Virus record (IMG/VR): IMGVR_UViG_3300037420_000416
DNA length: 60,742 nucleotides
Origin: a virus
Direction: 5' to 3' (one strand)
In this document: positions 1 through 60,742 of the stretch, in pieces
Layout of the letters: every line of letters begins with the position of its first letter
Numbering within the stretch: position 1 is the first letter of the stretch
Translations under genes and position numbers: made by a program
Notes under the pieces: model-generated
Database searches by the model: none
What the model was told of the DNA's origin: nothing
Seen by the model: the letters and a program-made list of their open reading frames with translations, nothing else

Positions 1-91
1 GCTTGGACTGCGTTGATGTGACGGACCAGGGCGGCACAGATTGCCGGGAAATCCGACTCGTGATACAGCTTGGCCGACTTGTCGGTGGCCG
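1..91. repeat. Terminal direct repeat, copy 1 (identical to 60652-60742); circular-closure overlap or short terminal redundancy
   Basis: Reading both window ends gives the same 91 nt, gcttggactgcgttgatgtg...cttgtcggtggccg, in the same orientation. Confidence 0.95.
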
Positions 92-1760
92 CCGGCGCGA
101 AGCCGAGACGCATCAGGCCGTCGACGGTCAGCGCAATGGGTGCCAGGCGCTCGTTGATCTGGCCGAGTCGCAGCGTCGGCGCCGTCGCTAGTTCTGCTGC
201 CGGGCGCGCGGCGGCGATCGGCGTCACTTGGGCGGCCGGCGCCGGCTCCGGAATAATTTGCGGTTCGACTTGCACCTGGACGGCTTCAGCTCCCCGAGCC
301 TGCTCGCGCGCCACGGCATCTTGGCGTGCGCGCGCATCCGCTTCTGCCTGGTTTCGGGCTGCCTCCTGTTTCCGGCGCACATCCTCAGCTGCCGCTACCG
401 CCTGCTCGGCCTTGACGCGCTCTTCCTCGGCGATCCGCGCGCGCAGAGCTTCTGCCTTCGCGGCTTCCGCCTTCTCGTGGTCGGCGACCCGCAGCTTGAT
501 CAGAGCCATCAGATCGTCAGCGCCCTTCAGCACGATGGAAGCGGTATCGGCGAACAGGAAGGCATGCTCGCTGGCCAGTTCGCGCAGCATGGCCAGGTTG
601 AACCCGATGCGATCTGCGACGGCGTTCGCTTCGATCTTGAAGCGCGCCAGCTCGGTGTCGACCGCGTCGCGCAGGCTGGTGACGGTCTTCTTGCCCTTCA
701 TCACGCCGGCGAAGTCGACGGCGATGGCGGGCATATATGGCTTCCCGAGGCGCGCGTTCAGCGCCGCGATGTGGGCTGCGGCCTTGTCCTTTGCGGCCTG
801 CTGGATCTCGACGCGGATCGTTTCCTTGCGCGCCTTTACGGCCTTCTCCAGCATCAGGCGCGTCTTGCGGGCCAGTTCCTTGTAGCTCGCGACCGTGCGT
901 ACCATCTCGTCGACGGTCGAAATCTGGCCCAGCGCGGATGCTTCGGCGGCGCCCAGCGCATTCTCGGCGCGCTCCATCACCTTGATGGCCTGTTCGGCAT
1001 CGGCGAAGGCCTGGTCGTCGCTGGGGTTCGTGTCGATGTCGGCGATGAACGACTGCAGCCGCTCGCCGAACAGGACCAGGTTGTGGTTCAGCGTGAGTTG
1101 GCCGTCGACGCGGATCGAAAGGGCAGGGAGGTCCTGCACTGCGGCCGCGACGGGCACCGGCAGAGCTTCAACGTGCTCGTAGTTCGCCACGTCAATTTCG
1201 AACTGAGCCCAGCCTGCGACGATGTCAGCACGCAGCGCTTCATTCGCCTCGTACCAGCAATGGCGTTCCTCGATCAGTTCGTCGTTTTCCCACTTCGATG
1301 CCATGAAGAGGATGCGGCCGGCGCCGGATACCATGCATTGCTGCTCCATCTGCACCTGGTACATCATCGGCAAGTCGGCGCCGGTGCATTCCGGTATCAT
1401 GACCGCGCGCAGATCGTCGTTGAGCGTTTTATGCTCAAATGCGATATCCTCAGCTAGCGTAAGGCCATCGAAGCTGGCTGAGTACTTGCCCTCCGATCCG
1501 ACGACTGGATACAAGTCCTGGCCGATGATCGCTTCGGCGAGCGGGCGGGCCAAAGTTTCGTAACGGTGGCCGTCATCGAAGCGCTGCTGCGTGAAAGCGT
1601 CAACCTCTTTTCTGGCGCCGGTCGCATATTCGCAGATCAACTCGGATCGCGTCTTGTATGGCGACACGCCGATCATGGCTGGCGCGTCGCTGGCATTGCG
1701 GTACGACGCGCGGTGAGCTTTCCATTCGGGCGTGCCTTGGATCAGATCATGGATTTGCAT
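1..1760 (-). CDS. YqaJ/lambda-Exo-like recombination exonuclease with a long C-terminal extension (5' part; the ORF crosses the window origin)
   Basis: Absent from the ORF track because it runs off the left edge. My minus-strand translation from ATG 1760 gives MQIHDLIQGTPEWKAHRASYRNASDAPAMIGVSPYKTRSEL..., a YqaJ-type N-domain, followed by an Ala/Glu-rich tail. The frame continues through the 91-nt junction to TGA at 60633-60635 (1779 nt, 592 aa in total). It lies directly downstream of recT. Confidence 0.8.
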   Translation of the reverse strand, partial: MQIHDLIQGTPEWKAHRASYRNASDAPAMIGVSPYKTRSELICEYATGARKEVDAFTQQRFDDGHRYETLARPLAEAIIGQDLYPVVGSEGKYSASFDGLTLAEDIAFEHKTLNDDLRAVMIPECTGADLPMMYQVQMEQQCMVSGAGRILFMASKWENDELIEERHCWYEANEALRADIVAGWAQFEIDVANYEHVEALPVPVAAAVQDLPALSIRVDGQLTLNHNLVLFGERLQSFIADIDTNPSDDQAFADAEQAIKVMERAENALGAAEASALGQISTVDEMVRTVASYKELARKTRLMLEKAVKARKETIRVEIQQAAKDKAAAHIAALNARLGKPYMPAIAVDFAGVMKGKKTVTSLRDAVDTELARFKIEANAVADRIGFNLAMLRELASEHAFLFADTASIVLKGADDLMALIKLRVADHEKAEAAKAEALRARIAEEERVKAEQAVAAAEDVRRKQEAARNQAEADARARQDAVAREQARGAEAVQVQVEPQIIPEPAPAAQVTPIAAARPAAELATAPTLRLGQINERLAPIALTVDGLMRLGFAPAATDKSAKLYHESDFPAICAALVRHINAVQ

Positions 1761-1769
1761 GGCGGCTCC

Positions 1770-2621
1770 TTATTCGTTCTCGTGCGCCCACGAATCGATC
1801 GTGAGCTTCTGTTCTTCGGACAGTGTCGTCTTCGTGCTGAGCATGGCGATTAGTGCGGCCGAAGTCTTCTTGCCGGAGGTGATCAGGGCGCGCCACGCCG
1901 CTTGGTTCTCGGCGAATTTCTCAGCGGTACATTCGGGCAGCGTGGCTGTGACCTTTTGCTGCGCCGGCGTCTGCGCCTTGGGCGTGATATCGACCTCGGC
2001 GACCTCGAACGTCCTGCCTTCCATCTCGTCGGCCGTGGGAGCGCCGCCGGTCATTTCGGGGAATGCCTTGCGCAGAGCCTGGGCTTCGGCACACTTGCCA
2101 AGCTGGCCCATCGAGCGCTTCTTCCACATTGTGTTTGGTGCTTCGGTATCCTTGCCTGCGGTGGCGTAGTTCTCGATCCAATACTCTTTCGCGAAGAATT
2201 CCGCGATGGCGCCGTTTGGCATCAAGCGCTTTACGACGACGCGGCACCACTCAGGAACGCGCAGGCTGACCCCGCTCAGGGTGAGGTCGATCATCGGACC
2301 GTATTCCGGCTCGCCGATGCCGGCGAGTGCGCCGCTGCGTGCTGCCTGGGTGCGATACAGCCCAATGCCTGGCATGATGACGTCGCGCATCGACTTACTG
2401 TGTTTGTCCCACATCGGCACGATGTGCACCGGCTTTTGCATGGGATCGAGGCCGGCCGCACGGCAGTAGCCGATTACCAGTTTGATGCTGCCCATCGCTG
2501 CGCCCGGGTACAGGCTCGATTGCAGGACGTCGATAAGTTCCTCTTCCAGCATTGCCAGCGATCCGCCGGGCCCACCTAAATCCTGACGGACGGCCAGGGC
2601 GTTTTGAACCGGTGCGTTCAC
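1770..2621 (-). CDS. recT: RecT/Bet-family single-strand annealing recombinase
   Basis: Track ORF 1770..2717. I prefer GTG 2621, preceded by AGGAGG, because the upstream extension overlaps another small ORF. The sequence ...KPVHIVPMWDKHSKSMRDVIMPGIGLYRTQAARSGALAGIGEPEYGP... is RecT-like, and the gene is paired with the exonuclease. Confidence 0.88.
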   Translation of the reverse strand: MNAPVQNALAVRQDLGGPGGSLAMLEEELIDVLQSSLYPGAAMGSIKLVIGYCRAAGLDPMQKPVHIVPMWDKHSKSMRDVIMPGIGLYRTQAARSGALAGIGEPEYGPMIDLTLSGVSLRVPEWCRVVVKRLMPNGAIAEFFAKEYWIENYATAGKDTEAPNTMWKKRSMGQLGKCAEAQALRKAFPEMTGGAPTADEMEGRTFEVAEVDITPKAQTPAQQKVTATLPECTAEKFAENQAAWRALITSGKKTSAALIAMLSTKTTLSEEQKLTIDSWAHENE

Positions 2622-2673
2622 TGTTTCCTCCTGAATTATGTTGATAGGCTTACGCGAAGACGTGCAACTCGGA

Positions 2674-2808
2674 TCAGGCTGGAAGCCCCGTAACCGCGAT
2701 GACTGCGGCGGAGACAATGCCCAAGATCGTCAGGCCGGCAAGCTTGACCTTGGCGGCGAACAGTTCAGCTTCCGTGTTGCGAATGACTTGGTGCGTATGG
2801 CGGTCCAT
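2674..2808 (-). CDS. Small membrane protein (44 aa)
   Basis: Below the track cutoff. ATG 2808 is preceded by GAGGAG. Translation MDRHTHQVIRNTEAELFAAKVKLAGLTILGIVSAAVIAVTGLPA has one hydrophobic helix. Confidence 0.4.
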   Translation of the reverse strand: MDRHTHQVIRNTEAELFAAKVKLAGLTILGIVSAAVIAVTGLPA

Positions 2809-2832
2809 GACGTTCTCCTCGTTGATGTGGTG

Positions 2833-3039
2833 CTACCAGTTCTGGATTTGGTTGCGGCGTGCGGTCAACTTCACGGCGCGGTTGCGTTCGTACAGTTCCA
2901 TCGGCACGATCTGGCTGCGCATGTTCATGAAGTGTTCTGCGCGCTTCTCGGCTTGGATCAGCTGGTGCTTGGTCCAGAGTAGGGCGGCCGGCTTGATGAT
3001 CTTGCGCACCAGGCGGCGAGCGATGCGGGCGGCGATCAT
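2833..3039 (-). CDS. Hypothetical early protein (68 aa)
   Basis: Track ORF 2833..3123. The internal ATG 3039 (MIAARIARRLV...) follows GAGGAA and overlaps the upstream stop as ATGA. Confidence 0.5.
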   Translation of the reverse strand: MIAARIARRLVRKIIKPAALLWTKHQLIQAEKRAEHFMNMRSQIVPMELYERNRAVKLTARRNQIQNW

Positions 3040-3218
3040 GGCGTTTCCTCGACCTTGTCGCCGGTCTTTTCGGTCGCGACGATCGCGCCCAGCCAAGTAG
3101 CGGCGAAGAGGAACCATCCCCATCCGGGTTTTCCCTCATACGCAAGATGGCTGGCAGAGAGTGCGCAGGCGATCGCAACAAGCATGCGTCCGACGACGAC
3201 CAGGGTTATTGGTTTCAT
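3036..3218 (-). CDS. Small membrane protein (60 aa)
   Basis: Track ORF with two hydrophobic segments (ITLVVVGRMLVAIACAL, WGWFLFAATWLGAIVA). It is ATGA-coupled on both sides. Confidence 0.55.
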   Translation of the reverse strand: MKPITLVVVGRMLVAIACALSASHLAYEGKPGWGWFLFAATWLGAIVATEKTGDKVEETP

Positions 3219-3415
3219 TTGGCACGCTCCGCCAGCATGGCGTCCGCCTCTCTGTGCGCAGCTGCAGCTCGTGCGGTTGCGCCGATACCCTGATCCATAA
3301 GGGCCTGCATCGCCTTCGCCGCGAAGTAGTCGCGCAGCGACATACCGTTGAAGTCTTCGTCGTGCTGCAGGCCGGGCACTGGGAATGCTGGGCCGCCGGT
3401 TGCTGATCTCATCAC
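3215..3415 (-). CDS. Hypothetical early protein (66 aa)
   Basis: Track ORF in the coupled leftward gene chain. Confidence 0.5.
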   Translation of the reverse strand: MMRSATGGPAFPVPGLQHDEDFNGMSLRDYFAAKAMQALMDQGIGATARAAAAHREADAMLAERAK

Positions 3416-3449
3416 TGCTCCTATCTGGCCGGCGCCGCCGGCGGTTGGT

Positions 3450-3650
3450 TTATTGAGTGACGCTGACTTCGTCGACGCCGCGCTGGAATGCCAGCCACAG
3501 CAGGTCGATCACGTCGTACTGGTTACGCACGGCGCGGTACCACGCTTCCAGTGCGGTGCGCTGCTGAGCAGCGAGGCAGTAGCTGCAGTCAAGGTGACCT
3601 CCGATGTCCTTCGACAGGCTGCCGGTGTCGTTGCAATGAGGGCAGTTCAT
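3450..3650 (-). CDS. Small zinc-finger-like protein (66 aa)
   Basis: Track ORF 3450..3671. ATG 3650 overlaps the upstream stop (ATGA). MNCPHCNDTGS...LDCSYCLAAQ gives a CxxC...CxxC pattern. Confidence 0.55.
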   Translation of the reverse strand: MNCPHCNDTGSLSKDIGGHLDCSYCLAAQQRTALEAWYRAVRNQYDVIDLLWLAFQRGVDEVSVTQ

Positions 3651-4009
3651 GCCAGCACTCCTCGATCCCACAGCCAGCGCATCGCGCGCTCGGAAAGTGA
3701 TTCCTCGACCCGGTACCGCTCCATGTCATCCACGTCCTTCTCGGCCAGCACCTCGGCTTCCTGAAAGATCGCCAGTTCAACGGCTGCCGCGTGATCCACG
3801 CCCACCGCAGCGGAATGGCCGACCACGGCTTGGCGCAGGACGTCGGCCGCATCGCCTTCGAAGTCGCCCAGATCCAGGCGCTCCAGAACTGCCTCGATGG
3901 TCGATACGCGGTTGATGCGGATGTCGTGCTTGATGGCTTGGATACGCGCGTCGATCAACTGGCAGATCTTGTCTTCGCTTGCCTCGTCGTCGTAGGGGAA
4001 GCGGTCCAT
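3647..4009 (-). CDS. Acidic hypothetical early protein (120 aa)
   Basis: Track ORF 3647..4060. ATG 4009 (MDRFPYDDEASEDK...) is preceded by GGAGG. Confidence 0.55.
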   Translation of the reverse strand: MDRFPYDDEASEDKICQLIDARIQAIKHDIRINRVSTIEAVLERLDLGDFEGDAADVLRQAVVGHSAAVGVDHAAAVELAIFQEAEVLAEKDVDDMERYRVEESLSERAMRWLWDRGVLA

Positions 4010-4010
4010 G

Positions 4011-4307
4011 TCAGGCCTCCGCTGCGGAAAGGGCATCACCGACCTGCCGGATTTCAGCATCGGTGCCGTGAATGCTTACGTAGATTCGCGCAGCCTTTAA
4101 CGCCGCTACCAGCTGCTCGTGCGAGTTCACGGCGCGGACGATGAGGTCCGTATTGCCGATGCAGTACTCCCAGTCTTCCATTCGCTCTTTCCCGCGTGCG
4201 CGCGGATCCGGGCTGCTGACGGTCGCCACGCGATACCCATTTTCTTTCGTGACGATCTGCTGACCCTCCGCAATCCACGGCGTTGGGCTGTGCTTCGTGT
4301 TGGACAT
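4011..4307 (-). CDS. Hypothetical early protein (98 aa)
   Basis: Track ORF, MSNTKHSPTPWIAEGQQIVTKENGYRVATV.... It is the first gene after the 425-bp non-coding gap. Confidence 0.6.
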   Translation of the reverse strand: MSNTKHSPTPWIAEGQQIVTKENGYRVATVSSPDPRARGKERMEDWEYCIGNTDLIVRAVNSHEQLVAALKAARIYVSIHGTDAEIRQVGDALSAAEA

Positions 4308-4444
4308 GTGTTCTCCATCTGCCCTGCTGGGCGGTAACTGCCCGCAGTAGCGGGCGCGGGGTGTTCGAAAGTGCTGACGTGCATTTGGCTGTCACATTTC
4401 TGCGCTCCTATTCATATCGAATGACTGCACTTGATCGTTTCAGC

Positions 4445-4600
4445 TACTAGAGCAAGGGGCTGGGCGCTACATCCAGCTTCAAAGTGCATCCAGCGGTATC
4501 ACTGGTTTGCTAGCACAACCTCGGGCCGGGGCATTCACGTTCGCCCCTACTCTTGTTCGGCTTGCCCATGCGCGATTTACATGGTTCCCTTGCTCTAGTA
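4445..4600. other. 156-nt structured element: candidate ncRNA, or a MITE-like insertion
   Basis: A perfect 14-bp inverted repeat (TACTAGAGCAAGGG 4445-4458 with CCCTTGCTCTAGTA 4587-4600) encloses four local hairpins: 4459-4477, 4490-4505, 4528-4547 and 4566-4584. It lies in the only long ORF-free gap (4308-4733) of the leftward operon. Confidence 0.45.
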
Positions 4601-4733
4601 ACGCCGGTCTCTTCCCGGCTGCCATCCATGCCGCGCGTCCTAAAAACCTCTTGGAGATCGAGGGGAACAGGACTTCCCATACGCACATGGCTGCTGGTGT
4701 TTGTCCGACTACCAGCTGCGGTCTGCCGTGAAA

Positions 4734-4976
4734 TCAGTGCGACTGCTTAATGTCCCGGTACTGGTACGGCTTGAGCGGCTTGTCCAATCGGAGCGCGTCG
4801 ACTTCAGCGCGCGCTTCCTCCAGCAGGGCAGGGTCTGGACGCAGACAGAGCGCGATTGCATCCACGTAGCCGCGGTTATAAATGCGGTCGTATTCACTGG
4901 CCGGATGTCTTGCAATGCGCAGGTTGTCGATCAGGATGCGCAGCGCGATGTCGCCGGGGCGTGTAGCGTTCAACAT
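4734..4976 (-). CDS. Hypothetical early protein (80 aa)
   Basis: Track ORF 4734..5099. The internal ATG 4976 (MLNATRPGDIALRILIDNLRIARHP...) sits just after the stop of the upstream small ORF. Confidence 0.5.
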   Translation of the reverse strand: MLNATRPGDIALRILIDNLRIARHPASEYDRIYNRGYVDAIALCLRPDPALLEEARAEVDALRLDKPLKPYQYRDIKQSH

Positions 4977-4984
4977 GGCGAACC

Positions 4985-5131
4985 TCAGCGATCGCAGTTG
5001 GTGTTCTTGGCCGGGACGTTCAGTCCCCATCCAAGCATGCGACGAACCTCTGCCGGCGACGGTGGAACAGTCTTTGCCTGCTGGCGCTGCTGCATCCACT
5101 GCCTGATTTGCTCTTTCGACGGTAAGGACAT
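4985..5131 (-). CDS. Small hypothetical protein (48 aa)
   Basis: Below the track cutoff. ATG 5131; MSLPSKEQIRQWMQQRQQAKTVPPSPAEVRRMLGWGLNVPAKNTNCDR. It fills the gap in the gene chain. Confidence 0.35.
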   Translation of the reverse strand: MSLPSKEQIRQWMQQRQQAKTVPPSPAEVRRMLGWGLNVPAKNTNCDR

Positions 5132-5143
5132 GATCAACCCCTG

Positions 5144-5272
5144 TTATTTGAAGTTCAGGACCAAAGAAACTGCGTGTACAGCGTGATCGATCGCATCGAA
5201 CAGAAACCGGCCAAGGACCGTTGCGCCGACCAGGATCAGGACAAACAACATGGCGTAAGCGAGCGTCTTCAT
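5144..5272 (-). CDS. Small membrane protein (42 aa)
   Basis: Below the track cutoff. MKTLAYAMLFVLILVGATVLGRFLFDAIDHAVHAVSLVLNFK has one TM helix. Confidence 0.4.
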   Translation of the reverse strand: MKTLAYAMLFVLILVGATVLGRFLFDAIDHAVHAVSLVLNFK

Positions 5273-5275
5273 GGC

Positions 5276-5455
5276 TTAGTTGAACTTGATCGCCGGGACG
5301 TCGAAACCATCGGCCATCAGGTTCGCTTCCACGTGGTTGATGATCGGGTTACCGCGCCATGCCTTCGAGAAGCGAAAGCCGGTTGCGCGCATCACGGGCG
5401 CCGCGATCACGGCCATCGCGCGCATGAACTTGTAGTGGGTTTTGGTGACGTCCAT
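5276..5455 (-). CDS. Small hypothetical protein (59 aa)
   Basis: Distal part of track ORF 5276..5803. ATG 5455 (MDVTKTHYKFMRAMAVIAAPV...) is preceded by GGAG. The upstream part of the track ORF is Arg/Ala-rich shadow. Confidence 0.45.
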   Translation of the reverse strand: MDVTKTHYKFMRAMAVIAAPVMRATGFRFSKAWRGNPIINHVEANLMADGFDVPAIKFN

Positions 5456-5484
5456 GGTTTGCTCCGTTGTGGTGACTCGGTTAA

Positions 5485-5634
5485 TCACAGGGTCTTGCGT
5501 GCTTTGCGCTCGACATCGGCGCGTTTTTCGGTGCGCTTTTGCTGGTCCTTGCGATCCAGCTTGTCGAAGGCGTCCAGGACCTGCCGCGCGTACCGCTTTG
5601 CGGCTAGGTCGATGACCTTTGCGGGCTTCTTCAT
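5485..5634 (-). CDS. Small basic protein (49 aa)
   Basis: Below the track cutoff. MKKPAKVIDLAAKRYARQVLDAFDKLDRKDQQKRTEKRADVERKARKTL. Confidence 0.35.
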   Translation of the reverse strand: MKKPAKVIDLAAKRYARQVLDAFDKLDRKDQQKRTEKRADVERKARKTL

Positions 5635-5636
5635 GG

Positions 5637-5915
5637 CTAGGCAGCGCGAAGGCATTCGGTTGCGCCTTCGCGTTTCGCGCTGCGGCCCATCGAGAGAACA
5701 GCATCGGCGGACACCTTGTAGTTCTTGCCCATGTAGTGCTGACGAAGCAGCTTAGAGGCGCAGATGACGCCAACGCTGATTGCTTCGCCGTCCTCGCCCT
5801 CAAGGACGACGGCGCGGGTCAGGTTCGTTTTGCCGCAGCAGTCGCACACCGGATAGTCGGACGTGCCGAGGACAAGGTATTTGGCGCCTTTGATCAGTTT
5901 CATCGTGGTGGTCAT
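5637..5915 (-). CDS. First gene of the leftward early operon (92 aa, Cys-containing)
   Basis: Track ORF with GGGAG 7 nt upstream of ATG 5915. It lies 38 nt downstream of the predicted PL start. Confidence 0.6.
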   Translation of the reverse strand: MTTTMKLIKGAKYLVLGTSDYPVCDCCGKTNLTRAVVLEGEDGEAISVGVICASKLLRQHYMGKNYKVSADAVLSMGRSAKREGATECLRAA

Positions 5916-5953
5916 GGCGGGCTCCCAGTTGGTTTCGTATGCGCTGCGTCGAT

Positions 5954-5990
5954 GGATTCATTAAACCACAGGTTGAATCCCGATTCAAGC
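5954..5990 (-). promoter_or_regulatory. PL-like promoter with OL operator
   Basis: The minus strand reads TTGAAT (5983-5988) - 17 nt - TTTAAT (5960-5965). The inverted repeat GGTTGAATcccgATTCAAGC (5971-5990) covers the -35 and spacer. The 25-nt block 5954-5978 matches the reverse complement of 8012-8036 at 24/25 positions. Confidence 0.7.
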
Positions 5991-6075
5991 GCAGTTTGAA
6001 AAAATTTCGCAAAAATCCATCACGACGTTTATGCGTAATGATTTATAAGAAGAAATCCCTAGATCGGAGGGACGT

Positions 6076-6098
6076 AAAAAAGCCGCGTCGTGCGCGGC
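6076..6098 (-). terminator. Rho-independent terminator closing the 174-aa gene unit
   Basis: On the minus strand, stem GCCGCG - 5-nt loop (CACGA) - CGCGGC is followed by TTTTTT. It lies between the stop at 6155 and PL. Confidence 0.7.
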
Positions 6099-6154
6099 GT
6101 GAAGGATGGGGTGTTCTGCTCAGGTCCTGGCAACCGTACGAGCAGGGACGTAGC

Positions 6155-6679
6155 CTAGTCAGGCAGTCGCCCCTCGCGTACACGGACATCGAGGACCGTT
6201 TTGCCATCCTTGGCCAAATCGCATTCGTAAATCACGGCCGTGTATGCGCCAAAGCCATTTTGGAACTCGGCCCGATCACCGACCATCGTGACGGCGCCTA
6301 TGGATTTGTCAGCCCAGCGGAAGCGGCTGAATTTCGGCTCAAGGGCGCTGTCAGTCCACTTCACGCTGTGCGTCGCGAGGCGTTCGATTGGACGTCTACA
6401 GTACATTCCAGCGCCCACGATTGCTTTGTCGCCCAGGCATTGCAAGTCGTCGACTGCGCACCCCGACGCCGCGGATTTACTGCTGCATGACGCTTGAAAG
6501 AGGGCGTAAGCTAGAGTCAAGAAGCAAACCCCCTGTACTATTGACAAGAGCGGTTTTAGTTTCGGCTTTGGTTTAACTTCTGGTGCCGCCGGCGCCATCT
6601 GCGGCGCACCGCAGTGCGGACAGGCCGTTGCGCTGGTGCTGATTTGAGTGCCGCATTCCTTGCAAGGTAACAGGGCCAT
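6155..6679 (-). CDS. Zinc-ribbon / single-TM / Cys-containing C-domain protein (174 aa), accessory gene in the rexAB position
   Basis: Track ORF with GGAGG before the ATG. N-terminus CKECGTQISTSATACPHCG, Pro/Lys linker, TM segment LLSIVQGVCFLTLAYALFQA, then a roughly 105-aa domain with 4 Cys. The local DNA is AT-rich. Confidence 0.7.
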   Translation of the reverse strand: MALLPCKECGTQISTSATACPHCGAPQMAPAAPEVKPKPKLKPLLSIVQGVCFLTLAYALFQASCSSKSAASGCAVDDLQCLGDKAIVGAGMYCRRPIERLATHSVKWTDSALEPKFSRFRWADKSIGAVTMVGDRAEFQNGFGAYTAVIYECDLAKDGKTVLDVRVREGRLPD

Positions 6680-6872
6680 CCTAGCCTCCGAGCATGGTTT
6701 CGAGAGCGTCTAAACCGCCTAACACGATGACTCCATGAGTGCGCCTTTCACTCATCAATACTACTCCCGAGCACAGTCGTACGTAGCACCGAAGTTACCA
6801 AAGTTGCATCGATCCAACACAGGTTTAGCGTTCTAAATTATGCTGTTGAAAAGCAGGTTCGATGAGGTACAC

Positions 6873-6892
6873 TACTGTTTATTCATACAGTG
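6873..6892. promoter_or_regulatory. SOS (LexA) box
   Basis: TACTGTTTATTCATACAGTG matches CTGT-N8-ACAG with TA flanks. It lies in the 325-bp spacer upstream of the 174-aa gene. Confidence 0.6.
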
Positions 6893-7004
6893 TTTCTTTG
6901 CAGTGCAATGCGTCATTTGTTACATGCAGAAACAATGATGCTGAAACTTCGTTTCCGTGGTGGCTAGACTTGATGCATGCATTTCAAAAAGGGCGTATTG
7001 CATC

Positions 7005-7235
7005 TCAACTACGCAAAAGGGTAAGTACTTGGCGCAACATCATTTTTAGCTCTTCATTCTGCTTGGTAATTTCCTCAAGCAGCGTGGTGTTTAGCCTGGA
7101 CAGCATCTCATCATTAAGCGAGTGCTCGTTCTCTTTCGCGGCCTTGGTCAGGGCCTGGTGGAGCTCAGGCGGAATGCGAATGGCGGTCTTAACGTAAGTC
7201 TGCTGTTTTGACTGTTGAATGGGCGGTTTTGTCAT
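7005..7235 (-). CDS. Arc/MetJ-type ribbon-helix-helix DNA-binding protein (76 aa)
   Basis: Track ORF. ...YVKTAIRIPPELHQALTKAAKENEHSLNDEMLSRLNTTL... fits the Arc-like beta-strand/helix/helix pattern, followed by a coiled-coil tail. Confidence 0.65.
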   Translation of the reverse strand: MTKPPIQQSKQQTYVKTAIRIPPELHQALTKAAKENEHSLNDEMLSRLNTTLLEEITKQNEELKMMLRQVLTLLRS

Positions 7236-7409
7236 CGCCCGATTTTTTCATGTTGCTTCAGACTCACAGTCGATACGCCTTCAAACTGAAAGCATCTGTT
7301 TCGTGACAATTGGTGAGTATTAATGTTTCATGGAAGTGTGATACTGAGTACAGTGTAAGAGTGTTCCTACACACGAGAGTTTTTATCAACTTGTTAGTTA
7401 AGAGGCGCC

Positions 7410-7601
7410 ATGAATAAGATGAGGGCAAGCACCCCAACGGAGACATGCGGCACCGCTGTGACACCACTCACAGATGAAGAGGCTCACATCATTCGGCGCC
7501 TGCGACTCATGCGCGCGTCGGCCAGGAAGATGATTTTTGATCTGACTGCGGAGTACGCTCGTGATTTTCCGGACCCAGAACGGTTCGCGAGCACCACTTA
7601 A
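7410..7601 (+). CDS. Hypothetical 63-aa protein, divergent from the Arc-like gene
   Basis: Track ORF with AGAGG 5 nt before the ATG. Its stop overlaps the cI-like stop (convergent TTAA at 7598-7601). Confidence 0.5.
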   Translation: MNKMRASTPTETCGTAVTPLTDEEAHIIRRLRLMRASARKMIFDLTAEYARDFPDPERFASTT

Positions 7602-7954
7602 GATTCTGTGGACGGGGATGCCTGCGGAGCCACGCGGGCAGCCCCCTTAAGCATCAGCTGGCCTTCATGGCTGCATTGGCGATACAGCTCCAGCATCTCC
7701 TTCTCATCCGCATTCAAGCGCTCAAGCCAGGTTCGCTCCGGACTGGCCGGAGCCCCCTCTACCTGTAAAAGCTGATCGGTCGACAGGCCAAGAGCATCAG
7801 CAACGACCGGCACGCGATCCCTCGCAATCTTCCCTGTCTGTGTCCATTTCGATACGGCGGCAATAGACACGCCGGCCTTCTCGGCCAGCCATGCCTGGTT
7901 GCGCTCTAGCTCCTTCAGTCTAGTCTTTATAACTTTGGCAATTTTTGTGCTCAT
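7598..7954 (-). CDS. cI: CI-like prophage repressor, XRE-family HTH, no S24 peptidase domain (118 aa)
   Basis: Track ORF. HTH segment LKELERNQAWLAEKAGVSIAAVSKWTQTGKIARDRVPVVADALGLS. It is divergent from the cro-like gene across an operator-rich 82-bp spacer. The C-terminal 50 aa show no Ser/Lys protease motif. Confidence 0.8.
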   Translation of the reverse strand: MSTKIAKVIKTRLKELERNQAWLAEKAGVSIAAVSKWTQTGKIARDRVPVVADALGLSTDQLLQVEGAPASPERTWLERLNADEKEMLELYRQCSHEGQLMLKGAARVAPQASPSTES

Positions 7955-8036
7955 GGCGGCAAGTTTGGGTTGAATTCAACGAAAACTCAAGAAATCTGCG
8001 GTTGAATTTCAATTCAACCTGTGGTTAAATGAATCC
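7955..8036. promoter_or_regulatory. OR region: PR, PRM-like promoter and two operators
   Basis: PR on the plus strand is TTGAAT (8002-8007) - 17 nt - TTAAAT (8025-8030). The operators are GTTGAATTCAAC (7969-7980, a perfect palindrome) and GGTTGAATttcaATTCAACC (8000-8019). A weak leftward promoter, TTGAGT (7985-7990) - 17 nt - CAAACT (7962-7967), lies 7 nt from the cI ATG. Confidence 0.75.
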
Positions 8037-8264
8037 ATGAGACCTAAGACCACAACCCCACTAGAACGTGCGATCAGCCTTGTTGGTGGCGTCGCCAACC
8101 TCGCTGCCTCATGCCGCGTATCCGTCCAGGCCGTCTACAAGTGGCTGAAGAAGGGGTATCCGCCGGTCGATCGCTGCCAATCAGTCGAGAAGGCAGTCGC
8201 AGGGCAGGTAACACGGTTCGAGCTCCTTGCGCCCGCCTTCAAAACGAAGCGCAAGTCGAAGTAG
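8037..8264 (+). CDS. cro: Cro-like / YdaS-type HTH regulator (75 aa)
   Basis: Track ORF. LERAISLVGGVANLAASCRVSVQAVYKWLKKGYPP is a Cro/YdaS-like HTH. It is the first gene of the rightward operon, with no SD, and the ATG lies 7 nt after the PR -10. Confidence 0.75.
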   Translation: MRPKTTTPLERAISLVGGVANLAASCRVSVQAVYKWLKKGYPPVDRCQSVEKAVAGQVTRFELLAPAFKTKRKSK

Positions 8265-8366
8265 CAGTTCCAGCAGTCCCGCAACACGTTCCCAAGAAGA
8301 CCAGTACCAGAAGTGCCAGGCAGTAGCAGTCACCAATCCTTGTAGCACCGCTTGATAGGAGTAGTG

Positions 8367-8624
8367 ATGAAGAGCAGGAAGAACGTAGTTGTAAAGGCTT
8401 TGTTCAGCGTCGACCAGTTCGTGGCGCTGGATGAAGAGTGCACTGATGCAGACGTCTCACATAGCGAGCTCCTGCGCGAGTTGTCGATGGAGTGGGTCAG
8501 ACAGCGTCAGTCTACTAAAGCCGAAAGCCAGGGTAAATGGGCAATCAGTGGCCAGAAGATGGCCATACCGAGTGCTAACTCCCGGGTGAATTTCGGCGTC
8601 GCTCCGGTGCGATTACGGGTTTGA
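8367..8624 (+). CDS. Putative ribbon-helix-helix protein (85 aa), possible cII analogue
   Basis: Track ORF 8352..8624 with ATG 8367 after GGAG. VVVKALFSVDQFVALDEECTDADVSHSELLRELSMEW fits an RHH strand/helix/helix pattern. The function is inferred from position only. Confidence 0.45.
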   Translation: MKSRKNVVVKALFSVDQFVALDEECTDADVSHSELLRELSMEWVRQRQSTKAESQGKWAISGQKMAIPSANSRVNFGVAPVRLRV

Positions 8625-8752
8625 CGACGCTACCTACACATGGACGGATCGCCGGGAATTTTCGTAAGCGAGAACAGGCGAGAACAGGTAGATGACAAAA
8701 CGGACGGCCCGCCGCCGTGCGGGCCATAAGTCCAGAGAGAACTAGGGGAATC

Positions 8753-8944
8753 ATGGGGACGGAGCCGCGAATCATGACGACAAAAATGGAACGTGTACTG
8801 CGTTACGCAATTGATTTGGTCGCTGCGGAGAGATTCGCACAGGGCGCTCCGGTGGGGCAAAAGAGCGCCGCAAACGAGAGGCATGACGAAGCGAAGAGAA
8901 GACTACGTCAAGCCGTCGACACCCTCACTGGAGGCAAGCCATGA
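8753..8944 (+). CDS. Hypothetical early protein (63 aa)
   Basis: Track ORF 8717..8944. ATG 8753 follows AGGGGA; the start is uncertain. Confidence 0.45.
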   Translation: MGTEPRIMTTKMERVLRYAIDLVAAERFAQGAPVGQKSAANERHDEAKRRLRQAVDTLTGGKP

Positions 8945-9249
8945 CAAACGAATGCCGTTCCGCCAGCCGGGACGAAGTGCTGCAAATGATCAGGACGAAC
9001 CAGGGCATCACGGCCGGACAGATTCAGGAGGCAGTCGGCCTGTCGAATCGCCAGGTCTTGAAGATCCTGTCGGCCCTGACGGACGAAGGCATCATCAGGT
9101 GGAAGATGCTCCGTCCACAGGCTGGCGTAAGACGGTCCCCGCGTCGCAGCTACTTCATCACGACGAAGCACGACACGACGATCCCGGCGGCTTGGGACGT
9201 GCTGGCGTACTTCTTCGGCCGCATCGCAGCAGAACCCGCAATCGTTTGA
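8941..9249 (+). CDS. Winged-helix DNA-binding protein (102 aa)
   Basis: Track ORF, ATGA-coupled. SRDEVLQMIRTNQGITAGQIQEAVGLSNRQVLKILSALTDEGIIRW is MarR/wHTH-like. Confidence 0.55.
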   Translation: MTNECRSASRDEVLQMIRTNQGITAGQIQEAVGLSNRQVLKILSALTDEGIIRWKMLRPQAGVRRSPRRSYFITTKHDTTIPAAWDVLAYFFGRIAAEPAIV

Positions 9250-9307
9250 TCGAGCACCGATGGCGCCGAGGCTGTGGCGCCATCCCCTAACGCCCGTAGG
9301 AGGCACC

Positions 9308-9385
9308 ATGCATCACCGACCTGACCACTTCGAGCGCTTCACGCAAGCGCATCGCCGTATCGTTCCGGTGCGGGGCATGCCATGA
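9308..9385 (+). CDS. 25-codon upstream ORF coupled to the YbcO-like gene
   Basis: AGGAGG lies 5 nt before ATG 9308. Translation MHHRPDHFERFTQAHRRIVPVRGMP. Its stop overlaps the next ATG (ATGA). It is preceded by a perfect 9-bp hairpin at 9259-9284. Confidence 0.3.
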   Translation: MHHRPDHFERFTQAHRRIVPVRGMP

Positions 9386-9819
9386 GTGACCTCGGACTGA
9401 AACGCTTCTCCACGCTGAAGCAGAAGACATCGCTGAAGCGTACCGGCTTCCTGCGTAAGCATCGCAGCAAAGAGCAAATCACCAAGAAGACGACCCGCCT
9501 CAAGTCGCGCGGCCCGAAGATGACGCCGATCCGCCGCGCCGCACGCGGCCAGGACTGCCAGTTGCAGATCCTCGGCGTGTGCAATGGAGACTCCACCACG
9601 ACCGTTCTGTGTCACTCCAACCGCCTAGCCGACGGCAAGGGCATGGGCCTGAAGGCTCCGGACACCGAGGCGTGCTTTGGTTGCGCATCCTGCCATTCGA
9701 TCCTCGATGGTCGCGCGCCGCGACCGGCCGGTATGTCGATGGAAGACCTGCAGCGCCTATTCGATTACGCGCGCGACCGTACGCACGTCATTCTGCGCGC
9801 AATGGGGCTCATGCCATGA
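9382..9819 (+). CDS. YbcO/DUF1364-family putative nuclease (145 aa)
   Basis: Track ORF. IRRAARGQDCQLQILGVCNGDSTTTVLCHSN...ACFGCASCHSILDGR parallels E. coli YbcO (RKAARGRECQVRIPGVCNGNPETSVLAH...ACSACHDEIDRR). Confidence 0.75.
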   Translation: MSDLGLKRFSTLKQKTSLKRTGFLRKHRSKEQITKKTTRLKSRGPKMTPIRRAARGQDCQLQILGVCNGDSTTTVLCHSNRLADGKGMGLKAPDTEACFGCASCHSILDGRAPRPAGMSMEDLQRLFDYARDRTHVILRAMGLMP

Positions 9820-10091
9820 CCACGAACATCCTCAGCCCGAATTGGACCGGCGATACCGCTGAGCCCATCGACCCTACCACGATCCGTTTCAAGGCCGTCA
9901 GGGCGCCTGTGTACGCCGACTGCCAAGGATGTCTGTTTATCGGCCAGCGCAGCACTGTGTGTCGCCAAGCATCCGGCCAGGTGGATTGCGACGAGGCCGC
10001 GCCAGAAGGCTGGTCCGTCATCTACGTCACCGACAAGAGCGATCCGCGGCAGATGGATCTGCTGAAGGCAGCCGAGAGCGAATCATGCTGA
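9816..10091 (+). CDS. Hypothetical early protein (91 aa, Cys-rich)
   Basis: In the frame of track ORF 9579..10091. ATG 9816 overlaps the upstream stop (ATGA). MTTNILSPNWTGDTAEPIDP... Confidence 0.55.
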   Translation: MTTNILSPNWTGDTAEPIDPTTIRFKAVRAPVYADCQGCLFIGQRSTVCRQASGQVDCDEAAPEGWSVIYVTDKSDPRQMDLLKAAESESC

Positions 10092-10303
10092 CCTACGAAG
10101 TCAAAGGCCCGACCGAGAGCGGTCATTACCTCGTCGGCTACCCGACGCCGGGCGCCCCACAAGTGTTCACCCTGGCAGGATGCGCGACGAACGAAAAACT
10201 GGCCAAGGAAGAGCGTGACCGCTTGAACGAAGCGCAGGTTGTTGACCGCCGCGCCGACATCGTGCGAAAGGCGGACATGATCGTGCGGGACGAGGAGAAC
10301 TGA
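10085..10303 (+). CDS. Hypothetical early protein (72 aa)
   Basis: In the frame of track ORF 9929..10303. ATG 10085 overlaps the end of the upstream gene. Confidence 0.5.
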   Translation: MLTYEVKGPTESGHYLVGYPTPGAPQVFTLAGCATNEKLAKEERDRLNEAQVVDRRADIVRKADMIVRDEEN

Positions 10304-10304
10304 C

Positions 10305-11111
10305 GTGGCCGGCGAATGGATCAAATTCGAGGCAAGCACGCCCGAGAAGCGTGAAGTCTTCTCCATCACCGCGGCGATGGGCTGGACCGATCCTGACCTG
10401 ACGGTCGGGAAGCTGCTCAAGGTGTGGCGTTGGTTCGATCAGCAGACCGTTGGCGGTAACGCTGACGGCGTTACCTTGGCGTTACTGGATTCAATCATCG
10501 GCGTTACCGGGTTCGCTCAAGCGATGTGCAATGTAGGCTGGCTGGTGTCGACCGAGCGAGGCGTCAGCCTTCCGAACTTCGATCGGCACAACGGGAAGAC
10601 AGCAAAGGAGCGCGCCCTGACCGCGAAGCGGGTCGCGAAACACAAAACTAACGCCTCGACTAACGCTGAAGGTAACGCTGACACCGTTAGCGGAGCGTTA
10701 CCTAGAGAAGAGAAGAATAGAGAAGAACTAGAAGAACCCCCCAAACCCCCCGTCGGGGGGCTATCCGTGATCGAAGGGAAAAAACGGAAAGACCCGGGTG
10801 TCTCGCTGAAGACCTTCCTTGATGACTGCAAGGCGAAAGGGCTTCGTCCGGTTCGCGACTACGAGCCGCTGTGGAACTACGTCCGCACCGCCAAGCTACC
10901 CGAGGACTACGTTGCCCTCGCCTGGGCTGAGTTCTGCCGTCAGTGCCTGCCGGGCGGCGTGAGCGAGCGAAAACTGCAGGTCGACTGGCCGAAGACGTTC
11001 CGAAACTACGTCGAGAAAAACTACCTGAAGCTGTGGGCGATAAACGCCGACGGCGAGTACTTCCTGACCACCCTTGGCAAGCAGGCCCAAACCGTAGCGG
11101 AGGCAGCATGA
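10305..11111 (+). CDS. Replication initiator / replisome organiser (O-like), carrying the origin
   Basis: Track ORF with a GTG start after GAGGAG. It lies immediately upstream of dnaB (with one methylase gene between) and contains an iteron cluster plus a purine-rich AT tract, as lambda O does. Confidence 0.6.
   Translation: MAGEWIKFEASTPEKREVFSITAAMGWTDPDLTVGKLLKVWRWFDQQTVGGNADGVTLALLDSIIGVTGFAQAMCNVGWLVSTERGVSLPNFDRHNGKTAKERALTAKRVAKHKTNASTNAEGNADTVSGALPREEKNREELEEPPKPPVGGLSVIEGKKRKDPGVSLKTFLDDCKAKGLRPVRDYEPLWNYVRTAKLPEDYVALAWAEFCRQCLPGGVSERKLQVDWPKTFRNYVEKNYLKLWAINADGEYFLTTLGKQAQTVAEAA
10455..10735. other. Putative origin of replication (iterons plus AT-rich tract) inside the O-like gene
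   Basis: GGTAACGC/GCGTTACC units occur at 10455-10475 (the palindrome GGTAACGCtgacgGCGTTACC), 10479-10486, 10500-10508, 10648-10654, 10660-10666, 10671-10682 and 10695-10702. The tract AGAGAAGAGAAGAATAGAGAAGAACTAGAAGAA follows at 10703-10735. Confidence 0.6.
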
Positions 11112-11848
11112 CTGCTCGTAAAGAAATCATTGGTGACGCAGTGTTGTACCTGGGCGACTGCGCCGAGGTTCTGCCGTTGATCGGCAAAGTGGATGCGGTG
11201 ATTACCGACCCGCCGTATGGGATCGGCGAGAGCAGTAAAAAGGTGAAATCTCGTCAGCGAGGCGGGCGCCTTGGCTCATTGCTCGGTTACAAGGGTAAGG
11301 CAATGGCTGATCAAAAGGACTACGGTGAGTTCGACTGGGATCAGTCGCCCCCGCCGGCCGAGTTGATTGATCAACTGCGTGCGATGAGTGATTGGCAAGC
11401 ATTTTTCGGCGGGAATTACTTTCATCTCCCGCCGTCGCCATGCTGGCTGGTGTGGGACAAGCTCAACGGTAAGAACGACTTTGCAGATTGCGAGCTCGCC
11501 TGGACGAATTGGCCGAAAGCCGTTCGCCGTCTGCAGTGGATGTGGAATGGGATGCTTCGCCAAGGGAATGAAGAGCGATTTCATCCAACCCAGAAGCCGC
11601 TTGAGGTCATGAAGTGGGAAATTGAGTTATGCCCCAAAGCCGAAACGGTGCTTGACGCGTTCATGGGCAGCGGCACCACCGGGGTTGCCGCGATCCAGCT
11701 GGGCCGCAAGTTTATCGGAATTGAACGCGAGCCGAAATATTTCGAAATAGCCTGCAAGCGCATTGAACAGGCTGTCGCACAAGGGCAGTTGTTTGCACCC
11801 GAACCAGTCAAGCAAGAGCAGGCCGGCCTGTTTGGGGAGGCAGCATGA
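11108..11848 (+). CDS. Beta-class N6-adenine or N4-cytosine DNA methyltransferase (246 aa)
   Basis: In the frame of track ORF 10943..11848, with GGAGG before ATG 11108. DAVITDPPYG (motif IV) lies near the N-terminus and LDAFMGSGTTGVAA (motif I) near the C-terminus. Confidence 0.85.
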   Translation: MTARKEIIGDAVLYLGDCAEVLPLIGKVDAVITDPPYGIGESSKKVKSRQRGGRLGSLLGYKGKAMADQKDYGEFDWDQSPPPAELIDQLRAMSDWQAFFGGNYFHLPPSPCWLVWDKLNGKNDFADCELAWTNWPKAVRRLQWMWNGMLRQGNEERFHPTQKPLEVMKWEIELCPKAETVLDAFMGSGTTGVAAIQLGRKFIGIEREPKYFEIACKRIEQAVAQGQLFAPEPVKQEQAGLFGEAA

Positions 11849-13197
11849 GCGACATCAAACCACCGCCGCACAGCATCGAAGCCGAGCAAAGCGTTATCGG
11901 CGCACTGCTGCGCGACAACGACGCCATCGACCGTATGGGCGACCTGCGCGCCGAGCACTTCTACCTCGGTGACCATCAGGTTATCTTCGCCGAACTGATC
12001 AAGCAGTTGAACGCCGGCCGCTCCTGCGACGTCATTTCGCTGATGGTCGCGCTTGACGGCAAGGTCAACGAACCCGGCAAGTACCTGAATCAGATGGCGC
12101 AGAACACGCCGTCGTCGGCCGCCATCGGGCGCTACGCCGCGATCGTCCGCGACAAGGCAGTCAAGCGCGGGCTGATGTCGCTTGGGAAGGACGTCGCGGA
12201 GGAGGCGGCTAATTCGCCAGCGGACGCGGTTCAACTGCTCGACTCCGCAGGTTCCCGCCTGGAGAAGTTGGCCGAGTCCCGCGTCTCGGACGAGCCGGTG
12301 CGCGCCGGCGACGATATGGTCGCTCACATCACTGAGATCGAGAGCCGGTACGAGGGCGGCACGAAGGCCATGCCCACCGGCTTTGACGACATCGACAAGA
12401 AACTGAATGGCGGCGTGAGGGGCGGGAACCTGATCGTTCTGGCGGGCCGTCCGTCGATGGGCAAGACCGCATTGGCGATGAACATCGCGACCAACATGGC
12501 CGTCGACTACTCGGTTCTTTTTCTGTCGATGGAGATGCGGCGCTCGGAGCTTCACGACCGCAATCTGGCGTCCATTGGTCGAGTCCCCCTGGATCGCATC
12601 ATGGAACCACAGCGGATGGAAGACCAGGACTGGGCGAACCTGACGCACGCAACCATCCGCATCAATGAACTCAAGTTGTACCTGCACCACCAGGGCGGCA
12701 TGAGGCTGCTGGACGTGCGCATGAAGGCCAAGGGCATCAAGCGCAAGCGCGGCCTCGACATCCTGATGATCGACTACCTGCAACTCATGGAAGGCGAGGG
12801 CGACAACCGAAACACGCAGATCGAAGGTATCACGCGCGGCTTGAAGTCGCTTGCGATGGAGCTTGAGATCGGCATCTTCCTTCTGTCGCAGTTGAACAGG
12901 AAGGTCGAGGAGCGTCCGAACAAACGCCCACTGATGGCCGACTTGCGCGACTCCGGAGCGATCGAGCAGGACGCCGACGTGATCATGTTCCCGTACCGGG
13001 ACGAACGATACAACCCGGATTCACTCGATAAGGGTCTTTGCGAAGTCAACTTCCCGAAGGTGCGCCAGGGCGAACCCGGGACTATCGCTCTGACGTACCT
13101 GGGCGAGTTCACGCGATTCGAGAACTGCGCCAGGTGGGTGCAGAGGGCGCCGGAGGATAGGCGCAAGCCGGGCAACGGACTGTCGAAATTTCTGTGA
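11845..13197 (+). CDS. dnaB: DnaB-type replicative helicase
   Basis: Track ORF. PPHSIEAEQSVIGALL, Walker A GRPSMGKTALAMN, LSQLNR and RDSGAIEQDADV are classic DnaB motifs. Confidence 0.92.
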   Translation: MSDIKPPPHSIEAEQSVIGALLRDNDAIDRMGDLRAEHFYLGDHQVIFAELIKQLNAGRSCDVISLMVALDGKVNEPGKYLNQMAQNTPSSAAIGRYAAIVRDKAVKRGLMSLGKDVAEEAANSPADAVQLLDSAGSRLEKLAESRVSDEPVRAGDDMVAHITEIESRYEGGTKAMPTGFDDIDKKLNGGVRGGNLIVLAGRPSMGKTALAMNIATNMAVDYSVLFLSMEMRRSELHDRNLASIGRVPLDRIMEPQRMEDQDWANLTHATIRINELKLYLHHQGGMRLLDVRMKAKGIKRKRGLDILMIDYLQLMEGEGDNRNTQIEGITRGLKSLAMELEIGIFLLSQLNRKVEERPNKRPLMADLRDSGAIEQDADVIMFPYRDERYNPDSLDKGLCEVNFPKVRQGEPGTIALTYLGEFTRFENCARWVQRAPEDRRKPGNGLSKFL

Positions 13198-13260
13198 CAC
13201 GAAGCACTAGACCATCGCGCACACGCGCATAACCGCACCACCAAAACAAGGGAGTAGAGC

Positions 13261-13602
13261 ATGTGGCCTTTCGACATTTTTGCAAAACGCCGCGCAGCCA
13301 GGGATGCAAAGGAGCGCGCGGAACACGCCGAGCGTATGGATCGCGTGAAGGAAAGCATCGAGGCGGCGAAGAAGCATACCCGCGCAGCCGCTGCCGCCAT
13401 CAGCCGGGCGCAGAGCATCCGCGATGCAGCCTCGGCGCCGCGCAAGCCGTCGCTCAGCGTCGTGCTCAATCCAGACAACATCTACACCGACCCGCTCAGC
13501 CCGATCAACCATCTGTCGCCGCTGAACCCGATCAATCAGGTCAGCATCTGGCCGGCGACGGCTGACGAGCCGCAGCATTCGTCGGCAGGAACTGAACGGT
13601 AA
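13261..13602 (+). CDS. Hypothetical early protein (113 aa)
   Basis: Track ORF with GGGAG upstream. Confidence 0.55.
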   Translation: MWPFDIFAKRRAARDAKERAEHAERMDRVKESIEAAKKHTRAAAAAISRAQSIRDAASAPRKPSLSVVLNPDNIYTDPLSPINHLSPLNPINQVSIWPATADEPQHSSAGTER

Positions 13603-13645
13603 CACTACCCAACGACCGCAGCATAACGACAACAAGGAGAACCGC

Positions 13646-14038
13646 ATGACCCCGCAACAGAAGCTGAAGCACATGATCCTGAGCTGCGTCGCCAAGTGGC
13701 GCGATCTGCCTCTTCCGGAGTTCAACGCCGACACCATCGACGCGGCCTACGCCGAGGCTGACGAAGGCGAGCTTGAAGACGAGATGCAGGACGCGCGGAA
13801 CGAGATCCGTTGCGGCGGCATGGATACCGGATTGCCATGCGATTGGGCGCGCCACTACGAGAGCAAGGCAGTGGCTGCGCAAGCCATCGATGGTTCTTGG
13901 GTGGGTTGGACCTACTGGTACGGCGGCGGCAAGCACGGCGAGCCCGAAGCCATCGACTGGATCGAATACGCCTATGACCTGTCGTGCGTCGAAGAAGAGA
14001 AGCTTGTCACTGTCCGCACGTTCACTAAGGCGGAATAA
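13646..14038 (+). CDS. Hypothetical early protein (130 aa)
   Basis: Track ORF with AAGGAG upstream. Confidence 0.6.
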   Translation: MTPQQKLKHMILSCVAKWRDLPLPEFNADTIDAAYAEADEGELEDEMQDARNEIRCGGMDTGLPCDWARHYESKAVAAQAIDGSWVGWTYWYGGGKHGEPEAIDWIEYAYDLSCVEEEKLVTVRTFTKAE

Positions 14039-14095
14039 CAACCACTCACCGTTCCCAGTTCGCGGGAACTACAACAACCGGAAAGGAGATAACGC

Positions 14096-14509
14096 ATGGG
14101 ACAGTCAACTGATGCACTGATGGCCTTCGGCTTTGACCTGGGCGAGGAAGTGCCCGAGCGCTTTGCCGCCGACGAAGAAGATGGCTTTGAGGCCGATGAA
14201 TTCCTGCTGCGCGATTACGACGCCGGAATCCCCGACTGGACGCCGGATGGCCCACCGGACTACTGGCGCAAAAAAGACGAGGCTCTGGCGAAGCTTCCGG
14301 TCGACATCATCACTCACTGCTCTGGCGAATACCCGATGTACTTCCTCGCCGTGCGCGGCACCAATCGCCGGGCGTGTCGCGGGACTCCTGTCGCGGCCGA
14401 GCAGTACCAGATCGGCCAAGACGAAATCGCTGCCCTGCGCGCCTTCTGCGAGAAGCACGGCATCGAATGGCAATTGCCGAAGTGGCACATCTTCAGCATG
14501 TGGAACTGA
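14096..14509 (+). CDS. Acidic hypothetical early protein (137 aa)
   Basis: Track ORF with AAGGAG upstream. Confidence 0.6.
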   Translation: MGQSTDALMAFGFDLGEEVPERFAADEEDGFEADEFLLRDYDAGIPDWTPDGPPDYWRKKDEALAKLPVDIITHCSGEYPMYFLAVRGTNRRACRGTPVAAEQYQIGQDEIAALRAFCEKHGIEWQLPKWHIFSMWN

Positions 14510-14555
14510 ACCTAACCACCACCCGCCAACCGCAGCACCAACCTGAAAGGCAGAC

Positions 14556-14804
14556 ATGAGCAACCACATAGAAGAGCGCGTGAAGAACATCATCGCCATG
14601 CAACTCACCGTCTCGGCCGGCGCGCTGCAGCCAGAAATGAACTTCGTCGACGATCTCGGCGCCGACAGCCTGGACGAGATCGAGCTCGTGATGGCGATGG
14701 AAGACGAGTTTGATATCGAAATCGACGACGAGAAGGCGGAGCAGGTCAAGACCGTCCAGCAGGCTATCGACTTCATCACGCGCGAGCTTGCGGCCGAACA
14801 TTGA
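14556..14804 (+). CDS. Acyl carrier protein homologue (82 aa)
   Basis: Track [17 protein letters not shown]...[45 protein letters not shown] aligns by eye along its whole length with E. coli AcpP (TIEERVKKIIGEQL...[45 protein letters not shown]), including the DSL phosphopantetheine serine. Confidence 0.85.
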
Positions 14805-14852
14805 CCGGATGCCCGGTGGACCCGGGCGCACAACAACGACAAGGGGATCCTG

Positions 14853-15011
14853 ATGAGCAAAGTGAACGTTTGGAACACGACCGGCGACATTCTGGAGCAG
14901 TTCGACACGGTCGAAGAGGCTGAAGCCTGGATCACGGAATGCGAGCACGAAGAGTTGCACCGTACCGAGAACGGCGGCGATACGAACATCGCGGTTCTGG
15001 AATCGCTTTGA
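14853..15011 (+). CDS. Small acidic protein (52 aa)
   Basis: Below the track cutoff. AGGGGA lies before ATG 14853. MSKVNVWNTTGDILEQFDTVEEAEAWITECEHEELHRTENGGDTNIAVLESL. Confidence 0.4.
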   Translation: MSKVNVWNTTGDILEQFDTVEEAEAWITECEHEELHRTENGGDTNIAVLESL

Positions 15012-15021
15012 GGAGCCAAAC

Positions 15022-15567
15022 ATGACCTCAATGAGCATCTTCCGAGAACTGAAGCAGCGCATCAGCCTGGCCTGGCGCATCCTGTGCGACTTCGACAGCC
15101 ATCTCGAAGCGTACGCTGAACGCGAGCTGCGCGCGGCCGGCTACTTCGACGGCGACGAGGCGAACGAGTGGATGGCGCAAGGTGTGCTCGACATGGTCCG
15201 AGTCTACTCGTTACAGGGCCGGCGCGGCACGGATGCATCGGCCGCTTTGCAACTGTTCGACATGCTCGCGCGCTTTCAGCCGATCGGGCCTCTGACCGGC
15301 GCGGATAGCGAATGGGACGACGTCACCGAACTTTCTGGCCGCCCGCTGTGGCTGAACAAGCGCTGCTCGCATGTGTTCAAGGGTGGCGACGGGCAGGCAT
15401 ACGACAGCGAGGCGGTCATCTTTGAAAAGCCGAACGGCGAGCGCCTCACCAGCCGTCAGTTCATCACGTTCCCGTACACGCCGCGTTCGGTCGTCGTGCG
15501 CGTTCCGGTCGACGCGACTGAATCGGACAAGCGTCGGGCCGCGCAGATCGCATGGAGCGCAGCATGA
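15022..15567 (+). CDS. Hypothetical early protein (181 aa)
   Basis: Track ORF with GAGGAG upstream. Confidence 0.6.
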   Translation: MTSMSIFRELKQRISLAWRILCDFDSHLEAYAERELRAAGYFDGDEANEWMAQGVLDMVRVYSLQGRRGTDASAALQLFDMLARFQPIGPLTGADSEWDDVTELSGRPLWLNKRCSHVFKGGDGQAYDSEAVIFEKPNGERLTSRQFITFPYTPRSVVVRVPVDATESDKRRAAQIAWSAA

Positions 15568-15899
15568 GCAAGCAATTCAATGTCGGTGATGTGTGCATAG
15601 GGCGTGGGTTCATTGTCAACACGGATCGGAATGGGCTTGAGTGCGTGATTCTACAAGGGCTTGACGAGCGACAGACCTACAACCTCGCACTCGATCTGAC
15701 GAGCAAGTTTGCCGGCTACTTGGTCGAGTGGTCAGACGGGAGTGTGGCGCATGTTAGACCAGAAAGACTGTACCTGAAGCGCCCTCCGCGCCGCGACATC
15801 GACGAGGTAGTCCGATGGGAATCTGTCGGATGGATGCCGATGGACGTGAAGCTGGATCGGGCCATCAGGGAAATGTTGCGGAATCAGGTGAGGGCATGA
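15564..15899 (+). CDS. Hypothetical early protein (111 aa)
   Basis: Track ORF 15552..15899. ATG 15564 overlaps the upstream stop (ATGA). Confidence 0.55.
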   Translation: MSKQFNVGDVCIGRGFIVNTDRNGLECVILQGLDERQTYNLALDLTSKFAGYLVEWSDGSVAHVRPERLYLKRPPRRDIDEVVRWESVGWMPMDVKLDRAIREMLRNQVRA

Positions 15900-16321
15900 G
15901 CACCAAGAATCGAGGCATCACCAAACGCGACGTCATTGTGCCGATTGCTCGACTGGCCGGCAAGCAAAGAGTGGGTCAGGAAGACGCCGACGAACTTACG
16001 CTGCCGACCTTGATTTACCTGGACGCGGCCAAGCGCGGCGCCTGCCCGCACGCCGGCTACAACTCGTTGGCTACCACCTTGCTTGCTGCGGCCAGCATCG
16101 CAGTGCAGACGCAATCGAAGCGCTTCTACAACATCGTGGACAGCGCCTACAGCCTGCTCGTGAAGGCTGGGCTGCGCGAAACGAAGATGCTCGACCTGAC
16201 CACGACGGAGTACCAGGCGATCCGCTCCGCGCTGGCGTGGTATGTGCGGTCGCTGCCGACGGTTGAGGTGGGCGTGTTGAGTAGGGCGTATGCCCGCGCA
16301 CAGGCAATGATGGCTCAATGA
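15896..16321 (+). CDS. Hypothetical early protein (141 aa)
   Basis: In the frame of track ORF 15815..16321. ATG 15896 is ATGA-coupled. Confidence 0.55.
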   Translation: MSTKNRGITKRDVIVPIARLAGKQRVGQEDADELTLPTLIYLDAAKRGACPHAGYNSLATTLLAAASIAVQTQSKRFYNIVDSAYSLLVKAGLRETKMLDLTTTEYQAIRSALAWYVRSLPTVEVGVLSRAYARAQAMMAQ

Positions 16322-16331
16322 GGGAGATGCA

Positions 16332-16742
16332 ATGGCAACGTATACATTCGAGCACGAGACCGCTCTGACGTTCATCGAAAAGATGCTGCGCGCGCTGACT
16401 GAGCGGCCGATGACGCGCGCCGAGATGCAGCAGCGTCTCTTTGCCAGCAAAACGAAGATGCTGGCGTATATCCGCTTCCTTCATCATGGCACTGGACAGC
16501 CGAAGCGCATCTACATCGCTAGCTATGACGAGCGCGAGACTGGCGGCAGAAATCCGCGTTACGCCGTCGGCGACAAGGATGATGCGCCGCCGCTCGGCGC
16601 GAAGACCATGGCTCAACGTCACGCGATTCGCAAGGCGGATCCCGAAAAGCACCGGCGGCATCTGGCGAAGCTGCGCGCAGCAGCCGCGGCAAAACGATCA
16701 AGGGCTAAGCCGGTGACTTGGCTGTCAGCACTGGGGATCTGA
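16332..16742 (+). CDS. Hypothetical early protein, possible winged helix (136 aa)
   Basis: Track ORF with GGGAG upstream and a basic C-terminal tail. Confidence 0.55.
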   Translation: MATYTFEHETALTFIEKMLRALTERPMTRAEMQQRLFASKTKMLAYIRFLHHGTGQPKRIYIASYDERETGGRNPRYAVGDKDDAPPLGAKTMAQRHAIRKADPEKHRRHLAKLRAAAAAKRSRAKPVTWLSALGI

Positions 16743-16744
16743 TC

Positions 16745-17659
16745 ATGAAAGCAATCGACCTTTTCGCCGGCGCCGGCGGATTCAGCACCGGTGCCCGCAT
16801 GGCTGGTGTTGACGTCGTGTGGGCAGCGAACCACTGGCCAGCCGCCGTCGCTATCCATTCGCAGAATCATCCGGGCGCAGCGCACGCATGCCAGGATCTG
16901 CACCAAACGAACTGGCAGGACGTGCCGGCGCACGACATCCTGATGGCATCGCCGTGCTGTCAAGGCCACAGCAGGGCGCGCGGCAAGGCCAACGGCAACC
17001 CGCAGCACGACGCCAGCCGCTCTACGGCATGGGCGGTCGTATCGGCGGCCGAGTACCACCGGCCTGCGTTCGCCGTGATCGAGAACGTGCCCGAGTTCAC
17101 GCGCTGGGCGCTGTATCCGGCGTGGTGCGCTGCGATGGATGCGCTGGGGTACGCGCTGACGCCGATGATCGTGGACGCCGCGGATCACGGCGCGCCGCAG
17201 CACCGGGAACGCCTGTTCATCGTGGCGGCCCGGGCCAAACACCCGCTCATGATCGACCTTCCGAAGCAACCGCATGTGCCGGCCAGCAGCTTCATCGATT
17301 TCGGCGCCGGGAGATGGCAGCCGATCGAGAAGCCGGGCCGCGCTGCGAACACGCTAGCGCGCATTGCCGCCGGCCGCGCCGCGCACGGCGACCGCTTCAT
17401 CAGCAGCTACTACGGCGCCGAAAAAGGCGGACGATCGATTGCGCGTCCCGTCGGCACCATCACCACCCGTGACCGCCACGCGATCATTGACGGAGATCGC
17501 ATGCGCATGTTCTCGGCGCAGGAATGCCGGGCCGCGATGGGCTTCCCGGCCGACTACATCCTGCCGGCCGCGCACCGGGACGCCGTACACATGCTGGGTA
17601 ACGCTGTGGCGCAGCCGGCCGCACGCGACGTCATCACGGCGATGCTGGAGGCTGCATGA
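16745..17659 (+). CDS. DNA (cytosine-5)-methyltransferase no. 1 (304 aa)
   Basis: In the frame of track ORF 16718..17659. Motifs: DLFAGAGGFS (I), SPCCQGHS (IV), VIENVPEF (VI), QHRERLFIV (VIII), LGNAVAQP (X). Confidence 0.9.
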   Translation: MKAIDLFAGAGGFSTGARMAGVDVVWAANHWPAAVAIHSQNHPGAAHACQDLHQTNWQDVPAHDILMASPCCQGHSRARGKANGNPQHDASRSTAWAVVSAAEYHRPAFAVIENVPEFTRWALYPAWCAAMDALGYALTPMIVDAADHGAPQHRERLFIVAARAKHPLMIDLPKQPHVPASSFIDFGAGRWQPIEKPGRAANTLARIAAGRAAHGDRFISSYYGAEKGGRSIARPVGTITTRDRHAIIDGDRMRMFSAQECRAAMGFPADYILPAAHRDAVHMLGNAVAQPAARDVITAMLEAA

Positions 17660-17913
17660 GCGCCATTCGTAACCATGACCAAATCTGCGCCATGTGCGAC
17701 GAGTACAGCGTCAAGCAGGCCGCTCCAGAGTACGCCGCACTCGGCATGGGCCGATGCCTCGCGCGCCACGATCACGGCCACCTATCCGTGCACGTAGGGT
17801 GGGATTGCGAAACGTGCGTGAGCTTCCGACTCGATCGGTCGAATTTGGCAAAGCGCCGGCAGTACGTCGCGACGCAGCGGCAGAAGCAGGAGGGCAATCA
17901 TGAAATCACGTAA
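17656..17913 (+). CDS. Cys-rich hypothetical protein (85 aa)
   Basis: Track ORF, ATGA-coupled. Confidence 0.55.
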   Translation: MSAIRNHDQICAMCDEYSVKQAAPEYAALGMGRCLARHDHGHLSVHVGWDCETCVSFRLDRSNLAKRRQYVATQRQKQEGNHEIT

Positions 17914-18067
17914 TCAGCGCGAGGGCGGCTATCTCGGCTACTACATGAGCGTCTACGACAATATCGGGCGCATGTGGCTTGGTGACTTGCCCGCCCCGCG
18001 TCGCAGACATCACCGTCAGGGCAACTGGCATTGGAAGACGTTGCGCGAGATGAGGGGCAGGGCATGA
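17900..18067 (+). CDS. Small basic protein (55 aa)
   Basis: Below the track cutoff. ATG 17900; the stop overlaps the next ATG (ATGA at 18064-18067). MKSRNQREGGYLGYYMSVYDNIGRMW... Confidence 0.35.
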   Translation: MKSRNQREGGYLGYYMSVYDNIGRMWLGDLPAPRRRHHRQGNWHWKTLREMRGRA

Positions 18068-18375
18068 GATACGGCGCCAAAGTAGACGCCAACCAAGTTG
18101 AGATCGTCGCTGCGCTGCGCAAGGCCGGCTGCACCGTTCAGCACTTGCACGCCGTCGGGAAGGGCTGTCCTGACCTCCTGTGCGCGCTTGGCGGGGCGAC
18201 ATTCCTTATCGAAGTAAAGGACGGCGCCAAGCCGCCCAACAAACAGGCGCTCACGCCGGACCAGAAAACATGGCACGCGAGCTGGGGCGCACAGGTTCAC
18301 ATCGTAAATTCGGTGGCTGGTGCGCTTCTCGTCGCCGAAATGTACAGGATGCGCACACCGAAGGAGACAACATGA
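18064..18375 (+). CDS. VRR-NUC domain nuclease (103 aa)
   Basis: In the frame of track ORF 18031..18375. GCPDLLCALGGATFLIEVKDGAKPPNKQALTPDQKTWH fits the VRR-NUC D...E-x-K core followed by the Q..W motif. Confidence 0.6.
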   Translation: MRYGAKVDANQVEIVAALRKAGCTVQHLHAVGKGCPDLLCALGGATFLIEVKDGAKPPNKQALTPDQKTWHASWGAQVHIVNSVAGALLVAEMYRMRTPKETT

Positions 18376-18956
18376 ACGAAGAAAACACGAACCGGCTTGC
18401 CATGCAGGCAGAGGTCGAACGAGACATCACGCCCGGCTTACCACGGGTAGAGCGTGCGATCGCATTCGTGCAAACGCGCGGCATGGCGACGTCGTCCGAG
18501 CTGCACATGGTGATGGAACTGGAGCCGAATGAACTGGCGTCCGACTATCTCGATAGTGCGCTCTCGGGCGGGTTGCTGGTCAAGACGGGCAAGTATTGGA
18601 TGCCGGGCACCGCTCCGACAATCGCGGCTGATGCGCCGGCATACGCCATCCCGACATTCGTCCCGCCGCAGCCCGTCGACAACGTGGTGTCGCTCGAACC
18701 GCAGCGCACCGCGCGCGTTAAGCCGGTGGACAAACTCGATTTCGCCGCATTCGCCGACATGGTGAACAACCAGGTCGAGACCGGCAGCGCGCCTGCTCGC
18801 AACACCGCGCCGGTTATCCGCTGCGGCCTGTGGTCGGATGGCTCTGTCGAGGTGCAGCGTGACGGCAAGACGTCGGCCGTGCTGTTCGTGGAAGAGGTGG
18901 CCCACCTCACAGATTTCTGGAAACGCGTATCCGCAAATGCCAAGGAGGCAATGTGA
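18372..18956 (+). CDS. Hypothetical early protein (194 aa)
   Basis: In the frame of track ORF 18180..18956. ATG 18372 is ATGA-coupled. Confidence 0.55.
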   Translation: MNEENTNRLAMQAEVERDITPGLPRVERAIAFVQTRGMATSSELHMVMELEPNELASDYLDSALSGGLLVKTGKYWMPGTAPTIAADAPAYAIPTFVPPQPVDNVVSLEPQRTARVKPVDKLDFAAFADMVNNQVETGSAPARNTAPVIRCGLWSDGSVEVQRDGKTSAVLFVEEVAHLTDFWKRVSANAKEAM

Positions 18957-19306
18957 AAGTGATCGAGCACGCCGTGGTCGAAGAAGCGCCGAACCCCGAC
19001 TCTCCATTCATCACCGTCATGAAGCTGTGGGCGCGCTGGATGACACTAACCGACAGGCGCGAAGCCGGCGGCTGGGCGCATCCGCAGGACGTGAAGGAAT
19101 TCATGCGCGCCGGGGAAGCGGTGGATGCGATGGTCAACGACCTGCCGAGCGCGCAACGGTGGGCGATCTACCGGGCATACGGGATTGCTACCGTCTGGCG
19201 CTTCCCGAATCTGCCGCTTGCTGAGGTCGTGATCGAGGCCGAGCAGATTTTGACGCCGAAGATGCTGAGAAATGTTGACGTGAAGCGATATTTCAATGGG
19301 AGCTAA
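18953..19306 (+). CDS. Putative late-gene antiterminator (Q-like), 117 aa
   Basis: Track ORF with a GTG start 4 nt after AGGAGG. It is the last regulatory-sized gene before a strong promoter plus immediate terminator (19886-19986). The assignment rests mainly on position. Confidence 0.4.
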   Translation: MKVIEHAVVEEAPNPDSPFITVMKLWARWMTLTDRREAGGWAHPQDVKEFMRAGEAVDAMVNDLPSAQRWAIYRAYGIATVWRFPNLPLAEVVIEAEQILTPKMLRNVDVKRYFNGS

Positions 19307-19868
19307 GTCGTTGCCGATCTGCCCGCGATGCGGGCAGCCCAAAGAGGGCCCTTGCCTGCCGTGCAAGAGGGCAAGTGCCAGGGCATACATAGCCCGCAAT
19401 AAGGAAAAGGTGCGCGCGAAGAACAACATATGGAAGGCAAACAACAAAGAGCATTACGACGCCAAGGCTGCCGAATATCGAGCCAAGAACAAGGAGCGGA
19501 TACGACAAAGGGCCGCCGAGTATCATATGACCAACAAGGAACTACTGAATGAGCGATCCGCAGCTTGGCGGAAAGCGAACCCAGAGAAATGCCGGATACA
19601 AGCTCACGATCGACGAGCTAGGGTAAAAGGCGTTGGCGGCGCGTTATCGAAGGACATCTACGAACGCCTTTTTAAGCTTCAAAAGGGGAAGTGCGCCTGC
19701 TGTGGGCAGCCGCTTGGCAAGGACGGCCACCTTGATCACATCATGCCGATATCTATGGGCGGCAAGAACGAGGATGCTAACGTCCAACTGCTCACGCAGA
19801 GGTGCAACAACCAGAAGCACGCTAAGCATCCGGTCGACTTTATGCGGGAGAAAGGGTTCTTGTTGTAG
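19296..19868 (+). CDS. HNH endonuclease (190 aa)
   Basis: Track ORF. N-terminal CPRCG...CLPC; C-terminal CACCGQPL...HLDHIMPISMGGKNEDANVQLLTQRCNNQKH is an HNH core. The DNA is more AT-rich than the flanks. Confidence 0.85.
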   Translation: MGAKSLPICPRCGQPKEGPCLPCKRASARAYIARNKEKVRAKNNIWKANNKEHYDAKAAEYRAKNKERIRQRAAEYHMTNKELLNERSAAWRKANPEKCRIQAHDRRARVKGVGGALSKDIYERLFKLQKGKCACCGQPLGKDGHLDHIMPISMGGKNEDANVQLLTQRCNNQKHAKHPVDFMREKGFLL

Positions 19869-19885
19869 ATTCTTGTAGAAAACTA

Positions 19886-19914
19886 TTGCATTCCGAAAAG
19901 GCTAGGATTACTAT
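19886..19914 (+). promoter_or_regulatory. PR'-like late promoter
   Basis: TTGCAT (19886-19891) - 17 nt - TACTAT (19909-19914). Confidence 0.6.
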
Positions 19915-19952
19915 GGCTGAGCTAGATGTCGATATTGCGCGCTAGTTCATCG

Positions 19953-19986
19953 AAACCCGCCAAAACACAGGCGGGTTTTGTCGTTT
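19953..19986 (+). terminator. tR'-like terminator about 35-65 nt after the late promoter
   Basis: AAACCCGCC - loop - GGCGGGTTT followed by TGTCGTTT. Confidence 0.7.
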
Positions 19987-20550
19987 ACAGCGTCCACATC
20001 AGCGAGCAAGACATGCAGCGAGAGCCCGAGCCAAGCGCCACCGACGCGGTTTTCGTCGTAGTCTGCCTGCTGATGATAGCTGCATGGTTCGTCGCGATAA
20101 TGCTCGACGTGACGTACGATATGGCGCGCGAGGCGTTGGCGAGAATGACGTTTCGCGGCTGGTAATTCGACGCACAGCGGCTCGGCCCCGCTGAATCTTT
20201 CCTGTTGAATTTCTAAAACGCTGCCTGATGCGAGCGTCGGCGCCTGACTGGCGTAACCAGTCGCCACACGCATGCGCTTTGCCTCCTGTTCTAGACGAGC
20301 GGTGCACCGCTCCAGCAGAGCGCAGTTGTGTTGCGTAAGCGCAGGCTGATGCGCTAAGTAGTTGGCCGAGTTGGAAGCTCTTAGGAACACTCGGGGCCGG
20401 CATTGATCCTGAGCCCGGCGCCGGGCGCTGATGGGGAGCCGGTTGGGCGGCGAGCAAGCCAGAGATCAGCGCCGGCCGCAACAGCCAAAGCAGGGCCGCA
20501 AGACTGTAAGACAACCGCCCTATACAAGCCCAAAAGGGTGATCTATTTTG

Positions 20551-20838
20551 ATGGGTGATGAAATGTCTGAACATGTCATGGTCTGTAAGCTCCAACTGCA
20601 CAGCAAAAATCCGATGAAGGGCTACAGCTCGACAAACGAGGAAATGCCCGGGCAGTCGGTGCATTTCGGCGCGGTGTGGGAAGGATCGACTGAGAAGCAG
20701 CAGGCATCCGAAAACGCTGTGTTCGGCCACTGGACTCCGTATGCGGAATTCAAGGGCTCCATCCTTAACCAAGCCGTCAACGACAAGCTTGTCGTCGGGA
20801 AGAAGTACTACGTGACGTTCACGGAAGCGCCCGACTAA
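20551..20838 (+). CDS. Hypothetical protein (95 aa), flanked by terminators
   Basis: Track ORF 20548..20838. The start is uncertain (ATG 20551 or 20563). ...VCKLQLHSKNPMKGYSSTNEEMPGQSVHFGAVWEG... Confidence 0.55.
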   Translation: MGDEMSEHVMVCKLQLHSKNPMKGYSSTNEEMPGQSVHFGAVWEGSTEKQQASENAVFGHWTPYAEFKGSILNQAVNDKLVVGKKYYVTFTEAPD

Positions 20839-20876
20839 GTACCGAGTCTCCTCCAATCTCCCCGAGTTTGGACTTC

Positions 20877-20911
20877 GCCGCCTGCCGCAGCAATGCGACG
20901 GCGGCTTTTTT
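20877..20911 (+). terminator. Rho-independent terminator
   Basis: GCCGCC - loop - GGCGGC followed by TTTTTTATTT. Confidence 0.55.
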
Positions 20912-20925
20912 ATTTGAGGCCGTCC

Positions 20926-21579
20926 ATGTTGAAGCACTTCGCCGGAAATACGGTCGGCCGTGACTTCGTCGTGGGCGATATTCATGGATGCTTCCGCAAG
21001 CTCGAAGTTGAATTGGCTACGCTGGGGTTCGACCCTGAAACTGATCGTCTGTTCAGCGTGGGTGATCTGGTGGATCGCGGTCCAGACTCGGAACTGGCTA
21101 TAGAGTGGCTGGAAAAGCCGTGGTTCCATGCTGTACGCGGCAACCATGAGCAAATGGCGATCGACTGCGCCAAGGGCGGAATCGACACCGGCTGCTATCT
21201 CGCCAATGGCGGGGCATGGTTCTTGGCATTGACGCGGCCCGAGCAACGCAAGTTTGCCGACGTCTTTGAATCGATGCCGATAGCCATTGAAGTGGAAACG
21301 GCGGCTGGCCTCGTTGGCATCGTGCACGCAAACAGCCCGTACGGCCATTGGACGGACCTCGCGCAGGGATTGTCCGGCGCTCGAGCGAGCGCGTTGGCTG
21401 ACGTTTGCATGTGGGACCGGTCGCGCATCCTCAATGAGGACGCATCGGGCGTATCCGGCGTCCATGCGCTTTATGTTGGGCACACGCCCGTACATCGCCC
21501 GACCTCGTTGGGCAACGTCCACTACGTCGATACTGGCGCTGTGTTTGGTCGCGCGCTGACGATCATCCAGATCAACTGA
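20926..21579 (+). CDS. Lambda-type Ser/Thr protein phosphatase (metallophosphoesterase, 217 aa)
   Basis: Track ORF 20893..21579. ATG 20926 lies after the terminator and a GAGG. VVGDIHGCFRKL, SVGDLVDRGPDS, AVRGNHEQM and YVGHTPV parallel the lambda PP motifs. Confidence 0.88.
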   Translation: MLKHFAGNTVGRDFVVGDIHGCFRKLEVELATLGFDPETDRLFSVGDLVDRGPDSELAIEWLEKPWFHAVRGNHEQMAIDCAKGGIDTGCYLANGGAWFLALTRPEQRKFADVFESMPIAIEVETAAGLVGIVHANSPYGHWTDLAQGLSGARASALADVCMWDRSRILNEDASGVSGVHALYVGHTPVHRPTSLGNVHYVDTGAVFGRALTIIQIN

Positions 21580-21677
21580 CCGAGGCTCGCGATGCACATC
21601 ACCCTTGAAGCTGAGCGCGCTTGGGTGATGATCCTCATTCAGTTGGAGCGGGATCGCATCGCGCTTCGAGTAACACC

Positions 21678-21914
21678 ATGAGCGGCCCGATCGACGCATA
21701 TCGCGCCCAGATCATCCGCGCAGTCGTAGGCAGGAAGCCGATCGCCGTCGAAGATATCGCCGCGCTTGATCGCATCTGCCAACGCCTCGTGGAAGCTGAG
21801 CAGGCGCACGAGATCCTGCGCGCTCTCGGATACGGGAAGCGCTGGAACACGCTCGCCGAGCTCGCTGAAATGGTCCCGCACTCGACCGCGATGCTCATCC
21901 GCCAGAAGAAGTAG
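21678..21914 (+). CDS. Hypothetical protein (78 aa)
   Basis: Track ORF 21621..21914. ATG 21678 (MSGPIDAYRAQIIRAV...) is ATGA-coupled to a possible 29-codon ORF at 21592-21681. Confidence 0.45.
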   Translation: MSGPIDAYRAQIIRAVVGRKPIAVEDIAALDRICQRLVEAEQAHEILRALGYGKRWNTLAELAEMVPHSTAMLIRQKK

Positions 21915-21919
21915 CCGAC

Positions 21920-22192
21920 ATGGACTTCGACAACCTGTTCGCCCTCTACGAGAGGAACAAGGCGAACGCCGATAGGCGCGGCATCGGCTACACGCTGACG
22001 TTCAAGCAATGGCTTGATGTGTGGGGCCCGAACATCCTCGACGAGCACCGCGGCACGGGCGACGACCGCCTGCGCCTGGAGCGCATCGACAAGGGCGGCA
22101 TCTTCGAGGCGGGGAACGTGCAGCTGGCGCGTAGAGTGAAGCGCGGCCAGATACGTCGCTTGATGCGGGCTCTTGAGCGAGAGCTCGCGTAA
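21920..22192 (+). CDS. Hypothetical protein (90 aa)
   Basis: Track ORF. RRGIGYTLTFKQWLDVWGP...LRLERIDKGGIFEAGNVQLA resembles the central block of the 290-aa protein at 47927-48799. Confidence 0.5.
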   Translation: MDFDNLFALYERNKANADRRGIGYTLTFKQWLDVWGPNILDEHRGTGDDRLRLERIDKGGIFEAGNVQLARRVKRGQIRRLMRALERELA

Positions 22193-22204
22193 AAACCCGG
22201 CCGC

Positions 22205-22399
22205 TTACGGCTTCTTTGATTTGAGCAGAAACAGTTCGAACAGTGCCGCATCCATCGCGCGGTGAGCTGGTGAGGAGACAGGTGCCTCCCAGTTCTGCCA
22301 TGTACGTAGCGGCTTGCCGATCACTGCTGCCGCTTCGGTTTGCGTGAGGTCGGCGGAGAGGCGCGCAGCCCGAATTTCGTCAGGTGTCGGCTTGGTCAT
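22205..22399 (-). CDS. Small XRE/MqsA-type HTH protein (64 aa), second gene of a reverse-oriented cassette
   Basis: Track ORF. PDEIRAARLSADLTQTEAAAVIGKPLRTWQNWEAP is a typical short HTH. It starts 2 nt after the upstream gene ends. Confidence 0.7.
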   Translation of the reverse strand: MTKPTPDEIRAARLSADLTQTEAAAVIGKPLRTWQNWEAPVSSPAHRAMDAALFELFLLKSKKP

Positions 22400-22401
22400 A
22401 A

Positions 22402-22710
22402 TCAGGCGAACAGGTTGTTGATTTCATAGCTTTTGCGGGCGCTATCAGCTGCCTTGGCCACAGCAGCAGAGGCGCAGCGCTCGGCATAAGCCTTGGCCTT
22501 AGCCATCAAGCCGCGCGCTTCGTCGGCGGAGATTTTCTCCAGACCGTTGTGCGGCACGAACTTATACAACTGCTCGTTGCGACGCAGGATGTACGCATCG
22601 GGAGCGTAGTCGCCCGGGGTTGCGATCTTCGCCATGACGACGAGACCCGACAGGAAGCCGACTTTGACAGTTTGGCCGACTTCCCATGCTTGCTTGGACT
22701 TGGTGATCAT
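22402..22710 (-). CDS. Unknown 102-aa protein, first gene of the reverse-oriented cassette
   Basis: Track ORF with AAGGAG 7 nt before the ATG. It has its own strong promoter upstream. Confidence 0.65.
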   Translation of the reverse strand: MITKSKQAWEVGQTVKVGFLSGLVVMAKIATPGDYAPDAYILRRNEQLYKFVPHNGLEKISADEARGLMAKAKAYAERCASAAVAKAADSARKSYEINNLFA

Positions 22711-22749
22711 GGCGTTCTCCTTGAGTGGGTGAATGCTGCTCCGATAAGT

Positions 22750-22780
22750 TCATTGTAGTGCACCCAATGAGTGTATTCAA
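22750..22780 (-). promoter_or_regulatory. Promoter and palindromic operator of the 102-aa/HTH cassette
   Basis: The minus strand reads TTGAAT (22775-22780) - 17 nt - TACAAT (22752-22757). The inverted repeat TCATTG-N9-CAATGA (22750-22770) covers the spacer and -10. Confidence 0.6.
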
Positions 22781-22818
22781 GGACTACCCACACATACCTA
22801 TCAAAAGGAATAGGCCCT

Positions 22819-23439
22819 ATGGCGCAAACGGAGAAGTCTGCGCCGGACTGGGAACGCATTGAAGCGGACTACCGGGCCGGCATCCTGTCGGTGCGGGAGA
22901 TAGCATCCTCGCAAGGCATCACGCACGGAGCAATCCAGAAGCGTGCCAAGCGGGACGGATGGGTTCGTGACCTGTCTGGGAAGATCGCGGCAAAGGCGAA
23001 CGCGCTGGTAGCCACTGGCGAAGTAGCCACGCAGGTAGCCACGGAAAAAGCGGCTACCGACAAGCTGATCATCGACGCGAACGCGCAGGTTATCGCGCAA
23101 GTGCGACTGACCCACCGTGGCGATATCGCGCGTGCCCGCAAGCTGTGCATGTCGTTGCTGCAAGAGATCGAAGTCGAGACCGACAACATCGACCTGTTCG
23201 ATCAACTAGGTGAGTTGCTGCGCGCCGAGGACGACAAAGGCCAGGACAAGCGCAACGACGTCTACCGCCGCGTTATCTCCGGCGCCTCGCGCATCGACAG
23301 CATGAAGAAGCTGGCCGACGCTCTGAAGGTGCTGATCGGCCTAGAGCGCGAGGCATACAACATCGGCGAGACCGGAGGCCAGCAGGGCGGCAACAACGCC
23401 GACCTCTTGCGGCAACTTGTCGAAATGCTGCCCGACTGA
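22819..23439 (+). CDS. terS: Terminase small subunit (206 aa)
   Basis: Track ORF 22771..23439 with ATG 22819. N-terminal HTH (ILSVREIASSQGITHGAIQKRAKRDGW). It lies immediately upstream of terL and overlaps it. Confidence 0.65.
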   Translation: MAQTEKSAPDWERIEADYRAGILSVREIASSQGITHGAIQKRAKRDGWVRDLSGKIAAKANALVATGEVATQVATEKAATDKLIIDANAQVIAQVRLTHRGDIARARKLCMSLLQEIEVETDNIDLFDQLGELLRAEDDKGQDKRNDVYRRVISGASRIDSMKKLADALKVLIGLEREAYNIGETGGQQGGNNADLLRQLVEMLPD

Positions 23440-24758
23440 TGGAACTGAGCCTCGTAACAAAGCGTGAACTCGCTCGCTGGTACAAGCTTGTCGATCACCC
23501 GGTGCAGACTGCTTTGGTGCATGCGGTAAGCAATGGCGTGCGCTTCCCGGTTGTCCCGGCAGGTCGACGTTCCGGCAAGACCGAACGGGCAAAGCGCTTC
23601 ATTGCCAAGACGGCGATGCGGAATGCTGGCGAACGGTACTTTATCGCCGCGCCGACCCGCGACCAGGTCAAGAAGATCTACTGGGCCGACATGAAGCTGT
23701 TGTGCCTGACGAGCTTGCATAGCAAGCCGCCGTCCGAAACCGAGCTGATCATCTACCTGGACAACGGAACCGAAGTGCACCTGATCGGCCTGGATCGCCC
23801 AGAGCGGATCGAGGGCATTCTGTGGTCAGGCGGCGTGATTGACGAGATCGCGGACATCAAGGCCGAAGCGTGGGAGGCAAACATTCGCCCCGCGTTGGAC
23901 ACGTTCAATCCGTCGCGTCCGAACTACCGGGCCTGGTGCTGGCTGATCGGCGTGCCCGATGGCCTGAACCACTACTACGACATGGCGCAGTACGCCGAGA
24001 CTGCGAACGATCCGGACTGGCAGTGCTTCCACTGGAAGAGTGCGGAGATTCTGCCGGCCGATACGATCGCCGCGGCAAAGCGCCAGATGTCGGCCAAGCA
24101 GTACAAGCAGGAATACGAGGCCAGTTTCGAGGGCGCTACCGGGCGCATCTACGAGGACTACAGCAAGGACAACCACACCGACGCGCGGATTGAGCCGCAC
24201 GAGCAGCTGATGTGGATGCATGACCAGAACTTCACTCCGCTGTCGTCGGCTGTGGGTGTTCGGCGCGACAACGCTCTGTTCCTGCTGGACGAAATCGTGC
24301 TGACCAGCGCCGTGTCGAAGCAGTCAGCCATGGAGTTCGTCGATAAGTTCAAGGACCACGCGAACAAGCATGTGCTGATCTATGGCGATCCAGCAGGGCA
24401 GGCCGGCGAGAAGCATGGCCACGCATCCGACTACACCGACATCGAGGGCGTGCTCAAGGCACACGGTTGGAAGTACACGCGGAAGGTCAAGCCTGCGCAT
24501 CCAGCTATCAAGGACCGCCAGAACGCTGTGCGCGCCAAGATCTGCACGGCCGATGGTCATCGATCGCTGTTCGTGAATCCAGTGACGGCCAAGTGGTGCG
24601 ACAAGGGCTTGGCGACGGTGCAACTGCAGGAAGGGTCGACCTTTCAGGAAGACCAGAAGAACAAGTATCAACACATCACGACCGCGATTGGCTACTGCGT
24701 CGACGTCGAGTGGCCGAGCATCAAACGCGTCGCAACCATCGCCCCGCTGCGAATGTAA
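23439..24758 (+). CDS. terL: Terminase large subunit (439 aa)
   Basis: Track ORF. Walker A-like PAGRRSGKTERAK. Size and position (between terS and portal) fit. Confidence 0.8.
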   Translation: MELSLVTKRELARWYKLVDHPVQTALVHAVSNGVRFPVVPAGRRSGKTERAKRFIAKTAMRNAGERYFIAAPTRDQVKKIYWADMKLLCLTSLHSKPPSETELIIYLDNGTEVHLIGLDRPERIEGILWSGGVIDEIADIKAEAWEANIRPALDTFNPSRPNYRAWCWLIGVPDGLNHYYDMAQYAETANDPDWQCFHWKSAEILPADTIAAAKRQMSAKQYKQEYEASFEGATGRIYEDYSKDNHTDARIEPHEQLMWMHDQNFTPLSSAVGVRRDNALFLLDEIVLTSAVSKQSAMEFVDKFKDHANKHVLIYGDPAGQAGEKHGHASDYTDIEGVLKAHGWKYTRKVKPAHPAIKDRQNAVRAKICTADGHRSLFVNPVTAKWCDKGLATVQLQEGSTFQEDQKNKYQHITTAIGYCVDVEWPSIKRVATIAPLRM

Positions 24759-24767
24759 AAGGAAATC

Positions 24768-26144
24768 ATGAGCGACGTCAGCACAAAAACCGATTCCGTC
24801 ACGGCGATGGAGCCAGACTGGAACTTGGCACGTGCGCTGCTCGGCGGAACCCGTGCGATGCGCGCGGCCGGCAAGCAATACCTGCCGAAGTGGCCGAACG
24901 AAGACGATGATGCGTACGCTTGCCGCCTTGCTTCCGCTGTGCTGTTTCCGGCCTATAAGCGCACGGTCGACACGCTGAGCGGCAAGCCGTTTGCGGAACC
25001 GATCACGCTGGGCGACGACGTACCGGCCAACATCGCCGAATGGACGCAGGATATCGATCTTCGTGGTCGGAACCTCAGTGCGTTCGCTGCTGACCTGCTC
25101 GAATCCGCGCTCGGCTACGGTATCTGCGGCATCCTCGTCGATTACCCGACGACAACGGGCGAAGATGGCCGGTTGCTGTACCCCACGCGCGCTGCGGAAA
25201 TAACTGCAGGCGTGCGCCCGTACTTCATCCAGATCCATCCCTGGCAAGTGCTGGGGTGGCGCGACGAGTACGTTGGAGGTGTGTGGCGCCTGACGCAGTT
25301 GCGCTTGCTGGAGTGCGTCGACGAGCCTGACGGTGACTACGGTGTCAAGTCGGTCGATCAGGTGCGCGTGCTCACGCCGGGCGCCTGGGAAATCCACCGC
25401 CAGAACGAGAAAAAGGAATGGGTGCTCTACGACAAAGGTGCGACCAGCCTTGACATCATTCCGTATGTGCCAGTCTACGGCCAGCGCGTAAGTTTCATGG
25501 TCGGCCGGCCGCCGCTGATCGAGGTCGCTAATCTCAACGTAGCACATTGGGCCTGCGCCAGCGATCAGCAAACAATTTTGCACATGGCGCGCGTGCCGAT
25601 CCTGGCTGTTATCGGCGTCGACGACAACTTCGAGATGACCGTCGGCGCCGCAAGCGCGGTCAAGATTCCGACTGGCGGTGACATGAAGTGGGTCGAGCAC
25701 TCGGGCAGGGCAATCGAGGCTGGGGCCAACGAACTGGAATCCATCGAAGAGCGCATGCGCCAAGCCGGCGCGGAACTGCTAGTGCTTCGCCCTGGTGCGA
25801 TCACGGCGACGCAGACCGCGACCGAGAACGAGGCCGGAACGAGCGCGCTGCATCGGATCGCCGGCAATCTGGAAGATGCGCTCGATCAGGCGTTGCAGAT
25901 CGCTGCCCTGTGGGTTGGCGAGAAGACGGGCGGTCACGTCGCGCTGTTCAAGGACTATGGGGTAGCGTCGGTGTCCGATGCATCCACGCAGACCCTGTTG
26001 GATGCTGCCAAGGCACGCAAGATCAGTGATCGGACGTATTTCGCCGAAATGCAGCGCCGCGGCATCGTGTCGCCGGATCTCGACTGGGAGACTGAGAAAA
26101 CGCTGATTGACGCGCAACCTCAGCCCTCTCCGGCGCCGCAATGA
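24768..26144 (+). CDS. Portal protein (458 aa)
   Basis: Track ORF with AAGGAA upstream. It follows terL and has portal-like size. The assignment is mainly by synteny. Confidence 0.7.
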   Translation: MSDVSTKTDSVTAMEPDWNLARALLGGTRAMRAAGKQYLPKWPNEDDDAYACRLASAVLFPAYKRTVDTLSGKPFAEPITLGDDVPANIAEWTQDIDLRGRNLSAFAADLLESALGYGICGILVDYPTTTGEDGRLLYPTRAAEITAGVRPYFIQIHPWQVLGWRDEYVGGVWRLTQLRLLECVDEPDGDYGVKSVDQVRVLTPGAWEIHRQNEKKEWVLYDKGATSLDIIPYVPVYGQRVSFMVGRPPLIEVANLNVAHWACASDQQTILHMARVPILAVIGVDDNFEMTVGAASAVKIPTGGDMKWVEHSGRAIEAGANELESIEERMRQAGAELLVLRPGAITATQTATENEAGTSALHRIAGNLEDALDQALQIAALWVGEKTGGHVALFKDYGVASVSDASTQTLLDAAKARKISDRTYFAEMQRRGIVSPDLDWETEKTLIDAQPQPSPAPQ

Positions 26145-26178
26145 TCAGCCTGTTGCGCCAAGTAGTAACCTGAACACC

Positions 26179-26211
26179 AAGGCCTCGCGCGAAAGCCCGG
26201 GGCCTTTTCTT
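26179..26211 (+). terminator. Hairpin/terminator after the portal gene
   Basis: AAGGCC...GGCCTT stem with inner pairs, followed by TTCTT. Confidence 0.45.
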
Positions 26212-26284
26212 GCCGCTAGCGGAAGCGATGCGGTGCACGGCCAGGAAGGCCACCTTGATGGGCGGATGCCCGGGAAGTTAGACA

Positions 26285-27094
26285 ATGCCATTCAAATTTA
26301 ATGCTGACGGCACCATTGCAGTGGATGCCGAAAAGAAGTTGCCGATTTTCGTTTATGGCGACGGCCGCGAAGCGCCGTTTGATGCCGACACTACGATCGC
26401 GACGATTGGCCGCCTCAATGGCGAGGCCAAGTCGCATCGCGAGGCCAAGGAAGCGGCTGAGGCAAAACTGAAAGGCTTCGAAGGCATCGAGAACGCCGAG
26501 GACGCGCGCAAGGCGCTGGAAACGATCAAGAACCTGAATGCCGGTGAGCTCAAGACCGCCGCCCAGGTGCAGGAAATCAAGGACGCCGCCGCTCGCAGCG
26601 CACAGGAGCAGGTCGCTGCCGCAGCGAAGGCGAGCGCAACGCAGATTCAGGAACTGACCGCCACGCTGGAGAAGCGCACGTCCGAACTGAACGGCCACAT
26701 GATCGGTAGCGGCTTCGCCAATTCCAAGCTGCTGACCGACGACAAACACCCGCTGCGCCTGGCAATCCCCGGCGAAATGGCGCGCGCATATTTCGGCGCG
26801 AATTTCCGCGTGGAAGACGGCAAGACGGTGGGCTACGACGCCGCTGGCAACAAGATTTATTCGGCCGCGCGCCCCGGAGAACTCGCCGATTTCGATGAGG
26901 CGCTCGATCACCTCGTGCGCGCCTGCCCGTTCAAGGACCAGATCCTCAAGGGCACCGGCGCATCGGGCGGCGGTGCAGGTCAGAGCAAGACCGGCGCAGG
27001 CGGCGACAAGCAAATCAACCGCAAGCAGTTCGAATCCATGAACCCGACCGATCGCGCCGCGGCAGTGAAGGCCGGCATGACCGTCGTGGACTAA
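26285..27094 (+). CDS. Scaffolding protein (269 aa)
   Basis: Track ORF between the portal and coat genes. It has a long Ala/Glu/Lys coiled-coil centre. Confidence 0.55.
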   Translation: MPFKFNADGTIAVDAEKKLPIFVYGDGREAPFDADTTIATIGRLNGEAKSHREAKEAAEAKLKGFEGIENAEDARKALETIKNLNAGELKTAAQVQEIKDAAARSAQEQVAAAAKASATQIQELTATLEKRTSELNGHMIGSGFANSKLLTDDKHPLRLAIPGEMARAYFGANFRVEDGKTVGYDAAGNKIYSAARPGELADFDEALDHLVRACPFKDQILKGTGASGGGAGQSKTGAGGDKQINRKQFESMNPTDRAAAVKAGMTVVD

Positions 27095-27217
27095 GCATTA
27101 CCGACCGATAGGACGGGCAGTATCAGTTTCGCCATGCCAAACCCTGGATGGGGGAATTGGCGTATGGGCTGGATGGCCTGTGCAGTTATTCAACTCTTAC
27201 TTCGATTTTCCAAATGG

Positions 27218-27238
27218 CCCGCCTTGAGCGGGTTTTTT
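27218..27238 (+). terminator. Rho-independent terminator/attenuator between the scaffold and coat genes
   Basis: CCCGC-cttga-GCGGG followed by TTTTTT. Confidence 0.65.
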
Positions 27239-27257
27239 ATTCCCTGAAAGGTACAAC

Positions 27258-28427
27258 ATGGGCGCACTTACTCTCACTGGCCTGATCCCGACCATCTACG
27301 AAGCGATGGACGTCGTGTCCCGCGAAAAGGTCGGCTTCATCAACGCCGTTTCGCAAGACTTCAGCGCCGAGCGCGCTGCTCTGAACCAGACCGTGCGTTC
27401 GCCGGTCGTGGGCACGATGGCGGCTGAAGACCTGGCCGCGGCTGCATACGCTGCCGACACGCCGAGCCAGACCATCAACTACGTCGACATGTCGATCACG
27501 AAGGCGCGCTCGGTCCCGTTCGGCATCACCGGCGAGGAAACCAAGAGCCTGCAAAGCGCCGGCACGCTGCAGCAAGTCAACCGCGACCGCATCGCGCAAG
27601 CGCTGCGCACGCTGACCAACGAGATGGAAGTGGACCTGTATCAGGAGGTCTACAAATCGGCTAGCCGTGCTTACGGCACGGCCGGCACGACCCCGTTCGG
27701 CACCGCCGGCGACTTCTCGGACTTCGCTGGCGCCCACGAGATTCTCGACGAGAACGGCGCACCGGATGCCGACCGTCACCTGATCCTGGGCTCGACCGCG
27801 ATCCGCAACATCCGCGGCAAGCAGTCGGTCCTGTTCAAGGCGAACGAAGCTGGCACCGAAGATCTGCTGCGTCGCGGCATCATCGGCCAGGTTGAAGGTC
27901 TGGACGTTCACCAGTCGGCAGCCATCAAGAGCACCGTCACCGCTGGCACCGGCGCTTCGGCAACCACGAACACCGCAGGCTATGCCGTCGGCGCAACCAC
28001 GATCACGCTGGCATCGGCCGGCACCGGTACGATCATCGCCGGCGACTTCGTGTCGTTCGCCGGCGACAGCCGCAAGTATCTGGTGACTTCGGGTGACGCT
28101 GACGTGTCCAATGGCGGCACCTTCACCATCGCCGAACCGGGCCTGCTGCAAGCCATCCCGGCGTCGGCAACCGCCATCACCGTGGTCGCGACCGCTACCC
28201 GCAACATCGTCCTGCAGCGTTCGGCCATCCAGCTCGCCACCCGCGCGCCGGCCATGCCGGAAGGCGGCGACGACGCTGACGACGTGATGATGGTTACCGA
28301 TCCGGTGTCGGGCATCACGTACGAGTTCGCGATCTACAAGCAGAAGCGCCAGGTGCGTTACGAGGTCAACCTCGCGTGGGGCAAGAAGCTGATCGCCCCG
28401 CGTCACACCGGCATCCTGCTGGGCTAA
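27258..28427 (+). CDS. Major capsid protein (389 aa, P22-coat-like by recollection)
   Basis: Track ORF. Position after the scaffold gene, size and even composition fit. N-terminus MGALTLTGLIPTIYEAMDVVSREKVGFINAV... Confidence 0.75.
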   Translation: MGALTLTGLIPTIYEAMDVVSREKVGFINAVSQDFSAERAALNQTVRSPVVGTMAAEDLAAAAYAADTPSQTINYVDMSITKARSVPFGITGEETKSLQSAGTLQQVNRDRIAQALRTLTNEMEVDLYQEVYKSASRAYGTAGTTPFGTAGDFSDFAGAHEILDENGAPDADRHLILGSTAIRNIRGKQSVLFKANEAGTEDLLRRGIIGQVEGLDVHQSAAIKSTVTAGTGASATTNTAGYAVGATTITLASAGTGTIIAGDFVSFAGDSRKYLVTSGDADVSNGGTFTIAEPGLLQAIPASATAITVVATATRNIVLQRSAIQLATRAPAMPEGGDDADDVMMVTDPVSGITYEFAIYKQKRQVRYEVNLAWGKKLIAPRHTGILLG

Positions 28428-28480
28428 TCGCAAACCCGGCCCGATGGCGTTCGCGTCATCGGGCCATGCAAGGACACTGC

Positions 28481-28660
28481 ATGGACACCATCAAGATCAA
28501 ACCATGGCACGAGTCGCAAGGCGATCACGTCGTGATCAATAAAGCCGATTTCGACCCGGACAAGCACGAATTGCTGGGCGGTGAAACCGAGGCTCCGGTC
28601 GGCGTTGAAGCGTCGGACGATACGCCTGCGCGCCGCGGCCGCAAGCCGAAGGCTGAATAA
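28481..28660 (+). CDS. Small virion-module protein (59 aa)
   Basis: In the frame of track ORF 28376..28660. ATG 28481 follows AAGGA. Confidence 0.45.
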   Translation: MDTIKIKPWHESQGDHVVINKADFDPDKHELLGGETEAPVGVEASDDTPARRGRKPKAE

Positions 28661-28669
28661 GGAATTGTC

Positions 28670-29062
28670 ATGCTCACCGACGCGCAAAAGGTCGATGTCC
28701 GTCGCTGGATGGGATATCCCACGCTGAACGCCGGCTTTCCCGACACGGTCTACTCGGTTTCTGGCGATCGCCTACAGCCGCCGCTGTCGATTACCCAAAA
28801 GGTAGAGAACCTGAGTGCAAGCGAAGAAACGGTGCTCGTCGACATCTACCTGACGCCGCTCGCGTCGCTTGAAGCCGCGATTCTGACCGTTGGCGACAAC
28901 CTCGATACGGACGCGGCAGCTGTCTGGAAGCGCAACGTCAACGAGCAGGTTGACCGCGAGCGCCTGTTCGACTCGGTGCGTCGCCGCATGTGCGCGTTCC
29001 TGGGCTTCAAGCCGGGGCCGGAACTGGGTGGCGGTAACGCAATTTCGCTGGTGCGCGCCTAG
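28670..29062 (+). CDS. Head completion/connector-module protein (130 aa)
   Basis: Track ORF; assigned by synteny only. Confidence 0.5.
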   Translation: MLTDAQKVDVRRWMGYPTLNAGFPDTVYSVSGDRLQPPLSITQKVENLSASEETVLVDIYLTPLASLEAAILTVGDNLDTDAAAVWKRNVNEQVDRERLFDSVRRRMCAFLGFKPGPELGGGNAISLVRA

Positions 29063-29595
29063 ATGTGCGTCCAGAGCATCCGCCGCCAAATTTGCGAAAC
29101 AGTCGTCGGCGAAATCTTGAATTGAGCGGCAATCGCGGATCCGCAGATGCAGGATGCATGAAGTTGGCGTATTTGCAGAACCTGATCCTCGGTAAGCTTA
29201 GAGCGCCCATGGCGCGATCCGAGAACTGGAGGTTTAAGTCCAGACTGGATGGCATGGTCATTGTTTTGCGCGCGCGAGCACCACTCAAGGTTGTCTGGGC
29301 GTGAATTGGTCTTATCCCCGTCTTTATGGTTGATTTCGGGCAGGTTGTCCGGATTGGGGATGAAGGTTTTGGCGACCAGTCTGTGGACGACATAGCTTTT
29401 CACCTCGCCATCCAAGGACAGGCTGACCACGGGGTAGCGTCGTCCGGTAAGTTGCGGAACCAATATTCGGCCGAACATTCTCCGAAGCGCCTTGCCGGAT
29501 CGAGAAAGCCTGTCCTTTGATCGAATTCGCCCATGACTGGACGCCTCGTAAAAGCCGTTAAAGCCAGGGATTGGCATCCAGATTTCTTCGGTCAT
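29059..29595 (-). CDS. HNH homing endonuclease (NUMOD4-like N-terminus, HNH core, C-terminal HTH), 178 aa
   Basis: Track ORF. WMPIPGFNGFYEASSHGRIRS, INHKDGDKTNSRPDNLEWCSRAQN and ISPTTVSQIW are the recognisable blocks. It sits on the opposite strand inside the head-tail module, in more AT-rich DNA. Confidence 0.85.
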   Translation of the reverse strand: MTEEIWMPIPGFNGFYEASSHGRIRSKDRLSRSGKALRRMFGRILVPQLTGRRYPVVSLSLDGEVKSYVVHRLVAKTFIPNPDNLPEINHKDGDKTNSRPDNLEWCSRAQNNDHAIQSGLKPPVLGSRHGRSKLTEDQVLQIRQLHASCICGSAIAAQFKISPTTVSQIWRRMLWTHI

Positions 29596-29759
29596 TTTGG
29601 CTCCTTTGCTCGGTCGATTGCCTTGCGCAGCCAGTCGGCGCCAAGGCGCTTGAACTTGGCGTGCTGCTCCGGCGTAACACGGATGGTGAGGATGATTGAA
29701 GGCGATCCATCCTTTAACGGTGGACGGCCTTCACGCTTGGGTCTTGGTGGCTTTTCCAT
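29592..29759 (-). CDS. Small RHH-like protein co-transcribed with the HNH gene (55 aa)
   Basis: Track ORF 29592..29789 with ATG 29759; the start is uncertain. GRPPLKDGSPSIILTIRVTPEQHAKFKRLGADWLRKAIDRA. Confidence 0.5.
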   Translation of the reverse strand: MEKPPRPKREGRPPLKDGSPSIILTIRVTPEQHAKFKRLGADWLRKAIDRAKEPK

Positions 29760-29766
29760 ACTTGTA

Positions 29767-29814
29767 TGGTAATACGAAAATGCTCGCACACGTCGCTAGT
29801 TTGGTAATACGAAA
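29767..29814. repeat. Two 13-bp direct repeats TGGTAATACGAAA (29767-29779 and 29802-29814)
   Basis: Read directly. They lie in the 70-bp divergent spacer upstream of the RHH/HNH unit and are a candidate operator pair. Confidence 0.7.
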
Positions 29815-29829
29815 CAAGAGGAAGTTAGC

Positions 29830-30444
29830 ATGATGACCGGCGAACGCCTGCAAGCACTTCTCTACGCCAAATATCCCAAGCTCGCCGCGCGTCAGGGCTT
29901 CATGTACGACGTCTACCGCTTCGACGAGCCGATCGCCGTCACCGATGATCTGAACAAGATCGCGCGCATCCCGGTCGCGCTGGCCGCCGAGAAGAAGTTC
30001 GCGATCCCGAACAAGTACCAAACCCCGACGTGGTATTGCTACGCCGATGGGCGCTTGCTCCAGCCGCGCGACATCCTGATCGGGCCGGCAGGCACGTTCT
30101 ACATCGGCGACATGCAGCCGAACCTGCCGATCCAGGCGGTCGAGACGAACCACGTGATTGCGATTGGCCGCGGCTCGTACGACGGCGGCGACCAGTCGAT
30201 CGAGTTCTACGCCACGGGCATCCCGTGCTTCATGCAGTTCAAGCGCGAGGACATCAAGCAGTCGCAGTACGCGACCACGATGGGGCAGGCGATCACGCAC
30301 TGGACCACGTTCATTCCGCTGCCCGAGGGCACGCTGAAGCAGGACGACGTCGTGCAGGACGAGAACGGCATCCGATACATCGTCGACGCACCGGATTTCA
30401 CCAGCATCGGCTACGTCGCGCACTTGAGGTTGATCACGATATGA
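29830..30444 (+). CDS. Virion-module protein (204 aa)
   Basis: Track ORF with GAGGAAG upstream. Confidence 0.6.
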   Translation: MMTGERLQALLYAKYPKLAARQGFMYDVYRFDEPIAVTDDLNKIARIPVALAAEKKFAIPNKYQTPTWYCYADGRLLQPRDILIGPAGTFYIGDMQPNLPIQAVETNHVIAIGRGSYDGGDQSIEFYATGIPCFMQFKREDIKQSQYATTMGQAITHWTTFIPLPEGTLKQDDVVQDENGIRYIVDAPDFTSIGYVAHLRLITI

Positions 30445-30896
30445 CGATGACCATCGATCTGGCATCCGCGCTTGCGGGGCTGAACCGCCTCGCGATGCTC
30501 AACATGTCGCCCTGGCTGGAATCCGTCGGCAGCGGAATGCAAAAGGAAGTGCAGAACAGAATCCGCAAGGCGAAAGAGTCGCCGGGCGGCGAAGCGTGGG
30601 CGCCATGGATGCCGAGAACGCGACAGTACCGCGAGCACAAGGGAAATTCCGGCCAAGGACTGCTGTGGGACGAGGGAACCTTGCTCAATTCCGTCAGTTT
30701 TGCGGTCGATGATGGTGCGCAAGGGGATCTGTTCGGAGCAAAGGGCGGGGTTGTGATCGGCACCGATGTCGCCTATGCCGGCTACCTGCAGGACGGCACC
30801 GAGCGCATGGCCGCGCGCCCGTTCATCGGGTGGTCCGATGCCGAAGCCGCAGAACTGGAGTTCTCAGCCGTCCGGTTCATCGAGGCGCTTCTGTGA
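30441..30896 (+). CDS. Virion morphogenesis / HK97 gp10-like head-tail joining protein (151 aa)
   Basis: In the frame of track ORF 30030..30896, with ATG 30441. SPGGEAWAPW...LLWDEGTLLNSVSF...VIGTDVAYAGYLQDGTERMAARPFIGWS. Confidence 0.55.
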   Translation: MTMTIDLASALAGLNRLAMLNMSPWLESVGSGMQKEVQNRIRKAKESPGGEAWAPWMPRTRQYREHKGNSGQGLLWDEGTLLNSVSFAVDDGAQGDLFGAKGGVVIGTDVAYAGYLQDGTERMAARPFIGWSDAEAAELEFSAVRFIEALL

Positions 30897-30923
30897 AGAC
30901 GGCGCTGGAAAGGAATTCCAAGA

Positions 30924-31373
30924 ATGATCTCTGAAAACGCCGCCGACCTCGTTGCGCGCGTGTCGTCCGTCGCGGGTTTCGAAGGGCGCGCTGGTCTCGC
31001 GATTGGTGGCCGCGGCGCCGACCCGGCGATGACCAAGATTCCCCTGCCTGCCGCCTGGATCATGTTCGGCAAGGACCAGGTTGACGAGAGCCCGTACGGT
31101 TCGTCGCAATCGGGTGGGCGTGGCGGATTGATCCCGAATGGGGAAAACGTGCAGCAGGTCTTCAGCGTGGTGATCTACGTGCCGTACCTGAGCCAGGACG
31201 ACCTGATCTCGACCCAATTTCCGCTGCTCGAAGCCGTGATCGCAGCAGTCCGCGACAACGGCCGCGAGGCGCCAAGCGGCAACCGCTGGCGATACATCGG
31301 GCAGAAGCTCGCGATGGTCTATCCGGACCGTCTCGCCTACGAACAGCACTACACGCTCGACGCTTTCATGTAG
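30924..31373 (+). CDS. Tail/neck-module protein (149 aa)
   Basis: Track ORF; assigned by synteny only. Confidence 0.5.
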   Translation: MISENAADLVARVSSVAGFEGRAGLAIGGRGADPAMTKIPLPAAWIMFGKDQVDESPYGSSQSGGRGGLIPNGENVQQVFSVVIYVPYLSQDDLISTQFPLLEAVIAAVRDNGREAPSGNRWRYIGQKLAMVYPDRLAYEQHYTLDAFM

Positions 31374-31420
31374 CAGTAACCCGCCCGCGGTGAGCGGGAT
31401 TCTCTCAACAAGGAAATATT

Positions 31421-32209
31421 ATGCCCCTCATCAGCAATAGCGACCTTCAGGCCATCGGCGACAAGCTCGCGCGCTTCGCCGCCACATCGGTGGGCGACCC
31501 GAACTTCGACGACGCTTTCACTGCCGGCCTCGACGCTGCCAGCAATGCAGTCCTGTCGGGCTCGAACAGCATCGCGCAATACCTGCTCGACTCCAACGAC
31601 GAAGCCGTGACAGCCGACCTGCTGCCCGCCGCGCGCGACCTGGACGAGTCGCACCCGGTGATGCCGACCGGCTTCCTGCTCGGCATTCCGGGCATCAGCG
31701 CGATGATCAAGGCGCTGGACACACACGTGAAGCGCTACGCCGGCGCCGCCAACTTGGACGCCTACCTGTCGACGCTGAATGCTTCCAGCCCGACGCTGCG
31801 CTTTCACGCCGCGTTCACCGATCACCTCAAGGCGCTGTCGGCCAAGAACGTGTTCATCGGCGCCGACCTCGATATCGCCCGCGTGAACGTTACCGGCGCC
31901 ACGACCGGCACATACACGCACCTGGCCGCGATCGACAAAACCAAATATAGCGGCGCCAAGCTGGTCGCCAAGAACGTCGGCGCACTGACCGCGACGACCG
32001 CGCTGTCGATCACCGGCAAGAAGTTCGACGGCACGACCGCCACGCTGACGGTGTCGATCTCGACGCTGACCGACGCACACGAGACGAACCTGTCCGATAC
32101 CACAAAGGTCTTCGTCGACGTGACCGGCATCACGGTGACGTCGGGCGGCACCTCGGGCAACGTGATCAAGATCGTCGCCAAAACGGACCGCGATATCTCG
32201 GCCGCCTAA
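31421..32209 (+). CDS. Virion structural protein (262 aa)
   Basis: Track ORF with AAGGAA upstream; assigned by synteny only. Confidence 0.55.
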   Translation: MPLISNSDLQAIGDKLARFAATSVGDPNFDDAFTAGLDAASNAVLSGSNSIAQYLLDSNDEAVTADLLPAARDLDESHPVMPTGFLLGIPGISAMIKALDTHVKRYAGAANLDAYLSTLNASSPTLRFHAAFTDHLKALSAKNVFIGADLDIARVNVTGATTGTYTHLAAIDKTKYSGAKLVAKNVGALTATTALSITGKKFDGTTATLTVSISTLTDAHETNLSDTTKVFVDVTGITVTSGGTSGNVIKIVAKTDRDISAA

Positions 32210-32236
32210 CCAACTCCCCTCGAAAGGTAAATCATC

Positions 32237-33004
32237 ATGGCATTTAGCGATAGCTCGTACGGTCTCTTTCAGGGCCAGTTGTTCATCCAGGAGCGTGCAT
32301 TCAACGGCGCGCCGCTCGGTGGCTTCGAATTCATCGGCGACACCGATATGTTCAGCATCGATCCGAAACAAAAATTCGAGGACATCAAGGAGTCGCAATC
32401 CGGCCTGGGCCTGACTGCAGCGCACATCCCGACCGAAACCGACGTCTCGGTCAAGCTGCGCACGCTGGACATCAAGATCGCCAACTGGATCCGCGCGACC
32501 TGGGGCGGCAGCGCCGGCGCAGTCGATGCCGATTCGGTATCTGGCGAATCGATCGTGCTCTACAACGGCCTGATGACGCCGCTCGCGCACCCGGGTGTGT
32601 CGAACGTCGTCGTGTCCGGCGCCGTGTTGGGCACCGATTACACCGTCGATGCGGCGAATGGATCGATCACCGTGCTGGCTTCCTCCAGTGCGATTCCGGA
32701 TGGCTCGCCGCTGACCACTACCGTCAGCTACGACTACGCTGCGTATAACGGCAAGGTCGAAGCGTTCACCACCGGCCAGCGCTACTACACGCTGCGCCTG
32801 CACGGCCGCAACACGGCGCAGGGCAATCAGCCGGTGATCGTGACGTGCCACCAGGCCGCGCTCGACATGGCCAAGGCGTTCTCGCTGATCGAAAAGAAAC
32901 ACCAGACGTTCGAACTCGATGGAATGCTGCTGCAGGACACGACCAAGCCGCTGCCGCAGGCGGCGACGGATCTGAGCCAGTTCTTCACCATCCTGAAGGC
33001 GTAA
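32237..33004 (+). CDS. Major tail tube protein (255 aa)
   Basis: Track ORF. It lies directly upstream of the frameshifting chaperone pair and the tape measure gene. Confidence 0.6.
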   Translation: MAFSDSSYGLFQGQLFIQERAFNGAPLGGFEFIGDTDMFSIDPKQKFEDIKESQSGLGLTAAHIPTETDVSVKLRTLDIKIANWIRATWGGSAGAVDADSVSGESIVLYNGLMTPLAHPGVSNVVVSGAVLGTDYTVDAANGSITVLASSSAIPDGSPLTTTVSYDYAAYNGKVEAFTTGQRYYTLRLHGRNTAQGNQPVIVTCHQAALDMAKAFSLIEKKHQTFELDGMLLQDTTKPLPQAATDLSQFFTILKA

Positions 33005-33007
33005 AGC

Positions 33008-33427
33008 ATGAGCGAAGACCTGAAAGCCCTGTTCCCGGGGCAAGAGGTCGTCGCTGGCGGGGAGACGATCACCGTTTCCCCGTTCGTGTTCGGCCAGTTG
33101 CCCAAGGTGGCGAAGATTTTCGCCAAGATCAAGGACGTCATCGAGGGCGGCAATCTGATCGAGATCGCATCGGCCGGCGGCGAAGACCTCCTGCAGCTGC
33201 TGTGCCTGGCGGTGAATAAGCCGCGCGACTGGTTCGACACGCTACCATCCGACGAAGGCCTCGCGTTGATGGCGACGGTAATTAGCACGAATCGCGATTT
33301 TTTCGTCCAGCGGATGTCTCCCGTTCTGCAAAAGCTGACGCGAGCCGTGAGTGGGACTGGGGCGCCGTCGTCGCCCGCCTCATCCGCGCCGGCCATCGAT
33401 GGGGCGACATCCCCGGCTACACCCTAA
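33008..33427 (+). CDS. Tail assembly chaperone, short form (G-like, 139 aa)
   Basis: Track ORF between the tube and tape measure genes. Confidence 0.7.
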   Translation: MSEDLKALFPGQEVVAGGETITVSPFVFGQLPKVAKIFAKIKDVIEGGNLIEIASAGGEDLLQLLCLAVNKPRDWFDTLPSDEGLALMATVISTNRDFFVQRMSPVLQKLTRAVSGTGAPSSPASSAPAIDGATSPATP

Positions 33428-33567
33428 GCCAGATCAAGCTGTTCCTGCGCGAGGGAAGTTTGCTCGATCGGGAAGAAGCCGCGCAGCGTCTCGCGCATGG
33501 CTGGATGGCTGCGAATGCCGAAGGCGACAAGATCAACGAGGCGATCCAGGCGCTGACGGAGCGCTAA
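33008..33567 (+). CDS. Tail assembly chaperone, -1 frameshift fusion (GT-like, about 186 aa)
   Basis: The slippery heptamer T_TTT_TTC lies at 33298-33304 in the zero frame. The -1 frame is open from 33286 to TAA 33565-33567. It encodes ...REWDWGAVVARLIRAGHRWGDIPGYTLSQIKLFLREGSLLDREEAAQRLAHGWMAANAEGDKINEAIQALTER. Confidence 0.75.
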
Positions 33568-34106
33568 CGCTTCCTTGGAATCTGCGCCAGCCGTTCAAGG
33601 TGCGGCAGCTGATCGTGATGTAGCAGCAGCACTTGCGTACTGGCCGCGAGCGCTTGTGCTGACCGCGTATAGGGCGCCGTGCTGACCACGGCAGCCATGT
33701 GAGCGCCGTAGTGCAGCCGGCCGGCGACTATCTCCTGCACGGCGTGGTTTCCGACGGGATGCGCGTACATCTTGCACTGGATGGCGACCTTCGTGCCGCG
33801 CAGGACCGCTATCACATCGACGCCCTGATCTTGCCTCGCTGTCGTATGTGCCTGCCAGCCGGCGTCGCGCAGCAGTAGCGCGCAATAGGTCTCGTACGCC
33901 AACGGTGATAGGTGCGATACATCGGAGATGCGTAATTGTTGCTCGGCCTCCCGGTATTTTCGGATTCCGACGATAACGACGGCCGGGCAAAAGAAAGCCA
34001 TGAACACCGCATACCAAAACGGTAGGCGCGACAGATACCACCCGAACGCATAAAGCAGTAGGGCGAGCAAAAACAGCTTGAGCAGGTCGGCGAGACGTTC
34101 TTGCAT
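33564..34106 (-). CDS. Membrane-anchored Mrr_cat (PD-(D/E)xK) restriction-endonuclease-like protein (180 aa)
   Basis: Track ORF. Two N-terminal TM helices (LLKLFLLALLLYAFGWYL and FWYAVFMAFFCPAVVIVGI) are followed by LSPLAYETYCALLLRDAGW...QGVDVIAVLRGTKVAIQCKMYAHPVGNHAVQEIVAGRLHYGAHMAAVVSTAPYTRSAQALAASTQVLLLHHDQL, i.e. the Mrr catalytic-domain pattern D...QxK. It is on the opposite strand to the tail operon. Confidence 0.8.
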   Translation of the reverse strand: MQERLADLLKLFLLALLLYAFGWYLSRLPFWYAVFMAFFCPAVVIVGIRKYREAEQQLRISDVSHLSPLAYETYCALLLRDAGWQAHTTARQDQGVDVIAVLRGTKVAIQCKMYAHPVGNHAVQEIVAGRLHYGAHMAAVVSTAPYTRSAQALAASTQVLLLHHDQLPHLERLAQIPRKR

Positions 34107-34122
34107 TATTCAAAATGTAACA
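34107..34122 (-). promoter_or_regulatory. Extended -10 promoter of the Mrr-like gene
   Basis: The minus strand reads TGtTACATT (TG at 34121-34122, -10 at 34114-34119), then 7 nt and the ATG. The mRNA would be leaderless or nearly so. Confidence 0.45.
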
Positions 34123-34141
34123 CAATTCGGATAGACGCTCT

Positions 34142-37100
34142 ATGGCATCGATGAACATTGAGATGCGCCTGGATCTGGTCGATACGGCCAGTGCGCCCGT
34201 CAAGGCGTTCATTGCGACGCTCGGCACATTGGAAACGGCGGTTTCGAATGCGTCGTCCAAGGTGACTGCGTTTGCAGCTGCCATGAAGGAGGTCCAATCC
34301 TCCTTGTCGCTGTCCAAGGCGCGGATGGACAGCGCTGCACAGGGCATCTCCAGCATCACCGCAGCCGCATCCAACTCCGGCTCCGTATCGTCGTTTGCGG
34401 CGGCAATGAATGCGCTTGGCGCATCGATGGGGATCGTGAAAAGCAACGCATCTGGCGTCGCCACGTCTGTTGGTAACATCGGCACGCGCGCGAATGCCGC
34501 TGTGGGCGGCACGACGCAGCTCAACAATACGATCACCCAGCTCAATACCGCGCTGCAGAACCTGATGACGCACGTCACCAGCGCAGTCAGCGGCATGAAC
34601 GCACTGCACACTGCCGCGCAGACTGCTGGCACCGGCACGGCCAACGCCATGAATAACATCGGCAACGGCGCGCAGAACGCGAACCGCCATGTGACAACGC
34701 TTGCCGACACGCTCAAGGGGACGATGCAGTTGTGGGCCGCGCACAAGATTGCGGACGGCCTGAAAGATTCGGTAAGCGAAGCGGCGGAATACGAGCGCAC
34801 GGATAACCGTTTGCGCAACATGAAGCTCAAGCCGGAAGAGTCCGATGCGATCCACAAATCGGTGCGCCAGACGGGGCGCGACTTTCAGCAATTCGACCAA
34901 AACGAACTGCTGGAGATGGCAATCGACCTGCGCAACGCCACCGGCAGCGCGCACGAAGCGGCTGAGGGTCTGAAAGGCTTCGCGCAGTCCGTCTTCGCCA
35001 TCAACCTGTCCATGCCGAGCGGGAAAAAGCTTGACGAGCAGGGCACGCTGAACTTCGCCAAGTTCCTCGAGGGCCGCGGTGTGACGATGGACCCGGCCGC
35101 GATGGCGGCTCAGCAGGATCTCGTTACGAAGATCGTCGCCGCGACGCAAGGCCGCGTGAACCCGAACAACCTGTTCGGCAACCTGACGTATGCCAAGGGC
35201 GGCCTCGGGCGCACGATGGACGACGAGGCGCTTGTGACGTTCGCCGCGATGATTGAGCAGGACACGCGCGGCGGCGGCACCGGCGGCACCGTGGGAACGA
35301 TGCTGACCTCGTTTGTCAACAGCATTACCAAGGCGAACGCGATCACGACCAAGAACCGCGACGAGTGGTTCAAACTGGGCCTCGTTGACCCGGAAAAGGT
35401 CAACGTTAACAAGAACACAGATCGCGTGACGAGCATCCAGGCTGGCGCCATTGCTGGCACAGAGATCGTCGGCAAGAACTTCAAGCAATGGGTCGATGAG
35501 TACCTGCGCCCGGCGCTAATCAAGGCTGGCGTCAACATGGATGACCTGACGGCGGTCAAGGCGAAGACCGACGTCCTATTCCCGAACCGGAACGCGGCAG
35601 AGGCAGCATTCCAACTGCTGTCGAAGAAGGATCTGATCGAGAAGGACTCGGCCAATATCACCGGCACCGCAGGAAAAGACGAACAAGTCGCGAGCGGGCA
35701 GAAGCTATCTGTGGCTGCCTGGGAGCGATTCCACAAAGCGATCAACGATCTCGCTATTGCTATTGGCACGACACTGCTGCCGGTCCTGAATCCGCTACTG
35801 GAGGGTTTCACCAAGATTATTCAGGTGCTGGGCCAGTTCTCGTCTGATCACCCTGTATTCGGCTTCCTGCTCGGTCTTGTTGGCGCGGCGGCTGGCGTAA
35901 GTCTCGCCCTTGCTGGCCTCAAAACGCTGTTCGGAGTTACCTTCGGCGGGTTGGCGGGCCTGATCGGCAAGGCTGTCATGGAGGCTGGTTCGTTGTTCAT
36001 GGGCTTCGCTGGCGCCATCGCTGAAGCAGGGCGGTTCATCGCTGTTGTCGTGCGCATGATCCTTGGGGGATTTACGCCGTTGGGGTGGGTAATTACCGCC
36101 ATCGTGGCCGCATGGGAGTTGGGCCTCGGCGACTGGCTGTCGAAGCTGAACGTATTTGGCCATTCGGTTGGCGACTGGGCGTCATCTCTGTCCGACAAGG
36201 TCGTAAATTCGTTCCAGAACATGTGGGTCCGCACAAAGGAGTATTTCGGTTTCCTGTCAAAGGACGCCGCCGACGCCCAAATCGATGCGAATAACCGTGC
36301 TAGTGCCCATAAGCAGAGCAAGTTGGGTTTTGGCTCAATGCCGGCCGCAAAGCGCGGCGGAGCTTCAGGCGATTGGGAAGACGCGCCAGTCAAAAAGGGT
36401 GGCAAGGGCTCGATTCTGAGCCTGGATCGCAAGCTGACATCGTCCGATGCTCCTGCTATGCTCGGAGGCGACGAGGAGTCGGAAATCGCCGATCAATTAG
36501 CACGAAACAAGGCCGGGTCCGCGCGATTCCTCGGTGGCGGCACGCGCAAGCCAAAACGTGGACGCTTCGCCAACTACGACGAGAACCTCGACGACGCCAA
36601 GAACGACCTGCGCCTGGAAGAGGACGAGCTCGCGCGCCACATGAAGGCCGAGGAGGAGCTCTACAAGGCCAACAAGCTGTCGATCGACGAGTACTACGAC
36701 GACAAGCTCAACACGATGCGCAAGAGCGTTGATGCGCAGATCAAAGAGCTCGAGCGCGAAAAGGCCGCCTACCAGAAGCAGGGCGACAAGGCCGGCGTGA
36801 ACCGCACCGAGACCGAAATCACGCTTCGCAAGCGCGACCTGTCTGACAACGAGAAATCGGTCGAGGTGCAGCGCCAGAAAGACCTCAATGCGCTGAAAGA
36901 GAAGGGCTTGCAGCTGGACGCCCAGCAACTGGAGGCCGAAGGCAAGAAAAGCCAGTCCGTTCTCGCGCGCGAAATCCAGAGGCTCAAGAAGGACCAGGAA
37001 GAATACCTGCGTAATGGCGACTACGAGCATGCGGTCCGCGCGCAGCAGGCCATCGATACCGCGAAACTGACCGCCGCGTGGGAGCAGTACGGCGACGCGG

Positions 37101-37915
37101 TCAAGAGGGTGCACGAGGAGACACAGACCAAGGAAGCCGCGGTCGATGCGCAGGTAAAATCCGGTAACCTCACGCGATACTCCGCCGAGCAAAAGGTCTT
37201 CGCCCTGCGGCAACAGGAAGCACGCCAGCTTGACGAGTTGATCGCCAAGGAGCGAGCGCTGATCCAAGCGTCGGATGCACCGCAGGCGGAGAAAGACCGC
37301 CGCCTGAAGACACTCGACTTGGCCAAGGCGAAGAACGACTCGACGCTGTCCGAAATGAACCCGGATCTGCTGCGCGCCAAGGAGACGGTCGACAGCAGTG
37401 TCCAAGGAGGATTCGAGAACTTCTTCAACAGCGTCATCAGCCGTTCCAAGTCGGCGGGCGATGCGATCAAGGATTTCGCGAACAACATCAAGTCGACGTT
37501 CACGAAGCTGATTTCAGAGCAACTGGGCAAAAGCCTGTTCAAGTCGTTGTTCGGTGAGGGTGGCGTCGGCTCTGGTGGCGGTCTGTTCGGCGACCTGTTC
37601 AGTGGTCTGTTCGGCGGCAACTCGTCTGGATCAGGCGGAGGTGGCGGAAGCTCTGGCGGCGGCTTCCTGTCGGGCCTCTCAAACCTGTTCAGCTTCGACG
37701 TCGGCACCGATGAAGTGCCGCGCGACATGATCGCCCAGATCCACAAGGGCGAGATGATCGTGCCGGCGTACGACGCGGAGCGGCTTCGTTCGCTCAAGCC
37801 GGGCGGGCAGCAGAGTGCTCCGCCGCCCGTCCTGCAGATTCACCCTGACGCCTTCCACATGAAGCTTGGTGACTGGCTTGAGGGCGAGATGGCTAGACAA
37901 CTGGCACACCGATGA
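34142..37915 (+). CDS. Tape measure protein (1257 aa)
   Basis: Track ORF. Size, coiled-coil centre, hydrophobic block (about aa 555-640) and Gly-rich C-terminal tract fit, as does the position after the chaperone pair. Confidence 0.9.
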   Translation: MASMNIEMRLDLVDTASAPVKAFIATLGTLETAVSNASSKVTAFAAAMKEVQSSLSLSKARMDSAAQGISSITAAASNSGSVSSFAAAMNALGASMGIVKSNASGVATSVGNIGTRANAAVGGTTQLNNTITQLNTALQNLMTHVTSAVSGMNALHTAAQTAGTGTANAMNNIGNGAQNANRHVTTLADTLKGTMQLWAAHKIADGLKDSVSEAAEYERTDNRLRNMKLKPEESDAIHKSVRQTGRDFQQFDQNELLEMAIDLRNATGSAHEAAEGLKGFAQSVFAINLSMPSGKKLDEQGTLNFAKFLEGRGVTMDPAAMAAQQDLVTKIVAATQGRVNPNNLFGNLTYAKGGLGRTMDDEALVTFAAMIEQDTRGGGTGGTVGTMLTSFVNSITKANAITTKNRDEWFKLGLVDPEKVNVNKNTDRVTSIQAGAIAGTEIVGKNFKQWVDEYLRPALIKAGVNMDDLTAVKAKTDVLFPNRNAAEAAFQLLSKKDLIEKDSANITGTAGKDEQVASGQKLSVAAWERFHKAINDLAIAIGTTLLPVLNPLLEGFTKIIQVLGQFSSDHPVFGFLLGLVGAAAGVSLALAGLKTLFGVTFGGLAGLIGKAVMEAGSLFMGFAGAIAEAGRFIAVVVRMILGGFTPLGWVITAIVAAWELGLGDWLSKLNVFGHSVGDWASSLSDKVVNSFQNMWVRTKEYFGFLSKDAADAQIDANNRASAHKQSKLGFGSMPAAKRGGASGDWEDAPVKKGGKGSILSLDRKLTSSDAPAMLGGDEESEIADQLARNKAGSARFLGGGTRKPKRGRFANYDENLDDAKNDLRLEEDELARHMKAEEELYKANKLSIDEYYDDKLNTMRKSVDAQIKELEREKAAYQKQGDKAGVNRTETEITLRKRDLSDNEKSVEVQRQKDLNALKEKGLQLDAQQLEAEGKKSQSVLAREIQRLKKDQEEYLRNGDYEHAVRAQQAIDTAKLTAAWEQYGDAVKRVHEETQTKEAAVDAQVKSGNLTRYSAEQKVFALRQQEARQLDELIAKERALIQASDAPQAEKDRRLKTLDLAKAKNDSTLSEMNPDLLRAKETVDSSVQGGFENFFNSVISRSKSAGDAIKDFANNIKSTFTKLISEQLGKSLFKSLFGEGGVGSGGGLFGDLFSGLFGGNSSGSGGGGGSSGGGFLSGLSNLFSFDVGTDEVPRDMIAQIHKGEMIVPAYDAERLRSLKPGGQQSAPPPVLQIHPDAFHMKLGDWLEGEMARQLAHR

Positions 37916-38130
37916 CGATTTCAGCCTACCCACAAAACGTCGCCGTCGATGCGACATCGCTACTGATCTTCTCGGGGCCGCCGAATGTCACCGTTCAATG
38001 GACGCTGACCGGAAGCGGCCTTCTGGAGCCGGTAGAGGCATATACGGACGCCAGCGGGCGCGCACACGCCAAATACACGCCGGGCGACGTGGGGGACGTT
38101 GTGACGATCGCAGTAACGCATGGAACCTAG
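37912..38130 (+). CDS. Small Ig-like tail protein (72 aa)
   Basis: Track ORF, ATGA-coupled to the tape measure gene. ...VTVQWTLTGSGLLEP...TDASGRAHAKYTPGDVGDVVTIAVTHG resembles a bacterial Ig-like fold. Confidence 0.5.
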   Translation: MTISAYPQNVAVDATSLLIFSGPPNVTVQWTLTGSGLLEPVEAYTDASGRAHAKYTPGDVGDVVTIAVTHGT

Positions 38131-38139
38131 GACTTTTCA

Positions 38140-38673
38140 ATGACGATTTTGACCAGTTCGGCGACTATCGCGGTCGGCGACGGAGCTACGGCCGTCGATT
38201 CGGTGCAGTTGACAGTGCTGCCGGCCGTCGGCGCACCCAATGGCCGCGGGCGCCTGGTTCATCCGTCGCTCGGCACGTACGACTACGTGCGCGGGCCTGA
38301 CGAATGGACCAACATCGACGGAGACGCCATCATCGCGCCGATCTGGGCGAGCACGAAGACCCTGCTCGGCTCCGCGAACACGCTTTTCGTCGGCAATTTA
38401 CGTGACGTCACGGTAGAGGAGCGCTGGACGCAATCCGTGGCCGGCGAAATCGATCTTGTACGCACGCTGCTCGCCTTCTGGATGAACCCGGTCGATCCGT
38501 CGCTCGCCTACGTCGAGTGGTATCCGACCTACACCAGCAACCTGGGATTCAAGGTGATCATTCTGTCGCTGACGGTCGGCGGCAAGGACATTACCTTGTC
38601 GTCGCTCGTTCATCAGGGCTGGGTGCGTGGTCCGATCGTGCTGAAGATGAAGATCGCGGGGCGTGTCGAATGA
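38140..38673 (+). CDS. Tail tip / distal tail protein (177 aa)
   Basis: Track ORF; assigned by synteny. Confidence 0.55.
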   Translation: MTILTSSATIAVGDGATAVDSVQLTVLPAVGAPNGRGRLVHPSLGTYDYVRGPDEWTNIDGDAIIAPIWASTKTLLGSANTLFVGNLRDVTVEERWTQSVAGEIDLVRTLLAFWMNPVDPSLAYVEWYPTYTSNLGFKVIILSLTVGGKDITLSSLVHQGWVRGPIVLKMKIAGRVE

Positions 38674-39689
38674 TGGAACTACTTGCGGGGCCGTACACGG
38701 TGGCGCATGCTGGGCTCGATAACCGCAATACGGCGCCGGCTGGCATCAACCGCGCATTCTGGGATGATGAGCTTGGCATCGGGTCGCTGTCGGCCTATAC
38801 ATCAATTACGGATATATTCGGTCACGGCTCGAACTACTTCGTCGCCCAACTGGATGGTACATGTGGCGCGCGCGCCAAGGCCATTCCGGGAACGATACTG
38901 GTCGACATGACGAACCAGTACGAGTGGTGCCTTTACTACACGGACTTGGATCCTGATATTGGGTCGGCGGGCTTCCTGTACGGCTTCGACAAACAGTCAG
39001 GAGTCTACGCGGACAAGATGATCGCCAAGAGTTTTGGAATTCATGCGGAGGCCACAAGCTTCCCGCAGATCCGCACCGCTGACCGCTTGATTGCGATTCA
39101 GGGCACGAGCGTGAGAAAGCGAGCCATCGACGGCAGCGATTCGGCGTGGGTCGAGGAATGCGAACTGACACCCGGGATAGGCGACCCGATCTACTCGACG
39201 TACGCCGTGCCGGCCGTGTCGCGGACCAAGGATGAGAACGTACTGTGCCTGATCTACCCGAGTGGCGGAATCCTGTTCTATGACGTCGTCGCGAAACAGC
39301 AGGTCGTCAAGCCGTGGATTGCCCGTATCGGCGCGAACAGCGGCGCGTGGTACAGCGTCAAATACGACATCTACATCAGCTACACGGTCGATGACACCGA
39401 CTGGCACGTGAGCGTATGGGCGAACTCGGTGAAGCCGGATTCGCTCAGCAATCCCGAGGCGGTCACGTCGCTTGTCGCCGGGAAGGTTTCGCAGGTCCGC
39501 GCGCGCTTGCTGGGCGACCATGGCGAGCCGTGCGAGGGCGAGTTGATTGCGTGGACCATCACGGCCGGCGATGGATCGCTGACGGCAACGCAATCCACGA
39601 CCGGGGCCGACGGGTACGCGTACATCGGATATGTCGCGCCGATCGTCGCGGTATCTGCGCCGACCATTCAGGCAGCAGCGGAGTTCTGA
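38670..39689 (+). CDS. Tail tip protein with C-terminal Ig-like domain (339 aa)
   Basis: In the frame of track ORF 38517..39689. ATG 38670 is ATGA-coupled. Confidence 0.55.
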   Translation: MMELLAGPYTVAHAGLDNRNTAPAGINRAFWDDELGIGSLSAYTSITDIFGHGSNYFVAQLDGTCGARAKAIPGTILVDMTNQYEWCLYYTDLDPDIGSAGFLYGFDKQSGVYADKMIAKSFGIHAEATSFPQIRTADRLIAIQGTSVRKRAIDGSDSAWVEECELTPGIGDPIYSTYAVPAVSRTKDENVLCLIYPSGGILFYDVVAKQQVVKPWIARIGANSGAWYSVKYDIYISYTVDDTDWHVSVWANSVKPDSLSNPEAVTSLVAGKVSQVRARLLGDHGEPCEGELIAWTITAGDGSLTATQSTTGADGYAYIGYVAPIVAVSAPTIQAAAEF

Positions 39690-41998
39690 TGTACAAGCAG
39701 ATTTTTTTGGCGCCTGTGCCGTACCGGCTCGCGAGCGACCCATCGCTTGGCAGCGGGATCCCTATCGCGGTCTACATCAGTTATCCCGACCTGGTCCTCG
39801 CTTACGGCGAGGTGATCCACTCGGTCTACGCCTTCTTCGTTAATGCTGAGGCGACAGCATCTAGCTCATTTACGATTATCCTCGCGGTAAACACGCGCGA
39901 TATTCATCATGTTTTCACCCAGACGATCCTCAAGTTTGATGGAGCCACCGGCGCCTTTCTGGGATACGAAGACCCGTTCTATTCTCCGCCCGGGTACCTC
40001 TATTCGGAGGTCGTGCAAAGCATCGACGGCAGCCTGTGGGCAACGACGACCGGCTATCTGATTCAGCTCGACCCGGCAACGCGCGCGGCGCCGGATATTT
40101 CGGCCTGGATCCCGGCCACGTTCTTCGAGATCCCGAGTGATCAGGAGTTTCACGAAATCCATCGACCCATGGTCGACAAGGCGCGAGACATCATCGTCAT
40201 GTCCGCAACGCCGGTCTCGGTCGATGGACGCTATATTCTTGTCAATCGGCTTTCAACTGGTGCTCTGCTGCGCAAGATCTGGGTCTCCGGCCCGATTGCG
40301 CAAATCATCCAGGAGGATGACCGGCGCTGCTTCGTCGTTTGCACCAACGGCATCCTCAACGTCGTCGACTTCACGACCGGCGCCGTACTCTCGACCACGA
40401 GCAGCCCGGCGGTGCATTCTGTCGATGGGCAGGCGGTGTATGCGTGGGCGCCATCGCTTCGCCGGCTGTTGGCTTTCAACTTTATCGACGCTGGCCGCGC
40501 TTTTCACGGCGGGCCGCCGGTCAATAGCGATGGAAGCTCGCCGGACTACATCACCGGCTATTACCCGGTTCCGATCGCAACGAACGTCACGCGCCCGATT
40601 CCGATCAAGCCGCCGCGCAAAGGTCGCACTGTTCCCATGCTGGTTCGCGCCGTTGGCGATGCGGGTGAGGCCATCCCAAGCCTGCCGATTGCCGCTACCG
40701 CGACGTTGCCGGGCTCTATCGGGCCGGGATCGCTGATCACGGACGCCTACGGATACGCAACGATCAATCTGGTTGGTACCGACGCTGGATCGAGCGACGT
40801 GACCGTAACCGCAAATGTGGGTGACGTCTATTTGGGCGTGGTGAGTAGCAGCGGCGCAGGCAGCGGCACAGGAGGCGGCACGGGTGGAAGTGCCGGCGGA
40901 AGTACCGGCGGCGACCCCGGCGCGGGAACTATCGTCCCGACGCTATACGTATCCACTACAGGCAGCGACTCCAATAGCGGCACCAGCGCTGCCAGCCCAT
41001 TCCTGACAATCCAGAAGGCGGTTACGGTGGCGACTGCGGGCGATATCGTATCCGTCGCTTCCGGAACGTATGCCGAGACCATTTACGGAACCAACAACGG
41101 CACCGTAAGCCAGCCGATCAGATTTGTCTCCGCTACCAAGTGGGGCGCGAAGATCGTTCCTCCGTCCGCCAATTCCAGCCGCGACACCGCGTGGGACCAC
41201 CGCGGCGACTACGTCACCATCGACGGCTTCGAGGTGGATGGCACGATCGACCCAGTGACCGGGCAATACTGGCGCGTCGGAATCAACGTCACCGGCACGA
41301 ACTCACTTGTCACGCGCTGCTATGTGCATCATATTCACCGCAACCACGACGCCGACAGCAACGGCGGCGCCGGTATCCTGTGCGACAGCTATTACGGCCA
41401 AAATGGCGGCAGTGCCACTTGCAACCTCGTGCATCACATTGGCCCGAGCAGTGGTGTTGGTGGCAGCTTCGTCCAGGGCATTTATTTCACCACGGCGCAG
41501 GCGCGGATCGAGAACAACGTCGTCAACAACGTCACTGGGTACGGCATCCACGGCTGGCACGACGTGCGCAACACGAAGGTGACAAACAACACGTCATTCC
41601 ACAACGGCGAGGGCGGCTTCGTGGTTGGTGGCGGCGACTACGTCAACCAAAGCGCGCCATGCGACTACATGGTCGTCACGAACAATATCGCCTACGGGAA
41701 CACGGGCTACGGCTTCTCGGAGCAAGGCGATAACGGCGCGCACAACATCTGGAGCAACAACCTGGCCAACGGCAACGGTACCGATTGGTCCCTGAACACG
41801 TCTTCCCACGTCAACGACGTGACGGGTTCTCCGGGCTTCGTCAATTACCAGGCCGATGGCTCTGGCGACTATCACCTGCATGCCGGATCGCCTGCAATCG
41901 GTACTGGCTTGGCGACCTATGCGCCGGCGATAGACTTCAGCGGCGTTACCCGTACTTCCCCGTTCGATCTTGGGGCCTACAAATTCACGGGCGCATGA
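39689..41998 (+). CDS. Tail spike-like protein with right-handed beta-helix (pectate-lyase-like) C-domain (769 aa)
   Basis: In the frame of track ORF 39416..41998, with ATG 39689. Repeats NNVVNNVTGYGIHGW / VTNNTSFHNGEGGFVVGG / VTNNIAYGNTGYGFSEQG / WSNNLANGNG are typical PbH1 coils. A Gly-rich linker lies at about aa 385-410. Confidence 0.7.
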   Translation: MYKQIFLAPVPYRLASDPSLGSGIPIAVYISYPDLVLAYGEVIHSVYAFFVNAEATASSSFTIILAVNTRDIHHVFTQTILKFDGATGAFLGYEDPFYSPPGYLYSEVVQSIDGSLWATTTGYLIQLDPATRAAPDISAWIPATFFEIPSDQEFHEIHRPMVDKARDIIVMSATPVSVDGRYILVNRLSTGALLRKIWVSGPIAQIIQEDDRRCFVVCTNGILNVVDFTTGAVLSTTSSPAVHSVDGQAVYAWAPSLRRLLAFNFIDAGRAFHGGPPVNSDGSSPDYITGYYPVPIATNVTRPIPIKPPRKGRTVPMLVRAVGDAGEAIPSLPIAATATLPGSIGPGSLITDAYGYATINLVGTDAGSSDVTVTANVGDVYLGVVSSSGAGSGTGGGTGGSAGGSTGGDPGAGTIVPTLYVSTTGSDSNSGTSAASPFLTIQKAVTVATAGDIVSVASGTYAETIYGTNNGTVSQPIRFVSATKWGAKIVPPSANSSRDTAWDHRGDYVTIDGFEVDGTIDPVTGQYWRVGINVTGTNSLVTRCYVHHIHRNHDADSNGGAGILCDSYYGQNGGSATCNLVHHIGPSSGVGGSFVQGIYFTTAQARIENNVVNNVTGYGIHGWHDVRNTKVTNNTSFHNGEGGFVVGGGDYVNQSAPCDYMVVTNNIAYGNTGYGFSEQGDNGAHNIWSNNLANGNGTDWSLNTSSHVNDVTGSPGFVNYQADGSGDYHLHAGSPAIGTGLATYAPAIDFSGVTRTSPFDLGAYKFTGA

Positions 41999-42039
41999 TC
42001 AGAATCTCGTAGTCGACCAAGATCGACAAATGCCACACA

Positions 42040-42068
42040 GGCCGCCTTCGGGCGGTTCTTTTTTTTGG
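42040..42068 (+). terminator. Rho-independent terminator after the tail spike gene
   Basis: GGCCGCC-ttcg-GGCGG(TT)C followed by TTTTTTTTT. Confidence 0.65.
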
Positions 42069-42078
42069 AAGGCGAAAT

Positions 42079-43536
42079 ATGGATGTGACATGGGCGCCGT
42101 ATCCGCTCGACAGCGTGCGGGCGACGACGGTATTCGTCCACTCGGCCAGCCCGTTGGACGTTCTGCAGGGCGCATCACTGGACCCGATCGAGATCACGCA
42201 ATTCTGCGCGTCGGTCAAGCAGTCACCGGGCGAGGTCTCGGTCGGCCTCGCATGGCACGACGAACTGTATGGCGCGAACCAGCCGAAATACGGGCAGATT
42301 CTCGAAATTAGGCTCGAAGGACGTAGCTTCTGGATTGGCATCATCCAGTCCGTCAACGACTACCGGCTCTCGTCAGGCCAGAAGTCGATGACCATCGTGG
42401 CACGTTCACGCGACGCCACGCCGCTTTGGCGCGAAACGCGGCGCCTGACCGACATCTATCCGGTGTCGACGCCGCTGGACTACATCGCCCGCCAGATCTG
42501 CTACGGGATAGGGATCACGGATGTCGAGATCGACGCACTGAACATCCCCGGTTACACAGTGCACTCGAACACGCAGCTGGCGGACCTGCCGCCTTGGCAG
42601 ATGTTCACGGTGCTGATGCAGCCGTCGGGCCTGGAGCCGTATGTCGATGCACGCGGTCGCCTGAAAGCTATCTCTCGCGACACGGCGCGCGCCGCGGACA
42701 TTGAACTGACCGACAACACTCGCTTGCTGAACGTGAACGGCTCGAAATCCAGATCGCCAGTGACGGAAGTGAAAATCAGGTGGCTCGATCCGAACTTGAC
42801 CGAAGTGTCGCAACAGGATCGCATCCTTGACAAAGCCACGATGACGGCCGGCTTCTTCAAGCTGAAGCTGGAACGCGATGTGACCTTCAGTCGGGACGGG
42901 ACGCAGCGGGCGCGCAACACGCACATGGTCGTGCGGCAGTCGGCAAACGCCGGCTTGCTGCCGGTGTGCAGCGAGGATTACAGCCAGAAAAGCATCACGT
43001 CGGGTCAGATCGTGCTCACGACTTCCGCATGGGTTCCGACGCTAGCCACGGCCTGCATCGCCAACAAGGTAGTAGCGTCATATATCGGGGATCTGGTGGT
43101 GTCGTTTGGTGGCGGCTATACGGTCCCAGTTGGTCGCCCAATCGAAGGCGCGGCCGACGTCGTCCTGTTTCTGACGATGATGTCCATCGGAACCGGAGTC
43201 TACGAGATTTGGGGCACGCCCTACGACATGGTGCACACCCGGAATACCACGACCGCATACGGGAAGGCCGTGCAGGACTGGGAGATCAACGTCGCGGAAA
43301 TCGAGAATGACTTCGTGATGAACCAACAGCAGTCCGAAGGCTTTGCCGTCCGTGAGTTGATCTACTCGTATCGCTCCGCGAGTTCGTACAACGTGTCGAT
43401 CGTGGACGATCCACGCATCGAGCGTGGCGACATCATCGCACTCAAGGATGGGAGCCGCGTCTACGTCACGGACTACACGCGCGACCTTTCATTCGGTGCG
43501 CCGGCCACTCTCGATATCACGGGATTCAGGTGCTAA
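42079..43536 (+). CDS. Tail/baseplate-like protein (485 aa)
   Basis: Track ORF; assigned by synteny. Confidence 0.55.
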   Translation: MDVTWAPYPLDSVRATTVFVHSASPLDVLQGASLDPIEITQFCASVKQSPGEVSVGLAWHDELYGANQPKYGQILEIRLEGRSFWIGIIQSVNDYRLSSGQKSMTIVARSRDATPLWRETRRLTDIYPVSTPLDYIARQICYGIGITDVEIDALNIPGYTVHSNTQLADLPPWQMFTVLMQPSGLEPYVDARGRLKAISRDTARAADIELTDNTRLLNVNGSKSRSPVTEVKIRWLDPNLTEVSQQDRILDKATMTAGFFKLKLERDVTFSRDGTQRARNTHMVVRQSANAGLLPVCSEDYSQKSITSGQIVLTTSAWVPTLATACIANKVVASYIGDLVVSFGGGYTVPVGRPIEGAADVVLFLTMMSIGTGVYEIWGTPYDMVHTRNTTTAYGKAVQDWEINVAEIENDFVMNQQQSEGFAVRELIYSYRSASSYNVSIVDDPRIERGDIIALKDGSRVYVTDYTRDLSFGAPATLDITGFRC

Positions 43537-43539
43537 GCC

Positions 43540-44052
43540 ATGGCTCTACTTACCTACCTCATCGACGCCCAGCAACGGGACGCTCAGCAGGAATTGGACG
43601 GCAAGGTTCTCACCCGCCCGACCCTGAGCGTGACGGATGGACTGTCCACGACTTATGCATGCGATTGCGATATTGGCCTAGTAAATAACCAAGGGAACGA
43701 CCAGAGCGCGAACCTGCTCAACGTCGGCACACTAGGATCGGTGCTGCACAACGTGCCGATCGCGCGCGGCAACATGGACGTCGTATATGCCGACGTCGGG
43801 TCTGCGGTGCGTCTGCGTCGGTCGGCCTCGGGGCGCTACGAGATCATCGGCTTCTCGAAGCAGATGCCGGGCACATACGTGCGGGTACCAGTGGATCTGG
43901 AAGACTTCACCTTCGGCCCGATCGAGGATCTTTCGATAACTTCACTCCCGATCGCCTACGGAGACCTCGTGAACTACGGCGGCTACGGCACGGCGGCGTA
44001 CGGGGCAACTGCAATTTATCAGGGCACGACTTTGATCAAGGTAACTGCATGA
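43540..44052 (+). CDS. Tail protein (170 aa)
   Basis: Track ORF; assigned by synteny. Confidence 0.5.
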
Positions 44053-45842
44053 ACGACCTTCAGACATTCAGCAACGGCGACACCAACTACATCTCGAAGC
44101 ACAACTCGAACTACGCCAACATCAAGGCGGCGATCGACGCGCTGCAGGCGAACTTGGCGAGCCAGGTTGCCGCCGCTTCTGGTCCGGGATCGGCATTCTA
44201 TGCGCTGTTCGGCTTGACGGTAGCACTCATCGGCGTGGAGAGCTACGCCATGAGCGGAAGCGGCGATACACTGACCATCGATCCAGGCTTCAACTGGAAA
44301 CCGTCCATTCCGACGGTGGTGCGCAATCTGGCGCCGGCTACGCTGTCCTTTACCGGCCTGTCGGCAGCCACGTACTACATCTACGCCGACAACACCGGTG
44401 CACCGGTGCGCAGCGCGACATCCGGCGCTGAGGATCTGTATTCCGTGGTGTGGACTGGATCGGCTTTTGGCGCTATCACGCGCATTGCGCCGGTCGTTTG
44501 GGGCGCAGCCGACGACACCGCGGCGCAGGTCAGTACCGCGCTCGGCGCCAGTTACACGAAGCTCGATGACCGATTGGAGGCGGGTGAAACCGCAGCAGTC
44601 GCCGGAAACCTGGCGCGCACATGGCAGACCGGCCGCCTGAGTAAGAGCGTGGCCGGCAGCGCCGACGTGACGCTCACCAGCACCGAGGCGAACAACACTC
44701 TCATCAACCTGACCGGCGCGCTGACTGGAAACATCAACGTCATCGTCCCGCTCGGCACGGCGCCGCGCCTGTGGATCGTCACGAACAATACGACTGGCTC
44801 ATACTCGGTGACGGTCAAGGGGGCAAGCGGAACCGGCGTCGTGGTGGCGCAAGGCGGCGAGGCGCTGCTCAGCCAGGATGGCACGAACGTCTTCGCTGCC
44901 GTCACGGCTGGCGGTCTCGGTGCCGGCACTGTCACCAGCGTGGACGCGAGCGTTCCGGCATTTCTCAGCGTGAGTGGCGGGCCGATTACGAGTTCCGGCA
45001 CGCTTGCGATCACGTACAGCGGCACGGCTCTGCCGATCGCCAACGGCGGCACCGGCGGCACCAGTGCCAGCGCGGCGCGCTCGGCCCTCGGACTGGCCAT
45101 CGGCAGCGACGTGCAGGCGTACGACGCAGAGCTTGCGGCCATTGCCGGGCTGACGTCGGCCGCAGACCAGATCCCATACTTCACGGGATCCGGCACCGCA
45201 GGGCTTCTCACTCGCGATACCGACACGTCACTGACGGCGAACAGCGATACACACTTCGCCACACAGAAAGCTGTCAAGACGTATGTGGACGCACGGTTCG
45301 CCGGCGCCGGAACGGGCGACGTGGTCGGTCCATCTTCCGCGACGGACGGCCATGTTGCGCTGTTCGACGGCTCGACCGGGAAGCTCATCAAGGACAGTGC
45401 CGTTACCATTTCGACGGACGGCACGTTCGCAGCAAACTCCGACGCCAAGGCGCCAACTGAGAAAGCGGTCAAGACGTATGTGGCGAGCCAAATTGCAACG
45501 GTCCCTGTCGTGCCCGCCGCGTTTTATCCTGGCACGCCAACAGCAAGCGCATTGATTCTCTATTTGCCATTTGCTGTCGCAGTCACTTTGCCCGCCAACC
45601 TCGCGGGCAGTTATGTGAAAGCGAAAACGGCTGCAACCGCCTCAACAGCTTTTGATGTGCAAAAGAACGGAAGTAGCGTAGGGACCATTACCTTTGCCGC
45701 CAGTGGAAGCGCCGCGACGTTTAGCACAACGGGCGGCGCAGCCGTTTCGTTTGCTGCGGGCGACGTACTTTCCATTGTCAGCCCGGCTACCCCTGACGCG
45801 ACACTGTCCGATATTGGCTTCTCATTGCTGGCAAACCGTTAA
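44049..45842 (+). CDS. Tail fibre protein (597 aa)
   Basis: Track ORF. Ala/Gly/Thr-rich shaft, [13 protein letters not shown], and two copies of the fibre motif ([13 protein letters not shown] and [13 protein letters not shown]). Confidence 0.7.
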
Positions 45843-45860
45843 ACGTAAGAAGGAAAAATT

Positions 45861-46505
45861 ATGTCATCAACTACAACCGCGTCAAAGACCGGCAGCGGCT
45901 TTTTGCTTGGGTTGACCCAGCAGGCATCCGCTGCGGTAACAGTCGGCAGCGCTATTGATGTTAGTACGAAATTGGGCCTGCGTATCTTTGTCAAGATGGG
46001 GCGCACCGTTGCTACAGCATTGACCAATCAGGTTGGTTTTCGCATTGAGGCATCACCAACAACCAGCGGCAATGATGAATGGGTGCCTCTTGTTTCATGG
46101 ACTTCGCAAAGCGGCACGACCGCAGCGAACAGCACCACTTTAAACGGCGCCACAAGCGCCGGCGCTTCGACATATAGCGTGGCATCCGGCACCGGCCTGG
46201 GCTCTGGCAATTTGATCTACTTGCGCGAAACGGGTACGCCGGCAAACTCAGAATGGTCGAGAGTGAACGGTGTGAGCGGGACGACGGTGACGCCTGTCGA
46301 CAATCTTACCCGCGCACATACCAACAGCATTGCCGTAACCAATCTGGCTGAATCGTGGGTTTTCGACCTTGATGTTCAAACGGTTGAGCGTATCCGCCTT
46401 GTGGTCGATAGCGCATCCGGCAACCAGGGCATCACCGCCGCGTCGGGGCAAACGGTGGACGTGATCGGCTGGTATGTTTCGCTTGACTCGGTAGTCTCCA
46501 CTTAA
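45861..46505 (+). CDS. Tail fibre-associated protein (214 aa)
   Basis: Track ORF with AAGGAA upstream. The DNA is more AT-rich than the core tail genes. Confidence 0.5.
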   Translation: MSSTTTASKTGSGFLLGLTQQASAAVTVGSAIDVSTKLGLRIFVKMGRTVATALTNQVGFRIEASPTTSGNDEWVPLVSWTSQSGTTAANSTTLNGATSAGASTYSVASGTGLGSGNLIYLRETGTPANSEWSRVNGVSGTTVTPVDNLTRAHTNSIAVTNLAESWVFDLDVQTVERIRLVVDSASGNQGITAASGQTVDVIGWYVSLDSVVST

Positions 46506-46506
46506 C

Positions 46507-47340
46507 ATGCCGGCCACCTCTCCACTGCGGCGCTACCCGTCGCAAACACACAATATCCTTGGTATCGATTGGACCAATCCACTCGCAAAGGGGATCACCT
46601 TCGCCGCCGTGCCAAATGGTGTAGGGCTTCGCAACCTGATAACTGGGGCGTTCGGAAAACCATCGGGATCAGCGCCTCCAATGGCGAGCGTAGGTGAAGG
46701 CGGCGCAGCTATACGTCATGCCGGAGGCAGTACTGGCGCCTCATACACAGACTTCGGCCAAGACCCCAACGTAGTTGATTTCGCGTCAAACAACAACCCC
46801 GGTAGCCTTTTTATGTGGGTCAGGGGTGACTACATTACCAACAACGTAGGCGGGTTGGCAGCGCGCAACGACAATAACGGGAGTGCGGGTTGGCTGTTTT
46901 ACGTTTCCGGAGGGAAACTCGCCCTAACTCGGGTGAATTCTGGCACTAACGGTGGTATCACATCTACCGCTGACTTCCCGCAGCGTGTGTGGACTTCTGT
47001 GGCCGCGACTGTCAAGATCGGTGCCCCTCCGCTGAGCGGAGGTGCAAACCTTTACGTCGGCGGAATTGATGCTGGTGGAAGTGCAAATGGCGGCTCTGGC
47101 TCAAACACAACCGATGCAGCACAGAACTTGCTTATCGGCGACCCCCGTTTCGGCGGTGCTGGTTCGTGGGGAGGGCAGATCGAAATGTGTCTATTCTGGA
47201 ATCGGGTGTTGACGCCGCAAGAAATCAAATCGCTGCACGATAACCGCTTTCAGCTTTTCTACGGGCGACGCCGCAACGTGTATTTCAGAGCATCGGCAGG
47301 CGCAACGATATTGCGCAGGCCCGTTGTGATGGTGATGTGA
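46507..47340 (+). CDS. LamG/concanavalin-like domain protein (277 aa)
   Basis: Track ORF. ...GSLFMWVRGDYI...WLFYVSGGKLALTRVNS...WTSVAATV...LYVGGIDAG...LLIGDPRFGGAGSWGGQIEMCLFWNRVLTPQEIKSL fits the LamG_3 pattern. Confidence 0.55.
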   Translation: MPATSPLRRYPSQTHNILGIDWTNPLAKGITFAAVPNGVGLRNLITGAFGKPSGSAPPMASVGEGGAAIRHAGGSTGASYTDFGQDPNVVDFASNNNPGSLFMWVRGDYITNNVGGLAARNDNNGSAGWLFYVSGGKLALTRVNSGTNGGITSTADFPQRVWTSVAATVKIGAPPLSGGANLYVGGIDAGGSANGGSGSNTTDAAQNLLIGDPRFGGAGSWGGQIEMCLFWNRVLTPQEIKSLHDNRFQLFYGRRRNVYFRASAGATILRRPVVMVM

Positions 47341-47398
47341 AAATTCAACCTGAATTTCACCGAGCCGGCGCTGACCGGCAAACGCCTCCCCTTAACCC

Positions 47399-47420
47399 GC
47401 CCGCGCTTGCGGGCTTTTTT
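47399..47420 (+). terminator. Rho-independent terminator between the tail and lysis modules
   Basis: GCCCGC-gctt-GCGGGC followed by TTTTTT. Confidence 0.75.
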
Positions 47421-47431
47421 ACAGGCTCACC

Positions 47432-47692
47432 GTGACCGACACCAAACAATCCGAGGAGCTGACCAAGGCTCGTCTCGACATCGCCCGGCTCGAAGTTCAA
47501 GTCGCCCATCTCACTGCAAGCACGGCGAGGCTTGAAGGGAGTAACCAGCAACTGACCGAAAAATTGGATCAGGTGCTGCTTACTCTTTCCGAGGCGCGCG
47601 GCGGTTGGAAAACGTTGATGGTTGTCGGCGGCGCTGCTTCGGCTGTAGGCGGGCTGATCACCTGGGTGATGCAGCATTTATTCAAGGGGTAG
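47432..47692 (+). CDS. Coiled-coil protein with C-terminal TM helix (86 aa), lysis-cassette member (holin or regulator)
   Basis: Track ORF with a GTG start. TM segment WKTLMVVGGAASAVGGLITWVM. Confidence 0.45.
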   Translation: MTDTKQSEELTKARLDIARLEVQVAHLTASTARLEGSNQQLTEKLDQVLLTLSEARGGWKTLMVVGGAASAVGGLITWVMQHLFKG

Positions 47693-47694
47693 GC

Positions 47695-47925
47695 ATGAGC
47701 ATTTCTCTGGTCGAGGATTGGCAGACCATCTTGCGCAAGGCGTGGTCGGTCAAATTCAACATCGCCGCGGCGATCTTTGGCGCTGCCGAACTGGTAGTGC
47801 AACTGGTGCAGCCGGAATCCATCCGGCCCGGGGTGTTCGCCGGTATCGCGGCATGCGTCTCGATCGCCGCTACCGGCGCGCGGGTGCTGGCACAAACGGA
47901 GCTCTCCAATGGAAACGGCAAATAG
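47695..47925 (+). CDS. Putative holin, two TM helices (76 aa)
   Basis: In the frame of track ORF 47605..47925. AAGGGG lies before ATG 47695. Hydrophobic segments: FNIAAAIFGAAELVVQLV and VFAGIAACVSIAATGARVL. Confidence 0.5.
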   Translation: MSISLVEDWQTILRKAWSVKFNIAAAIFGAAELVVQLVQPESIRPGVFAGIAACVSIAATGARVLAQTELSNGNGK

Positions 47926-47926
47926 A

Positions 47927-48799
47927 TCACGCTAGGCCAAGCGCCTCCAGGTCTGATGCGCCGCGAGCGAGTCGCGAATGAACTGTTTTGGAGTTAAGTC
48001 CTAACTCGCGACACCACTCTTCGAGATATAGCTTCTTGCCGCCATGCTCAATCCACCTGGACTTTTTACTGATGGTTCGCGCGCGCGGCGCGACCTTCCG
48101 CTCCGTAATTCCTAGTGCTTCCTCAAGCGACCATTTGAGTGCATGGACGCGACTGAGCACTAATGACTGCGGCAAACCATAGATTTCCGCCCACTCGCTC
48201 AGGCAGCGTTTTTCGCCATGCAGTTCAACCATTTGGACGACGCGCCGGTTCCTCTGTTGGGTTGTACGGTCTGCCCAAATGCAGTTTTGCTTTGAGTAGC
48301 CAGCATTGTTATCGACGCGCTCGATCGAACACCCCTTGGGAGGCTGCCCCATGTCCCGAAGGAAGTTGGCAAATTCGAGCCAATCATCGCAAATAGCAAT
48401 CCCGCGGCCGCCGTAGTTGCGGAAGTGAGGGTTGTTGGGGTTTGTGCAGCGCTGGATGATGCCATTCCAGGTGTTATGTGCACGAGTGTCGGAGGCACCG
48501 TGTGTTCGCTTGAGGTTCGCCGCAAGCTCACGAGCTAGGCAGCCGCAGCTTTTCGCTTTTCCGCTTACTAGGTTCTGCGCCTTAGATATCGCAGTCCCGC
48601 CACACGAGCAAGTGGATCGCCAGCGCCTATATCCAACCTTCTCAACCACGGTCAGTCGGCCGAAGACTCGACCCAAAAGATCTTCAGTTCTAGCCGCCGC
48701 ATAGCAAGCGTGCTCGCAAAACTTACGCTTCTTCATAGAGAAATTAGGTCCTGAAAACTCCTTGCCGCATTCCTCGCACTTCTTGGTAATGATTGGCAT
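47927..48799 (-). CDS. Free-standing DNA-binding / homing-endonuclease-like protein (290 aa), function uncertain
   Basis: Track ORF 47927..48835. GGAGGG lies before ATG 48799. It has an N-terminal CxxC...CxxxC zinc ribbon and CSCGG...CGC, followed by WNGIIQRCTNPNNPHFRNYGGRGIAICDDWLEFANFLRDMG...SIERVDNNAGYSKQNCIWADRTTQQRN. It is on the opposite strand, in AT-richer DNA, between the holin and endolysin genes. Confidence 0.6.
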   Translation of the reverse strand: MPIITKKCEECGKEFSGPNFSMKKRKFCEHACYAAARTEDLLGRVFGRLTVVEKVGYRRWRSTCSCGGTAISKAQNLVSGKAKSCGCLARELAANLKRTHGASDTRAHNTWNGIIQRCTNPNNPHFRNYGGRGIAICDDWLEFANFLRDMGQPPKGCSIERVDNNAGYSKQNCIWADRTTQQRNRRVVQMVELHGEKRCLSEWAEIYGLPQSLVLSRVHALKWSLEEALGITERKVAPRARTISKKSRWIEHGGKKLYLEEWCRELGLNSKTVHSRLARGASDLEALGLA

Positions 48800-48836
48800 A
48801 TTCCCTCCAGAAAGACAACATAGGAATACTAACACA

Positions 48837-49298
48837 ATGGGCGCAGTTTACAAGGGAAGTAAGACTGGTTGGGCCGCTATAGCTGTGGCCTGCGTTTCAT
48901 GCTTCGAAGGGGTCAGGCTATACAGCTATTACGACCCGGTTTCCATCCCTACGGCGTGCTTTGGCGAGACCAAGAACATCAGGATGGGGCAACGATTTAC
49001 GATGGCTGAGTGCGAGGGAATGCTGGCTGAATCGCTGGCCGAAGCAAATCAAGGAGTCGACACGTGCGTCAAGGTCGATTTGACCGATGAGCGCCGCGCA
49101 GCATTGGTCTCATTTACCTATAACGTCGGCAAGGAAGCGATGTGCAAATCAACTCTTGTGCGCAAGCTGAATTCCCATGACACGCAAGGGGCATGTGATG
49201 AGCTTCTGCGCTGGGATAAAGCAAAGGGTATCACTCTGCCTGGCCTCACCCGTCGACGGCAAGCGGAGCGTGAACTGTGCCTGAAAGGCCTGAAATGA
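48837..49298 (+). CDS. Endolysin, T4/P21-type lysozyme (GH24), possibly with a signal-anchor-release N-terminus (153 aa)
   Basis: In the frame of track ORF 48762..49298. The catalytic spacing E-8-D-5-T is in FEGVRLYSYYDPVSIPTACFG. The weakly hydrophobic N-terminus is GWAAIAVACVSCF. Confidence 0.85.
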   Translation: MGAVYKGSKTGWAAIAVACVSCFEGVRLYSYYDPVSIPTACFGETKNIRMGQRFTMAECEGMLAESLAEANQGVDTCVKVDLTDERRAALVSFTYNVGKEAMCKSTLVRKLNSHDTQGACDELLRWDKAKGITLPGLTRRRQAERELCLKGLK

Positions 49299-49408
49299 GC
49301 ATTGAGCGCGCATTCTTCCTAGGCATGGCGATCGGTGGCTTCGTGGCCGGCGTGATCGTTATCTACGTGGTCGCAACATGCTTCCCTGATGTGCGGGTGC
49401 GCCGATGA
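49295..49408 (+). CDS. Small TM protein (37 aa) on a repeat-flanked insert
   Basis: Below the track cutoff and ATGA-coupled to the endolysin gene. MSIERAFFLGMAIGGFVAGVIVIYVVATCFPDVRVRR. Confidence 0.4.
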   Translation: MSIERAFFLGMAIGGFVAGVIVIYVVATCFPDVRVRR

Positions 49409-49459
49409 TCGCCGCGCTACTCGCCGGCGTGAGCCGGAACTGTGCCTGAAAGGATTGAG

Positions 49460-49765
49460 ATGAAGCTGACTGACTTGGATCCGCAATGGATCACGCCTGA
49501 CCTATTCATGTTTCGCAGCCCGACCGGCCATGGGAATTGGGTGACGTGCAAGCGCGTTGTGATGACAGGGCGCGAGCAGATGGATGTCCTGTGGCCGAAA
49601 GATAAGAGTCGCAATGGCTGGCCGATCGTTCCAACCGTTCCTGATATGGCATGGAAGTTTGAAGGTAATGACTTCGAAACTCTTACGGTAACGCCGTCTA
49701 TCGACGCCAGCGCGTCGGGCAATTGGCATGGCTTCATCACCAACGGCGAGATCATTACATGCTGA
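49460..49765 (+). CDS. Hypothetical lysis-module protein (101 aa)
   Basis: Track ORF 49442..49765. AAAGGA lies before ATG 49460. MKLTDLDPQWITPDLFMFRSPTGHGNWV...NWHGFITNGEIITC. Confidence 0.55.
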   Translation: MKLTDLDPQWITPDLFMFRSPTGHGNWVTCKRVVMTGREQMDVLWPKDKSRNGWPIVPTVPDMAWKFEGNDFETLTVTPSIDASASGNWHGFITNGEIITC

Positions 49766-50181
49766 ATTTACTGAGCAATGTGGCTGCAGGCGCACTCTGG
49801 AAAGCCGCCGCGATCGGCTCACTGGCCGCCATGCTTGCGTCAAGCAGCTACCTCGGCTTCCAATGGCATACAGCCGCAGCGGCGCGCGATCAGGCAATCC
49901 ATGACCTCACGATTGCCATCGGCGAGCGTAATGCCGCCCTGACCGAAGTCGGCGAACTCAAGGCACACATCGCCCAGCAGAACGCATCCATCCTCGAACT
50001 CGCCAAGGCCACGGCAGACGCCGATTCGCGCTACGCGACCGCCATGCAGGCGTTGGCGCCGATCAAGGCCGGCATCAAGGCTCTGGCCGAGCGCATCAAC
50101 GCCATTCCGAGCACGACATGCGAGCAGGCGATCGCGAAACAGCGCCGCGCCGTCGAGGGCCTGCGCGAGGTGCAACCATGA
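49759..50181 (+). CDS. i-spanin (Rz-like, 140 aa)
   Basis: In the frame of track ORF 49723..50181. N-terminal TM segment (AAGALWKAAAIGSLAAMLASSSYLGF) followed by a coiled coil. Confidence 0.65.
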   Translation: MLNLLSNVAAGALWKAAAIGSLAAMLASSSYLGFQWHTAAAARDQAIHDLTIAIGERNAALTEVGELKAHIAQQNASILELAKATADADSRYATAMQALAPIKAGIKALAERINAIPSTTCEQAIAKQRRAVEGLREVQP

Positions 50182-50435
50182 AGATGCTCGTCACGTGCCT
50201 AATGCTGGCCGGCTGCGCATCCACGGCGCCGCAACATCAGCCGCCGGTCGAGGTCGACAAGGTTGTGGCGATCAGGTGCATTAAGACGGCGCCCGCGCGC
50301 CCGCCTTACGCCACCGAGAGGCTGAGCGAAGGCGCGACGGACATCCAGTATGCCGATGCGCTGGCGCTCGACTGGGTGCTATCACGCGGCTACGAAAAGG
50401 AACTTGAAGCGGCGGTGCAGGCCTGCCTGAAATAG
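50178..50435 (+). CDS. o-spanin lipoprotein (Rz1-like, 85 aa)
   Basis: In the frame of track ORF 50118..50435. Lipobox in MKMLVTCLMLAGCAS, followed by a Pro-rich mature end. It overlaps the i-spanin stop. Confidence 0.7.
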   Translation: MKMLVTCLMLAGCASTAPQHQPPVEVDKVVAIRCIKTAPARPPYATERLSEGATDIQYADALALDWVLSRGYEKELEAAVQACLK

Positions 50436-50437
50436 CC

Positions 50438-50608
50438 ATGGACGAACTGCTGCGGAAAATGCGCGCCTTTGCTTTAGAGCCGGGCGCGCTTTTCTACGTC
50501 GTCAAGACCCAAACTCGCGGGAGCGTTGCCATATGGGCCGACGACATCCGCGCCACAGCCAACGATGCGGAATTGCTCGCCCTGGTGCAGGCACGCATCA
50601 ACTCTTGA
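50438..50608 (+). CDS. Small hypothetical protein (56 aa)
   Basis: Below the track cutoff. ATG 50438; MDELLRKMRAFALEPGALFYVVKTQTRGSVAIWADDIRATANDAELLALVQARINS. Confidence 0.4.
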   Translation: MDELLRKMRAFALEPGALFYVVKTQTRGSVAIWADDIRATANDAELLALVQARINS

Positions 50609-50615
50609 GGTGGAT

Positions 50616-51794
50616 ATGCCTGAAGCACGCAAACACGACCCGCAGCTGCGTCAATTCGCCACACCCCAGCAGGCGCTGTACCTCGATGCCGTGATTGAAC
50701 ACGGTGGCATCCGGCCAGCATCGCGAGCACTGGGTGTGAGTAAGGGAACGATCTGCGCCGCGCTTGATCGCATAGCGAAGGCGGCAGCGCGGAAGGGATA
50801 CGCTCCGGGACACTTCGCTGATGGCGTAGCTCCTGGGTACCTGATGGGCAAAGTCACCGTGCAGCGCGGGCCCGGCGGCGACGTGGAGCGCACCTGGGAG
50901 AGGCAGCACCCTGACCAGCAAGGGTGGCTTGAAGCGATCCGGGCAACGGTCGACGAAGCGAGAGCTACGCTCCCGCGTGTAAAGGCCACCAAGGGGCCGG
51001 GGCATGCCGATTCAAGGCTGTGCAACCTGTTCGTGTTGACGGATGCTCACATTGGTGCGCTCGCGTGGCGCCGTGAGGGCGGCGCCGACTGGGATTTGTC
51101 GATCGCCGAGCAAACGATCATCGGAGCCTTCAGTCACATGATTGCGACCGCGCCGAAGGCACGCCGCGCCGTGGTCACGTTTCTGGGCGACGTGGTCCAT
51201 CAGGATTCGAACAAATCCATCACGCCCGCTCACGGACACTTGCTCGATGCCGATAGCCGGCCGCGCAAGATCATCAGCGCCGTTGTCAGGATCATGCGCA
51301 CGATCATCCGCATGGCACTCGAATCGCACGACGAGGTGCATGTCGTGTGCGGCGAAGGCAATCACGACGAATACACCAGTGGCAACGTGCTTCCTGAGGT
51401 ATTCGGCATCCTCTACGAGAACGAGCCGCGGGTGAAGGTCAACGATGCTGTACTCCCGTACTACGTCGTCCAGCACGGCAAGGTCATGCTCGGGTTCCAT
51501 CACGGTCACAAAAAGGCTCCGCCGCAGCTGCCGCTGTACTTCGCCACCGCGCATTCCCAGATGTGGGGCGAGACGACCAAACGATACGCCCACTGCGGCC
51601 ATCGTCACCACGTCGAGGAAAAGGAGCATTCGGGGATGAAGGTAATCCAGCACTCGACCCTGGCTGCCCGCGATGCTCATGCATCCCGCGGCGGCTGGTT
51701 TTCGGAGCGGCAAGCGATCACGATCACGTACCACGAGGAATATGGTGAAGTCGCGCGCCTGACGATCACGCCGGAGATGCTGCAAATGGCATGA
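50616..51794 (+). CDS. HTH-fused calcineurin-like metallophosphoesterase (392 aa)
   Basis: Track ORF 50526..51794 with ATG 50616. N-terminal HTH (IRPASRALGVSKGTICAALDRIAKAA), then LTDAHIG, FLGDVVHQD, GEGNHDE, GFHHGH and CGHRHH metal-ligand blocks. Confidence 0.7.
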   Translation: MPEARKHDPQLRQFATPQQALYLDAVIEHGGIRPASRALGVSKGTICAALDRIAKAAARKGYAPGHFADGVAPGYLMGKVTVQRGPGGDVERTWERQHPDQQGWLEAIRATVDEARATLPRVKATKGPGHADSRLCNLFVLTDAHIGALAWRREGGADWDLSIAEQTIIGAFSHMIATAPKARRAVVTFLGDVVHQDSNKSITPAHGHLLDADSRPRKIISAVVRIMRTIIRMALESHDEVHVVCGEGNHDEYTSGNVLPEVFGILYENEPRVKVNDAVLPYYVVQHGKVMLGFHHGHKKAPPQLPLYFATAHSQMWGETTKRYAHCGHRHHVEEKEHSGMKVIQHSTLAARDAHASRGGWFSERQAITITYHEEYGEVARLTITPEMLQMA

Positions 51795-52017
51795 GATCGA
51801 TCCGGCGCCGCGCCATCGGCAGAGATAGCACGCGGGCCGAGACATCAGCTGGCACACCGTTGGCCGCAAGCGTGCATGACGCCTCCAGCCACCCTATGAG
51901 TGGCAGCAGGATGAGGGTGGCGTCGATCCTGGCGGCCGTGATGAGGTCAACACGTTCGATCATGCCGGCATAATACGGGCACGCCGGCGCCTGACGTTGA
52001 GATCGCGCACGCTGATA

Positions 52018-52037
52018 TACTGTTCAAATGTACAGCA
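52018..52037. promoter_or_regulatory. SOS (LexA) box overlapping the -10 and start codon of the 96-aa gene
   Basis: TACTGTTCAAATGTACAGCA matches CTGT-N8-ACAG. TATACT at 52016-52021 and ATG at 52028 give a leaderless geometry. Confidence 0.6.
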
Positions 52038-52318
52038 TCGTCAAACGACTTCGACAGCGCGGCCGACGCCTGGCAGACCGCGAAATCTCCGCCAGCGCCG
52101 GCGTGCGCGGGGAGCTCTCTGTCGCGATCGTCGGCCACCAGACCGAGGCGAAGCTGTACGATCCGAACGACCAGCAGCGTCGCCCGCTAATCCCGGAACT
52201 GCGCGGCGCCCAACTGATCACGATGACAGCCACCGGCATGCTGTTCTATGGCACGGAGCAGGGGCCAGACGGCGCCGAATACGTACAGGAATGGTCGGTA
52301 CGGCTGGCCACAGACTAG
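52028..52318 (+). CDS. 96-aa protein under the SOS box; candidate antirepressor
   Basis: Track ORF with balanced composition. It is the last gene before attP. The function is inference only. Confidence 0.5.
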   Translation: MYSIVKRLRQRGRRLADREISASAGVRGELSVAIVGHQTEAKLYDPNDQQRRPLIPELRGAQLITMTATGMLFYGTEQGPDGAEYVQEWSVRLATD

Positions 52319-52549
52319 GCGCGTCGTCCTACTAAAATACAGGTCTAAGTTGTTGTTTACATTGAGCCTATACAGTGGATATAGATGGGTACTAGATAGT
52401 GCTCGACCAAGCATCAAGATACTGATTTATTTGGGAAACTATCCTGTAACCAATGTTAAGAAGCCGTAGTCTAGCGAACTAGCATCCATGCGGGTTTCAG
52501 AGGGTTTTACAGGAATCAGTATAAAATTTTACTGAAACCTTATACAGCG
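52319..52549. other. attP region (core not identified)
   Basis: A 231-bp AT-rich ORF-free tract directly downstream of int. It contains repeated TATACAG and TTTTAC motifs and an 8-bp inverted repeat (52493-52500 with 52532-52539). Confidence 0.5.
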
Positions 52550-53647
52550 TTAATGCTCGATCACCTGCCAATCACCTCTGAGATCATGATACTTGTCGGT
52601 CATGGCGGCGGTCTTATGACCCAACATCGATTGGGCGAACGCGGCGCCGAACTGCTCACGATACAGCCGCTCCGACAAGCTCCGGATCTCATGGAAGGTT
52701 GGTGGTGTGCGACCTTCGGCCGCCTTAATGCCCGCCGCCTTGCGGGCGCTCTGGAAGGCGTTCGACAGACCGTTGCTCGTCACCCGATCGCCAGGCTTTG
52801 CTGATCCCTGGTGCTCGACGTGGTGCACAAGGTACTGTGTTGTGATGAGGTCGCGGCATGCCTGAACGGCTTCGCCGATCGATACACCTACCTTATCTAG
52901 CCGGATCTCGCCGCTTAGCCGAAGCTTCACGGTCCCATTGCTCTTGCCTTGGGTGATGTGCAAATATCCTTCGCGCCAGTCCGAAAACTTCAGGCTCGCG
53001 ATGTCGTCGCGGCGCTGAGCAGTGGTTAGGGCGAGATACATCGCGCGCTGGAGCCACTTCGGCGCCTTGGCGTGGATCGCATGGAACTGGTCGAGCGAAA
53101 GGCGCTCGCGCGTCACCTGCGGCCTCGGCGCCCTGGTTGCTGATACCGGATTGCGTCCGACCTCAATCAAGCCTTGTGTCTCGGCCCAGCGGAATACGTC
53201 GCTCATGCGCGTTCGCACCGCGTTGGCGGTCGCCTTGCCACTTTCCTTTTCCACGTCCTCCAGAAACCTCGCCACGTGAGCCGTAGAGATATCCTGCAGG
53301 CGCCGCTTGCCGATATCCGCCTCGGCCATGCGCTTGACGTACATCGTGCAGGAGCGAATCGTATTGTCGCGCGGCTTCTTCTTCTCAAGCCACAATTCCT
53401 TGTACACCGGCAGCCATCCTTCCAGGGTGTACTCCGTCTTGCCCATCACCCAGTCGACGAGAGAGGAGGGCTTGCGCGTTGCCAGCGCGGCGTTCGCGGC
53501 GCGCGCTTCCTGCACGGCATGCGCCTTGTCCCGGCCAAGCCCTTTTTGCGTTTTCTCCACCGGATTGCGGTAATAGAAATACCCCGCCGGGTTCTGGTAC
53601 AGGTTCGGCGGCAGGGCGCGATTCTTGGCAAGTCGTCGACGTCCCAT
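52550..53647 (-). CDS. int: Tyrosine integrase (365 aa)
   Basis: Track ORF. ...ALTTAQRRDDI..., FHEIRSL, MLGHKTAAMTDKYH supply the R...HxxR...Y catalytic signature. Confidence 0.92.
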   Translation of the reverse strand: MGRRRLAKNRALPPNLYQNPAGYFYYRNPVEKTQKGLGRDKAHAVQEARAANAALATRKPSSLVDWVMGKTEYTLEGWLPVYKELWLEKKKPRDNTIRSCTMYVKRMAEADIGKRRLQDISTAHVARFLEDVEKESGKATANAVRTRMSDVFRWAETQGLIEVGRNPVSATRAPRPQVTRERLSLDQFHAIHAKAPKWLQRAMYLALTTAQRRDDIASLKFSDWREGYLHITQGKSNGTVKLRLSGEIRLDKVGVSIGEAVQACRDLITTQYLVHHVEHQGSAKPGDRVTSNGLSNAFQSARKAAGIKAAEGRTPPTFHEIRSLSERLYREQFGAAFAQSMLGHKTAAMTDKYHDLRGDWQVIEH

Positions 53648-53648
53648 C

Positions 53649-53834
53649 TCAGTCCGCCACGTACTGTGCGTCCCGCTTTACCTGCCAGGACTTGCCGATC
53701 TTCTTTGGTTGCGGTTGAATCCGTCCATCATGCACCCAGCGGAGCAGGGTGTTCTCGTGCGGAATCTTCGAGAACATCAAAGCCGCCCACTCTCGCAGGG
53801 TGACGTAACGCGATTGAATTTGCTTCTCTTGCAT
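53649..53834 (-). CDS. xis: Excisionase (61 aa)
   Basis: Track ORF. YVTLREWAALMFSKIPHENTLLRWVHDGRIQPQPKKIGKSWQV is lambda-Xis-like. It lies directly upstream of int. Confidence 0.8.
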   Translation of the reverse strand: MQEKQIQSRYVTLREWAALMFSKIPHENTLLRWVHDGRIQPQPKKIGKSWQVKRDAQYVAD

Positions 53835-53843
53835 GCTGCCTCC

Positions 53844-54050
53844 TTATTCCATCCCACTATCCAGATACCGGCGCCGCTCTACCGGCGGCATGGCCTCACC
53901 GACTCCCGGGCGAACCAGCCCCGGGGCCGCCGGAACAGCCCCGACGCGCCGTTCATAATTCGGCCGGCGGCGGTCGTTGATCGGGCTGCTGAAATACGAC
54001 GACGCGCCTTTGCGTCGGTCCGGTCCGCGTTCCTTCATCGTTTCCTGCAT
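53844..54050 (-). CDS. Arg/Pro-rich small protein (68 aa)
   Basis: Track ORF 53844..54077. ATG 54050 lies 8 nt after AAGGA; the start is uncertain. Confidence 0.4.
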   Translation of the reverse strand: MQETMKERGPDRRKGASSYFSSPINDRRRPNYERRVGAVPAAPGLVRPGVGEAMPPVERRRYLDSGME

Positions 54051-54132
54051 GTGCATTCCTTTCGTCCTTGATCGCATTCACCGCGGCAACCTGACAGATC
54101 GGCCAGCGCGCCCCACATCAGCCGCCACACGA

Positions 54133-54450
54133 TCACGTACCACATGACGGGCTCCGGGCGTTGTCCTTGAATTCGTCAGGATTGGTCAAGCCTTTGATGT
54201 TCCCAACCCGTGCGTTAGCCAGTTCCAAATTGCGCCGCGCTGCTATGACCCTTGCTTGCGCATCAGCGAGCATCGAGGTGCGTGCTTCTTCCCACGTTTC
54301 AAAGAAGTCCTTACGCGAACGTTTCAGTTCTGATGGCACGGACCATCGTTTATCAATGTAGGTAACAAAGCTCTTCGTCAGCTTTACTACTTCCACAGGT
54401 TCGATCGATACGCCGTATCCAACCTTGAACATAATTTTTTTCTCACTCAT
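54133..54450 (-). CDS. Hypothetical early protein (105 aa)
   Basis: Track ORF, ATGA-coupled to lar. Confidence 0.55.
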   Translation of the reverse strand: MSEKKIMFKVGYGVSIEPVEVVKLTKSFVTYIDKRWSVPSELKRSRKDFFETWEEARTSMLADAQARVIAARRNLELANARVGNIKGLTNPDEFKDNARSPSCGT

Positions 54451-54827
54451 GCTTCCTTCTCCCTGGCGTTGTGCGCTTCGATAGCGTCGGCAGCACGAAG
54501 CGGGCTTCCGATCAGGTCATGCTTCTTGAGGTAGGCGGTCGCCTTCGTTGGCATTTCGTGCTCGGGTGCGGCCTTCTTCAGCGCGTACGACAAGCGCGCG
54601 ATCAGTAACGCCATATCTGGAATCCTCGGCCCAGATGCGGTAGCCACACGTCGGTTCCAGACGGCTATGGCGGAAGCAGCATCTGTACCGTTTGGTCCAG
54701 TCGTAGTGCAGTCCTTGCACTGGCAATATGCGTCCGGTTCTTTGTCATTGGGTAATGGTGGGTGGACCCATGTCGTAATATTCACGCTTCCACAAAACGG
54801 ACATAGCTTGAGTTCTTCGGTGCTCAT
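54447..54827 (-). CDS. lar: Lar-family restriction alleviation protein (126 aa)
   Basis: Track ORF. LKLCPFCGSVNITTW...YCQCKDCTTTGPNGTDAASAIAVWNRR parallels Rac Lar (KPCPFCG...KCNGCESRTGYGGSEKEALERWNKR). Confidence 0.7.
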   Translation of the reverse strand: MSTEELKLCPFCGSVNITTWVHPPLPNDKEPDAYCQCKDCTTTGPNGTDAASAIAVWNRRVATASGPRIPDMALLIARLSYALKKAAPEHEMPTKATAYLKKHDLIGSPLRAADAIEAHNAREKEA

Positions 54828-55321
54828 GCTTTCTCCTTCTCGATAGCTTCGTCGATGGCATCATCAAACTTGACGCCATCAACGACCCTCCCAGTTTGCC
54901 AATGGCCGGCGGCAATGGCGTCGAGATCGGCAATTCGAAGGAACCGGTACCGCGCCGCATCCGCCCGTAGCCGCTCGACCTCCGCGATCAGTTCAAGCAC
55001 AGCAGCGGGGTTGGCAGCTGCGATCCATTGCGCATCAGGGTGGGCAACGCCCATGAACCAGTTGGCGTGGTGCTCGCGACCCGGCACCTTCACGCCGTAT
55101 TTGTCGACGCGTTCCATGATGTTGTATTTGCCGCTGGCGACAGCGTCGTTGAAGCGCGGCGCGGCGCCACCCATGCCCCAGCGCGCGAAGTCCATGACGA
55201 TCTTGTCGAACGTCGGGCGCCCTCCGGTCAGCCATACGCTTTTGTTTTGGCGATTCAGTTCCCACTGCCATGGACCGGCAGATGCCTCCAGTGCCAGCAC
55301 CTTAAGCTTTTCGATGTCCAT
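54824..55321 (-). CDS. Ead/Ea22-like protein (165 aa)
   Basis: Track ORF 54824..55384 with ATG 55321. LKVLALEASAGPWQWE... and the C-terminal coiled coil (AAVLELIAEVERLRADAARYRFL) are Ea22-like. Confidence 0.55.
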   Translation of the reverse strand: MDIEKLKVLALEASAGPWQWELNRQNKSVWLTGGRPTFDKIVMDFARWGMGGAAPRFNDAVASGKYNIMERVDKYGVKVPGREHHANWFMGVAHPDAQWIAAANPAAVLELIAEVERLRADAARYRFLRIADLDAIAAGHWQTGRVVDGVKFDDAIDEAIEKEKA

Positions 55322-55322
55322 T

Positions 55323-55826
55323 TCAGGCCTCATTGGTGGCGAGTTGGGCGAAGTAGCGATACAGGACCGTCTCACGCGGGTCATCGCCGTCCTTTCTCAG
55401 AGTCGCAAAGCCCTCGTTCTCTTTCGACACACGAATCACATCATCGCCGCGCTCGATATGCCAGCCCTCGGGCGCTCCCCCAACGGTGCGACCGTCGATG
55501 TAGGCGATGAGTTGCCGACTAGCGCGACCCACTGGACTGTCCGGCGACATGATCGGAGCTCCATCTCTCCAACCTTGGACACGTCCCAACAATTCGCGGA
55601 ACTCCGGGGTATCGATGCTCCCCGTCTTCCGTTCTGCCAGCTCGCGCTCAAGCTGGCGGATACGGGCGGCATACGGTGCGATTATGGATTGCACTTGCTC
55701 TACGGTGTATCCGTGCTTGTGCGACAACTTGCCGAATTCGTCCATGAAATCGATCATGCCCGCGGGCGCCGGCAGTTCTTCCCCCATAGGGGCGGAAGGA
55801 GCGGTGCTGTTGGTATCAGTGCTCAT
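55323..55826 (-). CDS. Hypothetical early protein (167 aa)
   Basis: Track ORF in the coupled chain. Confidence 0.55.
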   Translation of the reverse strand: MSTDTNSTAPSAPMGEELPAPAGMIDFMDEFGKLSHKHGYTVEQVQSIIAPYAARIRQLERELAERKTGSIDTPEFRELLGRVQGWRDGAPIMSPDSPVGRASRQLIAYIDGRTVGGAPEGWHIERGDDVIRVSKENEGFATLRKDGDDPRETVLYRYFAQLATNEA

Positions 55827-56215
55827 TGCGGTCCTTTCGTGTCGTGAGATGCAGCGCTGCCGGCGCTTGCGAACAGGTCGAGCGTATGCTCGTCCTTGGT
55901 GGCCGGGATGGGCTGGCCAGCTTCTACGAATGCCGTGCAGCGCGGTTGCCCATCAGCGCCGTACTGCCATTCCTGCGGATAGTCGGGATGGTCGACGGCC
56001 AGCATGTATGTTTTCCCGATCAACTCGCAGATCTGGTTGTCGTCGCATTCTTCCAGCGGCAGGCCGGCCATCATGCCGTGGTCGCGCTCGCATTGGGCGC
56101 ACCACGCATCTATGAACAGCGCGCCCTCCGTGCCGTTACCCGGGCGGTATTTCTTCCCTGCGCGCTCCTTGTTCATCTCGGCCCAGGATTCCGGGTATAT
56201 GGCGATGGTCTTCAT
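55823..56215 (-). CDS. Cys-containing hypothetical early protein (130 aa)
   Basis: Track ORF. ...YRPGNGTEGALFIDAWCAQCERDHG... Confidence 0.55.
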   Translation of the reverse strand: MKTIAIYPESWAEMNKERAGKKYRPGNGTEGALFIDAWCAQCERDHGMMAGLPLEECDDNQICELIGKTYMLAVDHPDYPQEWQYGADGQPRCTAFVEAGQPIPATKDEHTLDLFASAGSAASHDTKGPQ

Positions 56216-57396
56216 TTCGCCTCCTGTGCCGCGCTGGAGGAGATTGCTGCGCGGTCGAGGTCGTCATCTATGATCGTTGCAAGGCGTTCTGCCGCCCGAT
56301 TCGCTTTTTTGCTGAACGAGTCAAAGTCACCCCGTATTTCTCCCGGCCCCACCAGTAAGAAATTTGCAGGCACTTTGAATGACGTATCCTCGCCAGCATT
56401 CGCTGCACGTGACGCTCCCTGCTGGGCGAGGACTGCTCGAATGCGCTCTGCCGTTGGGTTAGGGACCGGATAATCTCCCTCGGCACGGATCAGTTCGGCG
56501 TGATCGTCGTGCTGTTTCAGTACTTCGCGCAGCAATCGAATGGGTGTATCAATCCTGCATGCGTCAACTTGGATGTAGAACTTGATCGCCGCCCGAAGTG
56601 CATTTACTACGTAGCGGTGGCCCAAGCTTGTCAGACTGCCGGGCGGCATAGCTTCGCTGAACTCTGCGTGTGCGCCTTTCAGGAAGGCGTCGTTCACGAC
56701 AGCTTGCTCGCTCGCGCTTGCCGTGGTGGCCGCAGGCGATATCACCGTCGTGCTGGTGCCGTTGGCATAGTTGACGGCCCGGTTGTAATCAGTGAGATCG
56801 AGTTTCGCCTCCCCGTCCATCTGGCTGACTGCCTGCTGCGCGGCCGGTGCAGCAAGCTTGTTGTGTAGCCGCTTGGCGTCGGCGAACAGCTTACCCATGT
56901 CACACTCCAACTTGTCGCCGTTCGGGCAGGTCCCATCCTCGTCGGCGCAGTCACGGCATAAGGGGCGCGGTCGCTTGTCGAGCGCTTCAGCGCATTCAAT
57001 CAGTCGACGCAGAGTGTAGATTTCATCTTGCGTCAGGGCAGGTGCCTCTGGCGCGTCTTTCTGGCTGACTGCGGGCGATGCGAGGGCGACGCGGTCCACG
57101 ATGTACTTCACGATGCGAGCGTCCGATTCGGCCTTCTCAGGTTCTCGGCCAGTGGACAGGATGCATTCACCGATCCAATCGTAAGCGTCTTTCATCGCAG
57201 CCTCTAATAGTGCGGAAGCGTTCAAGTGCTCATCTCCTGCCGCAACGCTCGGCTCTGCGCGGCGGGCGAGGAGATAGGCGTCGCCAATCATCGCGCACTC
57301 GTCTGCCATGCGCGGGCACGGTGCTTTCAGTCGGTCTACGCCGCATTCCGGGCATAGAAGCTTGTCCAGGTCGAGACCTGCGGTCTGGTTATCCAT
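56212..57396 (-). CDS. Orphan early protein (394 aa)
   Basis: Track ORF, coupled at both ends. It contains several CxxC-like pairs. Confidence 0.6.
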   Translation of the reverse strand: MDNQTAGLDLDKLLCPECGVDRLKAPCPRMADECAMIGDAYLLARRAEPSVAAGDEHLNASALLEAAMKDAYDWIGECILSTGREPEKAESDARIVKYIVDRVALASPAVSQKDAPEAPALTQDEIYTLRRLIECAEALDKRPRPLCRDCADEDGTCPNGDKLECDMGKLFADAKRLHNKLAAPAAQQAVSQMDGEAKLDLTDYNRAVNYANGTSTTVISPAATTASASEQAVVNDAFLKGAHAEFSEAMPPGSLTSLGHRYVVNALRAAIKFYIQVDACRIDTPIRLLREVLKQHDDHAELIRAEGDYPVPNPTAERIRAVLAQQGASRAANAGEDTSFKVPANFLLVGPGEIRGDFDSFSKKANRAAERLATIIDDDLDRAAISSSAAQEAK

Positions 57397-58105
57397 TGTT
57401 ATCTCCAGTCAGAATTTTCCATGCTGTTGCAGCCACTCGCGGGTCTTGTCCGTTCCCAATGGCGCGGTTCCGCTCCATCCGATCGGCCATCCCATCAGGC
57501 TTTCCCAGAAATCCGGGTTCACATACAATTTCCCGATTGGCGAGTTGCGCAATTTGTTCAGGCTTCCGCCAACCTCCTGGAAGGTTCCGCCCCAATGGCT
57601 TGAGCCATGGCATGGAGTCGGCCACGATCCAGATCCTTTGCCTTCCGTGATCGGCGCCCAGGTCGTCAGATCCAAGCACTCCCCATCGTGCATCGAACCC
57701 CATCGAGGCCAGATCCCCGAGAACTCGACCAAGTCCCCGAGCAGTGAGCATTGGCGAGTTCTCCACACGGACGAAGCGGGGTCGAACTTCGCGAACGATC
57801 CTGGCCATTTCCACCCACAGTCGGCTTTGGTCGCCCTCGATGCCGGCTTTCTTCCCGGCGGAACTGATGTCCGTGCAGGGAAACCCGCCAGATACCACGT
57901 CAGCAATGCCATTCCATGGCCGTCCGTCGAAGGTACGAACATCGTCCCAAATGGGGAACGGTGGCAGGTGGCCTTCATTCTGTCGCTGCATGAGTCTTCG
58001 GGCACAGAAGGCATTGATTTCCACGGCACAGACTGTGCGCTCTCCGAGCAATTGGCCCGCGAGTATTCCGCCTCCAGCGCCTGCGAAAAGTGCCAGCTCA
58101 TTCAT
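57389..58105 (-). CDS. DNA (cytosine-5)-methyltransferase no. 2, short form (238 aa; frame A)
   Basis: Track ORF 57389..58294. AGGAAGG lies 5 nt before ATG 58105. Motifs: ALFAGAGGG (I), GGFPCTDIS (IV), RVENSP (VI), RQRIWIV (VIII), NRAIGNGQDPRVAATAW (X). Confidence 0.8.
   Translation of the reverse strand: MNELALFAGAGGGILAGQLLGERTVCAVEINAFCARRLMQRQNEGHLPPFPIWDDVRTFDGRPWNGIADVVSGGFPCTDISSAGKKAGIEGDQSRLWVEMARIVREVRPRFVRVENSPMLTARGLGRVLGDLASMGFDARWGVLGSDDLGADHGRQRIWIVADSMPWLKPLGRNLPGGWRKPEQIAQLANREIVCEPGFLGKPDGMADRMERNRAIGNGQDPRVAATAWKILTGDNNG
57409..58101 (-). CDS. 230-aa ORF fully overlapping the methyltransferase on the same strand in another frame (frame B)
   Basis: Track ORF. Its ATG lies 4 nt after the frame-A ATG (ATGAATGAGC). 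It has Trp/Ser-rich, non-junk composition, with blocks GFPARTS, WRTRQCSLL, WPRWGSMHDGEC, SGSWPTP and NPDFWESLMGWPIGW. See the finding on this overlap. Confidence 0.4.
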   Translation of the reverse strand: MSWHFSQALEAEYSRANCSESAQSVPWKSMPSVPEDSCSDRMKATCHRSPFGTMFVPSTDGHGMALLTWYLAGFPARTSVPPGRKPASRATKADCGWKWPGSFAKFDPASSVWRTRQCSLLGDLVEFSGIWPRWGSMHDGECLDLTTWAPITEGKGSGSWPTPCHGSSHWGGTFQEVGGSLNKLRNSPIGKLYVNPDFWESLMGWPIGWSGTAPLGTDKTREWLQQHGKF

Positions 58106-60023
58106 CGCCGCCTTCCTGGGTGTTAGCTGATCCAGTCTGGAGAGCCGGCGCTTTGCCGCTCCACTTGGCATCAGGGCTGGGACGCTTGAAGCTGCCGCAC
58201 CACCCGTGCTGCTTGCCGCACTCGCAGAACGGCTGGCGGTCAGACAGCGTAGCCGGGTCGAGCGAGTAGCGGCCACAATACGAGCACCGCGCAATCGCGC
58301 CTTCGTCGTGGCGATGAGTCGCTGGGATTCCGTTCAACGGCTCGTGCGCGCTGCGCACTTCCTCGGCCTCCTCCTGATTGCGGATTGCCTCGGCGTTCTG
58401 TGCGACGGCCGACTTTGCGCATACGCGAATGTAGTCGGGGTCTTTGAGCATTTCGGCAACCCAGCCTTGCAAGCTTTCCTCGCTCACAATGTCGCCTTCG
58501 TGATGGTCGATCATGAAGCCTGGGAACAGATCCCAGCGAACGCCATCGATCGGCTGGGCGTTCTGTGCGCCGGCAGGAGCTGCCGGAGCGGCGAGGTAGA
58601 GTTTGTCGCCACATTTGAGCGGCGATCCATCAGGCCCGTAGATGATGTCGATGAACAGACCGTCATCGCCTTCGTCCACAACAGCCACCGGCTCGGCCTG
58701 CGCCTGTCTTGCCAGATGGGCGCGAAGCTCGGTAATTTCGGCTTCAGCGGCATCAAGTGCAATCGTCGCGCGGTCGCCGCGATCCATCCAGTAATGCACT
58801 TGATTTACGAGCTGTGCACATCGCGCATCAGCATCACCGGGAGCGTCCGGATGGATAGGCTTCCCGGTAAGCATGTTGAAGCCAATGGCGGCATCCTCAT
58901 GACCTGCTTTGTACATGTCACGCCACTGTTCGTCGTACTGGTCCTGCGTCCACATATGCTGGCCAGTTACGCGGTCGTGCCATACGCCGTGATCCATAAA
59001 GAATCGCTGATCGGCGGCCTGTGCGACGACTTTAAGGGCGATGGACTCCGGGAAATGCTCGGAACGCACGAAGCGCAATTGCTGTTCTAGGGCGTCGAGT
59101 CCAGCGACGTTCTCAAAGCGCAGGCGAACTGCCATTGCCTCGGGCTGGACCATCGCATCAGGCGCATTGTCGCGGGTGTCGCCAACAGTGCGGCCGGCCT
59201 TTTCTTCGTCGGTGGCGACACTGATAACCAGTTCGGCGAGCTCGCCCTTCGCGCTATGATTAATGACGTATGCGCCGATGCCAAGATGCGCATAGCCTCG
59301 GAAGTGCGGGGCAACCACAAACCCATCCGTCACATGCGGCTGCTCTGCTTTCGGCTGGCGTGCCAGATAGGCGGCAATAGCAGCGCGGGCGACGTCGTTG
59401 GCGAACGCACGGTAGTCCTCGATACCGCCCAGGCCCGCATACCTGCGTGCTACGTCGTCGATCGCCTCATCCGTCAGATCGCCGGTCGGCTGCGGTACTG
59501 CGTAGTTGATGGAGGTCAGTTCAGCCAGAAGCTTGATAGCGGCGTCGTGGCGGGTAGCCATGTCGCGGCTTCCGTTTACCATCGTGACGTTGATCTCGTC
59601 GCAGTTCACACCATCGGCGTTCAGTCGATAGATCAGCGATTGGTCGACCATCCAGCCGTCGCGATCTACCGGCTTTGCAGCAGGAGCGGCGAGAAGACGC
59701 TCGACGTCGGCAAAGCGGATGTATTCGCCGTCGCTTGACTCCTCCATGAAGTAGCTGTATTCGCCGTCGCCCAAGTAGTCCTTGGTGAAGTCAAAGCGCG
59801 CCAGTCCTTCAAGGCCCTTGCCGCCATCCTCGCCCATCATCTTGCCGGCCATCGACAGAATGCCTTTCAGCGTACCGGCGACAGCGTATTTCTGAGGCGA
59901 CGCTCCCGGGATCATTGCAACAGCAGTGCTGACGAGGGGCTGATAGGCAAGCAGTTTCGCGCCTGCTTCTGCAAACGCGTTCGCAAGGGCGGTGCGGTTC
60001 TCGGTGAATTCTCGGTTGCTCAT
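58098..60023 (-). CDS. Orphan early protein (641 aa) with C-terminal Cys cluster
   Basis: Track ORF, coupled to ninB upstream and the methylase gene downstream. C-terminus CSYCGRYS...CECGKQHGWCG. Confidence 0.7.
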   Translation of the reverse strand: MSNREFTENRTALANAFAEAGAKLLAYQPLVSTAVAMIPGASPQKYAVAGTLKGILSMAGKMMGEDGGKGLEGLARFDFTKDYLGDGEYSYFMEESSDGEYIRFADVERLLAAPAAKPVDRDGWMVDQSLIYRLNADGVNCDEINVTMVNGSRDMATRHDAAIKLLAELTSINYAVPQPTGDLTDEAIDDVARRYAGLGGIEDYRAFANDVARAAIAAYLARQPKAEQPHVTDGFVVAPHFRGYAHLGIGAYVINHSAKGELAELVISVATDEEKAGRTVGDTRDNAPDAMVQPEAMAVRLRFENVAGLDALEQQLRFVRSEHFPESIALKVVAQAADQRFFMDHGVWHDRVTGQHMWTQDQYDEQWRDMYKAGHEDAAIGFNMLTGKPIHPDAPGDADARCAQLVNQVHYWMDRGDRATIALDAAEAEITELRAHLARQAQAEPVAVVDEGDDGLFIDIIYGPDGSPLKCGDKLYLAAPAAPAGAQNAQPIDGVRWDLFPGFMIDHHEGDIVSEESLQGWVAEMLKDPDYIRVCAKSAVAQNAEAIRNQEEAEEVRSAHEPLNGIPATHRHDEGAIARCSYCGRYSLDPATLSDRQPFCECGKQHGWCGSFKRPSPDAKWSGKAPALQTGSANTQEGGDE

Positions 60024-60412
60024 GCTGTCTCTTTCTCGCTTTGGTTGAACTGCACGTTTTGCTGTGCGCCGAATGCCTGGATCAGTTCCAGCAGGTCTGA
60101 CATCTCGCGCTTGGTCATGCTGCTGGTGGACTGGCCAAGGACAACAAAACCGCCATCAAGGCCCGGAACCACGTCTTGCTTTTTCAGCGATGACGAGAAG
60201 ATGTGCTTCCACGACTCCGGGCTCAGGCGCCGGCCGTGCCATACAACTTGGTCGCTTACGTCGGTCAACATGGCCCACATGGCGGCGTTCTGCTCAAGGT
60301 TACGGGTCGGCTCGGACACGGTGACGCAGTAGCCGACCGGCGCTTCCTCAACGAATCGCAGCGCGTTACGCCGAGCCTGATCGTGAGCCAAAATGAACGT
60401 ACGCTTAGCCAT
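60020..60412 (-). CDS. ninB: NinB/Orf-family recombination mediator (130 aa)
   Basis: Track ORF 60020..60688 with ATG 60412. LEQNAAMWAMLTDVSDQVVWHGRRLSPESWKHIFSSSLKKQDVVPGLDGGFVVLGQSTSSMTKREMSDLLELIQAFG closely parallels lambda NinB (LDQNRKLWACLGDVSRQVEWHGRWLDAESWKCVFTAALKQQDVVPNL...VVIGQSTSRMRVGEFAELLELIQAFG). Confidence 0.85.
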   Translation of the reverse strand: MAKRTFILAHDQARRNALRFVEEAPVGYCVTVSEPTRNLEQNAAMWAMLTDVSDQVVWHGRRLSPESWKHIFSSSLKKQDVVPGLDGGFVVLGQSTSSMTKREMSDLLELIQAFGAQQNVQFNQSEKETA

Positions 60413-60636
60413 CACGCCATCACTTCCCGGCGCAGCGCAGCGAAGTCCAGGCCCTGCAGCCTGTCGATCATTTCGTTGTGCGTCAGGTCGAACACTTCGA
60501 CCAGTGCGTCGACGATCTCGATGTCGGTCGGCTCGTCGCTGAAGACGTCGGCCGCGTCGACCAGGTGTGGATACTCGGTAGCGCCGGCGTCGTGGAGGAA
60601 TTGGGCTACCAGTTTGTTGGCGTGTGCGAGGGTCAT
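60412..60636 (-). CDS. Acidic hypothetical protein (74 aa)
   Basis: Track ORF. Its ATG overlaps the exonuclease stop (ATGA). Confidence 0.55.
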   Translation of the reverse strand: MTLAHANKLVAQFLHDAGATEYPHLVDAADVFSDEPTDIEIVDALVEVFDLTHNEMIDRLQGLDFAALRREVMA

Positions 60637-60742
60637 GCTGCCACCTCATTGGCTTGGACTGCGTTGATGTGACGGACCAGGGCGGCACAGATTGCCGGGA
60701 AATCCGACTCGTGATACAGCTTGGCCGACTTGTCGGTGGCCG
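60633..60742 (-). CDS. 3' end of the YqaJ-like exonuclease gene (the same ORF as 1..1760, via the circular junction)
   Basis: Stop TGA at 60633-60635. 60652-60742 duplicates 1-91. The frame is continuous (1779 nt in total). Confidence 0.8.
   Translation of the reverse strand, partial: ATDKSAKLYHESDFPAICAALVRHINAVQANEVAA
60652..60742. repeat. Terminal direct repeat, copy 2 (identical to 1-91)
   Basis: Same reading as for copy 1. Confidence 0.95.

Follow-up and report, generated by a model that had tools for sequence, protein, structure and literature searches.

Positions 5952-8038 of the window, the whole stretch of 60,742 nucleotides that was analysed, are composed of a conserved regulatory backbone and a single exchangeable cargo slot, as judged from sequence comparison with related phages. 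At about even confidence, this stretch would serve as the immunity region of a temperate, lambda-like phage with a circular 60.65-kb genome and a beta-proteobacterial (Burkholderiales-like) host. A first-pass annotation had described the interval from PL to the repressor gene as an AT-rich accessory island in the position where lambda carries rexAB. The features that it listed were all found where it had placed them (Table 1), and the location was likewise confirmed: the region fills the gap from PL to the repressor gene, and OL and OR, which form a 46-nt inverted repeat with 85% complementarity, mark the boundaries. The AT-richness is limited to the RHH gene and the spacers without coding sequence (GC 0.41-0.49), and does not extend to the 174-aa gene (GC 0.58, compared with 0.60 for the whole genome). 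Nor is the gap a single accessory island, since the envelope gene alone is swapped or absent; the LexA box, the terminator and the genes for the 63-aa and RHH proteins are all backbone.

Table 1. Features of the immunity region and of the second LexA site, in window coordinates.
Feature	Coordinates	Strand	Remarks
OL/PL operator block	5952-5997	.	Left edge of the immunity region; pairs with 7993-8038
Predicted intrinsic terminator, GCCGCGCACGACGCGGC followed by TTTTTT	6076-6098	-	6-bp all-GC stem
Cargo slot (cassette)	6105-6866	-	Variable part about 6105-6821 in comparison with L033
174-aa ORF	6155-6679	-	Zinc ribbon, one membrane helix, 4-Cys α+β (NTF2-like) domain
TTTAGCGTTCTAAA	6824-6837		Candidate site for the RHH protein
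Candidate rightward SOS promoter, TTGAAA-16-TACACT	6846-6873	+	Consensus scan
Symmetric -10 heptamer	6868-6874	.	TACACTA on one strand, TAGTGTA on the other
LexA box, TACTGTTTATTCATACAGTG	6873-6892	.	Fits CTGT-N8-ACAG
Spacer with conserved blocks GTTACA, GAAACAAT and TAGACT	6893-7004	.	Kept in 11 loci
Gene for 76-aa Arc/Mnt/AmrZ-type RHH regulator	7005-7235	-	C-terminal helix (NEELKMMLRQVL); Pfam, PDB profile
Terminator-like hairpin and T-run	7220-7249	+	Over the RHH start codon; terminator scan
Palindrome GCCTTCAAACTGAAAGC	7277-7293	.	Candidate operator, RHH gene promoter
Second palindrome GTGTAAGAGTGTTCCTACAC	7353-7372	.	Over the candidate promoter and start of the 63-aa gene
63-aa gene	7410-7601	+	Helical hairpin; convergent with the repressor gene; candidate antirepressor
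118-aa cI-like repressor gene	7598-7954	-	HTH only, S24 peptidase domain absent
OR/PR operator block	7993-8038	.	Right edge of the immunity region; inverted repeat of 5952-5997
Second LexA box	52018-52037		Overlaps the start of the 96-aa gene (ORF 52028-52318)

The backbone was compared across a family of uncultured lambda-like phages, in which 13 loci carry the Arc/63-aa pair. Contigs nearly identical to the window occur in the JGI samples 3300037418, 3300037423, 3300037467 and 3300037471. A megablast search with 5900-8300 returned no cultured-phage relatives, and the RHH protein had no tblastn match among 50,697 phage records and none among the GTDB representative genomes. The parts common to the family are a short repressor without a self-cleavage domain, the 63-aa gene convergent with it, an Arc/Mnt-type gene that is divergent and has a palindrome at its promoter, the LexA box with the adjoining heptamer, and the terminator. 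Three loci (L018-L020) share 85% identity with the window over two blocks, one running from the -10/LexA box to cro and the other covering PL and the terminator; homology is lost exactly at 6105-6866, and a different gene, encoding a 187-aa lipoprotein, lies between the two blocks. By this comparison, the accessory part is only about 6105-6866, comprising the 174-aa gene and its leader. The terminator that had been noted before PL is present on the minus strand (6098-6076), sits within a block conserved with L018 (5888-6104) and is thus part of the backbone; it is predicted to end leftward transcripts ahead of PL.

The repressor, the RHH gene and a gene like the 63-aa one are retained in ten further loci. 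Eight of these (L013-L016 and L028-L031) have, past the LexA box, one envelope-type cargo or its remnant, namely a small lipoprotein, the same domain in a version anchored by a zinc ribbon, a different zinc-ribbon protein or a truncated remnant. The box is kept in L033, where the cargo is absent, and in L030, where it is truncated, and L032 and L035 have the RHH/63-aa pair without any LexA box. Altogether the slot was seen in seven states among the sister phages. Wherever the cargo is intact, it is encoded immediately past the box on the same strand as the RHH gene and is envelope-targeted, carrying either a lipobox or a zinc ribbon with a membrane helix. For annotation, the lesson is that an apparent rexAB-type 'island' can consist largely of regulatory backbone, with a single slot that truly holds cargo.

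SOS control of a membrane effector had been proposed for the island. However, the LexA box tracks the RHH module, being present in 11 of the 13 loci with the RHH/63-aa pair, and not the 174-aa family, beside which it was found in none of 18 other loci; in addition, the best promoter at the box faces away from the 174-aa gene. The near-consensus box itself (TACTGTTTATTCATACAGTG) and the 325-bp spacer containing it (6680-7004) are both present as first described. CTGT-N8-ACAG, which the box fits, is also the LexA motif of E. coli K-12 and Pseudomonas putida KT2440. Only two sites in the window fit ACTGT-N8-ACAG, giving three strand matches compared with 0.28 expected from shuffles. The position of the box is kept in 11 loci, about 110-150 bp past the RHH stop codon (~113 bp in the window), and the adjoining AGTGTA is identical in 10 of these 11, the exception being L015 (AGTTTA).

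In the heptamer TAGTGTA/TACACTA, the -11A and -7T of both strands are reciprocally paired. Bidirectional bacterial promoters show the same register, with -7T and -11A pairing reciprocally between strands (Warman et al. 2021; PMC10268837); the two arms in the window would differ from the known cases in sharing a single LexA operator, which would sit asymmetrically, over the start site of one arm and within the spacer of the other. A consensus scan of 5600-8700 gave TTGAAA-16-TACACT as the sole promoter-like site, with a score of 12.4 bits compared with 6.8±2.4 in shuffles. Its -35, spacing and -10 recur in L033, despite the diverged spacers of the two sequences. On the strand opposite to that of the RHH gene, the top-scoring -10 lies at a constant offset in 9 of 11 loci, and the summed promoter score is 96.6 bits, compared with 77.7 bits for the other strand. 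For rightward transcription, the -35 of L018 and that of L031 are poor (TGGCGT/GTGGCG), and in seven other loci it is no better than moderate.

The 76-aa RHH gene and the 63-aa ORF form a divergent pair on the minus and plus strands, respectively, as had been reported. The assignment of the former as Arc-type was supported by Pfam matches above the cut-offs to Arc (24.0 bits, cut-off 20.4) and HicB (26.3 bits, cut-off 21), and by these curated thresholds the protein belongs to the Arc/MetJ RHH superfamily. A profile of the protein matched AmrZ (3.7e-5), Arc and Mnt in the PDB, and its homologues in sister phages are 45-93% identical. The palindrome TTCA-N(5)-TGAA precedes the RHH start codon by about 45-60 bp in all 10 loci compared, distant ones included, and the second palindrome is conserved in the window, L018 and L013-L016. 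Acting through these two conserved palindromes, the Arc-like protein probably represses both its own gene and the 63-aa gene.

The best Pfam and PHROG matches of the RHH protein include HicB, the FitA antitoxin RHH and ParG-like 'partition' families, as would be expected if the Arc-like gene and its neighbour formed a toxin-antitoxin or partition-type module, with the LexA-like palindrome being incidental. However, there is no toxin-like or ParA-like operon partner, as the 63-aa gene is oriented divergently and the gene downstream varies or is missing; the palindrome and its flanks are conserved in 11 loci; and PADLOC returned no match. We regard such a module as very improbable, and the toxin-antitoxin reading of the RHH gene was rejected on gene order.

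Short repressors incapable of self-cleavage are carried by many temperate phages, uncultured ones in particular, and to our knowledge, DNA-damage sensing by phages with non-cleavable repressors is known for only a few enterobacterial models. The 118-aa repressor in the window gave weak HTH matches in Pfam and PHROGs and weak matches of the DicA/RstR type in NCBIfam, the best being DicA (2.5e-6, below the cut-off). Across the compared loci the repressors are 118-210 aa long, with HTH matches only, where scanned. Because the repressors of the group are all short and HTH-only, an antirepressor would be needed for induction. Short Gifsy-type repressors are relieved by small antirepressors (PMC3121763), and repression by DicA is relieved by a small prophage-encoded antirepressor (PMC10448788). 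In its best NCBIfam match the repressor resembles that of the Qin prophage DicA/Rem system, the layout of which differs.

By several indications, the 63-aa ORF is a real and conserved gene. It has a good Shine-Dalgarno sequence (AAGAGG), and in comparison with a relative of 85% DNA identity its differences fall mainly in the third codon position (6/5/15). It belongs to a family of 53-88 aa proteins that are always encoded between the repressor and RHH genes, convergently abutting the repressor gene; in the window, the overlap of the two stops at TTAA (7598-7601) was found as noted previously. The predicted structure has two helices, at residues 22-33 and 36-50, with pLDDT 93-97 over residues 21-50. 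The protein had no match in Pfam, PHROGs, NCBIfam, PDB sequences or PDB folds, and no detectable relation to any antirepressor. A likeness to the C-terminus of the repressor was suggestive by eye, and was discarded after comparison with hhalign (probability 0.4%, E 0.14).

We hypothesize, with belief and doubt in balance, that an SOS-gated promoter at the LexA box fires rightward, antisense through the Arc-like gene and towards the 63-aa candidate antirepressor, and perhaps also leftward into the cargo. In the lysogen, host LexA would occupy the box and shut the promoter or promoters that use the heptamer. Following DNA damage and the cleavage of LexA, the rightward TTGAAA-16-TACACT promoter would transcribe antisense across the Arc-like gene towards the 63-aa gene, lowering the Arc-like repressor and raising the 63-aa protein, which would in turn neutralise the repressor that cannot be cleaved; transcription running convergently into the gene of that repressor may contribute. 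Because the -10 is symmetric, the cargo could be expressed at the same time from a weaker leftward promoter that has the box in its spacer, and this transcript would stop at the conserved terminator. The rightward promoter is separated from the 63-aa gene by 530 nt, with a possible plus-strand terminator in between: the hairpin at 7220-7249, whose A/T-run is conserved in relatives, could halt rightward transcripts short of the gene, which would yield an antisense RNA of roughly 370 nt with its end at 7241-7249. The fuller version, in which one LexA operator gates a bidirectional promoter so as to silence the Mnt-like repressor, switch on a new family of 53-88-aa antirepressors and time the cargo by the SOS response, appears doubtful. 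If true, it would be a compact induction-plus-cargo circuit that has not been described for any cultured phage.

The spacer between the box and the RHH stop codon contains blocks conserved across 11 loci, among which no base-pair covariation was detected. A conserved RNA structure was rejected here, as RNAalifold recovered the LexA palindrome only, with no covarying pairs, the fold z-score was -1.3, and Rfam gave no match. A small peptide was rejected as well, the small ORFs of this spacer not being conserved.

Alternatively, the LexA box could drive a leftward promoter only, making the cargo an SOS-induced envelope effector and the Arc-like and 63-aa genes an unrelated local switch; the effector might then block a receptor or exclude superinfection upon the collapse of immunity. 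The location of the intact cargoes, directly past the box on the RHH strand and all envelope-targeted, is in keeping with this, as is the closure of the slot by a conserved terminator. Ahead of the 174-aa gene, the consensus scan found no other promoter-like site. Homology ends at the edge of the -10, which suits a leftward promoter at least as well as a rightward one, leaving nnGAAA-18-TAGTGT and the box wholly in the backbone. However, the box and heptamer are retained in the cargo-less L033 and in L030 with its truncated cargo, the leftward -10 agrees with the consensus at 3 of 6 positions and has a good -35 in only 2-3 of 11 loci, and the 174-aa family is never beside a LexA box elsewhere (0 of 18). 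Control of the cargo alone is, in our assessment, unlikely.

The second LexA box in the window raises a different alternative to rightward transcription towards the 63-aa gene, in which the true SOS antirepressor would be the 96-aa protein encoded at that box, and the box in the immunity region would be dispensable, tuning the Arc-like gene or the cargo. All five related phages that were examined share this second box. The ATG of a homologous gene of ~100 aa overlaps it in G001, G003, G005 and the window; this gene would be leaderless with a -10 of TATACT, but G002 and G004 have the box without a homologue of the 96-aa protein. The 39 homologues all come from phage-sized or metagenome contigs, and the size is near that of known small antirepressors (PMC3121763); the only annotation match is a weak one to phrog_5560, a family without assigned function. 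The conservation of the RHH-side box in a cargo-less phage would also be left unexplained. As an antirepressor candidate the 96-aa gene is equally as good as the 63-aa gene, while the complete alternative, including a dispensable box in the immunity region, we consider possible but somewhat unlikely.

LexA-controlled induction through an antirepressor is known from coliphage 186 (p95-tum) and N15 (antC). The region in the window resembles these, and Gifsy gfoA/gftA, in combining a short repressor lacking an autocleavage domain with a phage-borne LexA box and a small protein as the proposed link. It differs from 186, Gifsy and N15 in that the box lies inside the immunity region, on the 3' side of the RHH gene, with the best promoter running antisense through that gene; in Gifsy, the box adjoins a dinI homologue far from the repressor (PMC3121763). 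The 63-aa candidate is also unrelated in sequence to the known antirepressors and convergent with the repressor gene.

The likeness to P22 immI (mnt/Pmnt-Pant/arc/sar/ant) suggested in the first-pass annotation holds in part. As in immI, an Mnt-like RHH repressor with a C-terminal helix is divergent from a small gene whose product would oppose the main repressor, the logic would involve antisense transcription, and neighbouring cargo genes are tolerated. No Ant-family protein and no second regulated RHH gene were found, though, and unlike immI, which lies in the late region of P22, the module is located between PL and the repressor gene and has a LexA input. LexA-controlled antirepression, RHH switches and morons are all already known, and the arrangement is a new layout of a known principle. 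It provides a testable circuit for a group of beta-proteobacterial lambda-like phages, consisting of the LexA box, the Mnt-like RHH protein, the 63-aa protein and its 96-aa rival.

The description of the 174-aa cargo protein as having a zinc ribbon, a TM helix and a 4-Cys outer domain was borne out by Pfam, a structural model and an alignment of homologues. Residues 6-26 matched Zn_Ribbon_1 (26.5 bits, cut-off 25), and the protein matched phrog_13160 (2e-20). The AlphaFold model (overall pLDDT 84) shows a helix at residues 45-63 and a C-terminal domain with pLDDT >90, and among 20 homologues C81, C94 and C153 never vary, while C74 is almost invariant. The zinc ribbon is predicted to be cytoplasmic and the 4-Cys domain periplasmic. 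A PDB fold search with the model gave no match at E ≤ 0.001, the weak matches being consistently NTF2/SnoaL-like, and the BFVD matches, also weak, include actinophage lipoproteins and membrane proteins. Searches with the PADLOC defence profiles gave chance-level matches only (E about 0.01), which lend no support to the exclusion, abortive-infection or lysis-timing function suggested in the first-pass annotation. The likeliest role of this membrane-anchored periplasmic protein is that of an envelope-level lysogenic-conversion or exclusion factor. The slot has repeatedly captured envelope proteins, which may be SOS-timed, and bears on superinfection exclusion and lysogenic conversion.

Like lambda rexAB and morons, the cargo is placed between the repressor gene and PL, with a terminator before PL, and its slot is filled, empty or replaced among otherwise collinear relatives. 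Unlike rexAB, it is a single envelope protein, and no ORF in 6076-7601 has RexA or RexB homology by Pfam or PHROG. Unlike morons, it has neither a promoter and terminator of its own inside the cassette nor a deviant base composition; both of these flanking signals are backbone elements. The 174-aa protein has 274 homologues, mostly from Burkholderiales going by source name, and in unrelated Achromobacter prophages a homologue likewise lies between PL and the repressor gene, beside a repressor with an S24 domain.

The first and last 91 nt of the window (1-91 and 60652-60742) are identical, and the record is therefore a circularly closed phage genome of 60,651 bp, that of a lambda-like temperate phage. 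A 46-nt inverted repeat, common to OL/PL and OR/PR, delimits the immunity region. All of the features listed for this region in the first-pass annotation (the 174-aa ORF, the RHH gene, the 63-aa ORF, the repressor, the LexA box and the terminator) were found. Its description of an AT-rich island holds for the spacers and the RHH gene, to which the low GC (0.41-0.49) is limited, and fails for the 174-aa gene (0.58, compared to 0.60 for the genome).

Features of the immunity and integration regions (window coordinates)
Feature	Coordinates	Strand	Remark
OL/PL	5952-5997		Half of the 46-nt inverted repeat
Terminator	6098-6076	-	
174-aa ORF	6155-6679	-	Zinc ribbon above the Pfam threshold
LexA box	6873-6892		Fits the consensus
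Arc-type RHH gene	7005-7235	-	Pfam Arc and HicB matches above cut-offs
Hairpin and T-run	7220-7249	+	Spans the RHH start codon
Second palindrome	7353-7372		Covers the best candidate promoter of the 63-aa gene
63-aa ORF	7410-7601	+	
OR/PR	7993-8038		Other half of the 46-nt inverted repeat
Second LexA box and 96-aa ORF	52018-52318		Just upstream of attP/int
int and xis	52550-53834		

The metagenomic contigs L018-L021 share with the window cro, the repressor gene, the 63-aa gene and the RHH gene. L018 is 85% identical to the window at the DNA level from 6867, at the edge of the -10 and LexA box, through cro, and matches again over 5888-6104 (PL and the terminator); between these blocks, a 187-aa lipoprotein gene stands in place of the 174-aa gene. 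More distant IMG/VR phages, with RHH proteins 45-68% identical to that of the window, all have a short repressor gene, then a convergent small gene, then a divergent RHH gene, and differ in the sequence past the last of these. There, a LexA box is followed by a ~100-aa lipoprotein in L013, L014, L016 and L028, by the small periplasmic domain of these L013-type lipoproteins on a zinc-ribbon and membrane-helix anchor in L015 and L031, by a different zinc-ribbon membrane protein in L029, by a truncated remnant in L030, and by no cargo before PL in L033. The box is absent after the RHH gene in L032 (where no cargo was found either) and L035, which retain the RHH/small-gene pair. Beside the 174-aa family, a LexA box was found at none of 18 other loci. 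Given its retention with the RHH and 63-aa genes and its absence at other 174-aa loci, the box is part of the RHH/63-aa backbone. The envelope cargoes are exchangeable, and the 174-aa gene is one among several. The comparison thus splits what had been proposed as a single accessory island into backbone and cargo.

A 2-Cys periplasmic domain (KRACAEAIQ...VCAGLEMNGVP) is encoded at L013:4453-4752, L015:4541-4870 and L031:3126-3458, with a lipobox as its anchor in some phages and a zinc ribbon plus membrane helix in others, a swap of N-terminal anchors on one cargo domain (L013 versus L015/L031). Past the RHH gene of L032 lies a second HTH repressor-like gene (2833-3195, 120 aa), which shares the C-terminal LLxLYR motif.

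The 174-aa protein was modelled with a helix at residues 45-63 and a C-terminal α+β cone (pLDDT >90) with weak, NTF2-like fold matches. An N-in, C-out topology is indicated by lysines that precede the helix and by four conserved Cys in the C-terminal domain that follows it. The 274 homologues come mostly from Burkholderiales, as judged by source name. Achromobacter prophages carry a homologue at the corresponding position, in the gap that separates the early-left genes from the repressor gene, and the repressor there does have an S24 domain; the 118-aa repressor of the window gives HTH matches only, S24 being absent. From position and localisation, our guess is a role in envelope-level conversion or exclusion.

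Directly past the LexA box, 10 of 11 loci share the six bases AGTGTA. On the opposite strand to that of the RHH gene, they read as a -10, TACACT (TAAACT in L015); in 9 of the 11 loci this is the top-scoring -10, at a constant offset. TTGAAA lies 16 bp before it in the window and L033 despite diverged spacers; TTGAAA-16-TACACT scores 12.4 bits, compared to 6.8±2.4 for shuffles, and is the sole promoter-like site in a consensus scan of 5600-8700. On the RHH strand, the heptamer TAGTGTA reads TAGTGT, with nnGAAA at -35 and the spacer occupied by the LexA box, and this leftward promoter is weaker and less regular. The symmetry of the heptamer is the one reported for bidirectional promoters in bacteria (PMC10268837), such that one LexA dimer could shut both arms. 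Counting against the rightward arm are its poor -35 in L018 and L031 and the loss of homology at the edge of the -10, which is also compatible with a leftward promoter wholly within the backbone. At or upstream of the rightward -35 lie the palindromes TTTAGCGTTCTAAA (window, 6824-6837, and L033) and AATCTAGTAGATT (L013-L016 and L028-L030; ~30 bp past the box in L013-type loci), which may be sites of a second regulator.

In the PDB, the RHH family profile matches AmrZ, Arc and Mnt. In 10 of 10 loci, the RHH start codon has a first palindrome, TTCA-N5-TGAA (within GCCTTCAAACTGAAAGC, 7277-7293), 45-60 bp upstream of it. The stretch from the LexA box to the RHH stop codon (6893-7004) contains the blocks GTTACA, GAAACAAT and TAGA(C/A)T, which are kept in 11 loci and show no base-pair covariation there; the last of them, as TAGACT/TAGAAT, might serve as a further -10 directed into the RHH gene. 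The hairpin over the RHH start codon could terminate a rightward antisense RNA of ~370 nt.

The 63-aa gene, with a stop codon that overlaps the repressor gene's own within TTAA, is real: differences from L018 number 6/5/15 by codon position, and a family of 53-88-aa proteins fills the same place in all relatives. Its product was modelled as a confident helical hairpin preceded by a disordered N-terminus, and Pfam, PHROGs, NCBIfam and PDB sequence and fold searches found no known relative. A likeness to the repressor C-terminal motif was dropped as not significant. The gene has 86-88 codons at L013:3502-3765 and at the corresponding position in L014-L016 and L028-L031, with a ~110-nt antisense overlap with the repressor gene 3' end, compared to only 4 nt in the window. 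Tandem duplication of the C-terminal motif (LQWVS..ALLSEYRR..GKNSLLVMA.ALP) brings the L029 repressor (1480-2112) to 210 aa.

We hypothesize that LexA would hold the heptamer promoter closed in the lysogen, and that DNA damage would allow rightward transcription antisense through the Mnt-like gene, by which the 63-aa gene would be derepressed or read into directly. Its product would oppose the non-cleavable repressor, with help from convergent transcription into the repressor gene, while cargo expression may come simultaneously from the leftward arm, in a transcript that would stop at the conserved terminator. This whole mechanism seems to us the most likely one. It resembles the LexA-controlled antirepression of short repressors in Gifsy (PMC3121763) and DicA/Rem (PMC10448788), and the opposition of an RHH repressor to an anti-immunity gene in P22 immI, although layout and proteins differ from both.

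Besides the box at 6873-6892, the window holds only one more site of the LexA-box consensus (0.28 matches expected by chance), and the main rival to this mechanism is that the SOS-induced antirepressor could be the 96-aa protein encoded there instead of the 63-aa protein. This second box (TACTGTTCAAATGTACAGCA, 52018-52037) overlaps the ATG of the conserved 96-aa ORF and is kept in all five related phages examined, three of which keep the gene; the family has 39 metagenomic homologues. The box over the ATG, together with a possible -10 (TATACT), suggests a leaderless mRNA for the 96-aa gene.

Follow-up and report, generated by a model that had tools for sequence, protein, structure and literature searches.

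A gene for a predicted membrane-anchored Mrr-type nuclease, on the opposite strand from the tail chaperone and tape measure genes that flank it in a temperate phage, is a candidate exclusion gene

[quoted passage not shown] We propose tentatively, with a confidence that comes close to even and stays below it, that the product is an exclusion nuclease expressed by the prophage from its own promoter, which would sit at the inner membrane and cut the DNA of entering phages. The window, by which we mean the whole stretch of DNA analysed (60,742 nts), has a 91-nt terminal direct repeat (positions 1-91 are the same as 60652-60742), and thus it is a whole phage genome, about 60.65 kb long, rather than a prophage with host DNA around it. 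The temperate lifestyle that the original prediction assumed when it spoke of a prophage is borne out by a lambda-type integrase and by a relative found on a 143-kb contig, which is longer than the roughly 60-kb phage genome and therefore possibly integrated. The features that we discuss are the following.

33008-33427, plus strand: tail assembly chaperone G (phrog_1442, 4.7e-26; Pfam DUF6631).
33298-33567, plus strand: T_TTT_TTC slippery heptamer (33298-33304), with the extension T in the -1 frame up to its TAA (33565-33567).
33564-34106, minus strand: membrane-anchored Mrr_cat nuclease gene (180 aa, ATG start, Pfam Mrr_cat).
33603-33914, minus strand: Mrr_cat PD-(D/E)xK catalytic domain, residues 65-168 (Pfam, Foldseek, profile match, PADLOC).
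33771-33893, minus strand: span of the putative catalytic codons (E72 at 33891-33893, D97 at 33816-33818, Q110-C111-K112 at 33771-33779).
33963-34085, minus strand: codons of two hydrophobic helices (residues 8-25 and 30-48) with the loop SRLP between them (hydropathy, AlphaFold2).
34107-34141, no strand: divergent intergenic region from the nuclease ATG to the tape measure ATG (35 nt).
34114-34122, minus strand: promoter-like element of the extended -10 type, TGTTACATT, whose end is 7 nt upstream of the nuclease ATG; conserved in relatives.
34142-37915, plus strand: tape measure protein gene, 1257 aa (phrog_28, 1.1e-24; phrog_2335, 2.4e-21).
52550-53647, minus strand: lambda-type tyrosine integrase (Pfam Phage_integrase, 6.8e-18; Arm-DNA-bind_1, 6.7e-13).

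The nuclease gene is real and constrained, and it evolves under purifying selection: compared with relatives, the nuclease domain has a dN/dS of 0.08-0.15, against 0.4-0.56 for the anchor. The original prediction assigned the C-terminal part to an Mrr_cat-type PD-(D/E)xK domain and suggested a Pfam search to check it. In that search, residues 65-168 match Mrr_cat (PF04471) with an E-value of 1.1e-19 and 71.1 bits, well above the gathering cut-off of 21. The AlphaFold2 model, with a pLDDT of 94.8, agrees with the assignment, as it consists of a helical hairpin followed by an Mrr fold of the restriction-endonuclease-like alpha/beta type, for which Foldseek reports matches to AF1548, MspJI, AspBHI and Hjc, each with probability 1.00. 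The residues at the putative active site also agree, since E72, D97, Q110 and K112 do not vary among 56 homologues. In a profile match, they align with the GVDxxA...AIQxK residues of the active Mrr-like nuclease domain of LlaBIII. A D-x(n)-QxK arrangement was reportedly described by Bujnicki and Rychlewski in 2001 as the Mrr-type variant of the PD-(D/E)xK motif.

A PADLOC search, also suggested in the original prediction, does return matches, but they cover the domain only and none is to a full system profile, a point against the exclusion reading. The best match is to the C-terminal Mrr-like domain of ZorD (2.2e-15, residues 45-170), and it is limited to positions 927-1059 of the 1071 in that profile, roughly the 130 C-terminal residues. 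The match to the PDC-S02 profile involves only positions 192-302 of 334, which is the nuclease domain, and the matches of eight longer relatives, PDC-S02 included, are domain-only in the same way. In NCBIfam there is no family for the nuclease or for two longer relatives. Neither Pfam nor NCBIfam finds a DNA-recognition or reader domain (Mrr_N winged helix, SRA, NUMOD or HTH) in the protein, and DUF4041 is not among its Pfam matches at E<=0.1.

The anchor is recognised by its hydrophobicity. The two N-terminal transmembrane helices of the original prediction correspond to two hydropathy peaks, with Kyte-Doolittle 19-residue means of 1.85 for residues 8-25 and 2.24 for residues 30-48, and to a hairpin in the AlphaFold2 model (H2-27/H30-60). 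There is one lysine or arginine in the four-residue loop and there are four in the flank after the second helix, a charge bias that favours a hairpin with both ends inside and a cytoplasmic nuclease domain. Across 20 homologues, the sequence of the anchor varies while its hydrophobicity is kept. Other Pfam matches in the anchor region are all below threshold, and no holin family is among them. Distant relatives have unrelated anchors, such as a TM2 domain in L093 and in Roseburia phage Jekyll, or a single transmembrane segment plus linker in the Enterobacterales relatives. Because these anchors are not homologous, membrane attachment itself seems to be under selection. Two relatives with the gene in the tape-measure-divergent position (L084 and L091) are without a transmembrane segment and have a Cys-rich C-terminal tail in its place, so a tether to the membrane is not required for the role of the cassette, whatever that is, and we count this against the exclusion reading.

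The position of the gene in the tail operon is as originally described, with a 180-aa reverse-strand reading frame between the chaperone and tape measure genes. The T (-1) frame is open from 33286 to its TAA at 33565-33567, with the slippery heptamer in frame, and a DFFV motif shows no variation among G homologues. The nuclease stop at 33564-33566 (CTA on the plus strand, read as TAG) shares exactly 4 nt with the T stop (33564-33567), just as the original prediction had it for the GT product. Thus the nuclease gene runs antisense to the tail operon, between G/GT and the tape measure gene, and it is divergent from the latter, from which it is 35 nt apart.

The original prediction also proposed an extended -10 element 7 nt from the ATG. 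We find this element, and in diverged relatives it is the only conserved part of the spacer. In an alignment of the spacer for 9 relatives, the sole invariant bases are T..TG.TA...T, which is a TGnTAnnnT motif placed 6-7 nt before the ATG. The spacer to the tape measure gene is 33-35 nt long in close relatives. L069 and L071, whose spacer has 16 nt, also have the motif, and in 11 further distinct sequences the extended -10 motif appears 15-16 nt before the ATG. The TGNTANNNT motif occurs 23 times in the window, counting both strands, versus 36 expected, and the probability of a chance match within the 3-nt register before the nuclease ATG is about 6e-4. In L094, a relative with 29% GC, the extended -10 element is replaced by TTGTAA-17-TATACT plus AAAGGAGG. 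A scan of positions 32900-34500 for two-hexamer sigma-70 promoters and for terminators finds 0 promoters and 0 terminators, and the element has no recognisable -35, which we count against an exclusion nuclease with its own promoter. No Shine-Dalgarno sequence is found for the nuclease gene or in the relatives with the extended -10 motif. Together with the spacing of 6-7 nt, this suggests that the nuclease transcript is leaderless, a point that the original prediction did not make.

The gene is retained throughout its lineage. It is found in all relatives that were identified through the chaperone and have an intact junction (19/19), and its divergence tracks that of the flanking genes, as it evolves at the pace of its neighbours. 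A more distant phage, L154, lacks it, and thus the gene is dispensable. The identities of L154 to the window are 55% for the major tail protein and 34% for both G and the tape measure protein, and there GT and the tape measure gene abut, with the T stop at 8455-8457 and the GTG start of the tape measure gene at 8461. In the definition of Juhala and Hendrix (via PMC3594210), a moron lies between genes that are adjacent in related phages and has its own promoter and its own terminator. The moron architecture of the original prediction holds in part. The flanking genes are adjacent in L154. The -10 element is conserved but has no -35, there is no terminator, the G+C content equals that of the genome (0.600 for both, with 0.624 for G and 0.602 for the tape measure gene), and all 19 relatives carry the gene. 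The idea that the junction is a hotspot with different cargo in different relatives fares worse, since the nuclease is the constant element. The variable slot lies beside it, in the stretch that separates the stop codon of T from that of the nuclease gene, and its cargo does not replace the nuclease. L010 and L012 have genes for signal-peptide proteins there and L137 has a HicB/Arc/antirepressor module of 4.6 kb, and the cargo genes have no PADLOC or PHROG match. The reading as an accessory gene of the tail operon, probably with transcription of its own, is supported.

Homologues recur near lysogeny and tape measure genes. In a Providencia prophage the homologue comes after the tape measure gene and adjoins Arc/Mnt/Ant, in L033, L034 and L137 it is beside Arc/Mnt/antirepressor modules, and in phage Jekyll it is in the lysogeny module, adjoining the integrase. 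Membrane-anchored Mrr_cat genes adjoin tape measure genes of at least 6 PHROG families, and the antisense slot between GT and the tape measure gene also holds a nuclease in a phage of 29% GC. By a rough count, 7 of about 30 independent lineages have the gene near a tape measure gene, versus about 7% expected (binomial 0.004). A megablast search of positions 31400-38200 against 50,697 GenBank phages gives no match, so the lineage is known only from metagenomes, and tblastn against the same phages gives distant, domain-level matches only. A scan of species-representative genomes finds nothing with the chaperone alignment, and with the nuclease alignment only distant relatives with at most 56% identity over the domain. 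The nearest named sources are Burkholderiales and Xanthobacteraceae MAGs.

The exclusion nuclease that we propose would work as follows. Two N-terminal transmembrane helices, paired in a hairpin, would hold an Mrr-type PD-(D/E)xK DNase with a working active site at the cytoplasmic face of the inner membrane. The extended -10 would fire 6-7 nt before the ATG, giving a leaderless mRNA directed opposite to the late tail operon. Having its own transcription unit, the nuclease could be made while the late operon is silent, either in a lysogen or early in infection, and in late lytic growth head-on transcription would probably interfere with its expression. As the protein has no DNA-recognition domain, the discrimination of targets would be spatial: the tether would keep the nuclease off the nucleoid, and the nuclease would cut the DNA that crosses the inner membrane through the conduit formed by tail or tape measure. 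Superinfecting phages would be excluded in this way, as they are by SNIPE with a different nuclease.

Other explanations of the same protein differ in how it would find or spare DNA. One that we consider unlikely is an abortive-infection or toxin effector, in which the nuclease would be kept inactive at the membrane until an infecting phage perturbs or depolarises it, would then be freed or activated, host and phage DNA would both be degraded, and the cell would die. The absence of a sensor or DNA-reader domain fits such an effector, and Mrr_cat serves as an effector in abortive systems (Lamassu, Avs, NLR-like). In Epona, an integron-encoded protein that we describe below, the anchor has been termed a holin domain, and in the native V. 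cholerae host the majority of the integron systems tested led to lysis or growth arrest at high MOI. The window protein, however, has no detectable holin family and no sequence hint of a release mechanism, and SNIPE, which is a constitutively membrane-bound nuclease, provides direct, non-abortive defence. We give a still lower probability to restriction that depends on modification or is paired with methylation. The enzyme would cut DNA according to its modification state, as Mrr and MspJI do, or would cut unmodified DNA while the phage methyltransferases protect the phage's own, and the anchor would be incidental. The catalytic domains of MspJI and AspBHI are among the closest structural matches, PADLOC reports a weak mREase_IV match, and the phage encodes two DNA methyltransferases, one N6/N4 and one C5, which leave room for a discrimination based on modification instead of location. 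These two genes are in the early region and more than 16 kb from the nuclease gene, unlike the adjacent genes of R-M pairs. In addition, the N-terminus is a transmembrane hairpin where Mrr_N, SRA or another reader would be, and lineages have kept an anchor by means of non-homologous modules.

A function in the lytic cycle, with no expression in lysogens, has in our view about the same small chance as restriction. The nuclease could degrade host DNA at the membrane, process the phage's own DNA at entry, or exclude other phages during lytic growth only. Its universal retention in the lineage, its evolution at the pace of its neighbours and a G+C indistinguishable from that of the genome are compatible with such a role, and a constitutive promoter would fire early in infection too. 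Against it we count that the gene runs opposite to all of the late operon, with head-on collisions to be expected just when the late genes are on, that L154 does without it, and that some homologues lie within lysogeny modules and others adjoin Arc/antirepressor modules. Very unlikely is a catalytically silent nuclease fold that would bind DNA or tether it at the membrane, for instance in positioning a prophage or replicon. It draws on a second Pfam match, to the 'inactive restriction endonuclease' family NA-iREase1 (1.2e-07), but Mrr_cat scores far higher (71 versus 32 bits) and the E/D/QxK set is invariant and aligns to the active LlaBIII motif. We dropped this reading because of the conservation of the active site. 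The least credible explanation is that a free-standing homing endonuclease gene, as a selfish element, has inserted itself between GT and the tape measure gene. The gene does sit between conserved structural genes, and the same genomes carry elements of this kind, an HNH gene in the window (29059..29595, minus strand) and, in L003 and L031, NUMOD/HNH genes that separate the major tail protein gene from G. HNH and NUMOD genes are sporadic among the relatives, but the nuclease is present in 19 of 19 and diverges with its flanks; this distribution led us to drop the homing reading. A membrane anchor also makes no sense for a homing enzyme, and the protein has no NUMOD or HTH DNA-binding module.

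A broader claim, which we regard as doubtful but less so than any of these alternatives, is that membrane-anchored Mrr_cat proteins are a widespread and unrecognised class of phage exclusion nucleases, acting at the site of injection and linked to tape measure genes. The cassette in which GT and the tape measure gene flank a nuclease divergent from the latter occurs from Firmicute-type phages of 29% GC to proteobacterial phages of 60-68% GC. The fast-evolving anchor, and not a domain of the DUF4041 type, would then engage the tape measure protein or the inner-membrane conduit, and, with the gene linked to the resident tape measure allele, exclusion would become tuned to kin phages. If the exclusion reading is true, temperate phages have a minimal one-protein strategy of cutting the invader at the door, with a nuclease fold unrelated to that of SNIPE, for which cutting at entry was shown only recently. 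A protein of 180 residues made from a leaderless transcript would come close to the minimal design by which self and non-self DNA can be distinguished through their location. The tape measure protein is the component through which SNIPE, HK97 gp15 and Ltp act, and the recurrence of nuclease genes beside tape measure genes turns into a testable hypothesis on how the entry site is found, and into a genomic rule for finding more such genes in prophages. Such nucleases would shape the superinfection of lysogens, with a bearing on phage therapy and virome ecology.

The known systems resemble the window nuclease in different parts. Type I Zorya provides the best domain match, and its ZorD also acts on incoming phage DNA, once recruited by the membrane complex ZorAB. 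ZorD, however, is soluble, exceeds 1000 aa, combines an SNF2 helicase with its nuclease and depends on ZorABC; the window nuclease has no SNF2 helicase core and no zorABC neighbours, its neighbours being tail genes. E. coli Mrr, MspJI and AspBHI share the catalytic fold and the D...QxK variant of the active site, but they are soluble and have an N-terminal modification reader where the window nuclease has a hydrophobic hairpin. Other Mrr architectures described in papers on defence screens are a beta-propeller fusion, a STAND NTPase and Lamassu. P22 SieA, too, comes from a temperate phage and is small and located in the inner membrane, as predicted for the window protein, and it blocks DNA entry, but it has three transmembrane helices, no nuclease domain and no sequence similarity. 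In P22, sieA adjoins mnt-arc-ant in the immI region, a setting comparable to that of the homologues in L033, L034 and L137.

According to the original prediction, none of the characterised defence proteins known to it had this exact layout and genomic position. That statement does not stand, as the slot is that of HK97 gp15 and the layout that of Epona. HK97 gp15 is the product of the original moron, an inner-membrane exclusion protein encoded between the chaperone and tape measure genes (PMC3594210; Cumby et al. 2012). It is small and sits in the inner membrane, as the window protein is predicted to do, and it is expressed from the prophage and blocks genome entry. It differs in being YebO-like and without a nuclease domain. 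The window gene is antisense and predicted to be leaderless. Epona, from a V. cholerae integron cassette, is described as Mrr_cat fused to a two-TM holin domain, and in experiments it protects against phages by lowering their plating (bioRxiv 10.1101/2024.07.02.601686). By description only, it is alike in being a small single protein with a two-TM N-terminal module and Mrr_cat. The anchors seem to differ, as Pfam finds no holin family in the window nuclease, and the locations do differ, a chromosomal superintegron (Darracq et al.) versus a phage tail operon. No Vibrio protein is among the best 120 profile matches of the window nuclease. The activity of Epona was found in E. coli only, a heterologous host, which we count against the exclusion reading.

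SNIPE (PD-lambda-1) has an inner-membrane anchor and a cytoplasmic catalytic domain, with a tether that prevents self-cleavage (Saxton et al., Nature 2026, PMC13190303), and it cleaves the DNA of phages while they inject it and is found in association with tape measure proteins (PMC13190303). In both proteins the anchor region is poorly conserved and the nuclease is conserved. SNIPE has one transmembrane segment, DUF4041 and GIY-YIG, whereas the window nuclease has two predicted segments, no middle domain and a PD-(D/E)xK fold. DUF4041 is needed by SNIPE to bind DNA and tape measure proteins; the window nuclease consists of anchor and catalytic domain only, which we also count against exclusion. 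SNIPE was identified by screening the E. coli pangenome, and the window nuclease is carried by a phage, beside its tape measure gene. The two are analogous, not homologous, and with SNIPE, Epona and ZorD as precedents, a role of the window nuclease in defence or exclusion is plausible by analogy.

The nuclease ORF sits antisense in an otherwise canonical siphovirus tail module, and its G+C matches that of the genome:

32237..33004, plus strand, major tail protein (phrog_807, 1.4e-50)
33008..33427, plus strand, chaperone G (phrog_1442, 4.7e-26; Pfam DUF6631)
33564..34106, minus strand, nuclease ORF (180 aa)
34142..37915, plus strand, tape measure protein (phrog_28, 1.1e-24)

Within G, T_TTT_TTC occurs in-frame at 33298-33304 inside an invariant DFFV motif, and the -1 frame has no stop between 33286 and a TAA at 33565-33567, so that a G/GT frameshift appears plausible in the window. 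This TAA and the nuclease stop (33564-33566) form a 4-nt overlap, and the antisense placement between the chaperone and tape measure genes is as originally described. The nuclease and tape measure genes are divergent, with 35 nt from ATG to ATG. The nuclease gene is real and constrained. Comparing the window with five relatives, dN/dS is 0.08-0.15 in the nuclease domain and 0.4-0.56 in residues 1-60; the anchor is hydrophobic in all relatives compared. Against the relative's contig L010 (4901-5434; L-numbers denote viral or prophage contigs of relatives found by searches), the anchor-coding half of 33564-34106 is almost unchanged, with a dS of 0.10 against 0.82 in the nuclease half, which points to a recombination joint inside the gene. 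The tape measure 5' end adjoining the anchor half is 94% identical between the two.

The assignment of the domain to Mrr_cat is borne out by Pfam (residues 65-168, 1.1e-19), with weaker matches to Mrr_cat_2 and NA-iREase1 over the same stretch. All 56 homologues retain E72, D97 (GVDVIA), and Q110 and K112 (IQCK), and these residues align with the active Mrr-like domain of LlaBIII. The AlphaFold2 model built from the 56-homologue alignment (pLDDT 94.8) has helices at 2-27 and 30-60 followed by a nuclease fold, with Foldseek matches to AF1548, MspJI, AspBHI and Hjc. Hydrophobicity is strong at residues 8-25 and 30-48. There is one basic residue in the 4-residue loop between the helices and there are four in the stretch following helix 2, a charge distribution that favours a predicted N-in/C-in hairpin with a cytoplasmic nuclease. 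Domain searches of the 180-aa sequence find no DNA-reader domain.

The original prediction gave the gene its own extended -10 element. A two-hexamer promoter scan finds no match at the gene, yet when nine diverged relatives are aligned, T..TG.TA...T are the sole invariant intergenic bases, which upholds the element. The variants in this alignment are TGTTACATT, TGTTATCGT, TGCTAGATT, TGTTATATT and TGCTATGTT; every relative lacks a Shine-Dalgarno sequence, and the start codon is ATG in all. Eleven further distinct sequences have the motif 15-16 nt before the ATG. The motif is also found in L069 and L071, where the entire spacer is 16 nt (GTGCTACCTTGxCxGG), and L031 keeps TACATT with the TG displaced by one base. 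In the window, TGNTANNNT is under-represented: the two strands together have 23 matches, where shuffles give 36 +/- 5. Because 6-7 nt separate the -10 element from the ATG, a leaderless transcript is predicted, lambda cI transcribed from PRM being a known leaderless case. No terminator was found for the nuclease gene. The 29% GC contig L094 has TTGTAA-17-TATACT and AAAGGAGG in place of the window-type motif. Beyond the upstream stops its ORF offers no ATG, GTG or TTG as start codon, so the L094 nuclease probably starts at an ATT or ATA just past AAAGGAGG. The window-lineage motif and the different promoter-like elements of L094 suggest an independent transcription unit as a common theme.

The structural module holds another antisense gene, for an HNH (NUMOD4/HNH_3) homing-type endonuclease (29059-29595, minus strand; phrog_59, 9.2e-47). 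It is preceded by a 65-aa ORF (29592-29789, minus strand), and upstream of both lies another TGnTAnnnT element, TGCTAACTT (29822-29830, minus strand). Other HNH/NUMOD genes occur between the major tail protein and G in L003 (7601-8374) and L031 (9138-9992).

Whether the GT/tape measure junction is a hotspot of different cargo had been put forward as a check, and the answer is yes for one part of it only. Among chaperone-found viral contigs with an intact junction, 19/19 have the nuclease in antisense orientation directly next to the tape measure gene, including L029, whose G is 42% and tape measure 28% identical. The nuclease cassette is thus a fixed resident within the lineage. What varies is the slot from the T stop to the nuclease stop, which is 0 nt in the window and elsewhere holds different cargo:

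L010, 4557-4883, minus strand, 108-aa signal-peptide protein
L012, 4644-5072, plus strand, 142-143-aa signal-peptide protein
L003, 6540-6971, 142-143-aa signal-peptide protein
L005, 6538-6966, 142-143-aa signal-peptide protein

These small proteins have no Pfam, PHROG or PADLOC matches. The L010 gene, on the nuclease strand and directly 3' of it, may be co-transcribed with the nuclease. Searching with an alignment of the major tail protein gave three more informative cases. The cassette is present in L152 and L155 (the contigs of L069 and L071). The close relative L137 (major tail protein 84% identical) carries it together with 4.6 kb of cargo (4300-8920) between T and the nuclease, encoding HicB, an Arc-like repressor and a Rha/ANT antirepressor; the insert resembles the P22 immI region, here inside the tail operon beside the nuclease. 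L154 is an empty site, in which 3 nt separate the T stop TGA (8455-8457) from the tape measure GTG at 8461, and the 7 kb to either side of the junction contain no nuclease gene. Set against at least one relative, then, the cassette has been gained by insertion, or that relative has lost it.

Scanning viral contigs yields 202 relatives of the nuclease domain. By a crude hydropathy screen, at least one N-terminal hydrophobic segment lies upstream of the domain in 26/39 loci outside the lineage. These anchors are not homologous to one another: that of L093 and Roseburia phage Jekyll is a Pfam TM2 domain, that of Morganella, Providencia, Salmonella and other Enterobacterales is one TM with a roughly 100-aa linker, and the others are generic hairpins. 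Large ORFs adjoining the domain relatives encode tape measure proteins, which belong to several PHROG families:

L033, L073, L074: phrog_2276, nuclease downstream on the same strand
L093: phrog_1535, convergent with the nuclease, 20 nt apart
L094: phrog_1535, divergent, same arrangement as the window
L104: phrog_167, nuclease between the major tail protein and G
L083: phrog_9570, convergent with the nuclease, 530 nt apart
L071: phrog_1272, divergent from the nuclease
L091: phrog_28, divergent from the nuclease

L094 (5706-6660) has the exact window layout, with chaperones on one strand, an antisense nuclease ending 30 nt away and a divergent tape measure gene; its nuclease adds a C-terminal FtsK_gamma DNA-binding domain (5.5e-16) to two TM helices and Mrr_cat. 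In the high-GC L084 (5956-6489) and L091 (5980-6450), an Mrr_cat gene without a TM segment diverges directly from the tape measure gene, and the soluble product has a Cys-rich C-terminal CxxC...CxxC tail resembling a zinc ribbon. In a Providencia myovirus-type prophage (L033 8001-10200; L034) the homologue comes after the tape measure gene and has Arc/Mnt and a P22-type antirepressor behind it, a neighbourhood like that in L137. In Jekyll its neighbours are a TA pair on one side and the integrase on the other. Counter-examples lie beside a tail fibre gene (L086), a serine integrase (L100) or a portal gene (L075), or in an R-M context (L080), and many loci have no large ORF nearby. By a rough count made after the pattern was noticed, a tape measure gene lies no more than 1 kb from the nuclease in roughly 7 of about 30 independent lineages, where about 7% would be expected (binomial 0.004).

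The original prediction spoke of a prophage. The window has an exact direct repeat of 91 nt at its two ends (1-91 and 60652-60742), so it is a complete phage genome, assembled as a circle of about 60,651 bp, and not a prophage flanked by host DNA. One relative is possibly integrated, as its 143-kb contig exceeds the ~60-kb phage genome. The window encodes a lambda-type integrase, RecT, DnaB, a Cro-like HTH and, in the early region (annotation of the identical JGI contig L009):

11108-11848, N6/N4 DNA methyltransferase
15022-15567, Tad3 (anti-Thoeris) homologue, PF25185
16745-17659, C5 DNA methyltransferase

The phage thus combines counter-defence genes with a putative defence gene.

The most likely function, which we hold tentatively, is exclusion: a membrane-tethered nuclease, expressed from the prophage or early, would act on DNA entering the cell. 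The rival readings are an abortive, a modification-based and a lytic-cycle role. In the literature searched we found no paper on a phage-borne TM-Mrr_cat gene or its tape measure association. The predicted conserved leaderless promoter, the repeated occurrence next to tape measure genes, and the fixed cassette with its adjoining variable slot seem new and testable.

The window nuclease is not itself a new category. Defence-system profiles match its nuclease domain, Zorya ZorD being closest in PADLOC, but every match is domain-only. The original prediction knew of no characterised defence protein with this layout and position; both have precedents. HK97 gene 15, the first moron and an inner-membrane exclusion protein (PMC3594210), occupies the slot of the window gene. 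Epona, described as Mrr_cat fused to a 2-TM holin domain, protects against phages (bioRxiv 10.1101/2024.07.02.601686) and by that description shares the layout. SNIPE (TM, DUF4041 and GIY-YIG) cuts lambda DNA during injection, associates with tape measure proteins and becomes toxic when its anchor is removed (PMC13190303).

Follow-up and report, generated by a model that had tools for sequence, protein, structure and literature searches.

M.EcoHK31I from Escherichia coli HK31 (Lee, Kam and Shaw 1995) is a natural C5-cytosine methyltransferase that consists of two polypeptides (PMC2836561, PMC3404938). Its alpha chain carries motifs I to VIII and X, its beta chain, which is read in another frame from the same strand within the alpha gene, supplies motif IX, and activity needs both chains (PMC2836561, PMC3404938). 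A further C5-methyltransferase split into alpha and beta chains is M.AquI, in which the large chain contains motifs I to VIII and the small chain motifs IX and X (PMC3404938).

Here we analyze two overlapping open reading frames (ORFs), termed frame A and frame B, in a stretch of viral DNA of 60,742 nucleotides (IMG/VR virus record IMGVR_UViG_3300037420_000416), referred to below as the window. Judged by the published description of M.EcoHK31I, the locus resembles this system in two respects: frame A bears motifs I to VIII and X, and frame B is nested in A on the same strand in the +1 frame. In contrast to M.EcoHK31I, B is co-extensive with A (230 of 238 codons), starts 4 nt later and uses the same ribosome-binding site. 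The chains of M.EcoHK31I comprise 176 and 309 amino acids. Whereas the TRD of M.EcoHK31I has been assigned to alpha, the conserved variable region with its WPTP modules is found here in B, and the middle of A is unconstrained. Furthermore, M.EcoHK31I forms part of a restriction-modification system, whereas the present gene is a prophage orphan methylase. With M.AquI the locus shares the split within the variable region and, provided that B acts as a subunit, the presence of two chains, but it differs in that motif X (GNGQ) is located on the catalytic chain A and in that the overlap is total. The locus represents a known but rarely recognised architecture in a widespread and fully co-extensive form, and we consider it likely that it encodes, from a single stretch of DNA, a two-polypeptide C5-cytosine methyltransferase.

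Two start codons behind one ribosome-binding site

The locus is a 0.7-kb prophage gene, and the positions of its features are compiled in Table 1. A preliminary description of the window had reported two ATGs (58105 and 58101) behind one AGGAAGG, a frame A of 238 amino acids containing FAGAGG, GFPC, ENS, RQRIW and IGNGQ, and a frame B of 230 amino acids with a series of blocks of its own; inspection of the sequence confirmed all of these elements. The block pairs WRTRQ/VENSP, AGFPA/GGFPC and PLGTDK/IGNGQ indeed lie on the same nucleotides, because residue i of B overlaps residues i+1 and i+2 of A, and GNGQ is encoded by GGG AAC GGA CAA, as had been stated. Frame B lies wholly within the coordinates of A. 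The dual start motif ATGAATGAG also holds two TGA stops, which are in the other two frames.

Table 1. Features of the locus, with positions referring to the window
Feature	Positions	Strand	Remarks
Upstream ORF, 641 aa	58098..60023	minus	TGA stop 58100..58098 overlaps the ATG of B as ATGA
Shine-Dalgarno-like AGGAAGG	58111..58117	minus	5 nt ahead of the ATG of A, 9 nt ahead of the ATG of B
Dual start motif ATGAATGAG	58097..58105	minus	ATG of A 58105..58103, ATG of B 58101..58099
Frame A coding sequence, 238 aa	57389..58105	minus	Stop 57391..57389
A residues 1-166, AdoMet-binding/catalytic large domain	57608..58105	minus	pLDDT 86-96 for most residues
A residues 167-217, linker	57455..57607	minus	Unconserved, predicted to be disordered, pLDDT <50
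A residues 205-233, GMADRMERNRAIGNGQDPRVAATAWKIL, motif X and helix	57407..57493	minus	
Frame B coding sequence, 230 aa	57409..58101	minus	+1 relative to A, stop 57411..57409
B residues 160-163, WPTP	57613..57624	minus	P161, T162 and P163 conserved in at least 90% of 88 homologues
B residues 194-209, VNPDFWESLMGWPIGW, motif IX-like block	57475..57522	minus	
B residues 210-230, SGTAPLGTDKTREWLQQHGKF, tail overprinted on motif X of A	57412..57474	minus	
Downstream ORF, 394 aa	56212..57396	minus	ATG 57396..57394 overlaps the last codons of A

The arrangement of the start region recurs in related loci. A Shine-Dalgarno-like core is present in 80 of 102 non-redundant related loci, mostly spaced 3 to 7 nt from the start of A, and the start context is NTGAATGAG(C/T)TGG in most loci. 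The ATG of B was found in 154 of 164 loci, in the majority of cases 4 nt past the start of A. The codon for Asn-2 of A is AAT in all A-ascertained genes (69/69), as compared to a share of 37% for AAT at other positions of these genes. The 102 related loci include 76 upstream-ORF cases in which a long upstream ORF terminates at one or the other TGA of the motif. A sequencing or assembly frameshift in the window was considered and rejected, as neither ORF is truncated and hundreds of independent assemblies show the same layout.

Frame A is a catalytic chain without the small domain

Frame A contains motifs I, IV, VI, VIII and X of C5-cytosine methyltransferases. Motif I (FAGAGGG, A7-13) aligns with motif I of M.HaeIII and M.HhaI, and motifs IV (GFPC, A74-77), VI (ENS, A115-117) and VIII (RQRIW, A155-159) align to M.HaeIII; residues P76, C77, E115, N116, R155 and R157 are invariant in 81 A homologues. 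The match to PF00145 (6.8e-26) is confined to residues 4-162 and to profile positions 4-160 of 324, phrog_363 matches A with 1.8e-52, and TIGR00675 scores 68 bits, which is under its cut-off of 100.65. Similarly, sequence matches in the Protein Data Bank (PDB), namely M.HaeIII/M.HhaI, extend over residues 1-161 with none past 161, and hhalign against an ordinary methylase family covered motifs I to VIII only. The confident parts of the AF2 model of A (pLDDT 73.6) are residues 1-166 and the C-terminal helix, and Foldseek placed ~167 columns of this model on the large domain of M.HhaI/M.HaeIII (TM 0.60 for the query and 0.45 for the target).

At the C-terminal end, motif X (AIGNGQDP) was assigned by pattern and position in a segment outside the Pfam and hhalign alignments; its residues G217, G219 and Q220 are invariant in the 81 homologues, and the helix at 222-233 has a pLDDT of ~84. 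Frame A thus has the motifs (I, IV, VI, VIII and X) and the large-domain fold of M.HhaI, M.HaeIII and the ordinary methylase present in the window (16718..17659). Unlike these proteins, its chain has neither a TRD nor a motif IX in the interval from motif VIII to motif X, and a linker of ~50 disordered, unconserved residues (column conservation 0.15-0.48) takes their place. Frame A is therefore a C5-cytosine methyltransferase catalytic chain that is devoid of the small domain.

Frame B belongs to a large protein family

When searched separately, B returned many homologues: 803 proteins with E<=1e-3 among 926 candidates scored by a word-index search, and 25,951 clusters at 50% identity in an exhaustive search. 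The family phrog_1008, which carries the label "DNA methyltransferase," matches residues 43-164 of the window's B (6.4e-22), whereas Pfam (E<=1) and NCBIfam returned no family for B, and PF00145 did not match.

The bases encoding residues 1-166 of A also encode residues 1 to ~165 of B. The WPTP block is located in the region where A is unconstrained, and longer B homologues repeat it as (W/L/F)PTP..D/G..GG modules. The best-conserved segment of B (0.85) is the block LNPxxxExLMGWPxGW, with an observed value of 0.84 as compared to 0.40 expected from A alone. This block has the L-N/T-P-x6-M-G-F/W-P spacing seen in motif IX of the window's ordinary methylase and of DNMT1, and it looks like motif IX, the resemblance being that of a short pattern only. 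In the tail of B, residues P214, L215, W223 and H227 are conserved. Comparison of a full-length B profile with PDB sequences revealed no homology to any part of a methyltransferase, and a 28-column profile of the motif IX-like block retrieved no methyltransferase from the PDB, the only match being a designed repeat protein. Alignment of the B family with the window's ordinary methylase family by hhalign gave a probability of 0.06, a weak result owing to the shallow canonical profile (74-97% identity). The AF2 monomer of B, based on 88 sequences, was poor (pLDDT 46.7), and Foldseek with this model identified no meaningful structural neighbours.

Read across both frames, the motifs appear in the canonical order of I to VIII, WPTP, IX-like and X. 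This order would also be expected if programmed frameshifting produced a single chain by passing from A (I to VIII) via a +1 shift into B (TRD and IX) and via a -1 shift back to A (X), and in three related loci (L039, L065 and L111) the catalytic domain continues in frame into a B-type C-terminus. However, two shifts per chain would be needed, and frameshifting explains neither why B is open over its first 160 codons and has a conserved ATG, nor why A has no stop in linkers as long as 207 codons. The distance between the IX-like block and GNGQ would be ~10 residues as compared to 16 in two canonical examples, and M.EcoHK31I functions as two separate chains. The possibility raised in the preliminary description that a frameshift joins the two frames thus fits the anatomy poorly, and we regard it as very improbable.

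Both frames are retained and selected in related loci

All of the 163 B-ascertained loci contain both frames in the same +1 register, and in every locus examined the B homologue overlaps a methylase frame. Stops in B were also looked for in loci picked via frame A alone: 79 out of 80 keep B open, and the remaining one runs off its contig. One of the frames is interrupted in ~10 of the 163 loci. The same loci were matched by A and by B in phages of Vibrio, Salmonella, Klebsiella, Pseudomonas, Ralstonia, Mycobacterium, Synechococcus and Bacteroides. The preliminary description had placed B-type proteins beside or fused to methylases; they are instead read from the methylase gene itself. Apart from the one in the window, no ordinary methylase was present in the flanks of 249 loci and of the window.

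In the window alone, the +1 frame is stop-free in 2.2% of the synonymous-codon shuffles of A (P ~0.02), so that the open frame in this single sequence is only suggestive, and its significance rests on the related loci. This value would be compatible with A being the only gene and B a shadow ORF that results from composition, codon bias or constraint at the nucleic acid level, and long alternative-frame ORFs are common in this GC-rich window. However, B is open in loci spanning 37-69% GC, and the alternative frame over the window's ordinary methylase is rich in Arg, Ala and Pro, as had been noted before, and in this respect unlike B. Across 154 complete loci no +1 stop was found, as compared to ~4.4 expected per gene, and the mean probability of a stop-free +1 frame was 0.013, whereas the +2 frame is full of stops (13.7 per gene). 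Over residues 1-166 of A, the B frame had 0 stops in 92 loci (3.06 expected); likewise, the linkers of A, which measure 54-207 codons, were stop-free in 92 loci (2.7 stops expected). The retention of the B start codon against codon preference also argues against a shadow ORF.

The conservation of B exceeds that expected from A both in the N-terminal (0.59 versus 0.41) and in the C-terminal part (0.67 versus 0.38) in a shuffle-based test that leaves phylogenetic relatedness in. In an OLGenie-like analysis of 23 independent pairs, in which rates were conditioned on the effect in the other frame, omega for B was 0.49 (0.36-0.49) in the N-terminal, 0.42 in the middle and 0.33 in the C-terminal region, with confidence intervals (CIs) that exclude 1. 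The corresponding values for A were 0.14-0.18, 0.82 (CI 0.53-1.12, linker) and 0.18-0.23. Purifying selection thus acts on both frames, including the overlap of the B tail with motif X of A; in the middle, A is near-neutral, whereas B is constrained and is the better conserved of the two. Naive per-frame dN/dS, which is ~1 for B and in itself would favor a shadow ORF, was rejected as uninformative because the synonymous sites of B are the first codon positions of A. The dual-coding constraint proposed at the outset is thus supported by homologues, register, open frames and conditional rates, while the idea that only one frame is real is contradicted by the comparative data; we consider the chance that B is a shadow ORF to be very small. 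The low GC content at third codon positions (GC3) that had been put forward in addition is real (0.58 in A and 0.68 in B, compared with 0.72-0.82 in most long ORFs of the window), but the contrast is modest and weaker than first claimed, because both flanking genes have values of just 0.65-0.68.

Internal ORFs of the B type in other phages

Internal ORFs of the B type were also found in Paenibacillus phage Lily (gp62/gp63), in the mycobacteriophages Che9d (gp80) and Rhynn (gp83), in Microbacterium phage MoxS-R1 and in Bacteroides phage BX788P2. All are in the +1 register, as in the window, and match phrog_1008 (5.8e-44 for Lily gp63), which is also matched by the B ORFs of Salmonella phage S9-5 and of a Vibrio phage. 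They share with the window's B the blocks (D/G)FPA(R/N)xS, YDP..S.(K/R)T.Q, GSM.NG, (W/L)PTP and NPxxxE(W/L)LMGFPxxWT. In the phages named first, from Lily to BX788P2, B has 163-198 amino acids and begins 32-66 codons inside A, whereas in the clade of the window it is ~45 residues longer upstream and reaches a conserved MSW start beside the start of A. Among these phages, the internal ORF is annotated only in the record of Lily ("g62 internal gene"), and no discussion of it was found in the Paenibacillus phage papers searched. A literature search that covered few subscription journals returned no description of the phage A/B family.

A possible division of labor between the two chains

The conserved C-terminal part of B lies exactly where A is unconstrained, so B most likely binds A as a recognition domain, and it probably supplies the DNA-recognition part that A is missing. 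We infer that B is translated and that it associates with A. Ribosomes would load at the single Shine-Dalgarno site, or terminate on the upstream gene, and then start at 58105 or at 58101. Frame A would provide the catalytic large domain (motifs I to VIII), a disordered tether and the motif X helix that closes the cofactor pocket. The C-terminal 100 residues of B (WPTP and LNPxxxExLMGWPxGW) would contribute the part normally found between motifs VIII and X, and B would bind A as a small DNA-recognition domain, in the way that beta serves alpha in M.EcoHK31I. The N-terminal ~125 residues of B may be a read-through leader over the catalytic domain of A that allowed the start to be shared and that has since come under moderate selection of its own, perhaps for docking on A.

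B may instead be a genuine, translated product of an overprinted accessory gene, for example in anti-defence or regulation, that is no methylase subunit. Accessory proteins are frequent products of overprinted viral genes, and such a role would agree with the largely unstructured model of B and with its lack of detectable homology to any methyltransferase family. It would leave A alone without the DNA-recognition domain, although, to our knowledge, every characterised C5-methyltransferase needs a recognition domain for DNA recognition. The best-conserved part of B, moreover, fills exactly the gap in A and resembles motif IX, the variable middle of B expands in modules as TRDs do while the linker of A passively follows, and the experimentally proven M.EcoHK31I has the same layout. 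We therefore consider an accessory role unlikely and favor B as the recognition subunit of A.

Implications

Gene callers and the pipeline of NCBI disallow long overlaps on the same strand. Both frames persist in hundreds of phages and prophages, yet annotation usually captures a single protein. In the E. coli copies, PGAP lists frame A alone, and neither Pfam nor NCBIfam offers a model for the B family despite its ~26,000 clusters. Specificity prediction from frame A alone would be made on a chain without a recognition domain. With its ~690 nt comprising A-dominated, B-dominated and doubly constrained regions, the family represents a deep and well-sampled natural experiment in dual coding, and the locus is suited to tests of how overprinted sequence gains function. 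Two starts that are 4 nt apart behind one ribosome-binding site also form a simple system for the study of start-site partitioning. Targeted methylation has made use of naturally split methylases as scaffolds (PMC2836561), and a large family of split methylases would widen the choice of such scaffolds.

There is, in our estimation, about an even chance that these loci form a class of obligate two-subunit methylases that is ancient and very large, comprising thousands of clusters in many bacterial phyla and in their phages, and in which the recognition subunit is overprinted over its full length. If so, the choice of start at one ribosome-binding site (NTGAATGAG) would set the subunit ratio in the clade of the window, and ~125 residues of B would be de novo sequence that was born by overprinting a catalytic domain and is now selected. 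The two genes would then be among the longest and most widespread same-strand overlapping pairs of prokaryotes, systematically missed by standard annotation.

Two overlapping reading frames at the second methylase gene

Frame A, which resembles a C5-methyltransferase, and frame B, which lies inside its coordinates, are listed with their surroundings in the table below. On the minus strand, 58117..58093 reads AGGAAGG-CGGCG-ATGAATGAGCTGG, and both ATGs are situated 5-9 nt downstream of a single SD, in a stretch, NTGAATGAG (58097..58105), that accommodates 2 start codons and 2 TGA stops in 9 nt. Frame A carries the motif set FAGAGG, GFPC, ENS, RQRIW, and IGNGQ, and all blocks attributed to B in the preliminary description were found in B. 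The conserved blocks of the two frames do occupy the same nucleotides, as described there; this follows from the register, since residue i of B overlaps residues i+1 and i+2 of A. The low GC3 reported for both frames (A, 0.58; B, 0.68) holds in comparison with most long ORFs of the window (0.72-0.82), but the contrast with the two flanking genes (0.65-0.68) is weaker. The window has a GC content of 60%, and long alternative-frame ORFs are numerous. For the window sequence alone, the +1 frame of A was free of stops in 2.2% of synonymous shuffles, and an open second frame in a single sequence is thus only mildly improbable.

Features at and around the two methylase genes of the window
Feature	Coordinates	Strand	Description
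Ordinary single-chain C5-methyltransferase	16718..17659	+	313 aa, motifs IX and X in frame
Alternative-frame ORF over the ordinary methylase	16819..17472		Arg/Ala/Pro-rich
Tyrosine integrase	52550..53647
Lar-like protein	54447..54827
Downstream ORF	56212..57396	-	394 aa
Antisense ORF opposite the methylase gene	57078..57650	+	190 aa, presumably compositional
Antisense ORF opposite the methylase gene	57308..58126	+	272 aa, presumably compositional
Frame A	58105..57389	-	238 aa, start ATG 4 nt before that of B
Frame B	58101..57409	-	230 aa, +1 register relative to A
Upstream ORF	58098..60023	-	641 aa, ends in ATGA on the ATG of B
NinB	60020..60688

The gene is located in the early region of the prophage. 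The flanking 641- and 394-aa ORFs overlap its ends by a few bases; their family searches returned only weak PHROG matches and nothing informative, and the C terminus of the 641-aa ORF is rich in Cys (CSYCGRYS...CECGKQHGWCGSF). Among 102 related loci, there were 76 cases in which a long upstream ORF ended on either TGA of NTGAATGA (first TGA, 35; second TGA, 41); irrespective of frame, translation of the upstream gene ends at one or the other start.

Occurrence of both frames in related loci

No family was found for B in Pfam or NCBIfam, and B matched the PHROGs family phrog_1008, labelled 'DNA methyltransferase'. The preliminary description had proposed a homologue search of B, a search for interrupted copies, and a per-frame analysis of synonymous-site constraint, and all three supported B. 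A word-index search retrieved 803 homologues at E<=1e-3, mostly of 230-240 aa, and an exhaustive profile search retrieved 25,951 clusters at 50% identity at E<=1e-3 and 4,170 at E<=1e-30. The sole listed B match bearing a PF00145 domain, the 240-aa metagenomic protein P0073, is a chimera that starts in frame A (MNELALFAGVGGG...GFPCTDIS) and continues in frame B (...SFAKYNP..WRTRQ..WPTP..LMGWPIGWT), and is probably a frameshifted assembly. The closest protein relatives came from Massilia, other Oxalobacteraceae, and soil metagenomes.

In tblastn searches of phage genomes, A and B hit the same sites, under annotated cytosine methylases, in phages of Vibrio, Salmonella, Klebsiella, Pseudomonas, Ralstonia, Stenotrophomonas, Synechococcus, Microcystis, and Mycobacterium. 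Both were full length in three unrelated phages with a locus GC of 43-53%, in which B begins with MSW at an ATG located 4 nt after the start of A or inside NELALFAG. Both frames, with B in the +1 register of A, were present in 163/163 loci drawn through B from viral contigs and one genome per species. Because these loci had been found through B, a second set was collected with A as the only query, by means of the peptide patterns [NR]ELALFAG and GFPC[QT]DIS. The +1 frame was open and co-extensive with A in 79 of the 80 resulting loci (48-80% identity to A of the window), the remaining one running off its contig. The start context NTGAATGAG(C/T)TGG predominates, and the ATG of B was present in 154/164 loci. 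Among 5,426 complete E. coli genomes, relatives of the Salmonella phage S9-5 copy were present in only 4 (H121-H124), where RefSeq shows only a 'DNA cytosine methyltransferase', corresponding to frame A.

Frame A is a partial methyltransferase

PF00145 matched residues 4-162 of A with profile positions 4-160 of 324, and the TIGR00675 score of 68 bits did not reach the NCBIfam cut-off (100.65). Alignment with M.HaeIII and M.HhaI was confined to residues 1-161, and hhalign against the family of the ordinary methylase covered motifs I-VIII only. In an AlphaFold2 model (81 sequences; pLDDT 73.6), most of residues 1-166 and the C-terminal helix after GNGQ were confident, whereas residues 167-217 were below 50. 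Foldseek aligned A with M.HhaI/M.HaeIII over approximately 167 columns (TM 0.60 query-normalized, 0.45 target-normalized). Therefore, A consists of the large domain and motif X and lacks a target-recognition domain (TRD) and motif IX.

The most conserved segments of B are ESLMGWPIGW (0.85), IWPRWGSMHD (0.72), SWRTRQ, WPTP, and the tail PL.TDK...W...H. Homologues of 290-390 aa contain repeated (W/L/F)PTP...D/G..GG modules between a WG.M..GEC block and LNP...EWLMGWP.GWT; the linker of A lengthens with these expansions, and its frame remains open. The LNPxxxExLMGWPxGW block has the L-(T/N)-P-x6-M-G-(F/W)-P spacing of motif IX, as in the ordinary methylase (MFSAQECRAAMGFPADY) and DNMT1 (VVSVRECARSQGFPDTY), a short resemblance that was significant in none of the profile, Pfam, and hhalign tests run. 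The monomer model of B had a pLDDT of 46.7, with 60-69 in the last 40 residues only, and no structural neighbours were found for it.

Constraint on both frames

Not a single +1 stop was observed in 154 complete loci, versus 4.4 per gene expected from synonymous shuffles that keep the codon usage of each gene; the mean probability of a stop-free +1 frame was 0.013, and the +2 frame had 13.7 stops per gene. In 92 non-redundant loci, codons 1-160 of B contained 0 stops (3.06 expected), and the linker of A (54-207 codons) also contained 0, versus 2.7 expected after shuffling the synonymous codons of B. Of 16 loci with a linker of >=115 codons, 14 had a probability of <=0.03 of being stop-free there. 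A single chain produced by a double programmed frameshift would need neither the upstream 160 codons of B, nor its ATG, nor an open linker in A, and is therefore disfavoured.

Asn-2 of A is encoded by AAT, which creates the ATG of B, in 69/69 genes collected through A, whereas Asn elsewhere in these genes is encoded by AAC 337 times and AAT 202 times. Column conservation in the B frame was higher than that imposed by A (0.59/0.41 in the N-terminal, 0.31/0.20 in the middle, and 0.67/0.38 in the C-terminal part), by a control that leaves sequence relatedness in. A naive per-frame dN/dS of approximately 1 for B was discarded as meaningless, because the synonymous sites of B are the first codon positions of A. 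Conditional rates were obtained from 23 independent close pairs following OLGenie-type logic.

Conditional substitution rates (95% CI) in three regions of A
Region	omega_B (dNN/dNS)	omega_A (dNN/dSN)	omega_B (dSN/dSS)
A2-158	0.49 (0.41-0.56)	0.18 (0.15-0.22)	0.36
A159-198	0.42 (0.20-0.70)	0.82 (0.53-1.12)	0.27
A199-232	0.33 (0.24-0.44)	0.23 (0.18-0.30)	0.26

The two estimates of omega_B agree. Purifying selection acts on both A and B: constraint from A is the stronger over the catalytic domain and that from B in the middle, and neither frame is free at the 3' end. The linker of A is unconstrained yet kept open, and motif X is thereby reached. The two ORFs are conserved and co-extensive, and homologues, stop counts, and selection bear out the dual coding suggested at the outset. 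The possibility that B is a shadow ORF is contradicted by its recurrence in relatives, the absence of stops, its start codon, and the selection data.

A few collected loci depart from this pattern and may represent errors, decay, or further variants. L039, L065, and L111, on viral and genome contigs with the gene beginning at 2997, 2587, and 2997, respectively, show a rotation of the frames within the variable region: B ends after WPTP (172-184 aa), the B-type C terminus, NP...E.(L/M)MxxP..WT..PLE..(K/R)F..W, follows in the frame of the catalytic domain, and the third frame carries motif X (RVDR.KA.GN.QVP). Indel errors could account for these three loci, as could decay of the copies or partial fusion. 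An in-frame linker stop was present in L138/L142 (same position, 'VANAT*T'), L024, and L094, beyond which motif X is still conserved without a change of frame; in L094 and L138, an ATG lies within a few codons after the stop. The motif X peptide might be made separately, giving three pieces, or inactivation might be recent. L092 (GGFPC*D) and L131 ('IIREV*') have a stop inside the catalytic domain of A with B intact, and L061 has one at residue 61 of B with A intact.

A proposed two-chain methylase with fully overlapping genes

The single matching enzyme in the literature searched is M.EcoHK31I, in which the beta coding sequence is nested in the alpha gene in a different frame; its alpha chain contains motifs I-VIII, X, and the TRD and its beta chain contains motif IX; both chains are required, and they are functional from separate genes (PMC2836561, PMC3404938). 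M.AquI is split otherwise, into alpha (I-VIII) and beta (IX-X) (PMC3404938); its motif X is thus on beta, whereas here it is on the catalytic chain A. The lack of detectable homology would also suit an accessory role for B, overprinted on the methylase but unrelated to it, a view weakened by the missing domain of A and the M.EcoHK31I precedent. In a two-chain methylase, ribosomes would initiate at either ATG behind the one SD and, given that upstream ORFs end on the TGAs of the start site, termination-reinitiation could feed both starts as well. The A and B polypeptides would associate, the C-terminal 100 residues of B providing the recognition domain with motif IX. The N-terminal 125 residues of B may be an overprinted leader that gives it access to the start region of A and that appears to have gained moderate constraint of its own. 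Speculatively, an ordinary single-chain gene could plausibly have acquired a pair of compensating frameshifts flanking its TRD and motif IX, after which the shifted frame would have extended upstream to a usable start.

Shorter B-type ORFs (163-198 aa), all matching phrog_1008, start 32-66 codons inside A in the mycobacteriophages Che9d (gp80) and Rhynn (gp83), Microbacterium phage MoxS-R1, Bacteroides phage BX788P2, and Paenibacillus phage Lily. Of 9 phage records examined for annotation, only that of Lily (L247, NC_028841.1, 37796..38560) lists a gene for the second frame, gp63, annotated 'g62 internal gene' with the product DNA methyltransferase. A comparative paper gives Lily gp62 and gp63 each as DNA-cytosine methyltransferase; no discussion of the overlap was found in it. 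The full-text literature searched, with most subscription journals outside its coverage, contained no description of a phage-wide family or a co-extensive form. Judged by the described layout of M.EcoHK31I, the locus appears to be a variant of this type of two-chain architecture that is widely conserved and in which the overlap is complete. Since the ordinary C5-methyltransferase is a single chain that includes motifs IX and X, the prophage has two cytosine methylases that differ in architecture.
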